Positions 1 through 52,728 of a DNA stretch of 52,728 bases are shown here, piece after piece. The position numbers and the translations under genes are program-made. Within the stretch, counting starts at the first letter, position 1; each line of letters begins with the position of its first letter. The notes beneath the pieces were generated by a model. That model made no database searches. It had not been told where the DNA came from and saw only the letters and a list, made by a program, of their open reading frames with translations. The DNA is taken from positions 1-52,728 of the forward strand of contig CACZQJ010000074.1 in assembly GCA_902783265.1 (NCBI GenBank). The letters are read 5' to 3'. This stretch comes from an uncultured Erysipelotrichaceae bacterium (GTDB lineage: Bacteria > Bacillota_I > Bacilli_A > RF39 > UBA660).

Positions 1-13
1 CAACACTTCTAGA

Positions 14-51
14 ATAAAATCAAAAAAGACTTAGAATTTTTTCTAAATCTT
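14..51. terminator. Putative bidirectional intrinsic terminator
   Basis: 10-bp hairpin aagacttaga (26-35) / tctaaatctt (42-51) with one C.A position (G.U on the minus strand), A-run upstream and T-run downstream. It lies about 190 nt past the GH25 gene, so gene assignment is uncertain. Confidence 0.3.
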
Positions 52-237
52 CTTTTTATTGTTGTGAACTATTTGGGGTTCACTTCATTTAAAGCTTCTG
101 TTTCTTTTTGTGATAAACTGGTAACTTTAGAAATCGCTACAATATTTATTTGTTCATTTAACATGTTTGGGCTATAGCAATTTTGTTAAATTTAGTCTAC
201 GATTTATTGTAATTCGCTAAAAGTAATGAAATTTGAG

Positions 238-1455
238 TTATTTATAGATAATGTCGATGTCAACCATATTATCATCTATTCCATCGATTTTCCCATCGTC
301 ACACATTTGCCAAATTTTGAAGTCTCCTTTATAATTGGTTTCACTTGTATAATGAGCTAGCCAAATATTTGTGTTTGGCTTAAACCAAATTTTTTCTAGA
401 TAATTTTTACTGCTATAAAGCATACCTTCATATCCTGCTTTTTCTATTTTATTTATAAAGGTATTGGCTACTTCGGTTAAGTGGTAAAAGCTTAGATTAT
501 ATTCTTGATATTTTGACCAGTTTTCCCAATCAAAAGCAATTGGAAGTTCTATTTTGTATTTTTTTATTTCTTTTAATACCCATTTTGCCTGGCTTAAGGC
601 TTCTTCTTTACTGTCAGCATAAGAGAAAAAATAAATACCTACTGGGATCCCTACTTTTTTAAATCCTTCGATGTTTTTTTTAAATTTATTATCTAAATAA
701 TATTTTCCATTTTTTCCTTTTTGGCTGCCAATTCGTATAATTACAAATTCGGCACCTGCTTCTTTTACCTTTTCATAATTGATGTTTCCTTGATGATGAG
801 ATACATCTATTCCTATTTCTGTGTATTTGGTTTTATATCTTTCTTTTATATCTTTAAAAATTGTAGCCTTTTTTTCTATAGAAATTATATCTTTTTTAAT
901 GGTTTGTGGTTTTTCAATTACGTGAAGGGTGAAGCTATTTTGAGCTTCATTTTTTGAGCTATCGGTAGCTTTAAATATTAGATTATAGTTTCCTATTTCG
1001 TTTAAATTATAATCACCTATTATTTCACAATTTGGTTTATCATCATAATTATCTCCACAGAAAAACTTACTTTTAAGATCTGTGCTAGTTCCTTTATAAA
1101 GTGTAATATTTTTGTTATAACTTATTAATGGCGGAGTTATATCTACTATATTTATGTCAAATGAATATGAAATTTTTAAGTTTTCTTCATTTATATATTT
1201 AAATGTAATTTCTTGTTTCCCTAATTTTGTAGTGTTAATTTTTTTATTTTTTAATATTTCTCCGTTAATGTTTTTTATTAAATCTTTTAACTTTATATCA
1301 CTATATATTTCTATGTTTAAATTATCTACTAGTTCTACTTTTATTTTAGCATGCTTTATACGGTAATCCATATATAAATTATATCCAGTTATGGTGATTA
1401 GTATAAATAGTATTAGGCTAATAATTATTTTTATTATTTTTTTCATATATATCAC
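238..1455 (-). CDS. Membrane-anchored GH25 muramidase (lysozyme) with Ig-like (DUF5011-type) module
   Basis: 405-aa ORF with an N-terminal hydrophobic anchor (IIKIIISLILFILITITGY) and an Ig-like module (GDNYDD...GNYNLIFKATDSSKN). C-terminal GH25 signature IGIDVSHHQGNINYEKVKEAGAEFVIIRIG ... FDWENW. The ATG at 1446 may be the true start. Confidence 0.75.
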   Translation of the reverse strand: MIYMKKIIKIIISLILFILITITGYNLYMDYRIKHAKIKVELVDNLNIEIYSDIKLKDLIKNINGEILKNKKINTTKLGKQEITFKYINEENLKISYSFDINIVDITPPLISYNKNITLYKGTSTDLKSKFFCGDNYDDKPNCEIIGDYNLNEIGNYNLIFKATDSSKNEAQNSFTLHVIEKPQTIKKDIISIEKKATIFKDIKERYKTKYTEIGIDVSHHQGNINYEKVKEAGAEFVIIRIGSQKGKNGKYYLDNKFKKNIEGFKKVGIPVGIYFFSYADSKEEALSQAKWVLKEIKKYKIELPIAFDWENWSKYQEYNLSFYHLTEVANTFINKIEKAGYEGMLYSSKNYLEKIWFKPNTNIWLAHYTSETNYKGDFKIWQMCDDGKIDGIDDNMVDIDIIYK

Positions 1456-1469
1456 GTATTTATTTTATC

Positions 1470-1517
1470 ATTTTTATTTTAAAATTAAAAGAACTAATGG
1501 TTAATCCATTAGTTCTT
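1470..1517 (-). terminator. rpoC intrinsic terminator
   Basis: Perfect 12-bp hairpin aagaactaatgg (1489-1500) / ccattagttctt (1506-1517) enclosing the rpoC stop codon. On the minus strand it is followed by TTAATTTTAAAAT. Confidence 0.5.
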
Positions 1518-4500
1518 GCTCTAAAGCCTCTAAAGGTTCATCTTGCATAAGTTCATTTTCTAAACTATATTCAGCTTCTTTATATTTTTTAGCACCAGTT
1601 CCAGCAGGTATCAATTTACCTATTATAACATTTTCTTTTAGACCATTTAAGTGATCTATTTTTCCGTGAACAGCAGCATCAGTTAGAATTCTTGTTGTTT
1701 CTTGGAATGATGCAGCAGATAAGAATGAATCGGTTTCTAATGAGGCTTTGGTAATACCTAATAATACTGGTTTACCTGTTGCTGGTCTCTTGCCATTTAG
1801 AAGTAAGTTTTTGTTTGCTTCAGTAAATTCGTTTATGTTTACCATTGTTCCTGGTAAGAATAGTGAATCGCCTGAATCAATAATTTTAATTTTTGAAATC
1901 ATTCTTCTTGCCATGATTTCAACGTGTTTATCAGATATATCAACACCTTGAGAACGATATACTTTTTGAACTTCAAATAGTATATATTGTTGAACAGTGA
2001 TAGGGTCTGTTACAACAAGCAATTCTTTAGGATTAATTGCTCCGTGAGTAAGTCTACTTCCGGCTTTTACTTCTTGTCCTACTTCAACTGCAAGTTTTGC
2101 TTCATAATTTGTAGTGTGTTCTTTTGTTTCAATATCATTTTTAACATATATTTTATAAGTACCACCATCTTCTTCGATTTTACTTATAACACCATTAATT
2201 TCAGATATTGTTGCTTTACCTTTAGGGTTTCTAGCTTCAAATATTTCAGTAACACGAGGAAGACCTTGAGTGATATCGTCACCACCGGCAACTCCACCTG
2301 TGTTAAAGTTACGCATGGTAAGTTGAGTACCTGGTTCACCGATTGATTGAGCAGCCATAATACCAACTGCTTCACCGATTTCAACGTCAGATCCGGTAGC
2401 TAAGTTTCTACCATAACAGTGTTTGCACACGCCGTGGTCTGTTTTACAAGTTAAGACACTTCTTATAGGAACTTTTGTAATTCCGGCTTTGATTATCTTT
2501 TCAGCAACTGTTTCAGTAATAAGAACGTCTTTATCAACTATTACTTCTTTAGTTTCAGGATGTAGGATCTTTTTGCTTGTATATCTTCCGGTTATTCTTT
2601 CTTCAAGTGGTTCAATTAGAGTACCATCTGTATTGTAAAATGCTTCGGCAATTATTCCTTGATCAGATCCACAATTATCTTCTTTTACAATAACATCTTG
2701 AACAACGTCAACAAGTCTTCTTGTTAAGTATCCGGCATCGGCTGTTTTTAATGCTGTATCAACGGCTCCTTTACGGGTTCCGTGAGTAGATGTAAAGAAT
2801 TCAGAAACAGTCATTCCTTCACCAAATGATGAAAGAATAGGAATTTCGACATAATCTCCGTTTGGTTTAAGCATGATACCACGCATTCCGGCCATTTGTC
2901 CATATTGGTCAATTGAACCACGAGCTTTTGATTCAATCATCATGGTTATTGGTGAATATGGATTAGATTTTAATTTTTTATCTAAATCTTCATATATTTT
3001 ATCTTTGGCATCAAACCATGTTTGAATTACGCTTTCATATCTTTCGCTATCTGTTATCAAACCACGTTTAAATTGTTTTGTTATTTTATCTATTTTTTGC
3101 TTAGCTTCAGCAATAACTTCTTCTTTGATTTCACTATCTTTGAATTCGTCAATTGAAATACTTATTCCTGATAATGTTGAATACTTAAATCCTAAATCTT
3201 TAATAGCGTCTAGAATGACTGAAGTTTCTGTTGTTTGATATCTCTTATATATTTGGGCAATTAGTCTAACAATTGCTCCTTTGTTAAAGGCTTTAACTAA
3301 AGGCATGTTTTTAATTTCTTCAGGTATATTTTTACCCTTATCTATGAAATACTTTGATGGTGTTACTTTAGTAGCATTTTCTTCGCTTCCATCATTTATA
3401 TATTGGAAAGTGTCTGGGAATATTTCATTAAATATGATTTTTCCTGGAGTTGTTACTAAATATTTATCCATGTATTTATCTGGGAATATTTTATGCCTAA
3501 ATGATTTTACAGGAATAGCAATACGTGTATGAAGTGTTAGTTCTCTTCTTTCGTATGCCATTACAGCATCGTTGGTGTTCCTAAATACTCTTCCTTCTCC
3601 TTCTTCTCCTTCTTTTTCCATGGTTAAATAGTAATTACCCAAAACCATATCTTGTCCAGGAGTGGCAATTGGAGAACCGTTTGCTGGAGATAGAATGTTG
3701 TTAGCTGAAAGCATTAATAATCTGGCTTCTGCTTGTGCAGCATCACTAATTGGAACATGAACTGCCATTTGGTCTCCATCAAAGTCGGCATTGAATCCGG
3801 TACAAACAAGTGGGTGTAAGCGAATTGCTTTACCATCAATTAGTTTTGGTTCAAATGCTTGAATTGAAAGTCTGTGTAGTGTTGGAGCACGGTTTAATAG
3901 AACTGGATGTTCTTTAATTTTTTCTTCAACAATATCCCATACTCTTTCGTCTTGATTTTCAATCATTCTTTTTGCGGCTTTAATATTGCTGGCAATTTCT
4001 TTTGTTACTAATCCATTTATGACATGTGGTTTAAATAACTCTAAGGCCATTTCTTTTGGTATACCACATTCGTACATTTTAAGTGATGGACCTACGACAA
4101 TAACTGAACGAGCTGAGTAGTCAACACGTTTTCCTAATAAGTTTTGACGGAAACGACCTTGTTTACCTTTTAACATACTTGATAATGATTTTAGTGGTCT
4201 GTTTCCTGGTCCAGTTATGTTTTTGCCACGTCTGCCATTATCAAATAAAGCATCTACTGCTTCTTGAAGCATTCTTTTTTCATTTTGAATAATGATGGAA
4301 GGTGCTTGCAAGTCTATTAATTTTTTAAGTCTATTATTTCTGTTGATGACTCTTCTATATAAATCATTTAAATCAGATGTTGCAAATCTTCCACCATCTA
4401 GTTGTATCATTGGTCTAAGTTCTGGTGGGATTACTGGTAGAGCATTTAAAATCATCCACTCAGGGCGATTACCAGATTCTAAGAAGGCATCTAGAACATC

Positions 4501-5136
4501 TAATTTTTTAATCAAACGAACACGTTTTTGGCTTGTGGTATCTTTTATTTCAGAAATTTCCTTCTTAATTTCATTTACTTCTTTTTCTAAGTCAACTTCT
4601 TTTAATAATTCTTGTATAGCTTCCGCTCCCATGCCTACTCTAAATGTGTTACCATATTTTTCATAGTAAGTACGGTAGTCTTTATCGCTTATTGTTTGTT
4701 TTTTTTCAAGTGGTGTGTCACCTGGATCTAATACAACATAAGAAACAAAATACAATACTTCTTCTAATTCTCTTGGTGACATATCAAGAACAAGTCCCAT
4801 TCTTGAAGGTACGCCTTTAAAGAACCAAATGTGAGAGACGGGTGTGGCAAGTTCAATGTGTCCCATACGTTCACGACGTACTTTAGATTTAGTAACTTCA
4901 ACACCGCATCTATCACATATAATATTTTTATATCTTAATCTTTTGTATTTACCGCATGAACATTCAAAATCTTTGGTTGGTCCAAAAATCTTTTCACAGA
5001 AAAGTCCGTCACGTTCTGGTTTTAGGGTACGATAATTCATCGTTTCGGCTTTTTTAACTTCACCATATGACCATGAACGGATTTTTTCTGGTGAGGCAAT
5101 GGCTATTCTTAAGCCTTCAAAGCTATTTGCATCCAT
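1501..5136 (-). CDS. rpoC: DNA-directed RNA polymerase subunit beta-prime
   Basis: 1211-aa ORF with a zinc-binding [23 protein letters not shown] segment and the catalytic [12 protein letters not shown] motif. Its start overlaps the rpoB stop (TAATG). Confidence 0.98.
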
Positions 5137-8100
5137 TAATTATCCTCCCCTTCCAAATGTTCTAGTTCTTCATCAGTTGGTTCTTTTAAATCAAAGTCTT
5201 CTAAGTCGTCTTCCAAGTTAGTGTTTTCGTTATCTGATGATTCAAATTCGCTATTTTGTTTGTTGTTTTCTTCTTTTTCTCTTAATATTTCGCTTTCAAG
5301 GTCAGTATCTGGAACATATGTGTCTTTTTCTGCTTCTTCTAATTCTTTAAGTTCAACAAATCTGCCTTCATTATTTAAAACAGTTATATCTAAGCCTAGG
5401 GCTTGGAACTCTTTGATAACTACTCTAAAACTTTCTGGAACGCCAGAAGCAGGTAGTTCTTCCCCTTTTACTAGGGCTTCATATACTTTAACTCTTCCGG
5501 TTACATCGTCTGATTTAACAGTCATCATTTCTTGTAAAATGTTGGCAGCACCATATGCATATAGGGCCCAAACTTCCATTTCTCCGAAACGTTGGCCACC
5601 AAATTGAGCTTTACCTCCAAGAGGTTGCTGGGTAACTAATGAGTAAGGTCCTGTAGAACGAGCATGTAATTTATCGTCAACCATGTGATCTAGTTTAATC
5701 ATGTACATGACTCCAACGCTAATTCTATTATCAAATGGTTCACCACTTCGTCCATCATATAAAACCATCTTGCCATCTTTATCTAGGCCGGCCTCTCCTA
5801 AAGCATCAATTATTTCTTCACGTGTTGCTCCATCAAATACTGGGGTTGCGACATGAATGCCTAATGTTTTAGCAGCCATTCCAAGATGCAATTCAAGGAT
5901 TTGTCCTAAGTTCATACGTGATGGAACTCCTAATGGGTTTAGTAATATGTCAACTGTTTTTCCTTCTTTGGTGTATGGCATATCTTCTTCTGGCAAGACA
6001 AGTGATACAACACCTTTATTTCCGTGTCTTCCTGAGATTTTATCTCCAACACCGATTTTCCTTTTTTGCGCTATATATACTCTGACTTTCTTAGAAACGC
6101 CGGCTGGTAATTCATCATTGTCTTCTTTTGATAATATTTGAACATCGCAGACAATTCCGCCGCCTCCGTGTTGTACTCTAAGTGAAGTATCTCTTACTTC
6201 TCTTGTTTTTTCACCAAATATAGCGTGTAATAGTTTTTCTTCTGAAGTAAGCTCAGCCATACCTTTTGGTGTAACTTTTCCTACTAAAATATCATCGTCT
6301 TTGACTTCGCTACCAATTCTAATTATACCGTTTTCATCTAGATTTTTACGGGCTTCTTCAGATACGTTAGGAATGTCTCTTGTAAATTCTTCTGGCCCAA
6401 GTTTTGTATCACGACATTCGATTTCACAGTCTCTTATGTGAATTGATGTGAATACATCGTCTTTAACTAGCCTTTCATTTAAAATTACGGCATCCTCATA
6501 ATTGTACCCGTCGTAGTTTACAAAAGCAATCGTCAAGTTTTTGCCTAAGGCCATTTCTCCGTTATCAGTTGATGGACCATCGGCTATAACGTCACCAAAC
6601 TTAACTTTGTCGCCTTTTCTTACTATTGGTTTTTGATGATAGCATGTTCCACTGTTACTTCTTTCAAAACCGTCTATATAGTATGTGTCTGTTCCTTTAG
6701 CATTTTTTATAATTATTTTTCTAGCATCAACGTAATCAACAACACCATCAGCTTTGGCGATAATAACAACGCCTGAATCTTTTGCAGCGATAGCTTCAAC
6801 ACCAGTTCCCACTAATGGGGCTTCTGCTTCAATTAAAGGAATTGCTTGACGTTGCATGTTGGCACCCATAAGTGCTCGTTTTCCATCGTCGTGTTCAAGG
6901 AATGGAATACCACTTGTGGTAATTGAAATTATCTGTTGTGGTGAAACGTCCATGTAATCTACTTGTTCTTTGCTTACCATTAAATTATCATTTTGATAAC
7001 GAACTGGAATGCTTTCTTCAACTATTTTCCCATTTTCGGTTTTGATTGTAGCTGGGGCAATATAGTATTCTAATTCCTCATCTGCTGTCATATATTTTAT
7101 TTCGTCTGTTAACTTTGTTTTATCAACTTTTCGATATGGTGTCATAATGAACCCATACTCATTTACTTTTGCATAACTTGCAAGTGAAGTTATAAGCCCA
7201 ATGTTTGGTCCTTCTGGAGATTCGACTGGGCATAATCTTCCATAATGTGAAGGATTTACGTCACGTACTTCCATGCCGGCCCTGTCTTTTGAAAGACCGC
7301 CTGGCCCTAAAGAAGAAAGTCTTCTTTTGTTTGTAAGTTCAGCAATTGGATTAATTTGATCCATAAATTGTGAAAGTTGGCTACTACCAAAGAATTCTTT
7401 AATAGCGGCTGTAAGTGGTCTAATGTTAATTAAACTTTTTGGAGTAACTTCGGTAATTTCTTGGGTACTCATTCTGTCTCTAATCATTCTTTCGATACGA
7501 CTAATACCGATTCTAAATTGATTTTGAAGTAGTTCTCCAACTTGTCTTACACGTCTATTAGACAAGTGGTCAATTTCGTCGAAGTGTCCAATGCCATCTA
7601 ATAGATTTAAATAATAAGATAATGAAGCATATATATCTGATACAGTTAATCTTTTAACATCTATTTTTTGATCATTTCCGATAATTTTTACTATTTTATC
7701 AGGATTTGTTTTAGAATAAACTTTTACTATTTGGACTTCATTATATGTGTCTAAGTCTTGATTGATTAGTGTTTCTTTTGTACCATATCCGTCAGCAAAA
7801 ACTGGTTTTAATTTTTCTAAAATTTCTTTAGTTACAATTGTTCCAGTTTCAGCAATGACTTTGTCATCAACTTTGATTGTCTCAGCTAATTTGCAGCCTA
7901 GAAGACGGTCGGTAACGTTTAATTTCTTGTTGAATTTATATCTACCAACTTTAGCTAGGTCATATCTAAATGCATCAAAAAATCTAGTTATTAGCTGGTT
8001 TTTTGCACTTTCTAAAGTTGATGGCTCTCCTGGCCTTAATTTTGAGTGAATGTCAATTAATGCTTCATCGGTGTTTTTATTTGTGTCTTTTTCAATTGTT

Positions 8101-8768
8101 TTGATTATATAATCGTTCTCACCGAATAAATCATTTATGTCATTATCACTTGATAGGCCAACAGCTCTTAATAGTGTGGTTACTGGAACTTTTCTTGTTC
8201 TGTCAATCCTAACGTAAACAATATCTCTAGCGTCTGTTTCATATTCTAGCCACGTTCCTCTAGTTGGAATTATTTGACAGCCTACAGTGATTTTTCCATT
8301 TTTCTTGTCTACTTCTTTTCCAAAATAAACAGATGGAGATCTTACTAATTGGGATACGATAACTCTTTCGGCTCCATTGACGATAAATGAGCCACTATCG
8401 GTCATTATAGGCATATCTCCTAAATAAATTTCTTGTTCTTTTACCTCTCCTGTTTCAACATTAAAAAGTCTTGCTTCTACTTTTAGTGGCGCAGCATAAG
8501 TAGAATATCTTTCTTTACATTGTTTAATGTTGTATCTTGGTTCATCAAAACTGTATTCACCAAATTCTAACGACAAATTACCAGTGAAACTCTCCACTGG
8601 GAAAATGTCTTCAAAGACTTCTTTGATTCCTTCGGTTAGAAACCAATTGTATGATGTTTTTTGAATATCCAATAAATTTGATAATTCAATTGCATTTTCT
8701 GTTTTTGCATAATTTCTTCTCTCACGTTTTGCGTTAATTTTTTGTATTTTATAAGCCAAATGTTTCAC
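5136..8768 (-). CDS. rpoB: DNA-directed RNA polymerase subunit beta
   Basis: 1210-aa ORF with the rifampicin-cluster-I-like [34 protein letters not shown] and the conserved [11 protein letters not shown]. Candidate starts are GTG 8768 or TTG 8759 after GGGGTGA. Confidence 0.98.
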
Positions 8769-8828
8769 CCCTAAACCATATTTTTTAGATTTTTATATAC
8801 CCTTAAAGATACATGTCGCCAATTTATA

Positions 8829-8857
8829 ATTATAAAGAGTTTTTATTAAAAAGTCAA
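8829..8857 (-). promoter_or_regulatory. Sigma-A-type promoter upstream of rpoB
   Basis: Minus strand TTGACT (8852-8857) - 17 nt - TATAAT (8829-8834). The -35 overlaps the stop codon of the upstream methyltransferase gene. Confidence 0.5.
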
Positions 8858-9438
8858 CGGTTTTTGGCTGTTATTACATAAAAACCTTTATTTTTTTTAA
8901 TAAGTTCAGTTTTAGCAACTTCATTTAAATCTTTCATTACACTTTTTGCCCCTTGGTCTTTATTTATTACAAATATTAATTTGCCATTTGGTTTTAAGTG
9001 TTTTATAGATGAAAATAAAATGTCATATAGTATTTTTTTGCCTACTCTGATTGGCGGATTTGTAACAATAAAATCATAATCTTTATTTATGCTGGAATAT
9101 ATATTACTTTTAAAAATATTAACTTCTACTTTATTTAAAACGGCATTTTTTGCGGCTAGTGATAGAGCTCTTTCATTAACGTCTACCATGTCAACTGTGC
9201 AGTCGCATACTTTTTTTAAGTAAATGCCTATTGGACCATAACCGCATCCAAAATCTAGAACATTACCTTTTATTTCTAATGTGTCAATGCTTTCCAATAG
9301 GGATCTAGTTCCAAAATCAAGACCTTTTTTAGAGAAAACCCCATTATCTGTAATAAATTTTAAATTTTGATTGTTAATTGCTACATCGATTTCTTTTTCT
9401 TCGCTTTTTACGGTATCGTTTGTAAAATAATGTGACAT
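8854..9438 (-). CDS. Class I SAM-dependent methyltransferase, RsmC/RlmG-like small MTase (YbxB-like)
   Basis: 194 aa with SAM motif I VLDFGCGYGPIG and motif IV TNPPIRVGK. It sits in the same rplL-X-rpoB position as ybxB of B. subtilis. Confidence 0.8.
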   Translation of the reverse strand: MSHYFTNDTVKSEEKEIDVAINNQNLKFITDNGVFSKKGLDFGTRSLLESIDTLEIKGNVLDFGCGYGPIGIYLKKVCDCTVDMVDVNERALSLAAKNAVLNKVEVNIFKSNIYSSINKDYDFIVTNPPIRVGKKILYDILFSSIKHLKPNGKLIFVINKDQGAKSVMKDLNEVAKTELIKKNKGFYVITAKNR

Positions 9439-9464
9439 TTTTTCTCCTTTTAATAAACGGGCAA

Positions 9465-9492
9465 AGCCCGCACTATATTCATAGTGCAGGCT
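9465..9492 (-). terminator. Hairpin (possible attenuator) between rplL and the methyltransferase/rpoB genes
   Basis: 12-bp stem agcccgcactat / atagtgcaggct with one G.U position on the minus strand, followed by a weak T tract. A partial terminator between rplL and rpoB is known in other bacteria. Confidence 0.4.
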
Positions 9493-9507
9493 TATTTATT
9501 TTTGTAA

Positions 9508-9879
9508 TTATTTAACTTCTACAGTAGCGCCAGCTTCTTCTAAAGCTTTCTTTAGTTCTTCAGCTTCGCTTGTTGGGATGTTTTCTTTAATAGCTCCGCC
9601 ATTATCAGCGATATCTTTTGCTTCTTTTAGACCTAAACCAGTAGCTTCTTTGATCAATTTAATAACTGGTAATTTGTTTGGCCCAGCAGCAGTTAAAGTT
9701 ACTGTAACAGTAGATGGTCCAGCAGCTTCTTCAGTAGCTCCAGCAGCAGGAGCGGCAACTGCAACTGCACTAGGGTCTACACCATATGCCTCCTTCATAG
9801 CGTCAACTAATTCTTTTATTTCAAGTAGTGACATTTCATTTAAGCTATTAATAAAATCTTCTTTTGTAAGTTTTGCCAT
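9508..9879 (-). CDS. rplL: 50S ribosomal protein L7/L12
   Basis: 123 aa with an Ala/Pro-rich hinge ([18 protein letters not shown]) and the C-terminal domain LGLKEAKD...[11 protein letters not shown]. Confidence 0.97.
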
Positions 9880-9895
9880 TTATATCATTCCTTTC

Positions 9896-10396
9896 TTATT
9901 TTTCTTCTTTTTCTAAGTCTTGAGCTCTTAAATCAAGACAAATAGCTAAATTTCTTACGGTACCCATTAAACCAGCAGCAAGCATTGTAAGTAATCCTTC
10001 TCTTGATGGAATAGTGGATAGTTCTCTTAATTTTGCTTCATCAGTAATTTCGCCATCAATCAAACCAGTCTTTACGACTAATGCATTGTTCTTTTTTGCA
10101 AAATCGTATAAAACTTTGACAGGAGCGATAGAGTCATCTGAGAACGCGATGGCTTTTGGCCCTTTTAATTCCTCATTTAAATCTATTTTTAAAGTATCAA
10201 ATGCTCTTTTAACTAATGTGTTTTTATAGATTTTAAATTCAGAACCATTTTCTTTTAATAATCTTCTTAAATTATTTGTGTCGTATGCTGTTAATCCTTG
10301 ATATTCAAATAAAATAACAGAATTAGAGTTTTTTGTTTTATCAGCAATTTCATCAATTATAGCTTGTTTCTTATCTAAAATCTTTTGATTTGCCAA
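9896..10396 (-). CDS. rplJ: 50S ribosomal protein L10
   Basis: The ORF extends to 10405, but AAGGAGG lies 8 nt before the TTG at 10396 (MANQKILDKK...). It sits immediately upstream of rplL with an L10-like sequence. Confidence 0.93.
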   Translation of the reverse strand: MANQKILDKKQAIIDEIADKTKNSNSVILFEYQGLTAYDTNNLRRLLKENGSEFKIYKNTLVKRAFDTLKIDLNEELKGPKAIAFSDDSIAPVKVLYDFAKKNNALVVKTGLIDGEITDEAKLRELSTIPSREGLLTMLAAGLMGTVRNLAICLDLRAQDLEKEEK

Positions 10397-10405
10397 GTCA
10401 AGCAC

Positions 10406-10540
10406 CTCCTTAATATAAAAACTCTGCGTATTATGCGCGCAGAGTTAAAAGGCTTTACTAAATCCTCGGTAGGAAATTAAGCTATAAGCACCTACTGTCT
10501 ACGGCATAATATATAAATTTTCGATTGCGTGTTAATTATA
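10406..10540 (-). promoter_or_regulatory. rplJ (L10) leader with extended -10 promoter and terminator-like attenuator hairpin
   Basis: Minus strand has TGtTATAAT (-10 at 10535-10540). A structured about 110-nt leader ends in the hairpin CTCTGCG(10438-10444)/CGCAGAG(10422-10428) followed by TTTTTAT, just before the rplJ RBS. This matches the L10-leader attenuation described in Bacillus. Confidence 0.5.
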
Positions 10541-10552
10541 ACACACTATTTA

Positions 10553-11248
10553 TTAATTGTCAAAACTATTTACATCAATTTTGATGCCAGGTCCCATGGT
10601 TGAAGAAATAGATATGTTTTTTACATATGTTCCTTTAACAACTGATGGTTTTGATTTTATAATTAAAGAAACGAAGGCTTTTAAGTTATCAAGTAAGTCT
10701 TCATCTGTAAATGAAACTTTTCCAATAACTCCGTGTACGTTACCGTATGAATCAGTACGGTATTCTACTCTACCTTTTTTAATTTCTTCTACTGCCTTTT
10801 TGGTATCCATAGTAACTGTTCCTGTTTTAGGGTTAGGCATTAAGCCTTTGGGTCCTAAAATACGTCCTATTTTACCTAGCGCAGGCATCATGTCTGGAGT
10901 AGCTACTAATGAATCAAAATCAAACCAGTTTTCTTTTTCAATTTTCTCTATTAATTCGGCTTCTCCAACATAATCTGCACCAGCATCTTTTGCTGCCTTA
11001 GCGGCTTCCCCTTTTGCAAGTACTAATACTTTTTTAGTTTTTCCTGTTCCTTTAGGTAAAACTACAGCTCCTCTTAATTGTTGATCAGCTTTTTTAGTAT
11101 CTAGGTTTAAGCGCATAGCAACTTCAACTGATGCATCAAAATCGGCATAAGAAGTTTCTTTAACTAATTTTACTGCTTCTTCTTTAGTATAAGCGTTATG
11201 TTTATCAATTTTACTTATAGCAGCTTCATACTTTTTACCTTTTTTCAT
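10553..11248 (-). CDS. rplA: 50S ribosomal protein L1
   Basis: 231 aa, [10 protein letters not shown]...[13 protein letters not shown]...; conserved position after rplK. Confidence 0.97.
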
Positions 11249-11301
11249 TGTTTACCTCCTTGTGGTTTTTGCGGATAATCCTCCCACATTATATGTGGTA
11301 A

Positions 11302-11724
11302 TTAATCTTCTACTTTTACTCCCATATTTATAGCTGTTCCTTCGATGATCTTCATTGCAGATTCAACATCATAACAGTTTAAGTCTGGAAGTTTTGTTTC
11401 AGCAATTTCACGTAGTTGATCTTTTGTTAAAGTGCCAACTATGTCTTTTTTACCATTAACTGAGCCTTTTTTAAGTTTTAAAGCTCTTTTTATTAAGAAT
11501 GCTGCTGGTGGAGTTTTAACTACAAAATCGAATGTTCTGTCTTCATAAACAGAAATTTCAACTGGTAATATGTCACCCATTTTATCTTTAGTTGCATCAT
11601 TAAATTTTGTACAGAATTCTCCTATGTTAATTCCTGCAGGTCCTAAAGCTGTACCAACTGGTGGTGCTGGTGTTGCTTTTCCAGCAGGTATTTGGATTTT
11701 TATTTTCTTTGCTACATTTGCCAC
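11302..11724 (-). CDS. rplK: 50S ribosomal protein L11
   Basis: [27 protein letters not shown] is the L11 N-terminal signature. The ORF track starts at GTG 11733, which abuts the GGAGG; GTG 11724 lies 8 nt after GGAGG and is more likely. Confidence 0.95.
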
Positions 11725-11855
11725 GAAAAACACCTCCTCTTGTTTTTTTTCGCGAGTGGTTCAAATGATATCCGCTTTTCATTTTCAATCTCCCACTTGT
11801 ATCTATATATAAAATATAGCCATTTAATAGTACCACATTTTTTGTGGTTTGTAAA

Positions 11856-12380
11856 CTAAGCTTTCGAAATTTGTGAAAACTCTAGTTCAATAGTAGTTTC
11901 TTGTCCAAATAGATCCACTATAACTTCTAACATTGCTTTTGTGGTGTCAACGCTTTTAATAGTGCCAAACATGCCTTCGAATGGGCCACTTATTATTTTT
12001 ACTTTTTCGCCTTCTTTAAGGTCATTTTCTGCGTCTAATCGGCTCATGCCTTGTGAACTTAATATTTTGTCTACTTCGGCTGGTGTTAATGGGAAAGGTT
12101 TAGCACCTTTACCAGAAGAACCGATAAACCCAGTTACTCCTGGTGTGTTTCTGACAATAAACCAAGCTTCATCAGTCATAACCATTTCAACTAAAATGTA
12201 ACCTGGGAAAAGTTTCTTTATCTTTTCTTTTCCGTTTGAGTCTACTTCTTTTGTTTCTGGAACAACTACTCTTAGTATATAGTCTTCCATTCCCATGGAA
12301 CTAGCACGCATTTCAAGTTTTTCTTTAACTTTACTTTCATGGCCTGAATAGGTGTTTACAACATACCATTCTTTTTCCAT
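11856..12380 (-). CDS. nusG: Transcription termination/antitermination factor NusG
   Basis: 174 aa with an NGN domain (KEWYVVNTYSGHESKVKEKLE) and a KOW domain (GEKVKIISGPFEGMFGTIKSV). Confidence 0.96.
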   Translation of the reverse strand: MEKEWYVVNTYSGHESKVKEKLEMRASSMGMEDYILRVVVPETKEVDSNGKEKIKKLFPGYILVEMVMTDEAWFIVRNTPGVTGFIGSSGKGAKPFPLTPAEVDKILSSQGMSRLDAENDLKEGEKVKIISGPFEGMFGTIKSVDTTKAMLEVIVDLFGQETTIELEFSQISKA

Positions 12381-12574
12381 TATACCATCCCCAATAAAGT
12401 TTTAATACCGGCTATAGCTAAGTCTGATAAAACGAAGAATACTGAAAGGACAATGATGCATGCTAAAACAGCGAATGAATATTTTACCATTTCTTTTTTC
12501 TTTGGCCATCTTACTTTTTTCATTTCTTTATGAACATTAATAAAAAATTTTTTTGGACTTGCCACTTTCTTCAC
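12380..12574 (-). CDS. secE: Preprotein translocase subunit SecE
   Basis: 64 aa with a basic N-terminus plus a single TM (FAVLACIIVLSVFFVLSDLAIAGI). Its stop overlaps the nusG start (TAATG). GTG 12565 is an alternative start. Confidence 0.85.
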   Translation of the reverse strand: MKKVASPKKFFINVHKEMKKVRWPKKKEMVKYSFAVLACIIVLSVFFVLSDLAIAGIKTLLGMV

Positions 12575-12630
12575 CTACTTTAATTTTATGTATTTTTTCA
12601 AAATAAAAACACTTCTTCGTGTCTACAAAC

Positions 12631-12659
12631 ATATTATCATTAAATGTGTTTATAGTCAA
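12631..12659 (-). promoter_or_regulatory. Sigma-A-type promoter upstream of secE-nusG
   Basis: Minus strand TTGACT (12654-12659) - 17 nt - TAATAT (12631-12636). Confidence 0.5.
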
Positions 12660-12666
12660 GTGTTTT

Positions 12667-13176
12667 TTATTTTCTTTTTTCATATGTTTTGTTAACTTCA
12701 TCATGTATAATTTGTTCATTTAGGCTGGCAAGTTTTAATTCACTTAATAAAAGGCTTAATCTTTTCATTTTTAAGTCAATTATACTGGCGCGTATTTGTT
12801 TTTTGTTTTCGATTATTTCATTTATTTGCATTACATTATCTTTATTTTCAAAAACTGATTTGGCGCAGAAAAATATAACTTCTTGTTCCCAAATATAACC
12901 AACACTATAATTGTTTTCGTTATATTCTAATTTATAATATACACGGTTAAATTCAGTCTCTGGAGTTATATAATTTTCTTTGGCGTATGTATCAACTATT
13001 TCATAAAATGCTTCTAAGCTTTTGGTATTTTCTATATCTTCAGGTTTATTCGAAGTGGCGAATAAATAATCTTCGTTTGTAAAATGTGGGTGCGTTTCAG
13101 CATACATTTCTATCCAATTTGCATAATCTAAATTTTCTTTTATTTTTGCTTTTCTTGCTTCTTTTATTTTATCCAT
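12667..13176 (-). CDS. Hypothetical protein (169 aa), no family recognised
   Basis: Clean ORF with normal composition, 11 nt downstream of the 181-aa ORF. The C-terminal third looks coiled-coil (KKQIRASIIDLKMKRLSLLLSELKLASLNEQ). Confidence 0.6.
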   Translation of the reverse strand: MDKIKEARKAKIKENLDYANWIEMYAETHPHFTNEDYLFATSNKPEDIENTKSLEAFYEIVDTYAKENYITPETEFNRVYYKLEYNENNYSVGYIWEQEVIFFCAKSVFENKDNVMQINEIIENKKQIRASIIDLKMKRLSLLLSELKLASLNEQIIHDEVNKTYEKRK

Positions 13177-13187
13177 GCTACTACTCC

Positions 13188-13721
13188 TTAATTTGTTAAA
13201 ATTTCTGTTAAATAATCTAGACTATCATTAAAAAAATCTGTCATTTTATATATGCTGTCTCTAAAAGCGGTGCTTCTTGTTTTTTGATTATTAACTATTA
13301 AAATAAAACTTTTGCTGTTTTTAATAAGCTCAACATCTTTTGTGTATCTTTCGTATCTTTCTTTTAAATTTTTTAGATCTTGAATATTTCCGTATATGTA
13401 TAATTTACCTTTATTAATATACACGCTGCCACCCATAAAGTTACGAGAAAATTTTTTAATTACATTATAATCACATAAGACATTGTCTATTGATTTTTTC
13501 TTAAAGAATTTTTTCAATTTTTTGATATTTATTTTTTTGTCTCTTCCTTTTTTAAATAATTTGAATTTTTTATTATTTTTGCTTCCTCCGTTACTTAATA
13601 TGTAACACAAATCTATTTTTTTATTATTTTCAATTTTTTCGAGCATACTATCATCATCAATACCAATTCCTAGTAATGATCCTGCCATATTATCTATTAT
13701 GTTTAAAATTTTATCCTTCAT
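13188..13721 (-). CDS. Hypothetical protein (177 aa) with Lys-rich insert, no family recognised
   Basis: The ORF extends to 13733, but GGGTGA precedes the ATG at 13721 (MKDKILNI...). Lys-rich segment NKKFKLFKKGRDKKINIKKLKKFFKKK. A consensus promoter lies upstream. Confidence 0.6.
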   Translation of the reverse strand: MKDKILNIIDNMAGSLLGIGIDDDSMLEKIENNKKIDLCYILSNGGSKNNKKFKLFKKGRDKKINIKKLKKFFKKKSIDNVLCDYNVIKKFSRNFMGGSVYINKGKLYIYGNIQDLKNLKERYERYTKDVELIKNSKSFILIVNNQKTRSTAFRDSIYKMTDFFNDSLDYLTEILTN

Positions 13722-13744
13722 ACAATCACCCAAGCTATATTAAG

Positions 13745-13774
13745 ATTATATGATTTTTTTAATATTCTTGTCAA
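13745..13774 (-). promoter_or_regulatory. Consensus sigma-A promoter of the two-gene orphan cassette
   Basis: Minus strand TTGACA (13769-13774) - 18 nt - TATAAT (13745-13750); both hexamers are perfect consensus. Confidence 0.6.
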
Positions 13775-13785
13775 TTGTTTATAAG

Positions 13786-13813
13786 ACAAAAAAACTAGAG
13801 TAAGCTCTCTAGT
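13786..13813 (-). terminator. murC intrinsic terminator
   Basis: Hairpin actagag (13794-13800) / ctctagt (13807-13813) with a 6-nt loop, followed on the minus strand by a run of 6-7 T. Confidence 0.6.
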
Positions 13814-13866
13814 TTATTTTTTTTGTTTTGTGGCAAGTATAAAATAACATGTGTTTTATAAAATGT

Positions 13867-15174
13867 CTAATCGTTATTCTTTTTATATTTTTCTATATAC
13901 TTGTTTTCAAATTCAGTTAAATCATTGGGACTCATAAATAAAATTACTGAATTATGATGATTTAGTAAATTTTCAAAATTAGTTTCAGATATCTTTTCGG
14001 CATTTGGCACTTCTTTAATGATGTCTTCTGATTTTATATCATAATCATTTTCTTTTTCTCTTGCACCATAAATGTCCATTATATATGCTTTGTCTACTGT
14101 TTTTAAGACTTCGATATAGTCATTTTTAAAAGCATCTGTTCTTGAATATGTGTGTGGTCCCCAAATGGCAACTATCTCTTTATTAGGGTACTTTTGTTTA
14201 GCAGATTTGATTGTGCATTTAATTTCTGTTGGATGGTGGGCATAGTCGTCTACTAAAATGTTATCTAAGACTTTGGTTTCAGTAAATCTTCTTTTAGCTC
14301 CTTCAAAGGTTTTTAAAATTTTTGAAACCTCTTTTGCTTCTAGTCTCTCATAGTAACAAACGCCTATAACTGCTAGGGCATTTAACAACATGTGTTTGCC
14401 ATAGATTGGCAAATCGAAGTGTCCGTAGTAGTTGTCTTCTACGAGTACGTCAAAATTTGCGCCTTCTTCAGTAAATTCAACATCTTTAGCAATTATGTCA
14501 TTATCTTCATCAAAACCATAGAAAAATATTGGTTTATTTACTTCTAAGCTGTGGGTATATGGATCATCTCCGCAAGCAATAACCATTTTTTCTGCTTTGT
14601 TAGCATATTCTGTATATGCGTTTCTTAGATCATCAATATCTTTGTAATAATCAACATGATCTAGTTCAATATTAGTTATAATTGCATAATATGGTTCGTA
14701 AGCAAGAAAATGCCTTTTGTATTCACAAGCTTCTAAAACAAAATATTTATTGTCTTTATTAGCGTGTCCAGTGCCATCACCAATTAGGCAATTCGAACCT
14801 ACTATGCTATTTAAAATATGATAAAGCATTGATGATGTTGTTGTTTTACCATGACATCCAGCAACGGTTATAGTTCTAAACATTTTTGTAAGTTTAGAAA
14901 CCATTTCAGGATATGTATATATTTTTAGTCCTTTTACTTCTGCTCTTATTAATTCTGGATGATCATCTTTAATAGCATTTCCTCTAATAATAGTCATATC
15001 TTTAGTGATGTTGTCTTCGTTATATGGCAAAATTTCAATATTTCTTTCATTTAATCCTTTTTCAGTGAAAAAATGCTTTTCTTGATCACTACCTTTAACT
15101 TCATAACCTAAATCACTTAAGATGCACGCTAGAGCGCTCATGCCAGTTCCCTTAATTCCAATGAAATAATACAT
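13867..15174 (-). CDS. murC: UDP-N-acetylmuramate--L-alanine ligase
   Basis: 435 aa with N-terminal FIGIKGTGMSALACIL and the Mur ligase P-loop VAGCHGKTTTSSM. It starts only 10 nt after the tadC-like stop, preceded by GGGGGA. Confidence 0.95.
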   Translation of the reverse strand: MYYFIGIKGTGMSALACILSDLGYEVKGSDQEKHFFTEKGLNERNIEILPYNEDNITKDMTIIRGNAIKDDHPELIRAEVKGLKIYTYPEMVSKLTKMFRTITVAGCHGKTTTSSMLYHILNSIVGSNCLIGDGTGHANKDNKYFVLEACEYKRHFLAYEPYYAIITNIELDHVDYYKDIDDLRNAYTEYANKAEKMVIACGDDPYTHSLEVNKPIFFYGFDEDNDIIAKDVEFTEEGANFDVLVEDNYYGHFDLPIYGKHMLLNALAVIGVCYYERLEAKEVSKILKTFEGAKRRFTETKVLDNILVDDYAHHPTEIKCTIKSAKQKYPNKEIVAIWGPHTYSRTDAFKNDYIEVLKTVDKAYIMDIYGAREKENDYDIKSEDIIKEVPNAEKISETNFENLLNHHNSVILFMSPNDLTEFENKYIEKYKKNND

Positions 15175-15184
15175 GTTTATCCCC

Positions 15185-15877
15185 CTAATCTAAAAAGCTT
15201 ATTAAATATGGACCTAGTATTAAAACTAGGATAAGTGGTACAACAAAAATTACAGAAATGACACTTACTTTGTTTGGTATTTTATTTATTTGTTTCTTGA
15301 TTTCTAATATTTGTTTTTCCCTCAAAAAATCGACTTGATTATAAAGCGTATCTAAAATGCTGTTTCCAAATTCTGATGTCTGAATTATATTTAGTATTAT
15401 GTTATTGATTGTGTCTGAAGATATTCTATCTTTCATGTCAGTCAATGCTTCATTTAACGACTTTCCTAATTTTGTTTCGTTTAAAGTTTTTTTAAATTCA
15501 TCTGATAATTCAGATTCAACGTTATCACATGTAACTATCAAAGCATTCTCTAGATTTCTTCCTGATTCTAATGTTAGTGTTAGTATTTCAAAGAAGTATA
15601 ATGCTTCATGCTCAAGTCTAAGATTTTTTTTATTTAGCTTTCTTGTGATGTTTATATAATAAAATAAGTAGTAGTATATTATGACTATAAATGGTGCGGT
15701 AATATATCCTGTTTTAGTGAATATTACGATGATGATAAATATTAGTAAGCTTGTTAATAGTCTATCTTTGCAAAAACTAACTGCTGTATATTTTGTGTCT
15801 TTTCCTAAGCAGGTAATATTGTGATTTAATTCGTCTAAAGATTTTTTTGAGTAGATTTTTCTAATTAGGCTATCCAT
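15185..15877 (-). CDS. tadC: Tad pilus platform protein, TadC-like (T2SSF domain)
   Basis: 230 aa with one T2SSF-type helical domain (ALYFFEILTLTLESGRNLENAL...LGKSLNEAL) flanked by TM segments. Its start overlaps the tadB-like stop (TAATG). Confidence 0.8.
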   Translation of the reverse strand: MDSLIRKIYSKKSLDELNHNITCLGKDTKYTAVSFCKDRLLTSLLIFIIIVIFTKTGYITAPFIVIIYYYLFYYINITRKLNKKNLRLEHEALYFFEILTLTLESGRNLENALIVTCDNVESELSDEFKKTLNETKLGKSLNEALTDMKDRISSDTINNIILNIIQTSEFGNSILDTLYNQVDFLREKQILEIKKQINKIPNKVSVISVIFVVPLILVLILGPYLISFLD

Positions 15878-17373
15878 TAAATCACCACCTTCATTATTTT
15901 ACGCACTACTACAACAAAGATTATATAGTAAATTAGCATAAATATCAATAGAATAATACCGATGCTTGTTGTAAAAAATGGAATAAAATATTCAGGATTA
16001 ATAATATTTATAACTAATACGAAGAAAAATGGCATACCTAGTAATACGGCTACAACTATTCTGCTGCCACTAGTTAGTGAAGCTAATTCGAGTCTTAATT
16101 TTCGCTTGTCGAACATATTTCTTTCAATTGAGTCAAACACTTTTATAATGTCGCCACCGGTTTTATTTAAAATGGTAAGTGATGCAGTTAAATAGTTTGC
16201 TTCTTCAAGGTTTATTCTTTTAGCAAATCTTTTAAAAACAACATCAATGCCTAGTCCATATAATAATTCTAGGCTCATTCTGCCGAACTCTTCGCCTACT
16301 ATTCCTTTTAATTCGTGGCTTACAATGTCAATGGCTTGGGTAATACTTCTTCCTGATTTGAAAGCGTTGTTCATTATAGTAATGGCGGCGATAAAGTCAC
16401 TTTCTACTTTCCATCTGAATATTTTATATTTTATAAAATATAGAATGTCTAGCACAAAAAATCCAAAGGTAAATATTAAAGTTATTTCGTATGATGCGAG
16501 TAATTTTAACTTTAATCCTTGTATTACTAGAGCAATAATTACAAAGATAAAGGCGGTTATAAATTTACCAGCAAATATTTCTAAACCGCTTGTGTGTAAT
16601 TTGGTTACTGGGGTATATTTATCTAGTTTTTTAGAATATTTCTTGGCAATTTCTGATTTGTCAAAGTTTTTGGTTATTTTGTCCAGCATTCTTTGATATT
16701 CTTTTATTAATTTTTCCGATAATGAAGGCTTGTTATTTTCTATCGGTTTTAAGGTGTATGGTTCTATTCTTTTTTCTAGTTTAAGCGCTCTTTGAACTCT
16801 TATAATCATTAATGAAACAATAAAGAATAATATGATAAATACGGCTTGGAACATAAATAGGTAATCATTGTTAATTATTTTAATATTTATTTCTTTTGTT
16901 GTTTCGTTTCCAGCTCTATCTATAACAGTATACACTAGTTTTTGATCTTTATTTGTTTTTAAATCAAGGCTATCGATGTTTGTTTTTACTTGATTTGTCA
17001 TATTGCCGTCAAAATTATCTTTGGCTGTAACGTTTTGATTTATAGTGTCTTTTACATTTTCTTTTATTTCAAGGTTTTCATTTTTTACGATTATTTCTGG
17101 GCTTTCTTTATCAATTATATAGTATCCAGAAGTTATGCTTTGACTAGTTCCGTCTAGAAGATTAGCATTTATCTTTATTTGATAAACTCCTGTTTCTGTA
17201 AAATTAATAGTGGTTTCTTTATTTAAAGGAAATGAAGTTGTGGCAATTTTATTATCTTGATATATTTCGTAGTTATATGTTTCCACATTAAGAGATGGCG
17301 AAAAAACAACAGTTACATCGCTGTTTGCTGGATTATTTGTATTTGTAATGCTTAAATTACCTACTCCATTCAT
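15877..17373 (-). CDS. tadB: TadB-like platform protein with about 170-aa N-terminal Ig-like (DUF5011-type) domain
   Basis: 498 aa. Residues about 1-170 are beta-rich with no signal peptide and include VTAKDNFDGNMTNQV...VYTVIDRAGNETT. A TM follows (FMFQAVFIILFFIVSLMII), then a T2SSF domain (MNNAFKSGRSITQAIDIV...) and C-terminal TMs. Confidence 0.8.
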   Translation of the reverse strand: MNGVGNLSITNTNNPANSDVTVVFSPSLNVETYNYEIYQDNKIATTSFPLNKETTINFTETGVYQIKINANLLDGTSQSITSGYYIIDKESPEIIVKNENLEIKENVKDTINQNVTAKDNFDGNMTNQVKTNIDSLDLKTNKDQKLVYTVIDRAGNETTKEINIKIINNDYLFMFQAVFIILFFIVSLMIIRVQRALKLEKRIEPYTLKPIENNKPSLSEKLIKEYQRMLDKITKNFDKSEIAKKYSKKLDKYTPVTKLHTSGLEIFAGKFITAFIFVIIALVIQGLKLKLLASYEITLIFTFGFFVLDILYFIKYKIFRWKVESDFIAAITIMNNAFKSGRSITQAIDIVSHELKGIVGEEFGRMSLELLYGLGIDVVFKRFAKRINLEEANYLTASLTILNKTGGDIIKVFDSIERNMFDKRKLRLELASLTSGSRIVVAVLLGMPFFFVLVINIINPEYFIPFFTTSIGIILLIFMLIYYIIFVVVVRKIMKVVI

Positions 17374-17383
17374 ATTATTCCCC

Positions 17384-18709
17384 TTATCCTTTAAATATAT
17401 CTTTTAAATCGTCTATTCCTTTTGCTTTAATACGGTCATAGTTCTTTGGTATATAATTATGTAAAATAAACTCACCGTCAACATCACCGTTTTCTAAAAC
17501 TCCTGTTTGAATAAATTCAAATATTTTCTTTTGTTTAATTTCTCCGTTTTCAATACCGGTTATTTCATTAATACTACTGATACGTCTTCTTCCATCTGTT
17601 AATCTTTTTACTTGCACGACAATTTGAATGGCTCCTTCGATGTATTCTCTAATGGCACCGACTGGAATTTCGACCCCGTTCATCAAAACCATTGTTTCTA
17701 ATCTGTTTAAAGCGTCTTCTGGGTTGTTAGCATGCATTGTTGTCATACTTCCTTCGTGTCCAGTATTCATGGCTTGAAGCATATCAAAGGCTTCTTTACC
17801 ACGAACTTCTCCAACAATAATTCGGTCTGGTCGCATTCTTAATGAGTTAATTACTAAATCTCTGATGGTTATGGCGCCTTCGCCTTCATAGTTATTGTTT
17901 CTTGTTTCTAGTGAAATAACATGGGGCTGTTTTAATTTTAGCTCGGCGGCGTCTTCAATTGTAATGATTCGGTCGTTTTCGTCACAGAATGATGATAAAA
18001 CGTTTAATAGGGTTGTTTTACCAGCACCAGTTCCCCCTACAACTAAGATGTTTAATTTAGCATGAACACATGCTTCTAAGAACCTTGCCATATATGGCGT
18101 TAATGTTCCAGTTCTTAAAAAATCTTCGATACCTACTAATTCACTTTTGAATTTTCTAATAGTAACAACTGGGCCTTTTAATGACAGTGGTGGCAAGATG
18201 GCATTTAATCTTGACCCATCATCTAGTCTTGCGTCAACCATTGGATGAGCGGTGTCAATTGTTTTGCCAATTGGCTGAATTAGTCTTTGAACGACTCTAA
18301 TTATATGTTCGTCGTTAATAAAGCTAACGCTTTCGTCTTTTATAACTTTACCATCTAGTTCAATATATATTTCATCTGGACTATTAACCATAATTTCGGT
18401 TATCTCTTTGTCTTTTAATAATTCCGTAAGTGGTCCATAGCCATTTATTTCATTATCAATTAAATTATATATATAATTTCTTTCGTTATTTGTTAAATCG
18501 TAGTCGCCAATTATTTCATCTATGCCGTTTTTTATGAATTCGTCAACATTTTTATTTAAGGCTTCACTATCAATTAGGTGCTGGATAATATTGTTTCTTA
18601 GCTTGTCTAACAACTTTTTATTTTTAAATTCATCATAATCGCTAGTTTCCGTTATTTGTACGGATTTATCAAGAGCGGAAAATTCTGCTTTAAATTTTCT
18701 TTCTTCCAT
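17384..18709 (-). CDS. tadA: Tad pilus assembly ATPase (CpaF/TadA family)
   Basis: 441 aa with Walker A VVGGTGAGKTTLLN, Asp box/Walker B RIITIEDAAEL and RPDRIIVGEVRG, and the His-box region GHEGSMTTMHAN. Confidence 0.93.
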   Translation of the reverse strand: MEERKFKAEFSALDKSVQITETSDYDEFKNKKLLDKLRNNIIQHLIDSEALNKNVDEFIKNGIDEIIGDYDLTNNERNYIYNLIDNEINGYGPLTELLKDKEITEIMVNSPDEIYIELDGKVIKDESVSFINDEHIIRVVQRLIQPIGKTIDTAHPMVDARLDDGSRLNAILPPLSLKGPVVTIRKFKSELVGIEDFLRTGTLTPYMARFLEACVHAKLNILVVGGTGAGKTTLLNVLSSFCDENDRIITIEDAAELKLKQPHVISLETRNNNYEGEGAITIRDLVINSLRMRPDRIIVGEVRGKEAFDMLQAMNTGHEGSMTTMHANNPEDALNRLETMVLMNGVEIPVGAIREYIEGAIQIVVQVKRLTDGRRRISSINEITGIENGEIKQKKIFEFIQTGVLENGDVDGEFILHNYIPKNYDRIKAKGIDDLKDIFKG

Positions 18710-18720
18710 AAAAAGCCCTC

Positions 18721-19449
18721 CTATTTTATTATTTCTTTTATCATTTCTCTTAAATGGTCGGCGTCTTTGCTATTTGGTTTTTCAATTACTTTAATTTTAC
18801 CGTTTTCAAGATATTTTTGGTTGTCTTCTTCATAAAATGATTTTGGCAATGTATAATCTATTTCTTTTCCTAAAATTGTTTTTATTTCAAAATTATTTAA
18901 TCTTTTTATATTTTCGTTTAATATTATTTTATATTTACTTACGTTCATGTCTTCATAGATGGTAATCAATGTTTTCATATTTTTTAAATCCATTAAATCA
19001 TCGGTTAATATATATAAGATTTTGTCGCTGGCATCAAAAGCGATTAGATTGGTTTCACTAATGACATGGTTTGTATCTATTAATATAACATCATACTTAT
19101 ATTCTAACTGTTTTAATACTGTTTCGATATATTGCGGAAATATTTTTAGCGTATTTCTAGGATCATTTGGGCATGCTAAAACATCAATATATTCGTTATA
19201 GCTTGTTACATATTTTTCGATTTGAGAATATCTGTTATTCATCATGTCATCTGTTAAACTGTAAATATCTTGAGTATTATTAACACCAAGACTTGCTGCA
19301 ATAACACCACTACTGGTGTCTAAATCTACAATAATGGTTTTTATTTTTTCTTGGCTTAGCGCTCCGGCTAAGTTTAGAACGAATGTGCTTTTGCCTACGC
19401 CACCTTTGACTGAAGTTACAGTTATTATTTTTGCTTTATTGGAAGCCAT
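18721..19449 (-). CDS. tadZ: ParA/MinD-type ATPase, TadZ/CpaE-like
   Basis: 242 aa with the deviant Walker A VTSVKGGVGKST. It sits directly upstream of tadA. It has the ATPase core only, with no N-terminal receiver-like domain. Confidence 0.75.
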   Translation of the reverse strand: MASNKAKIITVTSVKGGVGKSTFVLNLAGALSQEKIKTIIVDLDTSSGVIAASLGVNNTQDIYSLTDDMMNNRYSQIEKYVTSYNEYIDVLACPNDPRNTLKIFPQYIETVLKQLEYKYDVILIDTNHVISETNLIAFDASDKILYILTDDLMDLKNMKTLITIYEDMNVSKYKIILNENIKRLNNFEIKTILGKEIDYTLPKSFYEEDNQKYLENGKIKVIEKPNSKDADHLREMIKEIIK

Positions 19450-19458
19450 ATAATCCCT

Positions 19459-19830
19459 CTATTCTTTTTTTATAATTATTTGTCCGTTTATAATAGAACC
19501 AGTGAATGTAATATCAATGTCTAGTTTGTTTTTAAAAAAGGCTCTGTATATTGTTTTATATTCATTTTTTACATTTATTTTAATCTCATCATTTGTTATA
19601 TTAATTGTTTTTTCGCCTTCAATATTACTATCTAATAAGTTTTTTAATTTGAGCTCGATTTCAGGGTCATCTAGGTGTTTTAAACCGTATTTTATAGTGT
19701 TTTTTATTTCACTTTCATATTTACTTTGAGTATATGATAAATTACCGAGTTCCCAAACTAAAGTGATAAGAATAAAAATTACGGGCAAAAGTAATACAAA
19801 AACTACTAAGCTTTGGCCTTTATTAGTCAT
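19459..19830 (-). CDS. TadE/TadG-like pseudopilin
   Basis: The ORF extends to 19863, but GGAG lies 6 nt before the ATG at 19830. This gives MTNKGQSLVVFVLLLPVIFILITLV, a Flp-type leader plus hydrophobic helix. It overlaps the upstream gene's stop. Confidence 0.65.
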   Translation of the reverse strand: MTNKGQSLVVFVLLLPVIFILITLVWELGNLSYTQSKYESEIKNTIKYGLKHLDDPEIELKLKNLLDSNIEGEKTINITNDEIKINVKNEYKTIYRAFFKNKLDIDITFTGSIINGQIIIKKE

Positions 19831-20167
19831 TTTCTGCTCCATAAATAGCTCTTGATGCTTCAACTATATATTTTTTTCCTATGATGTTTGATAGTATTGG
19901 GGCATTAATGTCTATTTCTTTTTTTAATGTTAATATAGTTAAATGATTATTTAGGCTTTCAGAAAACTCAATGCCTTCTACGGCTGCATACGCTAAAACT
20001 TCTTTTTTATCACGATTTTCATATATTGTTGTAATGGTTTCTAAATCTTTATTTAATTCATATTTATTCATAAAAATATTGCCAACGTCAATTAATGACA
20101 TGAGTATTATTAGTAATACTGGTAAGATTAATATGAATTCTACTAAAGCTTGCCCTCTCTTATTCAT
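19823..20167 (-). CDS. tadE: TadE-like pseudopilin
   Basis: 114 aa, MNKRGQALVEFILILPVLLIILMSL, i.e. the TadE N-terminal motif (G/QALVEF plus LxxP). First gene of the tad operon. Confidence 0.7.
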   Translation of the reverse strand: MNKRGQALVEFILILPVLLIILMSLIDVGNIFMNKYELNKDLETITTIYENRDKKEVLAYAAVEGIEFSESLNNHLTILTLKKEIDINAPILSNIIGKKYIVEASRAIYGAEND

Positions 20168-20193
20168 ATTATCACACTTTCTTATTCTTTTTA

Positions 20194-20222
20194 ATTATAT
20201 CAAATTTATATTTTAATTACAA
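20194..20222 (-). promoter_or_regulatory. Putative promoter of the tad operon
   Basis: Minus strand TTGTAA (20217-20222) - 17 nt - TATAAT (20194-20199), between the mutS terminator and the tadE-like gene. Confidence 0.45.
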
Positions 20223-20244
20223 TATTTGGAAGAAAAACTTTTTT

Positions 20245-20277
20245 ACATATAAAAATAGTTTGACTGGTCAAACTATT
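20245..20277 (-). terminator. mutS intrinsic terminator
   Basis: Perfect 11-bp hairpin aatagtttgac (20254-20264) / gtcaaactatt (20267-20277) enclosing the mutS stop codon, then TTTTTATATG on the minus strand. Confidence 0.55.
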
Positions 20278-22798
20278 TTATTTCCTTTAATTTGTATAAG
20301 ATGTTTAAAGCTTCTATAGGAGTTATTTCCAGAGGATTTATTTTTTCTAGTTCTTCTTCCACTTTAGATTTTTGCGGCATTAATTCATCTAGTGGTAGCG
20401 TTTCTTGAATTTTGATGTCTCTTTTCTTTTCGTTATTTTCATATACTTTTAATATTTCGTCTGATCTTTTTATTAGGGAATCTGGAAGCCCTGCTAGTTT
20501 GGCTACGTGAATACCATAACTTTTGTCGACACTGCCTTCTTTTATCTTATGTAAGAAGACTAATTTGCCGTCTTCTTCATAGGCACTTACATGGATATTT
20601 TTTAGATTTTTTAAATTATTTTCTAAGTCTGTAAGTTCATGGTAATGTGTTGAAAAGAATGTTTTTCCTTTAATATTTTCGTGAATATATTCAATTATCG
20701 ATTGGGCTAGTGCCATACCGTCAAAGGTTGCTGTACCTCTTCCTAGTTCATCAAATAAAATTAAGCTTTTATTTGTGGCATTTGTGATGGCGTTATTTGC
20801 TTCCATCATTTCAACCATGAATGTTGACTCACCGCTTACTAAATCATCTGAAGCGCCAATTCTTGTATATATAGCGTCAAATATTGGAATTCTCGCTTCT
20901 TTTGCTGGAACAAAACACCCTATTTGGGCCATAATAGCTGTTATAGCCATTTGTCTCATATATGTCGATTTCCCTGCCATGTTAGGGCCAGTTATTAATA
21001 GTATATTTGTATTTTTATCCATGATAATATCGTTTGAAACAAATTCATTTTTAATAACTTTTTCAACTACTGGATGTCTTGAGTCTTTTATATATAATTC
21101 GTTTTCGGTTAATTCTGGTCTTATGTAGTTGTTTTCTTCACTTACGGTGGCGAATGAACATAATACGTCTATTTCGCTTATTACTTTGGCTGTTTTTTGA
21201 AGATCTTTAATATATTTTTTAGCGGTATTTCTTATTTCATTAAATAAATTGTATTCAAGTTCAATTATTTTTTCCTCGGCATTTAAAATTTGGGCCTCTT
21301 TTTCTTTTAATACAGGGCTTATAAATCTTTCGGCGTTTACTAAAGTTTGTTTTCTTTCATATCCCCATTCTTCTTTTACAGATGAGAGATTTCCTTTGCT
21401 AATTTCAATATAATATCCGAAAACACGGTTATAAGCTACTTTTAAGTTTTTGATGCCTGTTTTTTCTCTTTCTTCTTTTTCAAATCTGGCAATGAAATCT
21501 TTGCCACCTTTTCTTAAATTTTTTAATTCATCAAGTTCGTTATTAAAGCCTTCTTTGATTAAGTACCCTTCTTTTATGCTGATTGGTGGCTCTTCATAGA
21601 TGCTTTTTTCAAGAAGGTCATATAATTCTTCTAGGGTTTCGACATTTTTGTAAAAGTTTAGTTTATTTAAAATTTCTTTTATTTGTGGAAGAACTTTTAA
21701 TGAGGCTTTTAATTGAAGCATATCTCTTCCGTTAGCGTTTCCAAAGGCAATTTTTCCGCTTAGCCTTTCTAGGTCATAAACTTCTAGCAATAGTTTTTCT
21801 AGATCACTTTTTAAAATAAATTCTTTTAACAGAACTTCAATAATATTATATCGGTTTTCAATTTCTTTTTTATCTAATAAAGGGTTTAAAATATATTTTT
21901 TAAGTAGTCTTGCTCCACCTGCGGTTTTAGTTTTATCTAAAAGCCATATTAGTGAATAATTTCTTTGCTTTTGTCTTAATGTTTCTATTAATTCTAGATT
22001 TCTTTTGGTGTGAATGTCCATCTTTAAACTATCTTCATAATTTTTTATTTGGAGTTTTTGCAAATGAGACAAATCACTTTTTTGGTTATGAATAATGTAT
22101 GCAAGCAGGTGTTTTACAGATTCTATATATCTATAATCTTCGATGCCTTCATATATGTGAGAGTATGTATCTGTTTTATCATCGGTAATAGTAATTGGCA
22201 TATTAAATTCTTTTTTTAATATGGAATAGATTGTTTTGTCAACTTTTGAACTCATGATTACTTCTTTTATACCTAAGTTGATTATTTCATTAACGACTTT
22301 TACTGGTGAGTGCTCTAGTAATAAAGCATTTATTTCACCTGTCGACATATCTCCATAACTTATGGCATAAGCGTGCTTAAAATCGGTTATGCTGGCAATA
22401 TAGTTAAAGTCGCTAGCGTCTAGGGCTTCACTATCCATGACTGTTCCTGAACTTACTATTTGAATTATTCCTCTTTTAACAATACCTTTGACATCTTTAG
22501 GGTCTTCTAGTTGCTCAACTATACCTATTTTATATCCTTTTTCGATAAGTTTATCAATATATGAACTGGCAGCGTGATATGGAATTCCACACATTGGAAC
22601 TCTTTCTTCTAAGCCACATGACTTGCCGGTTAAGGTTAATTCTAATTCTCTTGATATGTTTTCGGCGTCATCAAAAAACATTTCATAAAAATCTCCTAGT
22701 CTAAAAAAGATTACTAAATCTTCGTTATCATTTTTTATTTCTAAATATTGTTTCATCATTGGGGTTATTTTATTTAAGTCAACGTTTTTTCTATCCAT
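20273..22798 (-). CDS. mutS: DNA mismatch repair protein MutS
   Basis: N-terminal PMMKQYLEIK...FFRLGDFYEMF mismatch-binding motif and Walker A TGPNMAGKSTYMRQ. The ORF extends to 22813, but the ATG at 22798 (MDRKNV...) fits the RBS and the predicted promoter better. Confidence 0.97.
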   Translation of the reverse strand: MDRKNVDLNKITPMMKQYLEIKNDNEDLVIFFRLGDFYEMFFDDAENISRELELTLTGKSCGLEERVPMCGIPYHAASSYIDKLIEKGYKIGIVEQLEDPKDVKGIVKRGIIQIVSSGTVMDSEALDASDFNYIASITDFKHAYAISYGDMSTGEINALLLEHSPVKVVNEIINLGIKEVIMSSKVDKTIYSILKKEFNMPITITDDKTDTYSHIYEGIEDYRYIESVKHLLAYIIHNQKSDLSHLQKLQIKNYEDSLKMDIHTKRNLELIETLRQKQRNYSLIWLLDKTKTAGGARLLKKYILNPLLDKKEIENRYNIIEVLLKEFILKSDLEKLLLEVYDLERLSGKIAFGNANGRDMLQLKASLKVLPQIKEILNKLNFYKNVETLEELYDLLEKSIYEEPPISIKEGYLIKEGFNNELDELKNLRKGGKDFIARFEKEEREKTGIKNLKVAYNRVFGYYIEISKGNLSSVKEEWGYERKQTLVNAERFISPVLKEKEAQILNAEEKIIELEYNLFNEIRNTAKKYIKDLQKTAKVISEIDVLCSFATVSEENNYIRPELTENELYIKDSRHPVVEKVIKNEFVSNDIIMDKNTNILLITGPNMAGKSTYMRQMAITAIMAQIGCFVPAKEARIPIFDAIYTRIGASDDLVSGESTFMVEMMEANNAITNATNKSLILFDELGRGTATFDGMALAQSIIEYIHENIKGKTFFSTHYHELTDLENNLKNLKNIHVSAYEEDGKLVFLHKIKEGSVDKSYGIHVAKLAGLPDSLIKRSDEILKVYENNEKKRDIKIQETLPLDELMPQKSKVEEELEKINPLEITPIEALNILYKLKEIK

Positions 22799-22824
22799 GT
22801 TTTTCACTTCCATATTTCTTTGTT

Positions 22825-22854
22825 ATTATATCATGTTTTTTCTTTTATTTTCAA
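22825..22854 (-). promoter_or_regulatory. Putative mutS promoter (extended -10)
   Basis: Minus strand TTGAAA (22849-22854) - 18 nt - TGaTATAAT (-10 at 22825-22830). Confidence 0.45.
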
Positions 22855-22865
22855 ATATTTACAAC

Positions 22866-22892
22866 TTAAAAAGTAGAAATAAATTCTACTTT
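22866..22892 (-). terminator. Terminator-like hairpin after the ylbL-like gene
   Basis: 9-bp hairpin aaagtagaa (22870-22878) / ttctacttt (22884-22892) enclosing the stop codon; only a short T-run follows. Confidence 0.4.
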
Positions 22893-23890
22893 GTTAAATA
22901 TCTTAGAGCTTCTTCAAATGTTTCAACTGGAACGATATCAATAATGTATCCTCTTTCTTTTTTTATTCTTTTGGCTTCTTTATAATTACTTTGAGGAACT
23001 AAGAAAATGTCAGCTTTTTCTTTTACAGCTCCTATTAGCTTATATTTTACTCCGCTTATTTCGCCAACATTGCCATCTATATCGATAGTTCCTGTCCCGG
23101 CTATCTTTTTTCCGTTTGTTAAATCAATTTTATTTATACTGCTGTAAATGGCCAGGGTTATCATAAGACCTCCTGATGGGCCTGATTCTTCTTCTTTGAA
23201 GTCAAACTTGATTTTTCTTTTGGATTTAATTTCAAAGTCCTCGGTTATTAACGCACCTACTTTGGGTTCACCGTTTACGTCTATTAAAGTTGCTGTTTTT
23301 GTTATTTCTTTCTTTTTGTTTAAAATGGTTATTTCTATTTTGTCACCAATATTTTTTGATGAAATGTATGCTAATAAGTAATTTTTATTTGGGATACTAT
23401 TACCATCTATTTTAATTATTTGGTCTTTTACTTTTAAATTTGTTTTGGCAAGGTCATCAATATATGTTACATATATTTTGTCGTTTTTGATTTCGTAGTC
23501 TATATTTGAATTTTTATAGGCAACTAATTCGGCAATTTTGTTTGACTCATTAAGAAGCATGTGATTGCGATATTCCATATCTTTTATGCTTTCACTGCCG
23601 GCAACAGTATCTTTTTCTTTTACTCTATCCCAATCTTTAGCGAGGTATGAGAAAATAAAAGTTGGAATTGTTGCGTGCATTTCAGATACATAGGCCATGT
23701 TTAATGAGCCTTTTAATTTAAAATTATCATTTGTTGTAACTTTGTCCATTGTATTTATTAAGCCGCCTGGTGATGAAATATAGTATGGTAAATGAGTAGT
23801 CAAAATGCAGAATATTGCTGCATAAATTATTAATGTTTTGTAATACTCTTTAATAAATCTTTTTATACTTTCATATGTTTTATTAATCAT
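22886..23890 (-). CDS. ylbL: PDZ plus Lon-C-domain serine protease (YlbL/SepM family)
   Basis: 334 aa with an N-terminal TM, a PDZ-like segment (LKVKDQIIKIDGNSI) and a Lon protease C-domain with SGPSGGLMITLAIYS and a GTGTIDIDGNVGEISGVKYKLIGA region. Confidence 0.85.
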   Translation of the reverse strand: MINKTYESIKRFIKEYYKTLIIYAAIFCILTTHLPYYISSPGGLINTMDKVTTNDNFKLKGSLNMAYVSEMHATIPTFIFSYLAKDWDRVKEKDTVAGSESIKDMEYRNHMLLNESNKIAELVAYKNSNIDYEIKNDKIYVTYIDDLAKTNLKVKDQIIKIDGNSIPNKNYLLAYISSKNIGDKIEITILNKKKEITKTATLIDVNGEPKVGALITEDFEIKSKRKIKFDFKEEESGPSGGLMITLAIYSSINKIDLTNGKKIAGTGTIDIDGNVGEISGVKYKLIGAVKEKADIFLVPQSNYKEAKRIKKERGYIIDIVPVETFEEALRYLTK

Positions 23891-23935
23891 GTATTGGTCC
23901 TTTCTATTTTAATTTATTATTATATAGGTGAATTT

Positions 23936-24907
23936 ATGAAAAAGTTAAAAAGCGTTTTTATTATGTTGTTTTTACTTTTTATAGGTTTTGAAATATTAAC
24001 TGACTCAAAAAGCATTTTAAATTCTGTTAGTTTTTCACTTTTGATTTTTAAAGAAAATGTTTTTCCTTCTTTATTTCCTTTTTTGGTTTTATCAAGTCTT
24101 TTGATTAACTATGGTTTTGTTGAATTTATGGGCACTTTATTTAAAAACTTTATGAATAAGCTTTTTAAAATAAACGGCGAATGCGCATTTATCTTTTTCA
24201 TGAGTATTATATCAGGAAATCCAGCTAATGCCAAATATACTAGAGAGTTATATATTAGCGGTAAGATAAATAAATATGAGGCAACTAAAATATTATGTTT
24301 TAGTGCGTTCACTTCTCCTTTGTTTATTCTTGGATCGGTATCATTGTTTTTAAATAGTAAAAAGGCGGCAGTTTTAATATTAATTTGTCATTATTTGGGT
24401 AATATTATTATTGGCATTTTAATGCGTGGCTATCATCCAAGTAAGATAAGTAAAGAAAAAGTAAGTCTCGGAAAGGCAATTGATAGGATGCATAATAAAA
24501 GAATTAGTAACAAAGAAAGTTTTGGAATAATTATTACTAATTCTTTAATGAATAGTATTAATACTTTATTGTTAATTCTTGGAGTCATTACTGTTTGCTT
24601 AGTATTTACTACTATAATTGATAATAATATTAATTTAAATAGTGTTTTTCAAAGCATATTAAATGGTTTTGTCGAAATGACGCAAGGCATTAGATATATT
24701 GGTAAAGAGATAATACCACTAAAACTCAAAAGCGTTCTTACAGTAATGATTCTGTCATTTGGTGGTTTTAGTGTTCACCTTCAGATAATGAGCATCCTTT
24801 CTGATACTGATATTAAATATTTCCCATTTTTTCTTTCAAGAGTTATCTGTAGTATAATTTCTTCTATTTTATTATATTTTTCTTTTGATTTAATACTTAT
24901 GAGTTAA
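23936..24907 (+). CDS. ylbJ: Sporulation integral membrane protein YlbJ-like (nucleoside-recognition/Gate domain)
   Basis: Polytopic membrane ORF. GGTGA lies 5 nt before the ATG at 23936 (MKKLKSVFIM...). It is divergent from ylbL, in the same gene neighbourhood as B. subtilis ylbJ and ylbL. Confidence 0.75.
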   Translation: MKKLKSVFIMLFLLFIGFEILTDSKSILNSVSFSLLIFKENVFPSLFPFLVLSSLLINYGFVEFMGTLFKNFMNKLFKINGECAFIFFMSIISGNPANAKYTRELYISGKINKYEATKILCFSAFTSPLFILGSVSLFLNSKKAAVLILICHYLGNIIIGILMRGYHPSKISKEKVSLGKAIDRMHNKRISNKESFGIIITNSLMNSINTLLLILGVITVCLVFTTIIDNNINLNSVFQSILNGFVEMTQGIRYIGKEIIPLKLKSVLTVMILSFGGFSVHLQIMSILSDTDIKYFPFFLSRVICSIISSILLYFSFDLILMS

Positions 24908-25361
24908 TCTCAATATGGTAATAGTAAACTGCTTTGTATTCGTAATCTTCAGATAAACTTTTATGACTTAGAGACATTTTTATTTTTATACAATAATTTT
25001 CACCATCACTAGTTATATTTTCTATACTGGCGTTTTTAATTTTTACGTCTTCTGGCATTTTATATTTTTGATCTTTAATTGTTATACTATTATCACTTGT
25101 GTTTATTGTTATTAGGTTGGGATTCCCATTTCTAAGATAATGACAGGACGTATCTTCACATTCGTAACTACTACCCTCATTTATACTACTTTTTATATTT
25201 TTTGAAATAACACCTAGTTTTTCTTGAATTTTAGTTTTAATAGATGTTTCTATAAAAATATCTTTAACATCTATTAATACTTCAAAAAGGAAAAGACTAA
25301 TAATCATAGTAAGCGCGAAAGATGTTATTAATTCAACAACAGTAAATCCTTTGTTTTTCAT
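24897..25361 (-). CDS. Type IV pilin/pseudopilin (class III signal peptide)
   Basis: 154 aa, MKNKG/FTVVELITSFALTMIISLFLFEVL, with Gly-1, Phe+1, Glu+5 and a hydrophobic alpha1 helix. It starts 13 nt after the LRR pilin gene. Confidence 0.75.
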   Translation of the reverse strand: MKNKGFTVVELITSFALTMIISLFLFEVLIDVKDIFIETSIKTKIQEKLGVISKNIKSSINEGSSYECEDTSCHYLRNGNPNLITINTSDNSITIKDQKYKMPEDVKIKNASIENITSDGENYCIKIKMSLSHKSLSEDYEYKAVYYYHIEINS

Positions 25362-25376
25362 TTTCTTTTCCCCTTT

Positions 25377-26975
25377 CTATTCAGAAGTTTTAGCAGTGAA
25401 GTATCCTGGAGTTCCGGATGCATCAATTCTTGCATATTCTTTGTTTATGTGATTAGAATCATATGTTGTACCATTGCCACCTACTAAATTAGTGCAGCCT
25501 TCAAACATATGTGCATCTTTAGCGTTTTCTCCGCCTTCGCTGCTTACTTTATTAACAGCGAAATTATCTGATGCAATTATTGTTTTAAGCTTGGTACACC
25601 CATTAAACATACTATTGGTTCCGGTCACTTCTTGGGTATTAAAATTACTTAAATCTAGACTAATGAGTTCCTTGCAGATATTAAACATTGCATTCATGTT
25701 TGTTACTTTGCTTGTGTCAAAGCTTTTTAAATTAATACTCTTAAGGTTAATACAGTCTTGAAACATAACACCCATGTTTGTTACTTTGCTTGTGTCAAAA
25801 TTACTTAAATCTAGACTGGTAAGCATACTACACCTATTAAACATATATTGCATATCTTCTACTTTACTTGTATCAAAATTTTCGCCGAAACTCAAACTTC
25901 CTAAGTTCTCACATCCGCTAAACATGTAGCTCATGTTTGTCACATTACTAGTATTAAACTGGCTTAAATCTATTGATGAGAGAGCTGAACATCCTTCAAA
26001 TAAATGTTGCATATCTGTTACATTACTCATGTCAAAACTGCTTAAATCTATTGTCGCTAAGTTCATGCATCCCTCAAACATATGTCCCATATTGGTTATG
26101 CTTTTTATTTCCCCGTTCATTTCATAGCTCGTAATGTAATGTGTAAAATCTATTGATTTTAATTGCCTAAAATTGGTGAAAATATAGCTGGAGTCTTCGT
26201 TGGCATACACTCCTCCGTCTCCGCCAATATGAAGAACATATTTAGAGCTATCTGCTGGATATGGGGTTACCCAGGCCATTACGGCTCCACTATTAGCGAC
26301 TGCTGATACATCCCATGATTTTGCTCCATTTGGAACGTCGGTATTATCTTCAAACACTATTTGTGCAATGCTTGCTCTTAATATTCCTGTATTTTTTATT
26401 AATGTTGTTTCCGAGTTAAATGATTTTATTAATGGCGTTAATCTTGGTTTAGCGGTATTTATTGCAACAGTGGCAAAATGGCCATTTTTAAATTTAGCAA
26501 TTAAACGTCCTTTATTTTCTACTAAAGTTGTATCAACTTTTTTAATGAAATTTTTCATATCATTATCTAATGTTATATTATTTATTGAATTTTTTATTTC
26601 AGAAATATCGGAATTAGTATATATGGCGTAGTCTAATTCTAAGGCTTTTCCAATTTCGGTGCAGGTATCTTTGCTAAAACCTGGTTTTAATTTAATATCA
26701 TCTGTTTGGCATTCATTATTATTATAAACATAGAAAAATTTGTTACTTTCAAGTTGATTATTTAAAGTATTATTTGTATCCTCATATGTTTTGAGATAGT
26801 CAGCAAGAGAACCTAAACTATATATATCTTCAACACTATTATAAATATAAGTTGTTTTATAATTACTCATTAAATTTCTAAACTGGACAAATAAAAACAT
26901 TAGTACAGTTAAAACGAATGTTGAAACTATTAATGATTCGGCAAGTAGAAACCCCTTATTATTCATTTTTGACAT
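25377..26975 (-). CDS. Modular type IV pilin with C-terminal 26-residue LRR (BspA/DUF285-like) array
   Basis: 532 aa, MSKMNNKG/FLLAESLIVSTFVLTVLMFLFV (Gly-1, Phe+1, Glu+5). Residues about 265-498 hold about 9 repeats of type VTNM..MF.GC..L.S.DLS.FDTSK, ending in the tail GGNGTTYDSNHINKEYARIDASGTPGYFT. RBS is GGTGA 6 nt before the ATG. Confidence 0.8.
   Translation of the reverse strand: MSKMNNKGFLLAESLIVSTFVLTVLMFLFVQFRNLMSNYKTTYIYNSVEDIYSLGSLADYLKTYEDTNNTLNNQLESNKFFYVYNNNECQTDDIKLKPGFSKDTCTEIGKALELDYAIYTNSDISEIKNSINNITLDNDMKNFIKKVDTTLVENKGRLIAKFKNGHFATVAINTAKPRLTPLIKSFNSETTLIKNTGILRASIAQIVFEDNTDVPNGAKSWDVSAVANSGAVMAWVTPYPADSSKYVLHIGGDGGVYANEDSSYIFTNFRQLKSIDFTHYITSYEMNGEIKSITNMGHMFEGCMNLATIDLSSFDMSNVTDMQHLFEGCSALSSIDLSQFNTSNVTNMSYMFSGCENLGSLSFGENFDTSKVEDMQYMFNRCSMLTSLDLSNFDTSKVTNMGVMFQDCINLKSINLKSFDTSKVTNMNAMFNICKELISLDLSNFNTQEVTGTNSMFNGCTKLKTIIASDNFAVNKVSSEGGENAKDAHMFEGCTNLVGGNGTTYDSNHINKEYARIDASGTPGYFTAKTSE
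25482..26183 (-). repeat. In-frame tandem repeats (about 78 nt / 26 aa) encoding the LRR array
   Basis: Successive units include ITNMGHMFEGCMNLATIDLSSFDMSN, VTDMQHLFEGCSALSSIDLSQFNTSN, VEDMQYMFNRCSMLTSLDLSNFDTSK, VTNMGVMFQDCINLKSINLKSFDTSK and VTNMNAMFNICKELISLDLSNFNTQE. Confidence 0.8.
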
Positions 26976-27006
26976 AATTTTTCACCTTTTTCAATTGTTT
27001 TTATCT

Positions 27007-27030
27007 TAAATATATTATATAATATATTTA
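27007..27030. promoter_or_regulatory. 24-bp perfect palindrome in the divergent pilin / pilB-like intergenic region (candidate operator overlapping both -10 boxes)
   Basis: taaatatattatataatatattta checked base by base as self-complementary. It contains TATAAT on both strands (27018-27023 plus strand; 27014-27019 minus strand). Confidence 0.4.
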
Positions 27031-27068
27031 GGATAAAATCTAGTCCTAACTTTTAAGGGGTTGATAAA

Positions 27069-28364
27069 ATGGTTAGAACATTTGATTTTCAAAGAGTTCC
27101 TATAGTTGATATATTAAATGAAATATTAGTTGATTCTGCTAAAAGAGGCGCTAGTGATATTCACTTTGATCCGCAAGCAGGAAGATTATTGATTAGAATT
27201 AGGGTTGATGGACTTTTATATGATTATGCAGAAGTACCTAATGAAATTAAGAATTATTTAATTACTCGTGTTAAAACAGTCGCAAGAATGAATATTACAG
27301 AATCTAGACTTCCTCAAGATGGCGCTATTAAAGCTACTTTGCAAGGTGTTGACTTAGATCTTCGTGTTTCTTCTTTGCCGGTAAGTAATGGGGAAAAGAT
27401 TGTTATTCGTATTTTAGATTATTCGATGAGTATGGCTGGTCTTAATGAACTTGGTTTTAGTGAAGAGAATTATAAAAAAATTCTTGAAATGATAAGTGTT
27501 CCTAACGGTATAATATTAGTCACTGGGGCTACTGGTAGTGGTAAATCAACTACGGTATATTCAATTCTTCAACATTTAAATACTCCTACTACCAATATTA
27601 TTACAGTTGAAGACCCTATTGAAATGGATATAGCTGGTATTAATCAGGTACAAACTAATAGTAAAATTGGACTTACTTTTGCGACGGCACTTAGATCAAT
27701 TTTAAGACAAGACCCTAACATAATTATGATTGGAGAAATACGTGATACTGAGACTGCTAGAATTGCCGTTAGGGCTTCTATTACTGGTCACTTGGTTTTA
27801 TCTACTTTACATACTAATACTTCTTTAAATACTATTGAGCGTTTAATTGATATGGATGTACAAAAATATTTACTTTCTTCGGCTTTGGAGGGTGTTGTTT
27901 CGCAAAAGCTTGCTAGAAGGCTTTGTGAACACTGCAGGACTAAAAGAAAAACTAGCAATTATGAAAGAGAAATATTTAAAACGGTTTTAGGATATGATGT
28001 TTTAGAAATTTACGATGCTGAAGGATGTCAATATTGTAACGATGGTTATAGAGGACGTATTCCAATTCATGAAGTTTTAAAAATTAATCAAAAAATTCGC
28101 GATGCTTTGAGTGATGATGTTCCTAAAGATAGATTAAGAGGTTTGGTTTACGGAGAATCTGATGTTATAACTATGCTTCAAGATGGGCTTCAAAAAGTTG
28201 TTAAGGGTTTTACTAGTTTTGAAGAAATATTAAAAATCATTGAACTTGAAGACGATGATCAGATTAGTGATAAAAGTGCTTTAAAAGAGGCTATTATAGA
28301 AACTAAGGCTGTTATGGAAGCTCGTGAAGGAAATAACTCACAACCTGGAAGTGTAATACAATAA
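27069..28364 (+). CDS. Type II/IV secretion ATPase (GspE/PilB/ComGA family), short form
   Basis: 431 aa with Walker A VTGATGSGKSTT, Asp box ITVEDPIE, Walker B IIMIGEIRD, His box LVLSTLHTN and the tetracysteine CEHC...CQYC. There is no long N1 domain. RBS is AAGGGG 8 nt before the ATG. Confidence 0.92.
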   Translation: MVRTFDFQRVPIVDILNEILVDSAKRGASDIHFDPQAGRLLIRIRVDGLLYDYAEVPNEIKNYLITRVKTVARMNITESRLPQDGAIKATLQGVDLDLRVSSLPVSNGEKIVIRILDYSMSMAGLNELGFSEENYKKILEMISVPNGIILVTGATGSGKSTTVYSILQHLNTPTTNIITVEDPIEMDIAGINQVQTNSKIGLTFATALRSILRQDPNIIMIGEIRDTETARIAVRASITGHLVLSTLHTNTSLNTIERLIDMDVQKYLLSSALEGVVSQKLARRLCEHCRTKRKTSNYEREIFKTVLGYDVLEIYDAEGCQYCNDGYRGRIPIHEVLKINQKIRDALSDDVPKDRLRGLVYGESDVITMLQDGLQKVVKGFTSFEEILKIIELEDDDQISDKSALKEAIIETKAVMEAREGNNSQPGSVIQ

Positions 28365-28397
28365 AAAACTAAGGTTTTAAAAAAAATCTTAGTTTTT
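28364..28397. terminator. Bidirectional terminator-like hairpin between convergent genes
   Basis: Stem aaaaactaag (28364-28373) / cttagttttt (28388-28397) with a large A/T loop, between the pilB-like stop and the 156-aa ORF stop. Confidence 0.35.
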
Positions 28398-28859
28398 ATA
28401 TTCCCTAATTGTTTTAGATGTGGCATCTTTAAAGGTCCCTTTAGCACTTGTATTTATTCTCGTTATTCCATTTGGAGCTAATTTTCCAATACTACCTTTT
28501 AGACTTGTTAGAACTTTTCCTTTTTTGTCATTTAAATCAATGTATACATTTTCATATCCGTTTTCGGTGTTTCCAACGTTTGTCACTGTCGCTGAAAATG
28601 TTGTTATTCCATTTTTGGTGATTAGTGAAATATCTGTAAATTTTAAGTTTTTAAATGTTTCATCTTTAACTATTGAGTCTTCTTTATGGCTATATTCAGT
28701 AATTTCTTTCTTTTTTTCTTTTAATTCGATGTCTTTTGATTTATACCATAGAGGAACTACCGCAAGTAGTAAGATAAACACCATTAGTATTATTTTTATT
28801 TTTGAATTATTTGTTATTTCGGTCATTGCCTTTTCCGTTTTTTGCTTTTTATTTTTCAT
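28389..28859 (-). CDS. Membrane-anchored hypothetical protein with beta-rich ectodomain
   Basis: 156 aa with an N-terminal TM (IKIILMVFILLLAVVPLWY) followed by a beta-sandwich-like segment (FSATVTNVGNTENGYENVYIDLNDKKGKVL). No family assigned. Confidence 0.55.
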   Translation of the reverse strand: MKNKKQKTEKAMTEITNNSKIKIILMVFILLLAVVPLWYKSKDIELKEKKKEITEYSHKEDSIVKDETFKNLKFTDISLITKNGITTFSATVTNVGNTENGYENVYIDLNDKKGKVLTSLKGSIGKLAPNGITRINTSAKGTFKDATSKTIREYKN

Positions 28860-28928
28860 ATAACCCCTACTTTCTAATAATATTATAAATTATTTTTTTA
28901 GTTCTTTCAAGGTATATGTATTTATTAT

Positions 28929-29366
28929 TTATAAAAATTGTTTTAGTTTTTCAATATATTCTTCACCGAATTTTCTAAAGCTTTTGGCTAAGTTTAAAAT
29001 ATCTTTATCAATATATTTTTCAAAATTTGATATTCGTTTATCTATCTCAAGATTACCCATAGTAAGCCCTTGAATTAACATGTCGGCCATACTTGAATCA
29101 CTATTGTCTTTTTTTACTTCCATTTTTATACTCATTTTACTCATGATATCGGCCATAAGACCAGCTGTTTTTGGCTCAGTTTTATATTTTTTTAGTAGTT
29201 TACTGCTTTCTTTTTCGAATTTTTCGTATTCCTTGTTAATATTTTCTAATGTTTTTTTTATTTTATTGTCTTTGTCTTTTAGGGCGGTTAGTAGATCCTC
29301 GCTACTGCTATGACCCATGCTGCTTGCTTTATACAAATATTCTAACATTTCTAAATTTTCATCCAT
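28929..29366 (-). CDS. Hypothetical helical protein (145 aa)
   Basis: Clean ORF, predicted all-helical and Lys/Glu-rich. AGGGGT RBS-like sequence upstream of the neighbouring gene. No motif recognised. Confidence 0.5.
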   Translation of the reverse strand: MDENLEMLEYLYKASSMGHSSSEDLLTALKDKDNKIKKTLENINKEYEKFEKESSKLLKKYKTEPKTAGLMADIMSKMSIKMEVKKDNSDSSMADMLIQGLTMGNLEIDKRISNFEKYIDKDILNLAKSFRKFGEEYIEKLKQFL

Positions 29367-29410
29367 AATATCATCCTTTCAAATATATTATGGCTTTTTT
29401 GAAATTTTGT

Positions 29411-29440
29411 ATTCAAAAAAACTAGATATAAATCTAGTTT
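29411..29440 (-). terminator. Intrinsic terminator after the GltD-like/SDR operon
   Basis: 9-bp hairpin aaactagat (29419-29427) / atctagttt (29432-29440), followed on the minus strand by TTTTTTGAATAC. Confidence 0.55.
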
Positions 29441-30198
29441 TAAACGCAGGTATATCCACCATCAATTGGAAGTATTACGCCGGTTACATATGATGCTTCA
29501 TCTGAAGCTAGGAAAATTGCGCCGGCATTTAGTTCTCCAGCATGCCCATATCTAGCCATTGGTACTGTTTGTTTCATGTAATTTGTAAATTTTTCGGTTT
29601 TTAAAACTTCGCTTGTAAGTTCTGTTTCAAAGTATCCTGGGCAAATGGCGTTACAAGTAATATTATATTTTGCAAGTTCAGCTGCTACTGCTCTAGTGAA
29701 ATTTACAACTCCACCTTTTGATGAATGATAGGCAACGGTGTTTAAAGCAGTGTTACCTACAAGTCCATACATTGAAGCAATATTTATAATTCTTCCATAA
29801 TTATTTTTTTTCATAATATTGGCAAAAGCTCTTGTTACTTTAAAAACTGAGGTTTGGTCTGTGGAAATAGTGAAGTCCCACTGTTCATCGGTCATTTCAA
29901 GAACCCCGGCGTCTTTTGAAGAACCGGCACAGTTAACTAAAATATCAATTTTACCAAATTCGGCTTCGGCTTTTTTTGCAGCTTCATTTACTTCATCAGT
30001 ATTTGTTACATCACATTTTATTGGTAAGACTTTTATGCCTTCTTTTTCTAACTCTTCTTTATATTCTTCTAATCTTTCTATTCTTCTAGCCATTATTACT
30101 AGGTCAGCGCCTTGTTTGGCAAATGCCATAGCCATTTGTTTTCCTAATCCTGAGCTTGCTCCAGTTATTGCGGCTACTCTTCCTTTTAAATTAAACAT
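29440..30198 (-). CDS. Short-chain dehydrogenase/reductase (SDR) family oxidoreductase
   Basis: 252 aa with the cofactor motif ITGASSGLG, an NAG-like segment VNCAGS and the catalytic YHSSKGG. It overlaps the upstream gene by 8 nt. Confidence 0.9.
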   Translation of the reverse strand: MFNLKGRVAAITGASSGLGKQMAMAFAKQGADLVIMARRIERLEEYKEELEKEGIKVLPIKCDVTNTDEVNEAAKKAEAEFGKIDILVNCAGSSKDAGVLEMTDEQWDFTISTDQTSVFKVTRAFANIMKKNNYGRIINIASMYGLVGNTALNTVAYHSSKGGVVNFTRAVAAELAKYNITCNAICPGYFETELTSEVLKTEKFTNYMKQTVPMARYGHAGELNAGAIFLASDEASYVTGVILPIDGGYTCV

Positions 30199-31450
30199 TT
30201 TTATTTCCTTCTTTCTTTTTTAAATATTCTATTATTTCGTAAGCTGCATTACGGCCAGCACGAGCTGCCCAAGCAACTGTTCCGATACTTCCGGCGGCAT
30301 CTCCCCCGGCAAATACTTTCTTTTTAGATGTATGCCCTTTTTTATCTATTTTTATTTTTCCATTTTTTGTTAACTCTAGATTTAAACTATTCATTGTTCT
30401 TCTATTGGCATGTGATCCAATAGCGCTTATAACGTAGTCGCAGTCCATTTTATGCCTTGATCCTCTTACATTTTCAAGAAGCTCTTTGCCATCTACTTTT
30501 TTATACCTTGTTTTTATGAGTTCAACGCCTTTTACTTTGTTTTTTCCTAATATTTTTATGATGTTGTTTTTAAATATGAATTTTACACCATCTTTTTTTG
30601 CAGCCATTACTTCGTCTAGATCGGCTGTGAGTTCAGCTTCTTCCTTACGGTAAACAATAATTACGTTTTTAGCTCCTTTTCTTTTAACGGTTCTGGCTAC
30701 ATCAATTGAGACGTTGCCACCACCTAAAACTATTATGGTTTTGTCTTGACAGTCTAACTCAGTTTTATTTTCTAAAAATGCATTGCCTCCATATACTCCT
30801 TTTAATTTCTCGCCAGGAATTTTCATTTTATTTGGCATGTTGGCGCCTATGCTGATGAATACAGCGTCGTATTTTCTTTCTAATTGTTTTAAAGTAATGG
30901 TTTTTCCAAGAACTTCATTATATTTTACTTCTATACCTAAGTCGATTATTTTTTTTATGGTTTTTTCAGTAATATCACGAGGCAATCTAAAACTTGGAAT
31001 TCCGTGGTAAAGTAAGCCACCTAAATGGTCATGCTTTTCATATATTGTAACATTTATACCATTTTTCTTTAAAAATGCTGCGCACGTTAATCCGGCGGGC
31101 CCTCCACCCACTACAGCAACGTGATATGCGGAATTTGTTTTACCTCTAATTTTCCAATTATTTTTTATGGCCAAATCTCCAACAAAGGCTTCTAAAGCTC
31201 CAATTTTAACTGGTGATTTTTTTATTTCTCTTAAGCAGGCCCCTTGACATTGTTTTTCGTGGGGGCATACTCTTCCGCAAACACTTTCTAAGACGGTTGT
31301 TTTGGATAGTATGTTATAGGCTTCTTTATAATTTTCTTCTTTTACACTTTTAATAAATCCTTTGATATCATTATCAAGAGGACAGCCTACAATGCAACCT
31401 GGCTTTGTACACATTTCACATCTATTTGCTTTTTCTTTTATTTTTTGCAT
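30191..31450 (-). CDS. NAD(P)H-dependent FeS/FAD oxidoreductase, glutamate synthase small-subunit (GltD)-like
   Basis: 419 aa with N-terminal Cys clusters (CEMCTKPGCIVGCP; CGRVCPHEKQCQGAC) and two dinucleotide-binding motifs (VVGGGPAGL, VLGGGNVSID). Confidence 0.85.
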   Translation of the reverse strand: MQKIKEKANRCEMCTKPGCIVGCPLDNDIKGFIKSVKEENYKEAYNILSKTTVLESVCGRVCPHEKQCQGACLREIKKSPVKIGALEAFVGDLAIKNNWKIRGKTNSAYHVAVVGGGPAGLTCAAFLKKNGINVTIYEKHDHLGGLLYHGIPSFRLPRDITEKTIKKIIDLGIEVKYNEVLGKTITLKQLERKYDAVFISIGANMPNKMKIPGEKLKGVYGGNAFLENKTELDCQDKTIIVLGGGNVSIDVARTVKRKGAKNVIIVYRKEEAELTADLDEVMAAKKDGVKFIFKNNIIKILGKNKVKGVELIKTRYKKVDGKELLENVRGSRHKMDCDYVISAIGSHANRRTMNSLNLELTKNGKIKIDKKGHTSKKKVFAGGDAAGSIGTVAWAARAGRNAAYEIIEYLKKKEGNKNV

Positions 31451-31538
31451 ATGGTTTGCACCCTTACTTTCCTATATTCATTATACTATAAATTTGATAA
31501 AAATAAAATGAATCTTTTGATTCACTTTATATTTGACA

Positions 31539-31928
31539 TTATTTTATGTACTTTTCACCATATCCTCTTTTTATATAAACTACATACCATGTATGTACAT
31601 ATATTGTCATTACTACAAAAAGCGTCCATCCTACTACCGGGATAATTATGCTTATAATCCAAAAATATGGGTAGTTATAAAATATATCTAATGGCACGCT
31701 TAGTTTTTTGCATACTTTGCATCCTATTTCAATATAAAAGATGAAAAACATTAATATACCTGGAATAATCCCGCAAATAAAGCTTAAAATCCAATAATAT
31801 TTGTTGGAATACCAGGAATCTTTTTCATATATTTTTAATTTTTTGGCAATATAAAAAGTAAATAAGCCTAGGGTTATAATGTTTAAAAACAAGCATAGAA
31901 GATAGTTTTTCCTTTTTAACATTTTCAT
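31539..31928 (-). CDS. Small polytopic membrane protein (DUF4234-like)
   Basis: 129 aa with 3-4 TM segments and an N-terminal NIITLGLFTFYIAKKL segment reminiscent of DUF4234. Confidence 0.5.
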   Translation of the reverse strand: MKMLKRKNYLLCLFLNIITLGLFTFYIAKKLKIYEKDSWYSNKYYWILSFICGIIPGILMFFIFYIEIGCKVCKKLSVPLDIFYNYPYFWIISIIIPVVGWTLFVVMTIYVHTWYVVYIKRGYGEKYIK

Positions 31929-31935
31929 ATATCAT

Positions 31936-31961
31936 AACAAAAAAAGATATTTAATATCTTT
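31936..31961 (-). terminator. Intrinsic terminator immediately after the flp pilin gene
   Basis: 8-bp hairpin aaagatat (31943-31950) / atatcttt (31954-31961), then TTTTTGTTATG on the minus strand. Confidence 0.55.
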
Positions 31962-32152
31962 TATTGACAAGAACCCTCTCCAGGATGTGCACCTTCAACG
32001 TACTCTTTATCTATTAATTTACAAGAAGATTTTGTCATTGAATCTTGAACATATCCACCTAATAATCTAACAACACTTACCACAATAACACTTATAACTG
32101 CAATAATTAATAAATATTCAACTAATGCTTGTCCCTTATTATTTAACTTCAT
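31961..32152 (-). CDS. flp: Flp/Fap-family type IVb pilin
   Basis: 63 aa, MKLNNKG/QALVEYLLIIAVISVIVVSVV, matching the Flp motif G-XXXX-EY followed by a hydrophobic helix. The leader is near-identical to the two TadE-like proteins at 19459-20167. Strong RBS GGAGG 7 nt before the ATG. Confidence 0.75.
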   Translation of the reverse strand: MKLNNKGQALVEYLLIIAVISVIVVSVVRLLGGYVQDSMTKSSCKLIDKEYVEGAHPGEGSCQ

Positions 32153-32181
32153 ATTATAGCCTCCAAATATTTTCTACTTCC

Positions 32182-32210
32182 ATTATAATTTAATTTTTAT
32201 AAAAAATCAA
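32182..32210 (-). promoter_or_regulatory. Promoter of flp
   Basis: Minus strand TTGATT (32205-32210) - 17 nt - TATAAT (32182-32187). Confidence 0.5.
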
Positions 32211-32245
32211 TAGGTATATTAATATTATTTATATACACGTTTTCA

Positions 32246-32274
32246 TTTACAAAAAAAAGTATAAATGTTATATT
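32246..32274 (+). promoter_or_regulatory. Putative promoter of the DUF192 gene (extended -10)
   Basis: TTTACA (32246-32251) - 17 nt (ending TGt) - TATATT (32269-32274). Confidence 0.4.
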
Positions 32275-32289
32275 AAAAATGGTGATTAT

Positions 32290-32574
32290 ATGGATGTAAG
32301 GTTTGCGGATACTTTTTTTAAAAGGTTAAAGGGTCTTATGTTTGTTAAAGATTTCAATTATGTACTTAAATTTGAGTGTAATGGGATTCATACTTTTTTT
32401 ATGAAAACTAATATTGATGTTATTTTAACGGATAAAAACAATAATGTTTTATATATCTATCAAAATGTAAAGCCTTGGAAAATTATTTTACCTAAAAAAA
32501 ATGTTGCTTATACTTATGAAATGCCGGCTGGGTGTTTAAAAAAATTTATGGCTAGTAACGCATTAAAAAAGTGA
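32290..32574 (+). CDS. DUF192 (UPF0127) family protein
   Basis: 94 aa. The segments FKRLKGLMF ... GIHTFFMKTNIDVILTD ... YEMPAG follow the DUF192 pattern as I remember it. RBS is GGTGA. Confidence 0.55.
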   Translation: MDVRFADTFFKRLKGLMFVKDFNYVLKFECNGIHTFFMKTNIDVILTDKNNNVLYIYQNVKPWKIILPKKNVAYTYEMPAGCLKKFMASNALKK

Positions 32575-32578
32575 GATG

Positions 32579-32863
32579 TTATTCTGGATAAACACTCACT
32601 TGTTTTTTATCTTTTCCTAAACGCTCAAACTTAACTTTACCTGCTATTTTGGCAAACAAAGTATCATCTTTACCGATTCCTACATTAACGCCTGGATAAA
32701 TTTTAGTTCCTCTTTGACGATATAAAATAGATCCTCCGCTAACTACTTCCCCATCAGCGGCTTTCGCACCAAGTCTTTTTGATTCAGAATCTCTACCGTT
32801 TTTAGTTGAACCTTGTCCTTTTTTGTGGGCGAAAAGTTGGATATCTAATTTTAACATTGTCAT
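32579..32863 (-). CDS. rpmA: 50S ribosomal protein L27 (with cleavable N-terminal extension)
   Basis: [32 protein letters not shown] is the Firmicute L27 pro-sequence plus the conserved core. Confidence 0.97.
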
Positions 32864-32866
32864 AAA

Positions 32867-33160
32867 CTACACCTCCTCGATTTGTATATTTTTTTTATAT
32901 TGTAATTTTAATTCTTTTAATAAATTTATCATGTTTGAAATTAAAGCATCGACTTCTTTTGTATGTTTTAAAATATCTATTTCTATTAAGCCTTCTGCTT
33001 TCTTATATTCAATAGAATCTTTGTCAATACTAAGTATCCCATTTATACTAGTAATAACAATACTTGAAAGAGCTGCACATACAATATCTTTTCCGTACTC
33101 ACTATACATCGCATGACCTTTAATTTCAATGTGGTTTTTACTTATTTTAATTTTTGTCAT
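32867..33160 (-). CDS. prp: Ribosomal-processing cysteine protease Prp (YsxB family)
   Basis: 97 aa with GHAMYSEYGKDIVCAALSS (His/Cys dyad region); conserved position between rplU and rpmA. Confidence 0.85.
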   Translation of the reverse strand: MTKIKISKNHIEIKGHAMYSEYGKDIVCAALSSIVITSINGILSIDKDSIEYKKAEGLIEIDILKHTKEVDALISNMINLLKELKLQYKKNIQIEEV

Positions 33161-33459
33161 TATTTTACTAACTTAGTAATTTCAACCTTAGTATATGGTT
33201 GACGATGTCCTTGAGTTCTACGGTACTTTTTCTTTTGTCTATATTTATATACTTTTATTTTTTTACTTTTACCTTGTTTTAAAACTTTGGCTTCAACTTT
33301 TGCACCTTTTACTAAAGGTGTTCCTGTAGTACCACCAATCATTAAAACTTCGTCAAAAGTAACTGTAGAATCAACTGGTGCGTCTATTTTTTCAAGATAT
33401 AAAACGCTGCCCTCTTCGACATAATATTGTTTGCCGCCAGTACTAATTACTGCTTTCAT
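33160..33459 (-). CDS. rplU: 50S ribosomal protein L21
   Basis: The ATG at 33459 is preceded by AAGGAGG and gives [18 protein letters not shown]..., 99 aa. The longer track ORF (to 33591) is read-through of the leader. Confidence 0.95.
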
Positions 33460-33560
33460 ATTAAACCTCCTTTGTAATCTAAGACTCGCCATTAAGGTAA
33501 TATTTGAAATATTTTTGAAACCTTTTTTGTGCGGTTGTAGAGGAAGCTCTACACAATTAA
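33460..33560 (-). promoter_or_regulatory. Possible L21 (rplU) leader
   Basis: About 100-nt untranslated region with the hairpin gtagag (33537-33542) / ctctac (33547-33552). An rplU leader RNA is known in Firmicutes; I cannot verify the covariance model by eye. Confidence 0.3.
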
Positions 33561-33565
33561 AGATT

Positions 33566-34318
33566 TTACCATGTTTTTCTAGTAAAGTCAAACTTTTTCT
33601 TAAGAATTTCTCTTTCGGTAACGTATATTTTCCCGTTATAAAAAATATGCCTATAGTCTCTTTGCATTTTGTTTAAGTTTAATGATTTGATTGTTTTACT
33701 TTTTTTAAATGGTAAGTCATACATATATCTTTCTAATAAAAATTTTTGAAATATGTTATTGTGATTTTTGTATTCTTCAATTACTTTTGTAAGTATTAGG
33801 CTTAATATTAGAGTTAAGATTAAATTTAAATTTGATTTTATTATAACAACTAATATAATAATAAAAGATATGTATATTGTCATTAAATGACTTTTTTTAA
33901 AGCTTAAAAATTTATTTAATATTAGGTTTAATATTTTGGCTCCATCTAATGGCCATATCGGCAATAAATTAAACAGTAACAAGGCATTACTATAGTTTAA
34001 AATGGTTTCTGAATTTATACAAATACTAAGTACTATCTGAAAGATCGGCCCAAAAATGGCGATTAAAAATTCCTCTTTTACTGGCCTGTTTATTTTTTCA
34101 TTAAAGATAGTTATAGCGCCAAAAGGAAGGATAACTATTTTTTCGATTTTCCATTTTAAAATAATAGCGGTTAAAATGTGGCCTAACTCGTGTATTATAA
34201 TTATTAGATTAAATATTAAAAATCCTTTAAATTTTCCAGTTATGGAACATATAAAGGCCGCAAAAAAATAAAAAGGATGGATTTTAAATGTATTTTTTAT
34301 AATCAAGATTTTTTCCAT
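33566..34318 (-). CDS. spoIVFB: Site-2 metalloprotease, M50 family (SpoIVFB-like)
   Basis: 250 aa, polytopic, with HELGH in a TM ([12 protein letters not shown]) and the second M50 motif [10 protein letters not shown]. Same position upstream of rplU as B. subtilis spoIVFB. Confidence 0.8.
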
Positions 34319-34841
34319 CCTTAGTAAATACTAAAATTAAGGTTTTACTTTCTGCTTCACCAATTATATTTCCCTTTTTTAAGTAGTCATACATACTTAC
34401 TTTGATGTCTTTTAAGTTGGAATACCATATTTCAACTTCATCTGGTCCCTCTACTATTACGGTTTTACCATATCCTTCTTTTTCACCAGTGAATATTACT
34501 ATTCCGCTATTTAAAATTGGAACTGTATAATTTTCTGATACGGTGAGTTTTACCCCGTCTTTATACTTTTCAAAGTTTTCATACTCTATTTTTTCTGATG
34601 ATACTAATGCGGTTTTATTGTCGCCTGTAAGTGGTAAGGAAGATCCAAAATATTTTTCATATAATTCGTTTATTTTGGCAAATTTTAAATTATTTTGAAA
34701 AACATTTTTATATATGAATGTTCTTGCATTAGGGCTGCCTTTAAGAATTATAAGTCCTATTAATACCAAAATAATACATATCAAAGTTCGACTACAAAAT
34801 TTTGAAAATTTATTTGTTTTTTTCATATTTGCTTTTTTCAT
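34284..34841 (-). CDS. Membrane-anchored degenerate LytM/M23-domain protein (SpoIVFA-like)
   Basis: 185 aa with an N-terminal TM and a C-terminal M23-like fold (GIVIFTGEKEGYGKTVIVEGPDEVEIWYSNL...GNIIGEA) lacking the catalytic His residues. It overlaps and precedes the M50 protease. Confidence 0.55.
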   Translation of the reverse strand: MKKANMKKTNKFSKFCSRTLICIILVLIGLIILKGSPNARTFIYKNVFQNNLKFAKINELYEKYFGSSLPLTGDNKTALVSSEKIEYENFEKYKDGVKLTVSENYTVPILNSGIVIFTGEKEGYGKTVIVEGPDEVEIWYSNLKDIKVSMYDYLKKGNIIGEAESKTLILVFTKDGKNLDYKKYI

Positions 34842-34913
34842 ATAATCACCTATAATACCATATTTAATTATTCTTAATTTTAGAACTTTAACATATAATT
34901 AAATGGTGAAAGT

Positions 34914-36230
34914 ATGAAAATAAAAGATATTCTAGAAGCAACTGGTGGAACTTTTAATAATGCTATAGGTTTAGATACTGAAATAAAGGATATTAAAATA
35001 GATAGCAGAAAAATTTCTAATGGAGATGTTTTTGTGGCTATTGCCGGGTCTAATTTTGATGGCCATGATTTTGCAGATGAAGCCATTAATAATGGAGCTT
35101 TGATGATTATATCTTCTAGGGATATTATTCAAAACATTCCTTACATTAAAACAGACGATACTATTAAGGCTTTAGGTGATATAGCAAGTTATTTAATTAA
35201 TAAGTATAAGCCTAAGGTTATTGGAATTACTGGTAGTACTGGGAAAACTACTACTAGGAATCTTATATATCATCTTCTTAGAGAGAAATATAATTGCTTA
35301 ACCAATGAAAAAAATTATAATAATAATGTGGGGGTTCCTCTTACAATTTTTAATCTTAAAAAAAATACTGACTTTTTAATTTTAGAACTCGGAATGAATC
35401 ATCCTTTAGAAATTTCTTATTTATCAAAAATGATAAAACCTGATGTTAGTATAATTACGAATATTGGATCGTCACATATTGGTTTTTTAAAGGGAAAAGA
35501 AAATATTTTGAAAGCAAAGTTAGAAATACTTGATGGAATGGATGAAAAAATATTATTTATAAATGGTGATGATCCTTTATTAAAAAATATTAACGGGGTA
35601 AAAAAAATCAGCTCAGGAATTACTTGCGATAACGATTTAATTATTTATAATGTTAAAAGTGATTTATATACCTCTTCTTTCAATTTAAAATATAATAATT
35701 TAGAATATTTTATAGAAGTTAAGCTTCCTTATCATTTAATAAGTGATGTTTTACTTGCTATAAATGTGGCTTTATATTATAAAATTGATATGGATATTAT
35801 TGCTAAAAGCTTGAAGAGTTATAAAAGCATTGATAAAAGGATGGATATTTTAAAGGATAAAAATAATAATACAATTATTAATGATTGCTATAATTCATCT
35901 TTTGAATCTTTAACTGGGGTTTTAAATTTATTACAAAGAGAAACGCAGAAAAAATTACTAATTTTAGGTGATATCAAGGAACTTGGAAGTTATAGCAAAA
36001 AAATTCATGCGAGTATTAAGCCTTATTTAGATAAAATAGATAATAAAAACGTGTTTTTGGTTGGTGAAGAAATGAAATTTCTAAAAACTAATGCAAAATA
36101 CTTTAATAATTATAGTGAGGTTATTTCTTATTTAAAAACAAAAAATATTAAAGACACTTTGATTTTAATTAAGGGCTCTAGGAGTTTGCGATTAGAAAAT
36201 ATTTGTGATTATTTTATAAAAAGTTCATAA
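34914..36230 (+). CDS. murF: UDP-N-acetylmuramoyl-tripeptide--D-alanyl-D-alanine ligase
   Basis: 438 aa with the P-loop VIGITGSTGKTTT and the MurF-type motifs INDCYNSS and LGDIKELG. Confidence 0.93.
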   Translation: MKIKDILEATGGTFNNAIGLDTEIKDIKIDSRKISNGDVFVAIAGSNFDGHDFADEAINNGALMIISSRDIIQNIPYIKTDDTIKALGDIASYLINKYKPKVIGITGSTGKTTTRNLIYHLLREKYNCLTNEKNYNNNVGVPLTIFNLKKNTDFLILELGMNHPLEISYLSKMIKPDVSIITNIGSSHIGFLKGKENILKAKLEILDGMDEKILFINGDDPLLKNINGVKKISSGITCDNDLIIYNVKSDLYTSSFNLKYNNLEYFIEVKLPYHLISDVLLAINVALYYKIDMDIIAKSLKSYKSIDKRMDILKDKNNNTIINDCYNSSFESLTGVLNLLQRETQKKLLILGDIKELGSYSKKIHASIKPYLDKIDNKNVFLVGEEMKFLKTNAKYFNNYSEVISYLKTKNIKDTLILIKGSRSLRLENICDYFIKSS

Positions 36231-36250
36231 ATTAATATGAACTTTTTTTG
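36217..36250. terminator. Bidirectional terminator built from the 3' ends of convergent murF and mreD
   Basis: 11-bp hairpin aaaagttcata (36220-36230) / tatgaactttt (36237-36247) with the loop aattaa, A-run before and T-run after. Both stop codons lie in or next to the loop. Confidence 0.5.
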
Positions 36251-36726
36251 ATTTTAAATTTTTTGCTGATAAAGTTTGTTATAAGCGTCATTGTTATAAC
36301 AAATATAATATTTACTAATATTGAATTATATATTCCTTTAAACAAAGAGTGGTAATCGAAAATAAGGTTGCCAGTTATAACCATTAAAATATATGTTACA
36401 CTTCTATAAACTATAATTAGCATTAAAGTGATAATTAATAAATTTATATACGTGTCTGAAAGAACTGATGCTAATTTAACTATGATGCGCGCCATTAATA
36501 AAAACATAAATGCATTAAATATTATAGTATCAGTATATATAAGGTCGTAAAATATGCCTAATATGAAAGAATATTTGTAATATTCTCTTTTATTTCCATT
36601 GAAATATGGGTAAACAATTATTAAGGAAGTTATTGTAAATAGTTGATTCCAGATTCCATTTAGTGGTAGATAATTTGATACTATACCATCTAGTAAAAAC
36701 GAAGTAATTAATATAAATAATTTCAT
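36232..36726 (-). CDS. mreD: Rod shape-determining protein MreD
   Basis: 164 aa, very hydrophobic with about 5 TM segments. It overlaps the mreC stop by 4 nt, the canonical mreC-mreD order. Confidence 0.7.
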   Translation of the reverse strand: MKLFILITSFLLDGIVSNYLPLNGIWNQLFTITSLIIVYPYFNGNKREYYKYSFILGIFYDLIYTDTIIFNAFMFLLMARIIVKLASVLSDTYINLLIITLMLIIVYRSVTYILMVITGNLIFDYHSLFKGIYNSILVNIIFVITMTLITNFISKKFKIKKSSY

Positions 36727-37574
36727 TTTTGTTTCCTTTTAAGAACTGTCACATAGTCTAAATCATTGAAATCAACTGTCGATTTAACTTCAACAACTTT
36801 TGATAGATCAAAATTATCAGTTGTTATTCCTTTTACTTTACCTATTAATAAACCACTTGAAAATGTTGTGCCCATACCTGTAGTTACAACATCAGATCCT
36901 TCAGGTATATCTACGTTTTGGCTGATGCCTTCTACAGTATATGTGTTTGTTTTAGAATCATATTTTGAAATTAATCCATATACATAATTATCACCAACAG
37001 ATATTTTAACACTTATTTTGTCATCCATGTTGTCGTTTGATAATAATTTTACTGTACTATAATGGTTACTTACTTTAATTATTTTACCGATTAAACCTTT
37101 AGATGAAACTACAGCCATTTCTTTTTCTATGCCTTCTTTTTTTCCTTTATCTATGGTAACCTCATCGTACCAGTATCCAATATTTCTTGAAACGATAGTT
37201 GCGTGGCATTCAATTTTGTCGCTTAATAAAGTGTTTAATTTTAACTGTTCTTTAAGCTTTTTTACTTCGCTTTCTAAATTTCTGTTTTCTGATTTCACAG
37301 TGTCTATTTTATCTGTTTGCTCTTTTAATTTTTTATATTTTTGATATATGTTGTTTTTGGCGTGAACATCATCTATTTTGTTTTTTATAAATTTAAATGG
37401 AGTTTCTGTTACTTTTAATACCGTCATTCCTGCATCTTTCACAATTCTTTCTATAGGGTTTAAGTTTCGGTCTTTTTTTAAAGCAATGGCTAGAATTACT
37501 AATGCTATAGCAATGACAATAATAATTAAAATTAGCAAGTAACGTTTGTCAAATTGTTTTTTTTTCTTATACAT
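36723..37574 (-). CDS. mreC: Rod shape-determining protein MreC
   Basis: N-terminal TM, a coiled coil (NRNLESEVKKLKEQLKL) and beta-domains with GLIGKIIKVSNHYSTVKLL. AGGTGA lies 5 nt before the ATG at 37574. Confidence 0.88.
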   Translation of the reverse strand: MYKKKKQFDKRYLLILIIIVIAIALVILAIALKKDRNLNPIERIVKDAGMTVLKVTETPFKFIKNKIDDVHAKNNIYQKYKKLKEQTDKIDTVKSENRNLESEVKKLKEQLKLNTLLSDKIECHATIVSRNIGYWYDEVTIDKGKKEGIEKEMAVVSSKGLIGKIIKVSNHYSTVKLLSNDNMDDKISVKISVGDNYVYGLISKYDSKTNTYTVEGISQNVDIPEGSDVVTTGMGTTFSSGLLIGKVKGITTDNFDLSKVVEVKSTVDFNDLDYVTVLKRKQK

Positions 37575-37620
37575 GATGATCACCTAATAAAATTATAATA
37601 TATTTTTTTCTTAAAACCAA

Positions 37621-38304
37621 CTAAATTCTACCATTTTCTAAAAAACTGTAATATGTTTTCTCGGATACTATTATATGATCTATTAATTTTACTCCGGTTA
37701 AGTTGCCTACTTCTTTTAATCTTTTTGTCGTATTTATGTCATCTTCACTTGGGTTAACATCGCCGCTTGGATGGTTATGAACGCATATTAGAAAGCTGGC
37801 ATTTAACTTGTATGCTTCTTTAAAAATATCTCTTGGATGAATTAATGAGTGATTAACAGTTCCTATAAATATTAATTTATCTTTTATTACTCTTTTTTTC
37901 GCATCTAAATATATGCAGTAAACTTGTTCTTGATATTTATCTATTCTATCCTTATAAAAATCATAAACAGTCTTGGGACTTATTAATTTTATTTTTTCAA
38001 AGGTTTCTATTTTTCTATTCATGCGTCTGCTTAGTTCAATTAGTGTTAATAGGGTGCAAGCTTTGGCTTTCCCTATCCCTTTTATAGCAATTAAGTCATG
38101 AAAGGTAAGATTTCCCAAGTTTTTTATATCTCCTACTTTGCTTAAGATATGTGTTGCTAAATTTTTTACTGATATATCTTTAGTCCCTGAGTTTAAAAGA
38201 ATTGATAATAATTCTTCGTTGCTTAAGTTTTGGGGCCCGTTATTCATAAGTCTTTCTCTTGGACGATCATTAATTGGTATTTTTTTAATTTTTATATTTT
38301 CCAT
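37621..38304 (-). CDS. radC: RadC-family JAB-domain protein (UPF0758)
   Basis: 227 aa with an N-terminal HhH region (ELLSILLNSGTKD) and the JAMM-like motif HNHPSGDVNPSEDD. Confidence 0.92.
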   Translation of the reverse strand: MENIKIKKIPINDRPRERLMNNGPQNLSNEELLSILLNSGTKDISVKNLATHILSKVGDIKNLGNLTFHDLIAIKGIGKAKACTLLTLIELSRRMNRKIETFEKIKLISPKTVYDFYKDRIDKYQEQVYCIYLDAKKRVIKDKLIFIGTVNHSLIHPRDIFKEAYKLNASFLICVHNHPSGDVNPSEDDINTTKRLKEVGNLTGVKLIDHIIVSEKTYYSFLENGRI

Positions 38305-38749
38305 TTACATACTCCTCATATTTTGAGAGTACTTGATTGCATATTGTTTTTATCGACTCACCATCTTCTGTTTTGGATAGTATGCTGTCATACTGAACTA
38401 AAATGTTTATGAATTCGCGGTTGTCAGTAATCTTTTGCTTTACATATGTTTCATAGCCTTTTTCTTTATAGTATTTTTGAATTTTTATGGCATTTTCTTT
38501 TTTTGTTGTAATTCCTATGTAGGTATAATACATGTTTTCATCAACTTTATATATATAACTAGTAAATTCTTTCATATTATTTTCCATGCTTTCTTTGTTT
38601 GAATACACACCTTTTTGAATGTAGTATATATTTTCTGCTTGTTTAGAAACTGTTATGCCATCATATGACTCATACTGATCTATAATAAAATATGCCATTG
38701 AAATGCCGATGCATAATGAAATAAAAACTGGAAAAAAATATTTTTTCAT
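38285..38749 (-). CDS. Membrane-anchored SPOR-domain-like protein
   Basis: 154 aa with an N-terminal TM and a SPOR-like beta-alpha-beta segment (YYIQKGVYSNKESMENNMKEF...YYTYIGITTKKENAIKIQKYYKEKGYETYV). Confidence 0.55.
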   Translation of the reverse strand: MKKYFFPVFISLCIGISMAYFIIDQYESYDGITVSKQAENIYYIQKGVYSNKESMENNMKEFTSYIYKVDENMYYTYIGITTKKENAIKIQKYYKEKGYETYVKQKITDNREFINILVQYDSILSKTEDGESIKTICNQVLSKYEEYVNGKYKN

Positions 38750-38852
38750 AGTATCACCATAAATATTGTATTATGATTTTCCATATTTTTTTGTCGATAA
38801 AACTACTCTCTATTATATATATACTTATTTTTTTTGTATTTTCCTTTTTTTA

Positions 38853-38883
38853 ATGAAAAAAATCACTATATAATATAGTGATT
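38853..38883 (-). terminator. ftsZ intrinsic terminator
   Basis: Hairpin aatcactatat / atatagtgatt (38861-38883) overlapping the stop codon, then TTTTTTTC on the minus strand. Confidence 0.55.
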
Positions 38884-39925
38884 AATAGTTACTTCTTCTT
38901 CTTAGGAATGATGGTATAACAGTATCTTCATCGTCAAGTCCAGCAATTGGATCTATATCATCTGATTCTTTTTTATCTTTTTCTACATCAAAGCCTGTAG
39001 CAATAACTGTAACAATAATTTCATCTGTGAAATTTTCATTTATAACAGCCCCAAAAATCGTGTTAATGTCAGTATTTGCAGATTTCCTAATGGCTTCAAC
39101 AGCTTCTTCGACTTCAAATAAAGTTAAATTAGGACCACCTGTTACGTTGATAATGGCGTCTGTTGCTCCATCTATGCTGGTTTCTAAAAGCGGACTTAAT
39201 ACAGCTTGATTGGCGGCTTCAATAGCTCTATCTTCGCCAACTCCAGCTCCAATACCAATTAAAGCATTACCACGTTTTTCCATGACAGTTTTAACGTCAG
39301 CAAAATCAAGGTTGATAAGTCCTGGGCACGCAATTAAGTCAGATATTGACTGTACTCCTCTTCTTAAAACATTATCTACTTCTTTAAATGATTCTAGTAG
39401 TGGTGTTGATTTATCGATTATTTCTCTTAATCTATCATTTGGTACGACAATTAATGTGTCAACGTGTTTTTTTAGTTCTTCAATACCAGCTAAGGCTTGG
39501 TTCATTCTTTTTTTACCTTCGAATGAGAAAGGCTTTGTAACAATACCAATAGTAAGAGCGCCAGAGTTTTGAGCTATATCAGCGATTACTGGTGCAGCTC
39601 CAGTACCAGTTCCTCCACCCATACCGCAAGTGATAAATACCATGTCGGCACCTTTTAAAACTTCTTCAAGCTCGGCTTTTGATTCTAGAGCAGCTTCTTT
39701 ACCAATTTGTGGATTTGCTCCGGCTCCTAGTCCGTGAGTTAATTCTGCACCAATTTGAATTTTCTTTTCAGCTAAAGAATTGTTTAATACTTGAGAATCG
39801 GTATTAGCAACAATAAATTCTACTCCTTCAACTGATTCCGTCATTCTATTTACAGCATTACAACCGCCGCCACCTATTCCTATTACTTTTATTTTTGCAA
39901 GTTGATCCATTTCTAATCCCATCAT
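38882..39925 (-). CDS. ftsZ: Cell division GTPase FtsZ
   Basis: 347 aa with [15 protein letters not shown] and the tubulin signature [18 protein letters not shown] is AGGAGG 8 nt before the ATG. Confidence 0.97.
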
Positions 39926-39937
39926 TTGTATTTCCTC

Positions 39938-41167
39938 CTATTCACCGAAAAAGTAATTAAATACTTTCCCTAAAACTGTTCCTTCGTTATTTGATTTGTT
40001 TGGTGAAGAAAGTTTATCCATGTCATCCTCACTAAGCATTGAATAATCCATACCTTTTAATTTTAATGTATTTAAGAAATAAATAATATTACCTATCGCT
40101 GTGCTATATTTATTATTTCTAAGGCCGACTAATTTTACATCGCCTTTAACAGCTGATAACATAACGTCTTTTAAACATAGTTCAAAATCAATCATATTAC
40201 TTATCCCACCAGTTACTATTATATACTGAATTTGTTTATTTGTTAAGCCCCCAAGCTCTTTTTTTGCAGCTTCTAGTATTTCATTTATTCTTGAATATAC
40301 AACTTCTGAGGCGTGATATTCACTTATTTTAATTTTTTTACCTTCAATATCATTTAGTTCATAATATTCATTTTTACTGGCATTTTTTTTATGAGCTAAC
40401 GCAAAATTTTCTTTTATTTTTCTAGCATCTTCTGTACTAATACGATACATATAAGCCAAATCTTTATCAATGTCTTTCCCACCAGCGCTGATAATTTTAG
40501 TGCTTACAGGTATACTTTTGTTATATAAAGATATAGTAGTCATATCGCCACCGATATTAATAATGGCGCTTATACTTTCATCTATCTCTTTATTTTTAAA
40601 GCAATTGATGTCACCAATACTTCCTAGGGAAATATCAGAAAGTTCAATTCCTATACTCTCAATTATACTGGCCACTGAGTAAACATTCTTTTTTGGAACT
40701 GTAGCCATCATTGCTCTTCCCATTAATGTTTGACCAGGAAAATTTTTGGGGTCCTTAATTATTGTTTTATCATTAATTTTAAAATCAATTGGAACAACTG
40801 TTACAAATTCTTCGTTTAAGGATAATTCTTTTTTTATTCCTTCTTTGTATGAATTTATTATGTCATTTCCAGTTATCAGGTCGCCAGTTATTTGGCATTT
40901 CCCTTTTATAAGTTTATAATCGACAAAATGGCATGGAACCGTGGCAACAACTTTTTTTATTCTAACTCCAAGCATCGCTTCTGTTTCTTTTAATGCTTCA
41001 ATTATCGATTCTTTGGCTAATTCTGGGTTGATAATTAGGCCTTTTTTTATTCCTTTAGAAGGAACACTTTTTGCAGCAAGTAAATTTAAGTGATTTTGAT
41101 GAAGTTCGCAAACGACTACTTTTATAGTGTCGCTTCCGATATCAACACTCGCATACACATGCTCCAT
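39938..41167 (-). CDS. ftsA: Cell division protein FtsA
   Basis: 409 aa, actin-like ATPase (ASVDIGSDTIKVVV; IIVTGGISNM), directly upstream of ftsZ. Confidence 0.95.
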   Translation of the reverse strand: MEHVYASVDIGSDTIKVVVCELHQNHLNLLAAKSVPSKGIKKGLIINPELAKESIIEALKETEAMLGVRIKKVVATVPCHFVDYKLIKGKCQITGDLITGNDIINSYKEGIKKELSLNEEFVTVVPIDFKINDKTIIKDPKNFPGQTLMGRAMMATVPKKNVYSVASIIESIGIELSDISLGSIGDINCFKNKEIDESISAIINIGGDMTTISLYNKSIPVSTKIISAGGKDIDKDLAYMYRISTEDARKIKENFALAHKKNASKNEYYELNDIEGKKIKISEYHASEVVYSRINEILEAAKKELGGLTNKQIQYIIVTGGISNMIDFELCLKDVMLSAVKGDVKLVGLRNNKYSTAIGNIIYFLNTLKLKGMDYSMLSEDDMDKLSSPNKSNNEGTVLGKVFNYFFGE

Positions 41168-41249
41168 AAAGTCACCTCCTACGGTCTATCATTAATTATA
41201 CTATAATTTTACTAAAATGAAAACAAAATGTAAAGAAAATTGTGTTTTT

Positions 41250-41283
41250 TTATTAAAAAAGTTTATGAACAATTCATAAACTT
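41250..41283 (-). terminator. Intrinsic terminator after divIB/ftsQ
   Basis: 11-bp hairpin aagtttatgaa (41259-41269) / ttcataaactt (41273-41283), then TTTTTTAAT on the minus strand. Confidence 0.55.
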
Positions 41284-41951
41284 TAACCTTTAACTTCAAA
41301 ATATTCTCCTGAATCCAAATATAGAATTCCCTTTTTATTATCAAATGATTTTATTATTTCTAAATACTTGTCAATTTTATCAAATCTTTCTAATGTTAAA
41401 TAGACATAGTTGCCATCGTTCATAGTTAATAAAAATCTTTCATCATCGACTTCGTTTGGATCATACTTTATTTCAGAAATTCTCTTAACAATGTCATGGT
41501 TTATGTCAGCTATTTCATTTAACAAGCTTTCATATATTTTATCCGGAACATAATTTATAACTGTTGGGACTGGGAAGTTTTCTTCTACTTCGCTTTTGTC
41601 GGTTAAAATTGTTTTTTTTGCTGGCAAATAATAAAAAAGGGGCAAATTTTCTTCTATTTCAATCACAACTTCTTTTAAACCTTTTTTATAGACTTTGGCT
41701 TTTTTTATGTATTGGTCTTTTTCTAATGTTTTTTTTATGCTTGGTGATAAATTCTTTAGGCTACTTGGATAATCATTCAAATTGGCTTTTTTTATTATTT
41801 CATAGTCATTATATAGGACGTTGCCTTTTACTATGACGTTATTTATCTTTATGTCGGTTAAAAAGGATAAACCTAGTAACAGCAGTACTATAATTATAAT
41901 GAATTTTAATAATTTCTTTTTATTTAATCTTCTTTTTTTCTTTTTTGCCAT
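41283..41951 (-). CDS. divIB: Cell division protein DivIB/FtsQ (POTRA domain)
   Basis: 222 aa with a basic N-terminus, a TM, then POTRA-like IKINNVIVKGNVLYNDYEIIKKANL. Located between murB and ftsA. Confidence 0.8.
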   Translation of the reverse strand: MAKKKKRRLNKKKLLKFIIIIVLLLLGLSFLTDIKINNVIVKGNVLYNDYEIIKKANLNDYPSSLKNLSPSIKKTLEKDQYIKKAKVYKKGLKEVVIEIEENLPLFYYLPAKKTILTDKSEVEENFPVPTVINYVPDKIYESLLNEIADINHDIVKRISEIKYDPNEVDDERFLLTMNDGNYVYLTLERFDKIDKYLEIIKSFDNKKGILYLDSGEYFEVKG

Positions 41952-41963
41952 AATTTCACCTTT

Positions 41964-42809
41964 TTATCTTAATATTTCTTGTTCAAGTATTAAATCAATA
42001 TTTTCTTCTTTTTTTATTTTTTCCTTTACTATTTCTATAAGTTCTATCACGTCGTCGGCTTTAGCTTTTCCTTTGTTAATTATAAAGTTGGCATGTTTTA
42101 AAGAAACTTCGGCATCGCCTACTTTTGTTCCTTTTAGTCCCGCTTTTTCAATTAATCTTCCAGCCGAATAGTTTTCGCCGTTTTTAAATACAGATCCAGC
42201 TGATGGATATTCTAGTGGCTGTTTTTCTTTTCTGGTTTCAATTATTTTTTTGATTTCTTTTATAATTTCTTCTTTATTTCCAGGGATTAATTCAAACTCG
42301 GCTTCTAAACATATATAATTTTTATGTTTAAATATAGAATCTCTGTAGCTCAATTTTAAGTCTTCTTGGTTTAAAACTTTTAGATTGTTTTTTTCATCAA
42401 GGATAGTAACTCTTTTTAAAATATTACTAATTTCTTTACCGTATGCACCTGCATTCATGTAAATAGCTCCACCTATAGTTCCTGGTATGCCAGAGGCAAA
42501 TTCTAAGCCAGATAATCCTTTTTTTGCACATTCTAGGGCTAACTTTGGCAAATTATACCCTGCACCTACTGTAACAATATTGTTATTAAATTCTAGCTTA
42601 TCAAAATATTTTAAATTAATTAGTGGATGATTATAACTTTCACTTAAAATCAAATTAGAGCCGTTTCCAATTATTTTATACTTGTTTTTTAAATCTTTGA
42701 TAACAACTTTAAGCTCATCATAATTTTTTGGGAAAATTATCTCTTTGATATATCCGTCTAGTTTATAAGTTGTGTAGTCTTTTATTAATGCATTATTTAT
42801 TTTTTCCAT
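41964..42809 (-). CDS. murB: UDP-N-acetylenolpyruvoylglucosamine reductase
   Basis: 281 aa with an FAD-binding region (IIGNGSNLI; GIPGTIGGAIYMNAGAYG) and the C-terminal PSAGSVFKN. Confidence 0.95.
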   Translation of the reverse strand: MEKINNALIKDYTTYKLDGYIKEIIFPKNYDELKVVIKDLKNKYKIIGNGSNLILSESYNHPLINLKYFDKLEFNNNIVTVGAGYNLPKLALECAKKGLSGLEFASGIPGTIGGAIYMNAGAYGKEISNILKRVTILDEKNNLKVLNQEDLKLSYRDSIFKHKNYICLEAEFELIPGNKEEIIKEIKKIIETRKEKQPLEYPSAGSVFKNGENYSAGRLIEKAGLKGTKVGDAEVSLKHANFIINKGKAKADDVIELIEIVKEKIKKEENIDLILEQEILR

Positions 42810-43881
42810 CTACTAAGCCTTTCAATTTTTTATATATAATTAAGGCACTATCGTCTACTTTTAATCCTGCCAAATTATTTTTCATTTCGTTTAATTTATC
42901 GTTACTATTGATTATTTTATCAATGGTTTCCACTAAGATGCCTTCTTTTAATTCTTTTTCCTCTATCATTATAGCAGCGTCTTTATTTACTAAATCTAGA
43001 GCATTTATGTATTGATGATTATTAGCAACAAATGGTGATGGAATTATAATTGAAGGTACTCCAAGAGCAATTATCTCTGATAAAGTTGAAGCTCCGGCTC
43101 TAGTGACCATTAAATCTGTTTTTTTCATTATACTAGGTAATCCTTCATAAAATGGCAATATTTTAACGTTGTCTGGATATTTATTTTCTAAAACATTCCC
43201 GTATGAACTTTTTCCAGTTATAAATAGAACTTCATAATTCTTTCCTTCAAAGCCATTAAGTTCTTTTTTCATATATTCACTTACTCTACCTGCCCCTAAT
43301 GATCCCATAACTATTAAAACGAGTTTTTTTGTAACTGATAGGCCTAAGTCTCTTTTGTTTATTGGTTCTTTTTTTAAAGCATCTTCTGAGCAGGGGTTTC
43401 CTGTTAAAATTGTTTTATCTTTTGGAAGAAGTTCTAATGAAGATGGAAAAGACGCTCCTATTAGGTCACAATATTTAATTAAAAATTTATTGCTTTTTCC
43501 AGGCAAACTATTTTGCTCGTGTAAAAAAGTTTTGTAACCTAATTTTTTGGCGCTAACTATTACTGGGACAGTAACATATCCTCCTACTCCAATAACAACA
43601 TCAGGATTAAACTCTTTTATCATTTTCTTTGCATCATTAAATGCTTTAAATAAGCACTTGATTGTTTTAAAATTTTTAAATAGATTCTTTTTATTAAATC
43701 CATATATTTCTATTGATTTAAATGGTATACCTTTTTCTGGAATAATATCTTTTTCCATTCTATTATGGGTACCTATATATAAGAACTCTGAATCTGGCTC
43801 CATTTCTTTTATTTTATTTATAATAGCAAGGGCTGGATAAATATGGCCTCCGGTGCCTCCTGCACTAATAATAACTCGCAT
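42793..43881 (-). CDS. murG: Undecaprenyldiphospho-muramoylpentapeptide beta-N-acetylglucosaminyltransferase
   Basis: 362 aa, with N-terminal ISAGGTGGHIYPALA and C-terminal TRAGASTLSEI. Confidence 0.95.
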   Translation of the reverse strand: MRVIISAGGTGGHIYPALAIINKIKEMEPDSEFLYIGTHNRMEKDIIPEKGIPFKSIEIYGFNKKNLFKNFKTIKCLFKAFNDAKKMIKEFNPDVVIGVGGYVTVPVIVSAKKLGYKTFLHEQNSLPGKSNKFLIKYCDLIGASFPSSLELLPKDKTILTGNPCSEDALKKEPINKRDLGLSVTKKLVLIVMGSLGAGRVSEYMKKELNGFEGKNYEVLFITGKSSYGNVLENKYPDNVKILPFYEGLPSIMKKTDLMVTRAGASTLSEIIALGVPSIIIPSPFVANNHQYINALDLVNKDAAIMIEEKELKEGILVETIDKIINSNDKLNEMKNNLAGLKVDDSALIIYKKLKGLVDGKNK

Positions 43882-43924
43882 TATATCACCTATAATTAAT
43901 TATATCATAAATATTTAAAATATA

Positions 43925-43950
43925 TGAAAAAAGGTACCTTATGTACCTTT
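43925..43950 (-). terminator. Intrinsic terminator after the ABC transporter operon
   Basis: 8-bp hairpin aaaggtac (43930-43937) / gtaccttt (43943-43950), then TTTTCATAT on the minus strand, 19 nt after the permease stop. Confidence 0.55.
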
Positions 43951-43968
43951 TGTTGTCACTTTTTTGTA

Positions 43969-45894
43969 TTAAAATTCTGATTTTATATTGCTTATTAAAC
44001 TGTTTTTTCCAAGGCTTTTGTGACTTATTAACATAACTATAAAAACAGTTAAAAACGCTATAATTAAGCTTAAAAATAATACATTTAAATTTAAAATAAT
44101 TTTATTGAAATCAAACATTTCTTTAATTCCATTATATATGTATTTATTAATTATAAATATTGAAGGAACTGCATAGAGCCAACCTTTTAGGCTTATTATT
44201 AAACTTTCTAAAAGCAGACTTAAATTTATACTATTACGCTCTAGTCCTATGCTTTGAAAGGTAGATAATTCTCTTTTTCTATAATTTATATTAATGAAAA
44301 CAGTATTAATAACTGATGATGTCATAACCATAAAAATGAGGATTAATAATGCGTGTAAAAAGAACTCAATTATTAAAGTTAGGTTATTAATAATTTCTTT
44401 TGATTTTTTAACATTTTGATAGGTCATGTCATATTTGTTTTCTTTTATTAATTTATCGATGTATTCATCTAGTCCTTTATAATTAGTATTTAAATATAAA
44501 TTTCCTATATATTCATCACATATTTTATTAAAATCATCTTTATTTAAATTGATAATTACGTCATCCACTCCTTTAAAAAAATACGGTATATTATTTGATA
44601 GTGATAAATTACTTATTTTTATTTTGCCTTCAAAAGTTATTTCATCTAGATTATGAAATCTGTTATAACTTACATGACTTATTTTACTATTTGACTGTGT
44701 AATTTTATCTACTTTATTTATAATTTCATTGCCGCCTATATTAGTTACAATGACTTTGATATCATCATTATAATCATTTAAAAAATATTTTTTGGGAATA
44801 TTGGCATGTGCTTCACAGGATTTAAAAATTATTTTTTTACTAGCTTTTAAATCTTTAGATATCGTAGATAATTTTTCGTAATTTCCTTTTAAACTAATAT
44901 TTAAATCATATTCTGGGACAATTACATATCTATTCATACATTCTAAACCATATTTTAAAATTAGGGAAAAAATATTAATTGAAATCACAAAAATAAAGAC
45001 GCATACTATTAAGTTTTTATATTTTCCACTGCTTCTTTTGTAATTTATACATGTAAGCCATAGAATAAAATTTTTGAATGGTTTTACTTCTACTTTATCT
45101 ATAACATCTTTTTTTCTAAACAGTTCCATTGCTTTATATTTTTTTATATTTTTAAGTGGCAGCGATGCAGATATGAGTATTATTAAAGTCATAAATAAAA
45201 ATGGGATAAATATAAATGGAAAGTATACTTTTAAGATTAGTTTTCCTTTAAATATTTCATATAGCGTAACATTTATAATTTTTAAAATAATCCAATTAGT
45301 AAAAATCGATAATATAAATCCTAAAATAATTCCTGTTAAACCTATGATTAAAGCTTCTTTAAAAAATAGTTTATATAAGTCATTATTATCCATGCCTATT
45401 AATTTGAATGATGCTACGTCTTTTTTTCTAATAGTTAAACTCGCATTAAAGGAATTATATATTATAAAAAATATAATAATGCTTAAAATAGAAACTAAAA
45501 AATAAATAATTTTTTTGAAGGCTTTAAGTATATTTTTGCTTTTGGACATTCCGTATAAGGAAAGTAAGCTATCATTATAAGTAACTATCTTACATTTATC
45601 TTTTTTGCAAATGGTTTTGGTATTTTCATAAACTTTATTGATGTTTTTATAAATAATATAGTATCTTTCATTTTTGTTTTGTTTGCTTGAAATAAAGTCA
45701 TAGTTTTTTATATCTCCTTTTATAATTACATGGTAATTTCCTATTTCTTCTTTAACATTATTTATTAAATATTCTCTTAGTGATGAAAACAAAACTCCCA
45801 CACTTATTAGTAAAACGGAACTTAAAGTGATGCCTAAAATAGTAAATATATTTCTTTTTTTACCATTTTTTATGTAGCTATTTACGTATGTCAT
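43969..45894 (-). CDS. FtsX-domain ABC transporter permease, BceB-like (about 10 TM, large extracellular loop)
   Basis: 641 aa with two FtsX-type 4-TM modules separated by a hydrophilic region of about 200 aa. It overlaps the ATPase gene by 17 nt. Confidence 0.8.
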   Translation of the reverse strand: MTYVNSYIKNGKKRNIFTILGITLSSVLLISVGVLFSSLREYLINNVKEEIGNYHVIIKGDIKNYDFISSKQNKNERYYIIYKNINKVYENTKTICKKDKCKIVTYNDSLLSLYGMSKSKNILKAFKKIIYFLVSILSIIIFFIIYNSFNASLTIRKKDVASFKLIGMDNNDLYKLFFKEALIIGLTGIILGFILSIFTNWIILKIINVTLYEIFKGKLILKVYFPFIFIPFLFMTLIILISASLPLKNIKKYKAMELFRKKDVIDKVEVKPFKNFILWLTCINYKRSSGKYKNLIVCVFIFVISINIFSLILKYGLECMNRYVIVPEYDLNISLKGNYEKLSTISKDLKASKKIIFKSCEAHANIPKKYFLNDYNDDIKVIVTNIGGNEIINKVDKITQSNSKISHVSYNRFHNLDEITFEGKIKISNLSLSNNIPYFFKGVDDVIINLNKDDFNKICDEYIGNLYLNTNYKGLDEYIDKLIKENKYDMTYQNVKKSKEIINNLTLIIEFFLHALLILIFMVMTSSVINTVFININYRKRELSTFQSIGLERNSINLSLLLESLIISLKGWLYAVPSIFIINKYIYNGIKEMFDFNKIILNLNVLFLSLIIAFLTVFIVMLISHKSLGKNSLISNIKSEF

Positions 45895-46555
45895 TTATGA
45901 TTTTACCGTCTTTCATTATAATGTTTCTCTTACACCTTCTAGCTAAATACTCATCATGAGTTACCATGACAATTGTTTGTTTGTGTTTTTTGTTATAGTA
46001 TTCTAACAATTTCATGACCTTTAGGCTGTTTTTGCTATCTAAATTACCCGTTGGTTCATCAGCAAATAGTATTTTTGGTCTATTTATTAAAGCTCTCCCA
46101 ATTGCTGTTCTTTGCTGAAGGCCTCCAGATAGATCATTAGGCATTGAATTTATTTTGGTAGTGAGTCCTAATGTTTTAATAAGTTCGTTTAACCTTTTAC
46201 TATTTATATCTTTTTTATCTAAAAGCACGGGTAATAATATATTTTCTTTAACGTTTAAATTTGGAATTAGATTATAAAACTGATATATAACTCCGATATT
46301 TTTTCTTCTAAATATGGTCAGTTCTTTTTCTTTCATTTTATAGATGTTTTGATTATTAATTATAATTTCTCCGCTTGTTGGGCTATCGAGTCCTGAAAGA
46401 ATGTGCAGAAGTGTACTTTTACCGCATCCACTCTTACCTGTAATACATACAAATTCACCTTTATTAATGCTTAAGTTAATATTCTTTAATGCTAAAAATT
46501 CGTTTTCACCTTTTCCGTATTTCTTGTTTAAATTGTTTACTTTTAATATTTCCAT
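45878..46555 (-). CDS. ABC transporter ATP-binding protein (MacB/BceA-type)
   Basis: 225 aa with Walker A GKSGCGKSTLL, signature LSGGLQQRTAIGRAL and Walker B ILFADEPTGNLD. RBS is GAGGGTGA. Confidence 0.93.
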   Translation of the reverse strand: MEILKVNNLNKKYGKGENEFLALKNINLSINKGEFVCITGKSGCGKSTLLHILSGLDSPTSGEIIINNQNIYKMKEKELTIFRRKNIGVIYQFYNLIPNLNVKENILLPVLLDKKDINSKRLNELIKTLGLTTKINSMPNDLSGGLQQRTAIGRALINRPKILFADEPTGNLDSKNSLKVMKLLEYYNKKHKQTIVMVTHDEYLARRCKRNIIMKDGKIINDIRK

Positions 46556-46611
46556 GAATTCACCCTCTATTATTGTACTATTTAAGATTTTATTTTTTTT
46601 CTCTATTTATA

Positions 46612-46705
46612 TTGCAAGCTTAAAGAAAATGTGTTATAAATGTGTTAGAGGGTGCTACCAGGCAAACCTCTGTTGGGTTTACCTAGCTTTTAGCTAGGTT
46701 TTTTA
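46612..46705 (+). ncRNA. Candidate about 60-nt plus-strand small RNA (promoter plus terminator), antisense to the small-ORF transcript
   Basis: TTGCAA (46612-46617) - 17 nt ending TGt - TATAAA (46635-46640). Intrinsic terminator acctagc (46681-46687) / gctaggt (46693-46699) followed by TTTTTTATTA. No credible plus-strand CDS here. Confidence 0.35.
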
Positions 46706-46781
46706 TTATCTTTTTGCAGGTGCATCTTTTAGAATAACTAATAAGATGACTAGAATAACTAAATATTCCATATTCCTCCAT
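46683..46781 (-). CDS. Candidate 32-aa leader peptide (MEEYGIFSYSSHLISYSKRCTCKKIIKNLAKS)
   Basis: ATG preceded by GGGGGGTGA with a 5-nt spacer. Its stop codon falls inside the 46681-46699 hairpin. It is below the 60-aa cut-off of the ORF track. Confidence 0.3.
   Translation of the reverse strand: MEEYGIFSYSSHLISYSKRCTCKKIIKNLAKS
46706..46771 (-). CDS. Alternative-frame 21-aa hydrophobic peptide (MEYLVILVILLVILKDAPAKR), type I toxin-like
   Basis: ATG preceded by GGAGG, but with only a 3-nt spacer. It has a hydrophobic core and a charged tail. Mutually exclusive frame with the 32-aa ORF. Confidence 0.2.
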   Translation of the reverse strand: MEYLVILVILLVILKDAPAKR

Positions 46782-46861
46782 AAGCATCACCCCCCTTTAA
46801 AGAGGCTTACCTAGCTTTTCACCCTCTATATTATATATACTGGGTATTCTTTTAATTTCCT

Positions 46862-46898
46862 TTTTTTAAAACAAAAAAACTTTATAAAAATAAAGTTT
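46862..46898 (-). terminator. mgtC intrinsic terminator
   Basis: 9-bp hairpin aaactttat (46877-46885) / ataaagttt (46890-46898), then TTTTTGTTTT on the minus strand. Confidence 0.55.
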
Positions 46899-47623
46899 TA
46901 GTTGTTTTCTTCATCATTTGAATCGCTGTCTTCGTTGTCTGATTTAAAATCTTTATAATGATTAAAACTTATAGTAGTCACTCCTGGTTCGGCGCTTAAA
47001 TTGTTTACTATATCTTCAACGGTTTCAAATCTTGTTGTAATAATAACTACTTTTAGTTTTACTTCATGCTCGGTTATTTCGTTTCTTTCTAAGCTTTCCA
47101 AAAATAAGCCATTTTTTTCAATTGATTTTGCTATAGAAGTTCTAACAACAACTTCTATATTTTTTTTGCAAGAAATTTTTATAATACATCTTTCTTTTTG
47201 ATATTTTTTTACCTTATTCATTACTTTAATAGAAATAATTCTAAGAAAAATGTTTGAACTCAAAACAAATGCAGTTCCGATTGCAGCTTCTACTATCATT
47301 CCGGATGCGGTAAGTACTCCTATTGCTGCTACGCACCATAATGTTGCGGCTGTATTAAGTCCTTTAACTCTACTTCCTTCTCTTAGTATTACTCCAGCTC
47401 CTAAAAAACCGATACCAGATACTACTGATGCGGCAATTCTGGTTACATCTTGATGTTCTGGTGATAAACCAACCGACATATATACAAAGAGAAATGATCC
47501 TAAACTTACTAAAGCGTTTGTTCTTAGCCCTACCATTTTATGTCTATATTGCCTTTCAAGACCAATTATCATACTTAATAGAAAACAGTAAAATATTCTT
47601 ACTATAAATACTTTTAAATCCAT
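46898..47623 (-). CDS. mgtC: MgtC/SapB family membrane protein
   Basis: 241 aa with IIGLERQYRHKMVGLRTNALVSLGS, GIGFLGAGVILREG and LNTAATLWCVAAIGV, plus a C-terminal soluble domain and an acidic tail. Confidence 0.88.
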   Translation of the reverse strand: MDLKVFIVRIFYCFLLSMIIGLERQYRHKMVGLRTNALVSLGSFLFVYMSVGLSPEHQDVTRIAASVVSGIGFLGAGVILREGSRVKGLNTAATLWCVAAIGVLTASGMIVEAAIGTAFVLSSNIFLRIISIKVMNKVKKYQKERCIIKISCKKNIEVVVRTSIAKSIEKNGLFLESLERNEITEHEVKLKVVIITTRFETVEDIVNNLSAEPGVTTISFNHYKDFKSDNEDSDSNDEENN

Positions 47624-47664
47624 AGGTCCTCCTTTGTCACATGCTATTAATTATATCATAATAT

Positions 47665-47693
47665 TTAAAAAAATAAACTTTTATTAGTTTATT
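47665..47693 (-). terminator. Terminator-like hairpin after the 101-aa ORF
   Basis: 7-bp hairpin aataaac (47672-47678) / gtttatt (47687-47693) with an 8-nt loop, then TTTTTTAAAT on the minus strand. Confidence 0.4.
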
Positions 47694-47994
47694 TTTTTTC
47701 GTCTTTATGGTTTTCATTATACTCTTTAGCTGCTTTACCCAATTTTTTTAATGCACTCATGATGTCTTTTGAATTTTTATCTTTTTTGTTACTGCCTTCT
47801 CCTTTGAGCTTGTCAGCAAAATCGTCAACTATTTTAGTTGCTTTCTTTTCTAAATCTTCACTATTTGTGTTTAATGATTTTTCGGCTTCTTTTGTTATTT
47901 TTTTGACAAGCTTAGTGGCTTCTTTATTAATTTCATTTCCGGCTTTGTCTTTTATATCATCCACTGCATCAGATATTTTATCGATAAGTCCCAT
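47689..47994 (-). CDS. Lys/Glu-rich helical hypothetical protein (101 aa)
   Basis: The ATG at 47994 lies 8 nt after AGGAAGGA (MGLIDKISDAVDDIKDKAG...). Low-complexity, charged helical sequence. The longer track ORF start lacks an RBS. Confidence 0.5.
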   Translation of the reverse strand: MGLIDKISDAVDDIKDKAGNEINKEATKLVKKITKEAEKSLNTNSEDLEKKATKIVDDFADKLKGEGSNKKDKNSKDIMSALKKLGKAAKEYNENHKDEKK

Positions 47995-48123
47995 AATATC
48001 AATCCTTCCTAACAATATTTTATCAAAAAAGATAGAATATTTCATCATCTAAGTTCTATTACAGCGTCTAAACTATAAAAACTAGTATTATGCTTTTTTA
48101 TCGTTAGCAGTTATTCGAATTTT

Positions 48124-48891
48124 TCAAATAACTGAATCTGTTTCAAGTTCGCCAATATTAAAATTTAATAATTCTTTACAAACTTCTTCAAATCTATCTT
48201 GCTCATTTTTAATTGTGTCAATCAAAAACATTTTATCATTATCGTATTCCTTGAGACCTCGCATATAATATGGCTTATCATCATCTAAAACAATAAAAGG
48301 TAATATGTTATTTTTTAAACATTCTTTAAACATAATCATTCTACCTACTCTACCATTGCCATCTCCAAATGGATGAATTCGTTCGAATCTAACATGAAAT
48401 TCAATAATATCATCAATAGTAATGTCATGAAGCTTTTCATACCATTTTAATAATTCATCAATATCTCTCTCTACATCTTCAGGTTTAGAAGTATTAATAA
48501 CATTTATAAGCCCAATCTTATTAGGAACAACTTTAAAACCTCCAACATTATATCTCGGATTTATCTCATCAGTTGTATTTCGTTTTAAAATTTTATTCAT
48601 TTTAACAATTATTTCTTTTGTGAGAGTATTATCAACAATGTCCAAAGCATAATCAAACAATCTAAAATGATTTTTCATTTCGATTAAATCATCCAGTTTT
48701 ATTGCATCATCAGACTTAGGAATAAAAGAATCTGTTTCAAAAATTTCCTCTGTCTCATCAGATGTTAATTTATTACCTTCAATTTTATTCGAATTGTATG
48801 CAAAATTAACCTGGCAATAATGATATATGTTGCCTTTAAACTTAGATTTCTTCTGCTCTATTAATTCTTTTTTTATCTTTGCAACATTCAT
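48124..48891 (-). CDS. fic: Fic/DOC family protein (AMPylase-type, class II with N-terminal inhibitory motif)
   Basis: Fic motif HPFGDGNGRVGR, and the N-terminal SNKIEGN matches the inhibitory (S/T)xxxE(G/N) helix. GGAGG lies 6 nt before the ATG at 48891. Confidence 0.9.
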   Translation of the reverse strand: MNVAKIKKELIEQKKSKFKGNIYHYCQVNFAYNSNKIEGNKLTSDETEEIFETDSFIPKSDDAIKLDDLIEMKNHFRLFDYALDIVDNTLTKEIIVKMNKILKRNTTDEINPRYNVGGFKVVPNKIGLINVINTSKPEDVERDIDELLKWYEKLHDITIDDIIEFHVRFERIHPFGDGNGRVGRMIMFKECLKNNILPFIVLDDDKPYYMRGLKEYDNDKMFLIDTIKNEQDRFEEVCKELLNFNIGELETDSVI

Positions 48892-48920
48892 AGTAAACCT
48901 CCATAGCAAAATAATTATCT

Positions 48921-49802
48921 TTAGATTTCAATTAATTCATATTTAGTACTACCAAGTCCGATTTCCTCAGCATACTCAGTAATATGTCTGCCTTCCTGTC
49001 TATCTACTCTTTCCATCATTTTTGTATGTCCTGGGTCAGTTGAATTCCAAAGCATATCAATGAACGCTTGATCGTTTGCGACTGGATCTAGTGAAGCAAT
49101 AATGCCTAAATCTTCCATAACTGGATCACCTTGGTGGGCATCACAATCGCAGTCAACAGATATAGCGTTCATAATTGTAATATAAATAATTTGCTTGCCT
49201 TCGTCATTTAAATAATCTGATACTGCTTTAGCTGCTTCGGCCATAGATTCTATAAAATCTTTTTGTTCATACTTAACAGTCCAACATTTATCTGGATCTT
49301 CGGTTTGTCCGCACGAATGGATATAAGCTTTTCCGTTTCTTGAGGCAATACCTATAGATTGGTTTTTAAGGTTTGCTCCAAATCCACCCATGGCATGTCC
49401 TTTGCCGTGAGCGAGGTTAATTATTGAATCATATTTTTTAAAGTTTTCTCCAACAATATCATACTTTAAATGCTTACCATTTTTAACTGGAATTTTAAAT
49501 TCGCCATTGCCATCCATAATATCGACATCAGCAAATGAAGTAAATCCGTGTTCTTCGGCAACTTTTAAATGTTCTTCCGCTGTATTTCTCTTACCAGGAT
49601 AGGCTGTATTGCATTCAATTATTGTTCCGTTTAGTTTATTAACTAATGGTCCAATTAAATCGGCTTTTAAATATCCTTTGCTGCCAGCTTCGCCAGTTGA
49701 TACTTTTACGCCAACTTTTCCTTTTAACTGCACACCTAAAGCTTCGTAAATTTTAATTAAGCTCTCAGGAGTAATTTCTTTTGTATAATATACTTTTGAC
49801 AT
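48921..49802 (-). CDS. DUF362 domain-containing protein
   Basis: About 293 aa. The overall pattern (VGVKVSTGE..., ECNTAYPG..., AHGKGHAMGGFGANLKNQSIG, CDCDAH) matches DUF362 as I remember it. The ATG at 49802 follows AAAGGA. Confidence 0.7.
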   Translation of the reverse strand: MSKVYYTKEITPESLIKIYEALGVQLKGKVGVKVSTGEAGSKGYLKADLIGPLVNKLNGTIIECNTAYPGKRNTAEEHLKVAEEHGFTSFADVDIMDGNGEFKIPVKNGKHLKYDIVGENFKKYDSIINLAHGKGHAMGGFGANLKNQSIGIASRNGKAYIHSCGQTEDPDKCWTVKYEQKDFIESMAEAAKAVSDYLNDEGKQIIYITIMNAISVDCDCDAHQGDPVMEDLGIIASLDPVANDQAFIDMLWNSTDPGHTKMMERVDRQEGRHITEYAEEIGLGSTKYELIEI

Positions 49803-49861
49803 ATTTATCAAATCCTTTCAAATTTATAATAACATATTAAAAACTAAAAAATCAACATACA

Positions 49862-50686
49862 TTATTTGTCATATTCTTCTAAAAAGCTTTTATAATTTCC
49901 ATCTTTTTTGGTTCCTAAAACGCAGTTTAAATTGACGTTATCTAAGGCTTTAAAAATATTATAGTCAATGTCTTTATTTACTTCTTTTAGATTTTTAATT
50001 AGTTTTTTCATTTCATCTCTTTTACTTTTGCCATCGTTAAGCACGCATTTTTCAGTTAGTTTGCAGGCACAGTTTAAAAATGAAATTTTGTTATGTTTTC
50101 GCCATGAAATTATTGCTTCTTCTTTTACTAAATAAAGTGGTCTAATAAGCTCTAGTCCTTTAAAATTATCACTATGTAATTTGGGCATCATTGTCTTTAT
50201 TTCTGAGCCATAAAACATTGATAAAAGAGTTGTTTCAATTACATCATCAAAGTGATGTCCTAAAGCAATTTTATTACATCCCATTTCTTTAGCTTTGTTA
50301 TATAGGTGTCCTCTTCGCATTCTTGCACACATATAACATGGGTTTTCTGGGTTAAGTTTATTGGCTACGTCAAATATGTCGGTTTCGAACATTTCAATAT
50401 TTATATTTAGCATTTCTGCATTAGTAATGATTAGGTCTCGATTAAATTCATTATATCCCGGATTCATAACGACGTATTTTGCTTCAAATTTGACTTTTCC
50501 GTGTTTTTGTAATTCTTGAATGCATTTAGCAAGTAAAAATGAGTCTTTGCCTCCGCTAATGCATACCATTACTCTATCGCCTTCATTAATAAGTTCGTAG
50601 TCTCTAACGGCTTTACTAAATTTGCTCCAAATATCTTTACGATATGTTTTTATGATGCTTCTTTCTATTTCTTTATATCTTTCCAT
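49862..50686 (-). CDS. PP-loop ATP-pyrophosphatase, TtcA-like tRNA thiolation enzyme
   Basis: PP-loop VCISGGKDSF, ALGHHFDD and Cys motifs (CYMCARMRRG; CAC). AAGGAG lies 6 nt before the ATG at 50686. Confidence 0.85.
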   Translation of the reverse strand: MERYKEIERSIIKTYRKDIWSKFSKAVRDYELINEGDRVMVCISGGKDSFLLAKCIQELQKHGKVKFEAKYVVMNPGYNEFNRDLIITNAEMLNINIEMFETDIFDVANKLNPENPCYMCARMRRGHLYNKAKEMGCNKIALGHHFDDVIETTLLSMFYGSEIKTMMPKLHSDNFKGLELIRPLYLVKEEAIISWRKHNKISFLNCACKLTEKCVLNDGKSKRDEMKKLIKNLKEVNKDIDYNIFKALDNVNLNCVLGTKKDGNYKSFLEEYDK

Positions 50687-50742
50687 AATAAACTCCTTTA
50701 AAAACAACAATATAAGTATATCATTTTTAGGTATATTTTACC

Positions 50743-50766
50743 ATAAAAAAATAGGCAAAGCCTATT
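50743..50766 (-). terminator. Intrinsic terminator of the Cys-rich small ORF
   Basis: 7-bp hairpin aataggc (50750-50756) / gcctatt (50760-50766) overlapping the stop codon, then TTTTTTATGG on the minus strand. Confidence 0.55.
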
Positions 50767-50890
50767 TTTCGTCATGACAACCACATTCACAATTTTCATC
50801 GCACTTGCACTCTCCTTCGCAAGTACATTCTTTTCCTTCTTGACATCCACAAGTACAGTTTGGTCCGCAGTCACATTTCTTTTCTTCCAT
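50762..50890 (-). CDS. 42-aa cysteine-rich, metallothionein-like small protein (unlisted in ORF track)
   Basis: Hand translation gives MEEKKCDCGPNCTCGCQEGKECTCEGECKCDENCECGCHDEK, with 12 Cys in CxC/CxCxC spacing plus 1 His. RBS is GGAGGG 6 nt before the ATG. It has its own consensus promoter and terminator. Confidence 0.55.
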   Translation of the reverse strand: MEEKKCDCGPNCTCGCQEGKECTCEGECKCDENCECGCHDEK

Positions 50891-50908
50891 TTTTATCCCT
50901 CCTATTTA

Positions 50909-50938
50909 ATTATATACCTTATTTTTTATTATTGTCAA
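50909..50938 (-). promoter_or_regulatory. Consensus sigma-A promoter of the Cys-rich small ORF
   Basis: Minus strand TTGACA (50933-50938) - 18 nt - TATAAT (50909-50914). Confidence 0.55.
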
Positions 50939-50949
50939 AATTATTGATA

Positions 50950-50974
50950 TGAAAAAACATCTAATAATTAGATG
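50950..50974 (-). terminator. Intrinsic terminator of the CnaB adhesin gene
   Basis: 7-bp hairpin catctaa (50958-50964) / ttagatg (50968-50974) around the stop codon, then TTTTTTCATATC on the minus strand. Confidence 0.5.
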
Positions 50975-52728
50975 CTTTTTCGATTTTTTTAATAGTTTCA
51001 CTGATTGAAACGCCAAGGATATTGGCCAATAAGATTACTAAGAATGCATAATTATTGGTTTCTTCTTTTCCAGTTTTTGGAGGAAGAACTTCAATATATT
51101 CTTTAACTTCATGAGTATTAATTACGTTATAACCATCAATTACTTTAGTATAACCTTCAACTAATTCTTCATCGATTGTATAAACTACTTCCTCACCGTT
51201 TTGATATTTATATAATCCGTATAAGATATATTTCCAATTATCTTCTTTCATAACTTTAAATGTTTTGATGTATATTCCATTTCCATATAATCTTAGATTA
51301 ATGAAATCTGGTCTTATTCTATCAGCATTGTTGTTATCATTCCAGATTTTTTCTCCAGATATTGAAATGTATTCTACTTCACGTTTATTGGTTATGTCAT
51401 ATGCATTATTTGTATTTGTTTGAGGCGCTGTTAAATCATCAGTTACGTTTACGTCTGTAACGGTTGTTTTAGTGTTTTCTTCATTTTGTTCAACTGTTGT
51501 TTCGTAATTTTTAACTTCAATTTCTTCTATTTCGTATTTAACTGCCGTTTTTTTGCCTTTAACATTCTTGTATTTTTTATATCCTTTTTTATCATTATCA
51601 AATGTATGTGTCCAATCGTTACTATCATTTAACTCTGCTGAAGCGATTACTTCGCCATCGGCAAGTAAATTTACTTTAATTGATTCTGGTCTTAATCCTT
51701 CAACATTGTTTTCATCTTCCCAGTGTTTTGTAACCGTAAATGTTACAGTTTCTGGTAAATAATAGTTCGTGATTTCAAAGTTTTCATCATTAACTTCTTT
51801 GGTATATGTATTACCTTCTAATACTTCGTCAACGTAATATTTTATAGTTTCATTATTATTATCTGTTATAGGTAAATTAACAAATTCATAAGTCCAGTCT
51901 TCGCCAGTTACTTGAGCTGTTTTAATTGGGTCTTCGTGAATTCCATCATATAAATTTACAGTGATTGAATCAGGTCTAGTAACATCGTTGTTATTATCAT
52001 CTTCCCAAATCTTTTTACCAGAAATTGTTCTAACACCATTTGGTTTATATGTGTTTGTGATTTCAACTTCGAAACTATTATCTTCACTTGATGATGTGAT
52101 ATTTTGAATAGTAGTTTGACTGCTTTCATAGTTATTTACAGTTGTTTTTTCTTCGACAGAAAATTTTAGTAATTCCCCATCTCTAAATTTAGGCAAGTTT
52201 TCTTCGGTTATTGTCCACTGATTTTTATCATTTAAAGTATATGTATACTTATCATCTGTACAATAATCGGCTTTACTTGAACTACAACTTAATTTAACTT
52301 GAATGCTGTCATTATGTCCGTAGATGTTTTCTATTCCATCTTTACTTACATTAATCCATTTTTTAGTGATCTTGATGTTAGTTCTTCCAGGAACATAAGT
52401 GTTTGTAATAGTAGTTAATCCTGTTTCTTTATTTAATGAATATCCAGTTTGGGTATATCCATCTGGAAGAGAGTCAGTGTCTTCAGTCCATTTATATTCT
52501 ATTTCTTGTCCACCTGAATATTTTGGTAAATTTTCAATAGTTGCAGTCCAGTCATTACCACTATTTAAAGTAACTTCGTTTCCATTACTTAATTTAACTT
52601 TTAAAGATGTTGGACGTTTTCCGTCTTCGTTTTCACCATCGTTCCATATTTTCTTAACAGATACTGCTGTAGTTTCTGGAGTATAGCTATTAGTAATAGT
52701 AAATCCTGTTTCTTTATTTCCAGTTACG
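50961..52728 (-). CDS. Cell-wall-anchored surface protein with CnaB-type repeats and a PPKTG sorting signal (5' end outside window)
   Basis: The frame stays open to the window edge; the track's M at 52196 is an internal TTG. There are at least 5 CnaB-like units (KKIWNDGENEDGKRPTSLKVKL; KKIWEDDNNNDVTRPDSITVNLY; KHWEDENNVEGLRPESIKVNLL; EKIWNDNNNADRIRPDFINLRLY). The C-terminus is VLPPKTG plus a hydrophobic stretch plus a basic tail. Confidence 0.85.
   Translation of the reverse strand, partial: VTGNKETGFTITNSYTPETTAVSVKKIWNDGENEDGKRPTSLKVKLSNGNEVTLNSGNDWTATIENLPKYSGGQEIEYKWTEDTDSLPDGYTQTGYSLNKETGLTTITNTYVPGRTNIKITKKWINVSKDGIENIYGHNDSIQVKLSCSSSKADYCTDDKYTYTLNDKNQWTITEENLPKFRDGELLKFSVEEKTTVNNYESSQTTIQNITSSSEDNSFEVEITNTYKPNGVRTISGKKIWEDDNNNDVTRPDSITVNLYDGIHEDPIKTAQVTGEDWTYEFVNLPITDNNNETIKYYVDEVLEGNTYTKEVNDENFEITNYYLPETVTFTVTKHWEDENNVEGLRPESIKVNLLADGEVIASAELNDSNDWTHTFDNDKKGYKKYKNVKGKKTAVKYEIEEIEVKNYETTVEQNEENTKTTVTDVNVTDDLTAPQTNTNNAYDITNKREVEYISISGEKIWNDNNNADRIRPDFINLRLYGNGIYIKTFKVMKEDNWKYILYGLYKYQNGEEVVYTIDEELVEGYTKVIDGYNVINTHEVKEYIEVLPPKTGKEETNNYAFLVILLANILGVSISETIKKIEKASNY

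Follow-up and report, generated by a model that had tools for sequence, protein, structure and literature searches.

A modular pilin with a DUF285/PARCEL repeat module encoded by an uncultured rumen/gut bacterium

Modular pilins and DUF285 proteins

Modular pilins explain how simple filaments gain many functions. To our knowledge only a few of them have been studied and none of those carries a DUF285/PARCEL module; likewise, we know of no pilin-DUF285 fusion that has been studied so far. Among the closest described systems are PilB and PilC of Streptococcus sanguinis, with a vWA and a lectin module respectively, which were shown to be adhesins and are proposed to be located at the tip (PMC8179133). 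Fusions with DUF285 are also on record, as Dataset S1 of Raynaud et al. (2021) contains, among 1,219 modular pilins, 22 in which an N-methylation motif is combined with IPR005046 (PMC8179133), which is DUF285 (PMC2996958). Fusions with BspA-type LRRs are present in the same dataset (PMC8179133), and the β-solenoid module of Thermus thermophilus ComZ has a role in DNA binding (as cited in PMC8179133). For DUF285 outside pilins, deletion of the gene for a DUF285/MucBP/Big_3 surface protein in Lactococcus reduced adhesion (PMC5071367).

The window analysed here, a stretch of 52.7 kb from an uncultured rumen/gut bacterium, contains an ORF (25377..26975, minus strand; stop codon 25377..25379) that is preceded by an AAAGGTG ribosome-binding site and encodes a product of 532 aa. 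The database copy of this protein (P0077) differs from it at 2 residues. The product combines an FLLAE-type pilin module with a DUF285/PARCEL module, that is, with a domain unspecific to type IV pilus biology, which is the definition of a modular pilin. It is a real modular pilin, of a design and domain combination that have already been catalogued; the locus is therefore a good find but not a new kind of system. The initial annotation knew of no modular pilin with this class of LRR, but 22 DUF285 pilins are already in Dataset S1 (PMC8179133).

Like PilB and PilC of S. sanguinis, the protein belongs to a monoderm host, is encoded beside other pilins and is presumed to be a minor or tip subunit and an adhesin (PMC8179133, PMC9934059). 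It differs from them in having a DUF285/PARCEL solenoid in place of a vWA or ConA-lectin domain, in a pilin module that is missed by IPR012902-type signatures, and in being part of a minimal unit of an ATPase and two pilins rather than of a full pil operon. The catalogued pilins with IPR012902 followed by IPR005046 (xN) have an identical architecture, with a class III signal peptide and then DUF285 repeats, as has P0087, which together with its neighbour in contig L050 represents an independent fusion of a canonical GFTLIE-pilin to DUF285. P0087 and the 532-aa protein even share the same cap and the same '...LVGGNGTTYDS...YARID..GTPGYFT' tail. However, the catalogued proteins carry the canonical G/FTLIE motif, whereas the 532-aa protein belongs to a separate G/FLLAE family that the signature misses, so that the protein is absent from the census (PMC8179133). 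The C-terminal 357 aa are a genuine member of the DUF285/PARCEL surface proteins (PMC2996958), with 40-50% identity to many of them and the same 26-aa period, but the usual DUF285 proteins have lipoprotein, Sec or (as we read them) SipW-type N-termini instead of a pilin module. ComZ, a large minor pilin, is likewise a pilin-like subunit that bears an extra domain of solenoid type, believed to be tip-located; the solenoid of the 532-aa protein is an LRR-like array from another family, added at the C-terminus.

The two modules and their predicted structure

The protein begins MSKMNNKG/FLLAESLIVSTFVLTVLMFLFV, in which an 8-residue leader (aa 1-8; 26952..26975, minus strand; net charge +2) ends at a predicted prepilin-peptidase cleavage site after G8 (-1), and F9 (+1) and E13 (+5) lie at the start of a stretch of about 22 hydrophobic residues, the α1N segment (aa 9-30; 26886..26951, minus strand). 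The residues from which the initial annotation proposed a class III signal peptide were thus confirmed. A lack of conservation of Gly-1 and Glu+5 had been named there as a ground for refutation, and the comparison came out in favour of the proposal: in the 79 homologues aligned E+5 and F+1 were invariant and G-1 was present in 75, with Ala in the other 4. Within the 75 members that could be anchored on G-1, the residues F+1, L+2, L+3, E+5, L+7, T+11, F+12 and T+15 did not vary, and the leaders of the family were 5-9 aa long, carried a net charge of +1 to +3 and ended in NNKG or NNRG. The pattern [GA]-x4-E was kept in 148 of the best 150 of 1,116 family clusters, the other two being N-terminally truncated. 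When a regular expression for class III signals was run over all six frames of the window, it returned four proteins, all pilus-related: the 532-aa protein, a 154-aa pilin encoded next to it, a TadE-like protein and a Flp-like pilin.

The curated models gave a different result from that anticipated, in that neither Pfam PF07963 nor TIGR02532 (IPR012902-type) matched the 532-aa protein at E<=0.1, and PF07963 matched none of 20 members of the FLLAE family at E<=1. Position +2 of the FLLAE pilins is Leu, as against Ser/Thr. A profile comparison (hhalign) aligned the pilin module with the family of the neighbouring pilin over α1 with 89% probability (E=2.3e-6). Judged by its residues, the N-terminal region of about 175 aa has all the features that mark substrates of prepilin peptidases, and it has them in conserved form.

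An AF2 model of the full-length protein (pLDDT 92.3, pTM 0.81) shows helix at residues 7-43 and 48-63, a region of four strands and intervening helices that extends to residue 173, and then a solenoid, in line with the α1 helix and LRR solenoid that had been predicted; the pTM value suggests a fairly fixed geometry between the modules. The pilin module (aa 1-175; 26451..26975, minus strand) would consist of the α1 helix and a small four-stranded α/β head, in which two cysteines (C89/C105) are conserved as a pair; it ends KGRLIAKF-NG-FATV. With the full model, Foldseek returned generic LRR ectodomains (TLR3, E=9e-4) at low TM scores; with the pilin module alone nothing in the PDB was significant (best E=0.56), and nothing was found when the PDB was searched with sequences and profiles of the two pilin families. 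Because no solved structure matches the head significantly, the term 'pilin fold' refers here to the order of secondary structure, α1 followed by four strands with inserted helices, which in the model is compatible with a pilin.

The DUF285 module, which is common to thousands of non-pilin proteins, opens with a β-rich cap (aa 176-291; 26103..26450, minus strand) of the form '...SWDVS...GAVMAWV...YVLHIGG...', which ends in a degenerate repeat (266-291) and also occurs in DUF285 proteins that are not pilins and in further fusions to pilins. Eight 26-aa units in F-x-x-C register follow (aa 292-508; 25452..26102, minus strand), of which seven are contiguous at 292-474 with a mean pairwise identity of 0.42 and the eighth comes after an 8-aa insertion; the earlier count of about nine tandem units agrees with these eight clear copies and the degenerate one. 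At the DNA level the period is 78 nt (Tandem Repeats Finder), and the repeats are overlaid by antisense ORFs (25474..26134, plus strand), a feature described for PARCEL repeat DNA (PMC2996958). The repeats are far beyond chance, with scores of 189.4 bits on Pfam DUF285 PF03382 (cut-off 25; E=1.9e-56) and 172.1 bits on TIGR02167 'PARCEL repeat' (cut-off 30; E=9.3e-52; 6 stretches). Both of these matches had been foreseen; a third, to PF13306 (LRR_5), was absent at E<=0.1, and the generic LRR_8 and LRR_4 models stayed below threshold. The description 'BspA-like' thus fits the broad usage of NCBI, where DUF285 proteins go by the name 'BspA family leucine-rich repeat surface protein', but is not borne out by PF13306. 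A PDB sequence search gave a match to TpLRR (E=3e-5), and in the AF2 model the module is confidently an LRR-like solenoid, with one short strand predicted per unit. The C-terminal cap or tail (...NKEYARIDASGTPGYFTAKTSE, aa 509-532; 25380..25451, minus strand) contains YARID..PGYFT, which was found in 15 of the best 120 DUF285 relatives, at the C-terminus in 12 of those, and in most pilin-DUF285 fusions. It is therefore typical of a subset, and the claim of a family-typical tail does not extend to DUF285 as a whole.

The conserved locus and its probable assembly machinery

The conventional 154-aa pilin (MKNKG/FTVVE) reported downstream is indeed encoded there (24897..25361, minus strand), at a distance of 15 nt rather than 13; it has its own ribosome-binding site and is probably co-transcribed with the gene of the 532-aa pilin. 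Its product matched Pfam N_methyl below cut-off (E=0.002). On the other side, an AT-rich divergent intergenic region of 93 bp (26976..27068), in which promoters are presumed, separates the pilin operon from a gene on the plus strand for a PilB/GspE-type assembly ATPase (27069..28364; 431 aa; T2SSE E=7e-121), in which a Walker A motif (GATGSGKST) and a C-terminal CxxC...CxxC motif were recognised by eye. A promoter and terminator scan of the locus in this AT-rich DNA gave nothing above shuffled expectation. Beyond the ATPase lie genes for a membrane-anchored FxLYD-domain protein of 156 aa (28389..28859, minus strand), a neighbour of the ATPase that is conserved in about 30 genomes, and for a conserved cytoplasmic protein of 145 aa (28929..29366, minus strand) that is also syntenic.

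The ATPase, FLLAE pilin and FTVVE pilin form a free-standing three-gene locus that recurs in some 30 genomes of related uncultured Bacilli, in the order ATPase, FLLAE pilin, FTVVE pilin, Gate, Lon/PDZ, MutS, Tad. The unit is present in two complete chromosomes of 1.3 and 1.5 Mb, from relatives of Candidatus Coprosoma and Firmicutes CAG:822. No tRNA gene was found within the window and no mobile-element or phage genes were noticed beside the locus; the conserved gene order along the chromosome speaks against the entire locus having been inserted recently. Across these relatives the ATPase is 75-94% identical and the pilin module only 37-71%, and what follows the pilin module at the orthologous slot varies from nothing (165-169 aa) through DUF285 or DUF285 with Laminin_G_3 to ALK_LTK_GRD with a ricin lectin, a ricin lectin by itself, DUF6273 or unknown sequence. 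Stand-alone pilin-module proteins of about 160 aa exist as well. These comparisons show that the pilin module is a constant scaffold and that the C-terminal module is exchanged between species at the orthologous slot. The survey for recurrence of the fusion that had been called for was positive, as pilin-DUF285 fusions were found elsewhere at the slot as well as in the independent GFTLIE-pilin. Clustered at 50% identity, the FLLAE family amounts to at least 435 clusters, and it is restricted to uncultured gut/rumen Bacilli with small genomes.

The window has neither a platform protein nor a prepilin peptidase, nor any obvious major pilin; regular expressions and Pfam searches gave no A24 peptidase or PilC there. 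In close relatives, all three are likewise missing from the 10 kb on either side of the orthologous locus. This raises the possibility that the N-terminus is unprocessed and serves as a signal-anchor tethering the DUF285 solenoid to the cytoplasmic membrane, with no filament involved, which would also fit the failure of the curated pilin signatures and of the structural searches to identify a pilin and the fact that DUF285 proteins are for the most part plain surface proteins, either secreted or anchored. An anchor would not require, however, that over more than 400 clusters F+1 and E+5 be invariant, G-1 nearly so and the leader short and basic, and the pilin-only members of about 160 aa have nothing to anchor. 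Moreover, in about 30 genomes the gene has stayed beside those for an assembly ATPase and another pilin, and in one relative PilC and PilD co-localise with homologous pilins. We consider such an anchor very improbable, and a chance hydrophobic anchor was rejected because of the conservation and the synteny.

The relative in question (L056/L057) has a 17-kb stretch with the ATPase, two pilins, PilC (T2SSF) and PilD (A24_N_bact and Peptidase_A24), the PilC-like platform and PilD lying 8 kb from the orthologous locus in L056; its pilins are FLLAE-like (hmm E=1.3e-13) and FTVVE-like (E=1.6e-8). This linkage was seen in one distant relative only, with 68% identity in the ATPase. Contigs of other Bacilli MAGs carry a comparable PilC-PilD pair, and E. 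coli GspO, GspF and HofC used as probes against about 800 kb of DNA from the lineage detected a platform only in L046. Assignment of the locus to the adjacent Tad system was rejected as the primary reading because the ATPase is of PilB/GspE type and TadA, TadB, TadC and Flp are all encoded in the Tad locus itself. PilD abuts tadE in the relative, and the leader MKLNNKG is common to the Flp-like pilin and some FTVVE pilins, which suggests that a single PilD may be shared with the Tad pilus. A broader proposal, that the FLLAE family is a lineage-wide display scaffold carrying interchangeable host- or glycan-binding modules in one slot and assembled by a dispersed minimal machine with a PilD-type peptidase shared with Tad, strikes us as doubtful in its entirety.

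With weak N-terminal similarity, two adjacent minor-pilin-like genes and minimal machinery, the locus is also reminiscent of ComGD and ComGF, which are adjacent tip subunits in Com pili (PMC12153270). The 532-aa protein could accordingly act like the minor pilin ComGD in a Com-type (T4dP) pilus for DNA uptake whose genes are scattered, its C-terminal module being accessory or directed at a surface or a DNA source. All 20 pilin-only family members examined gave weak N-terminal matches to the NCBIfam models of ComGD (best E=3.3e-5) and ComGE, the partner pilin weakly resembles ComGF and ComGE, the ATPase reaches 261 bits on ComGA against a cut-off of 300, and the machine of the relative is as minimal as that of Com, with no PilM, PilN, PilO or PilT found in its examined DNA. 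The scores are nevertheless far below their cut-offs, at 19 bits against 70 on ComGD (NF040982) and 14.8 against 49 on ComGE (NF041013) for the 532-aa protein, and 18 against 80 on ComGF for its partner, and they concern the N-terminal helix only. The ATPase scores higher on GspE (475 bits) and PilB (458 bits), although all of its scores lie below the equivalog cut-offs. The comG operon order is not kept, ComGB and ComGC do not adjoin the 532-aa pilin gene, and the window has no ComGC-like pilin, ComEA or ComEC. The protein also differs from ComGD and ComGF in its large C-terminal module, and the slot is occupied by lectin- or adhesin-type modules (Laminin_G_3, ricin, fibrinogen_C, DUF285) rather than by DNA-binding ones. 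A role in a Com-type pilus is thus unlikely.

Proposed display on a filament and its significance

These findings support a bimodular architecture in which a prepilin-like module at the N-terminus precedes a DUF285/PARCEL solenoid, and we think it probable that the ORF encodes a bimodular type IV pilin that is displayed on a filament as an adhesive subunit. For display and adhesion we infer that a PilD-type peptidase encoded outside the window would cleave after G8, and that α1 would then insert into a filament whose assembly would depend on the neighbouring ATPase together with a PilC-like platform. Its bulk would make the protein a low-abundance and probably tip-located subunit, likely to pair with the 154-aa pilin in a manner comparable to ComGD-ComGF or to the association of PilA, PilB and PilC in S. 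sanguinis. The solenoid would face outward as a ligand-binding (adhesive) module; we know of no DUF285 domain for which a ligand has been identified.

The location at the tip can be questioned, since only two pilin families, and no other candidate for a major pilin, are present in the window and in the 17-kb stretch of the relative. The FLLAE pilin might itself be the major shaft subunit, so that every subunit bore a solenoid; pilin-only FLLAE versions of about 160 aa could make a shaft, and a location in the filament body with a flexible linker was left possible by Raynaud et al. (PMC8179133). However, a rigid 357-aa module on a mature pilin of 167 aa would be hard to pack at each subunit, and the model suggests a fairly fixed geometry between the modules. 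The FTVVE pilin varies little in size (mostly about 144-171 aa, with three genomes in which it is longer) and is therefore the better shaft candidate, and the modular pilins that have been characterised are low-abundance subunits (PMC8179133). We therefore regard a shaft of FLLAE pilins as highly unlikely and favour display as a minor, adhesive subunit.

The locus does not reveal a new type of system, and its interest lies elsewhere. Censuses that rely on the N-methylation signature miss whole families of pilins, of which the FLLAE pilins are one. For DUF285, a widespread domain, the pilin context argues for an exposed, ligand-binding role. Finally, the locus is a clean natural example in which the same scaffold and the same slot carry differing predicted binding modules in related gut/rumen bacteria, which points to adhesion specificity as a fast-evolving trait.

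A pilin-like N-terminus joined to a DUF285 solenoid

The ORF at 25377..26975 (-) is real: it has a good ribosome-binding site and encodes 532 aa beginning MSKMNNKG/FLLAESLIVSTFVLTVLMFLFV, with G8 at position -1, F9 at +1 and E13 at +5, as in the class III signal peptide proposed in the initial annotation. A six-frame regular-expression search for such peptides in the 52.7-kb window returned four proteins only, all of them pilus proteins. The C-terminal half matched Pfam DUF285 (PF03382; E=1.9e-56) and TIGR02167, the 'PARCEL repeat-containing surface protein' model (E=9.3e-52). The predicted array of 26-aa units was recovered as eight units at aa 292-508, in the register x-V-T-N-M-x-x-M-F-x-x-C, preceded by one degenerate unit (aa 266-291); the period in the DNA is 78 nt. 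The protein is bimodular, a pilin-like module being followed by a DUF285 module. The expected family matches were borne out for PF03382 and TIGR02167 but not for PF13306 (BspA LRR_5) or the Pfam/TIGR N-methylation models, none of which matched the protein. Opposite the repeats, at 25474..26134 (+), lie antisense ORFs of 95, 51, 64 and 53 aa with a repeated 'MFVTLLVSKLLKS...'; many PARCEL coding regions have been described with opposite-strand ORFs (PMC2996958).

AlphaFold2, supplied with an alignment of 89 sequences, gave a model of mean pLDDT 92.3 and pTM 0.81 in which the anticipated α1 helix and solenoid were both present. The model has a helix at residues 7-43 that continues at 48-63, a head of four strands (80-85, 114-121, 155-162 and 167-173) with helices inserted between them, a β-rich cap at about 203-292, and a regular solenoid, confidently modelled, to which every 26 aa contribute one short strand. 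Foldseek matched the whole model to LRR ectodomains (TLR3, E=9e-4) with low TM scores, and the closest solved sequence relative of the C-terminal part was Treponema TpLRR (E=3e-5). In the head, C89 and C105 are nearly invariant in the family. Modelled alone, the pilin module reached a pLDDT of 79.8; it had no significant match among PDB structures (best E=0.56) and no relative in a PDB sequence search, and for this reason a pilin fold of the head is compatible with the model but unproven.

The FLLAE pilin family and its C-terminal modules

Searching with the first 280 aa identified 76 relatives, homologous over about 170 aa and completely divergent beyond; some of these FLLAE pilins stand alone (154-171 aa) and others carry unrelated C-termini. 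Prepilin hallmarks are conserved in this family, including the Gly-1 and Glu+5 on which the earlier reading depended: F+1 and E+5 are invariant across 79 members, G-1 is found in 75 (Ala in 4), and the leaders have 5-9 residues and a net charge of +1 to +3. A profile of the pilin-only members matched 1,116 clusters at E<=1e-3, and 435 at E<=1e-10, among 1.84 billion representatives. In the best 150 of the 1,116 clusters the module is N-terminal, in proteins of 98-1,271 aa, and [GA]-x4-E is present in 148 of these 150 representatives, the remaining two being N-terminally truncated. None of the 20 FLLAE members tested matched Pfam N_methyl; all of them gave sub-threshold N-terminal matches to ComGD (best E=3.3e-5) and ComGE, which are minor pilins of competence systems. 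Alignment by hhalign linked the module to the family of the partner FTVVE pilin across α1 (89% probability, E=2.3e-6).

FLLAE pilins exchange their C-terminal modules at one orthologous slot. This slot is occupied by pilin-only forms of 165-169 aa (L008, L026, L027 and L044), by DUF285 (the window and P0001), DUF285 with a Laminin_G_3 lectin (L012, L015), an ALK_LTK glycine-rich domain with a ricin lectin (L016), a ricin lectin (L043), DUF6273 (L013), or modules without a Pfam match (L014, L020, L037, P0004). Among 93 long family representatives, the C-termini were ALK_LTK_GRD in 16, DUF285 in 12, DUF6273 in 6, Laminin_G_3 and the Listeria-Bacteroides repeat in 5 each, and BspA LRR_5 in 2; ricin, fibrinogen_C and sialidase-associated domains also occurred. 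Orphan paralogs lie outside the slot, such as the DUF6273 pilins adjoining rpsL in Coprosoma. By eye, two other FLLAE pilins have further repeats, P0062 (450 aa) putative thrombospondin-type CSxxCGGG repeats and P0013 (490 aa) a putative glycine-rich β-helix-like repeat region. In L019 (5490..9423) it is the FTVVE pilin, not the FLLAE pilin, that bears DUF285, plus a Listeria-Bacteroides repeat. Extended FTVVE pilins of 480-483 aa without a Pfam match were seen in L034 (11279..12730) and L035 (11370..12812).

At E<=1e-20 the C-terminal 357 aa matched 7,821 relatives, and the closest of those outside the pilins are 40-50% identical. Most of the relatives carry Sec-type or putative SipW-type N-termini, and few have pilin N-termini. 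Most of the close ones (P0078-P0196) begin with N-termini such as 'MNKYKLYMILG...SFAYYIW' and 'MDKKKESIILS...MSYAFLKTS', which appear SipW-type-like, and PF27784 matched many. The pilin-LRR fusion does recur: three more DUF285 relatives have the FLLAE N-terminus (P0077, the database copy of the 532-aa protein, P0098 and P0107), and P0087 is an independent, canonical G/FTLIE pilin fused to DUF285. P0087 has the same cap and '...YARID..GTPGYFT' tail as the 532-aa protein and belongs to a tandem pair of G/FTLIE-DUF285 pilins (542 and 653 aa; L050, 469..4116), ahead of which lies the end of a third DUF285 gene. The existence of both FLLAE-DUF285 and G/FTLIE-DUF285 pilins indicates that the fusion arose, or was transferred, at least twice.

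The conserved locus and its proposed assembly machinery

The pilin gene is tightly and conservedly linked to an assembly ATPase and a partner pilin. The latter, the 154-aa FTVVE pilin (24897..25361 (-)), has the MKNKG/FTVVE start noted initially, but the gap downstream of the 532-aa ORF is 15 nt, not 13 nt; it weakly matches ComGE, ComGF and N_methyl. The divergent PilB/GspE-type ATPase gene lies 93 bp upstream (T2SSE, E=7e-121). The window is a chromosomal stretch of about 29% GC containing rpoBC, ribosomal protein leaders, mutS, ftsA/ftsZ, mreC/mreD and mur genes; the Rfam L10 and L21 leader elements (10406..10522 (-) and 33472..33546 (-)) confirm an ordinary Bacillota chromosomal context. 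A near-identical contig (sample label STEW19 metagenome) has two substitutions in the 532-aa protein. The window also encodes a 411-aa probable surface/adhesin protein with three Cna_B domains (50961..52196 (-); E=7e-56), a GH25 muramidase with an Ig-like domain (238..1455 (-)) and a Fic/DOC-family protein (48124..48909 (-)).

When one genome per species was scanned, 37 loci came to light, almost all of them in MAGs of uncultured 'Bacilli bacterium' or Firmicutes, in Firmicutes bacterium CAG:822 and in Candidatus Coprosoma; complete chromosomes of 1.34 and 1.54 Mb are among their sources. About 30 of the 37 have the same order: 145-aa protein, FxLYD protein, ATPase (reverse), FLLAE pilin, FTVVE pilin, Gate protein (reverse), Lon/PDZ, MutS and Tad locus. 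Identity to the window is 75-94% for the ATPase, only 37-71% for the pilin module and 30-55% for the partner pilin. The membrane-anchored FxLYD-domain protein (28389..28859 (-)) adjoins the ATPase, and the cytoplasmic 145-aa protein (28929..29366 (-)) lies near it, in about 30 genomes.

Neither a PilC/ComGB-type platform nor an A24 peptidase was present in the 52.7-kb window or in the 10 kb to either side of the locus in close relatives. E. coli HofC, GspF and GspO, used as probes on about 800 kb of lineage DNA, picked up a platform in L046 alone; this relative is more distant, its ATPase being 68% identical. The hit led to a 17-kb stretch of a relative (L056/L057) in which the ATPase gene is followed by that of a 151-aa FLLAE-like pilin (profile E=1.3e-13) and then by Gate, Lon and LeuRS; next come a 152-aa FTVVE-like pilin (E=1.6e-8), YqfQ, PilC (T2SSF, 567 aa) and PilD (A24_N_bact + Peptidase_A24, 254 aa), directly followed by Tad genes. 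A full machine therefore exists in at least one relative, and a minimal one, consisting of ATPase, platform, peptidase and two pilins; PilM/N/O/T were not seen in the relatives' DNA examined. Further Bacilli-like contigs have, beside dnaG and sigA, a PilC-PilD pair that is 59% identical and whose PilD contains a GGGDIKL motif. At 550-780 aa, the PilC-like platforms of these Bacilli are unusually long (L054 9986..12052, L056 10001..11704), that of L054 having a lysine/glutamate-rich N-terminal extension ahead of its T2SSF domains.

A separate, complete-looking Tad locus (15185..20167 (-)) comprises two TadE-like genes, a CpaE-like ParA ATPase, TadA, a 498-aa TadB with an Ig-like insert, and TadC, and contains no peptidase gene. 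A 63-aa Flp-like pilin (MKLNNKG/QALVEY; 31961..32152 (-)) lies 12 kb from it and shares its leader MKLNNKG with the FTVVE pilins of L027, L040 and L043. In L056 tadE directly adjoins PilD, and the two pilus systems may share one peptidase.

Proposed role and precedents

A PilD-type peptidase would cut the 532-aa protein after G8, and α1 of the mature pilin would then insert into the filament. By analogy with ComGD-ComGF and the S. sanguinis PilA/B/C complexes, the protein may be a low-abundance or tip subunit alongside the 154-aa pilin. We know of no ligand for DUF285. The solenoid may bind one, and a role in adhesion is suggested by the lectin/adhesin-type alternative modules and by one genetic report from Lactococcus, in which cells adhered less to polystyrene and mucin once a gene encoding a DUF285/MucBP/Big_3 protein had been deleted (PMC5071367).

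The concept of modular pilins is established (PMC8179133). The initial annotation was not aware of a modular pilin with this LRR class, but Dataset S1 of that census already pairs IPR012902 with IPR005046, in nine architecture rows with one to nine IPR005046 (22 of 1,219 proteins), and also has IPR026906 fusions (PMC8179133). IPR005046 is DUF285/PF03382 (PMC2996958). However, the Pfam/TIGR models on which the census signature IPR012902 is built do not detect the FLLAE family, which would therefore have been missed and appears new. To our knowledge no pilin of the IPR012902-IPR005046 architecture has been studied so far; IPR026906 we take to be the BspA-type LRR. What also appears to be new is the documented spread of the FLLAE family in small-genome gut and rumen Bacilli, together with the 'one slot, many modules' pattern documented for a free-standing unit made up of an ATPase and two pilins.

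Follow-up and report, generated by a model that had tools for sequence, protein, structure and literature searches.

Metallothioneins are considered rare among bacteria, and those recognised in reviews from 2020 and 2025 are essentially SmtA/BmtA, their Pseudomonas relatives and MymT (PMC12193353, PMC7558416). SmtA has been described as containing ~16% Cys together with aromatic residues, as relying on essential His ligands, as adopting a zinc-finger-like fold and as being regulated by SmtB/ArsR (PMC12193353, PMC13578184). MymT, a 4.9-kDa Cu(I) metallothionein of Mycobacterium tuberculosis, was first found as a non-annotated ORF, and the same review describes the Csps as pre-folded four-helix bundles of >100 aa that form tetramers (PMC7558416). 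Candidate metallothioneins, gut-derived ones included, have also been mined by machine learning with DeepMetagenome (2024; PMC11705764).

The window, by which is meant the whole stretch of 52,728 nt that was analysed, carries on its minus strand a gene for a 42-aa protein that the first-pass annotation had described as metallothionein-like, preceded by a perfect promoter and a strong ribosome binding site and followed by a terminator of its own. The reading frame, its translation, the Cys pattern and the expression signals were all recovered where they had been placed (Table 1). Cysteine makes up 12 of the 42 residues (28.6%), at positions 6, 8, 12, 14, 16, 22, 24, 28, 30, 34, 36 and 38, which gives the pattern CxC, CxCxC, CxC, CxC and CxCxC. 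The protein has no aromatic residue, a single His (H39) and no signal peptide, and its gene has the highest Cys density among the open frames of the entire 965-kb assembly. The short length, the placing of all 12 Cys in CxC/CxCxC arrays and the lack of aromatics are operational traits of a metallothionein.

Table 1. Coordinates of the 42-aa gene and its expression signals in the window
Feature	Position	Strand	Basis or detail
CDS, 42-aa protein, 12 Cys + 1 His	50762..50890	minus	translation = MEEKKCDCGPNCTCGCQEGKECTCEGECKCDENCECGCHDEK
-35 hexamer TTGACA	50933..50938	minus	promoter score 12/12
-10 hexamer TATAAT, spacer 18 nt	50909..50914	minus	promoter score 12/12
Shine-Dalgarno GGAGGG, 6 nt 5' of ATG	50897..50902	minus	sequence
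Intrinsic-terminator-like hairpin, 10-bp A/U-rich stem, UUU loop, U-tract	50744..50769	minus	RNA folding

The window contains three perfect promoter sites of the TTGACA-18-TATAAT type, where shuffled sequence would give 0.14. Another of the three drives rplJ-rplL, and at least one operon of high expression in this genome thus carries the motif. At the other end of the gene the hairpin at 50769-50747 reads AAAAAUAGGC-UUU-GCCUAUUUUU, with the TAG stop inside its 5' arm and a run of U's after it. A strict terminator scan of the locus returned nothing, since the stem holds too few G-C pairs, whereas RNA folding did recover the structure: the 51-nt fold reaches -13.5 kcal/mol (z = -3.2) and none of 200 shuffles was equally stable. 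The gene lies between the stop of a CnaB protein (50961) and the start of a gene for a PP-loop ATPase. The latter is preceded by a separate extended -10 box, TGnTATACT (50723-50715), kept in the sister species, so that the 42-aa gene forms a complete monocistronic unit, as had been claimed. A scan of the locus against Rfam gave no known RNA, the sole match, SpF25, scoring 24.9 bits where the cut-off is 48. Neither a metal sensor nor an operator turned up at the locus in the window, and the regulatory tie to copper described below is seen in relatives only.

The statement that the gene was unannotated, and likely to have been missed by standard annotation, did not hold. Gene callers do pick it up, and NCBI, ENA and Logan all contain the identical protein as a called gene (P0025) that carries no name. 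The collection lists it in 35 blocks, and rumen metagenome assemblies are among the 23 contigs that were read. In the eight places shown it is flanked by a surface-protein gene upstream (Cna_B where a family is recorded) and by the PP-loop gene, and DUF362 and Fic come after the PP-loop gene wherever the contig reaches that far. The 90% cluster of the protein also includes 789-aa members labelled 'ABC permease'; these carry no module and were discarded as a clustering artefact.

Comparison with related sequences established that the 42-aa gene is genuine and under purifying selection, and is no chance ORF. A search of the protein collection gave 22 homologues of 34-74 aa, and 110 encoding loci were found on scanning one genome per species, 80 of which were fetched. 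Ten alignment columns are invariant, namely eight Cys (C6, C8, C12, C14, C16, C22, C24 and one more), G15 and Q17, while G19, K20, E21 and the C-terminal CxCGC are nearly so; the residue at His39 varies (H/Q/K/S). Among three 42-aa orthologues pS was 0.79-0.94, at which synonymous sites are saturated, against a pN of 0.07-0.15, and about five of the 12 shared Cys codons alternate between TGT and TGC. The core CxCx3C[TK]CGCQ[ED]GK[EP]CTC is almost unchanged across loci that range from 26% to 71% GC and come from several phyla. The expression signals tell a similar story. From TTGACA as far as the ATG, sequence is conserved between the window and the sister species (L012), whose sequence further upstream has diverged, a Shine-Dalgarno-like GGAG/AGGAG(G) lies a few bases 5' of the ATG in all ten of the homologous loci shown, and a short hairpin or T-rich tract, read by eye, follows or overlaps the stop in nearly all of them. 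A profile search of 1.84 billion representatives gave 49 clusters at E <= 1e-3, a number that is no measure of family size since so short a profile has little statistical power. Searches with tblastn against plasmid and phage collections gave no match, a result that may be explained by the low-complexity filter and says little on mobility.

What is conserved is a module 19-22 residues long that contains seven Cys, CxCx3C[TK]CGCQ[ED]GK[EP]CTC. The window protein consists of one full module (C6-C24, CxCx3CxCGCQEGKECTC) followed by a truncated second (C28-C38, CxCx3CxCGCH; CKCDENCECGCH), and in relatives the number of units per protein extends from 1.5 to five or more. Free-standing module proteins are 33-78 aa long and two tandem forms (L041, L044) reach ~140 aa. 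The strong conservation of the QEGKE loop is unusual for metallothioneins and may point to interaction with a partner or to a more specific role.

Unrelated proteins, too, carry the module, as a tail or as an insert, and their partner domains were confirmed by Pfam. Fusions to GrpE were found at ten loci, in Propioniciclava the module lies N-terminal to an HMA domain (L042, L057, L076, L083), and at one locus (L049) it is placed after the His-rich tail of a SlyD-like FKBP. Other confirmed partners are MinD, HisRS, an aquaporin, YlbF (in Akkermansia) and SIMPL. A planctomycete TPR-like protein also carries the module, its TPR_12 match being sub-threshold, and one further carrier is read as a putative RNase E/G. 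Most of the fusions are on housekeeping proteins (GrpE, HisRS, MinD) that have no evident connection with copper. The carriers among rumen and gut MAGs are labelled as Bacilli, Erysipelotrichaceae, Tenericutes, Clostridia, Muribaculaceae, Akkermansia, Alphaproteobacteria and Gastranaerophilales, to which a Planctomycetaceae MAG and one cultured actinobacterium, Propioniciclava tarda DSM 22130, can be added.

Searches of Pfam, NCBIfam and PDB with the single protein and with a profile gave no significant family that covers the module, the sole PDB match, a weak one below threshold (E 0.27-0.43), being to mammalian MT-2 and compositional in nature. AlphaFold2, run on an alignment of 30 sequences, returned a model with a mean pLDDT of 58, a pTM of 0.24 and no secondary structure. 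Such a low-confidence, structureless model is consistent with what is expected of an apo-metallothionein and is no proof of one. A full-text literature search for CGCQEGKEC found no paper, with the proviso that the candidate metallothioneins of PMC11705764 may overlap with the family. The 'thioredoxin-metallothionein chimera' of 2026 was considered and set aside, its domain being of the SmtA type and different from the module (PMC13578184). The module is most likely a previously unnamed one, and the 42-aa protein would be part of a new, modular metallothionein family.

In its probable working the window protein is nevertheless most like MymT, to judge by analogy. The two are very small cytosolic proteins of bacteria, about 40-55 aa long and rich in Cys. 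RicR, a repressor of the CsoR family, has MymT in its regulon, and homologues of the window gene adjoin csoR; that adjacency was seen in relatives, whereas the window's own genome, which is 87% complete, gave no CsoR. The two families show no detectable relationship, as gauged from Pfam, NCBIfam and PDB matches. Unlike MymT the module family combines ~29% Cys in strict CxC/CxCxC arrays with an invariant CGCQEGKEC loop, repeats and fused forms, and its carriers live as anaerobes in gut and rumen, those of MymT being actinomycete pathogens.

Other known systems are more distant. SmtA/BmtA (PF02069; PDB 1JJD) are likewise small, cytosolic and bacterial, and a metal-thiolate cluster is predicted for the window protein also, but the latter did not match PF02069 (Metallothio_Pro) even at E <= 10, and in place of the His ligands and aromatic residues of SmtA/BmtA it has a single, variable H39 and no aromatics at all. 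The Cys-only metallothioneins of eukaryotes (the mammalian MT-2 beta domain, PDB 2MHU; fungal Cu-metallothioneins such as Cup1 and the Neurospora protein) are similar in composition, in CxC spacing and in the disorder predicted for the apo form. Among the eukaryotic Pfam families Metallothio_5 came nearest, with E 1.4 and a score of 9.6 bits where the cut-off is 25; the likeness is compositional and under all thresholds, with no evidence for common descent. As a tail added to housekeeping proteins the module recalls the His/Cys-rich C-terminal tail of SlyD and the tail of the Helicobacter HspA/GroES. Tails of that kind are mostly His-rich, bind Ni or Zn and are limited to particular lineages, whereas the module is a defined Cys unit that also exists as an independent gene. 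Csp3 would share with the window protein the role proposed here, cytosolic storage of Cu(I) on many Cys thiolates, but the window protein has only 42 aa and no predicted secondary structure.

The connection with copper comes from the gene neighbourhoods of relatives. In P. tarda DSM 22130 the order is csoR, a gene for a protein with four modules and an HMA domain (CopZ), and a gene for a copA-type P1B ATPase with an HMA domain of its own. By its gene content this is a textbook csoR-copZ-copA copper operon in which the chaperone bears the module. A wider survey, in which ORFs were clustered around 44 free-standing or tandem loci and the window, and 148 neighbours from ~40 loci were scanned with Pfam after near-duplicates had been dropped, showed that the commonest specific neighbour family of the free-standing genes is CsoR (PF02583). 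The csoR gene lies 12 nt upstream of the module gene at two loci (L022, L025) and downstream of it at four (L041, L044, L054, L066), which makes two gene orders in at least four lineages. In all, the adjacency was seen in about ten fetched loci. Within the window's order csoR is directly upstream of the module gene in three genomes (G101, G255 and G052, that of G052 being broken). CsoR is present in only 4 of 23 module-bearing genomes, the fourth (in G277) lying ~1.3 kb upstream of an HMA-bearing copA-like gene (a 732-aa open frame). The CsoRs that adjoin the module carry the ligand pattern C...H-x3-C (C-H-C) that is established for the Cu(I)-sensing members of the family, and they were assigned to the Cu type on that ground.

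Further evidence comes from the distribution of the module across the order of the window, where it occurs in 21 of 301 genomes and 19 of 127 genera, against 184 of the 301 genomes for the HMA domain. HMA was found in 3 of the 21 module-bearing genomes compared with 181 of the 280 others (Fisher p = 6.9e-6, odds ratio 0.09, in a test that ignores kinship), the only genomes with both being G255, G277 and G278. When the free-standing module genes were taken alone, HMA was present in 1 of 11 genomes (p = 4.5e-4). Species with the module and no HMA stand beside congeners with HMA and no module in nine genera (g1, g29, g33, g46, g63, g65, g70, g71 and g111), and such within-genus contrasts reduce, without removing, the concern over phylogeny that attaches to the genome counts. 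In the window's own genus HMA/copZA was found in 11 of 26 genomes, while the module carriers were without it in 3 of 3. A caveat to the anticorrelation is that HMA domains mark Zn/Cd pumps too, and it does not for that reason separate Cu from Zn/Cd.

The window's genome (~1 Mb, 87% complete) gave no CsoR (PF02583) match, no HMA/CopZ and no P1B pump of the CPC type; the two P-type ATPases that it encodes are of the PEGL type and lack CPC. Any of CsoR, CopZ or CopA could sit in the part that is missing at this completeness. It has one CDF transporter.

We consider it probable that the gene encodes a metallothionein-like cytosolic protein, with Cu(I) as its likeliest metal, which would hold copper by sequestration rather than by efflux. 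The first-pass annotation had proposed a metallothionein-like protein unlike SmtA/BmtA, and this is supported by the conserved family, its fusions, the adjacency to csoR and the complementarity with HMA; the choice between Zn, Cu, Cd and a redox role, which it had left open, is drawn by the context towards Cu(I). The peptide is predicted to be disordered when free of metal and to fold round a metal-thiolate cluster built by the 12 Cys thiolates. Cu(I) would be the favoured metal on account of the CsoR linkage, the cop operon of P. tarda and the distribution complementary to that of CopZ/CopA, and binding of Zn/Cd is probable too. Going by known metallothioneins, 12 Cys may take up some 6-10 Cu(I) or about 4 M(II). 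Anaerobes from several phyla in gut and rumen would deploy the module as a free protein, as a tandem array or as an add-on tail. Since the window's species yielded no sensor and the promoter matches the consensus perfectly, we infer expression that is constitutive and strong and a protein that would act as a standing copper sponge. Where a genome of ~1 Mb has no recognisable copper pump, sequestration may have taken the place of CopZA.

It is rather unlikely, though the chemistry would allow it, that the protein is metallothionein-like but serves Zn(II) as its physiological metal, or Cd(II) as a target of detoxification, buffering or storing zinc as SmtA/BmtA do. The M(II)4Cys11-12 cluster of the mammalian alpha domain is established metallothionein chemistry and 12 Cys suit a cluster of that kind; Cation_efflux (CDF) genes adjoin free-standing homologues at three loci (L017, L029, L046); the tails on SlyD and HisRS are on known or plausible binders of Zn/Ni; and the anticorrelation with HMA is compatible with Zn/Cd for the reason already given. 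However, the sensors next to the gene are of the CsoR family with the Cu(I) pattern, and neither HTH_5 (ArsR/SmtB) nor FUR (Zur) is among the 25 commonest neighbour families. The sole operon with known partners is csoR-copZ-copA, the window's genome has a CDF exporter that could handle Zn and nothing recognisable for Cu, and the residue at position 39 is not conserved, whereas bacterial Zn-metallothioneins use His ligands.

A redox or thiol-stress protein, whose Cys would buffer oxidants and electrophiles, or a small carrier of an iron-sulfur or other cluster, seems more doubtful. The hosts are strict anaerobes with many Fe-S enzymes, the gene adjoins in the window's genus a PP-loop ATPase (TtcA-like, Fe-S dependent) and a DUF362 protein, and the fusions to GrpE and to the YlbF/YmcA family could reflect links to stress or to Fe-S. 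That synteny is limited to close relatives, other contexts being found elsewhere, and among the neighbours it is CsoR that is enriched and not redox-related families. Dense CxC/CxCxC spacing is typical of metal-thiolate clusters, the motif of Fe-S proteins being CxxCxxCxxxC, and a fusion to HMA within a cop operon has no Fe-S rationale.

The position of the stop codon inside the 5' arm of the terminator, where a terminating ribosome could mask the hairpin, raises the question of a Cys-sensing leader peptide, in which ribosomes stalled at the 12 Cys codons would allow read-through into the sulfur-dependent PP-loop and DUF362 genes. Polycysteine uORF attenuators have been reported in mycobacteria, and the downstream genes are conserved within the genus. 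Against this, G15, Q17, G19, K20 and E21 are conserved as strongly as the Cys, the same peptide occurs as a domain inside large proteins, the downstream genes vary by lineage with no fixed operon linkage, a conserved extended -10 box of its own precedes the PP-loop gene, and known leader peptides do not resemble a 42-codon frame served by a strong RBS and a consensus promoter. The reading is very improbable and was rejected on context and conservation. Least credible is the precursor of a ribosomally made and modified Cys-rich peptide of the sactipeptide, ranthipeptide or SCIFF type, which would fit a small, Cys-rich product of Firmicutes-like anaerobes, in which SCIFF-type peptides are common, but which is largely refuted by the context: the 148 neighbours from ~40 loci show no recurrent maturase, radical-SAM or other, and no recurrent protease or exporter, there is no leader/core architecture, no NCBIfam RiPP model was matched and the module is fused onto cytosolic housekeeping proteins.

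With copper sequestration by a metallothionein-like protein as the preferred reading, a more far-reaching one can be offered tentatively, as a possibility on which we would not yet rely. The module may be a Cu(I)-thiolate domain that has so far escaped recognition, that moves horizontally between gut and rumen anaerobes and that can be added to other proteins, its free form constituting a third independent family of bacterial metallothioneins. In lineages with reduced genomes it might replace the near-universal CsoR-CopZ-CopA efflux by sequestration alone, and the window's species might represent the end state, with the sensor lost and a constitutive promoter of ribosomal-protein grade. The family is directly testable, since P. 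tarda DSM 22130 is in culture and has the module within its csoR-copZ-copA operon.

The module family would be a new addition to the few bacterial metallothioneins, unrelated to them in sequence. The traits that set it off are its occurrence in several phyla of gut and rumen anaerobes, its existence both as a free gene and as an add-on tail, and its near mutual exclusion with HMA-based CopZ/CopA. If the reading given here is true, it would have a bearing on metal-driven co-selection in gut microbiomes and on parts for bioremediation, and it would be relevant to livestock, which are fed high doses of Cu and Zn. It would also mean that some commensals with small genomes handle copper by way of sequestration and not of efflux.

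The PP-loop (TtcA-like) ATPase and DUF362 genes downstream of the small 12-cysteine gene have their own promoter, since the extended -10 box (TGaTATACT) that lies past the small gene's terminator and ahead of the ATPase gene is kept as TGgTATACT at three related loci (L003, L047 and L012, the last from the sister species). Besides the small gene's own promoter, perfect TTGACA-N16-18-TATAAT sites occur only twice in the window. The upstream neighbour of the small gene encodes a surface protein with a sortase-type signal at its end, PPKTG and then a hydrophobic tail, and in other assemblies of the species its product exceeds 2000 aa and carries VWA, DUF7604, DUF7601 and Cna_B domains.

Features in the window and at loci encoding the Cys module
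Feature	Location	Strand	Context
Extended -10 box TGaTATACT	window 50715-50723	-	between small gene's terminator and PP-loop ATPase gene
Large CnaB-repeat surface protein gene	window 50961-52728	-	upstream neighbour of small gene
Perfect TTGACA/TATAAT site	window 10535-10563	-	just upstream of rplJ-rplL (L10 and L7/L12)
Perfect TTGACA/TATAAT site	window 13745-13774	-	upstream of 181-aa ORF of unknown function (13188-13733)
csoR-copZ-copA operon with module	L042:3227-6906		Propioniciclava tarda DSM 22130, NZ_FXTL01000001.1
Free-standing module gene	L105 (G052:C6:73500-74800)		csoR directly upstream
Module on MinD	L034		N-terminus
Module on SIMPL protein	L036		N-terminus
Module on aquaporin	L055		C-tail
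Module on HisRS	L081, L084		C-tail
Module on YlbF/YmcA-family proteins	L035, L045, L051, L075		C-tail; Akkermansia
Module, 5 tandem copies, in TPR-like protein	L043		planctomycete
Module fused to putative RNase E/G	L090

Fusions of the Cys module extend to housekeeping proteins. The P. tarda genes form a canonical csoR-copZ-copA operon whose CopZ-like HMA protein bears four N-terminal copies of the module (KTCDCGADCTCGCQDGKPCTCGAE); as this strain is cultured, the module could be tested there in its native setting. No HMA domain was found anywhere in the assembly to which the window belongs (~0.97 Mb, 28.7% GC, 87% complete). The domain was present in all 14 control genomes, 13 of which passed the family cut-off, and in 61% of genomes of the same order.

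The csoR at L105 is broken into two frames, one of 45 aa and the remainder, through decay of the sensor or through a fault in the assembly. A real split would make this csoR an intermediate step on the way to the state of the window's genome, which lacks the sensor.
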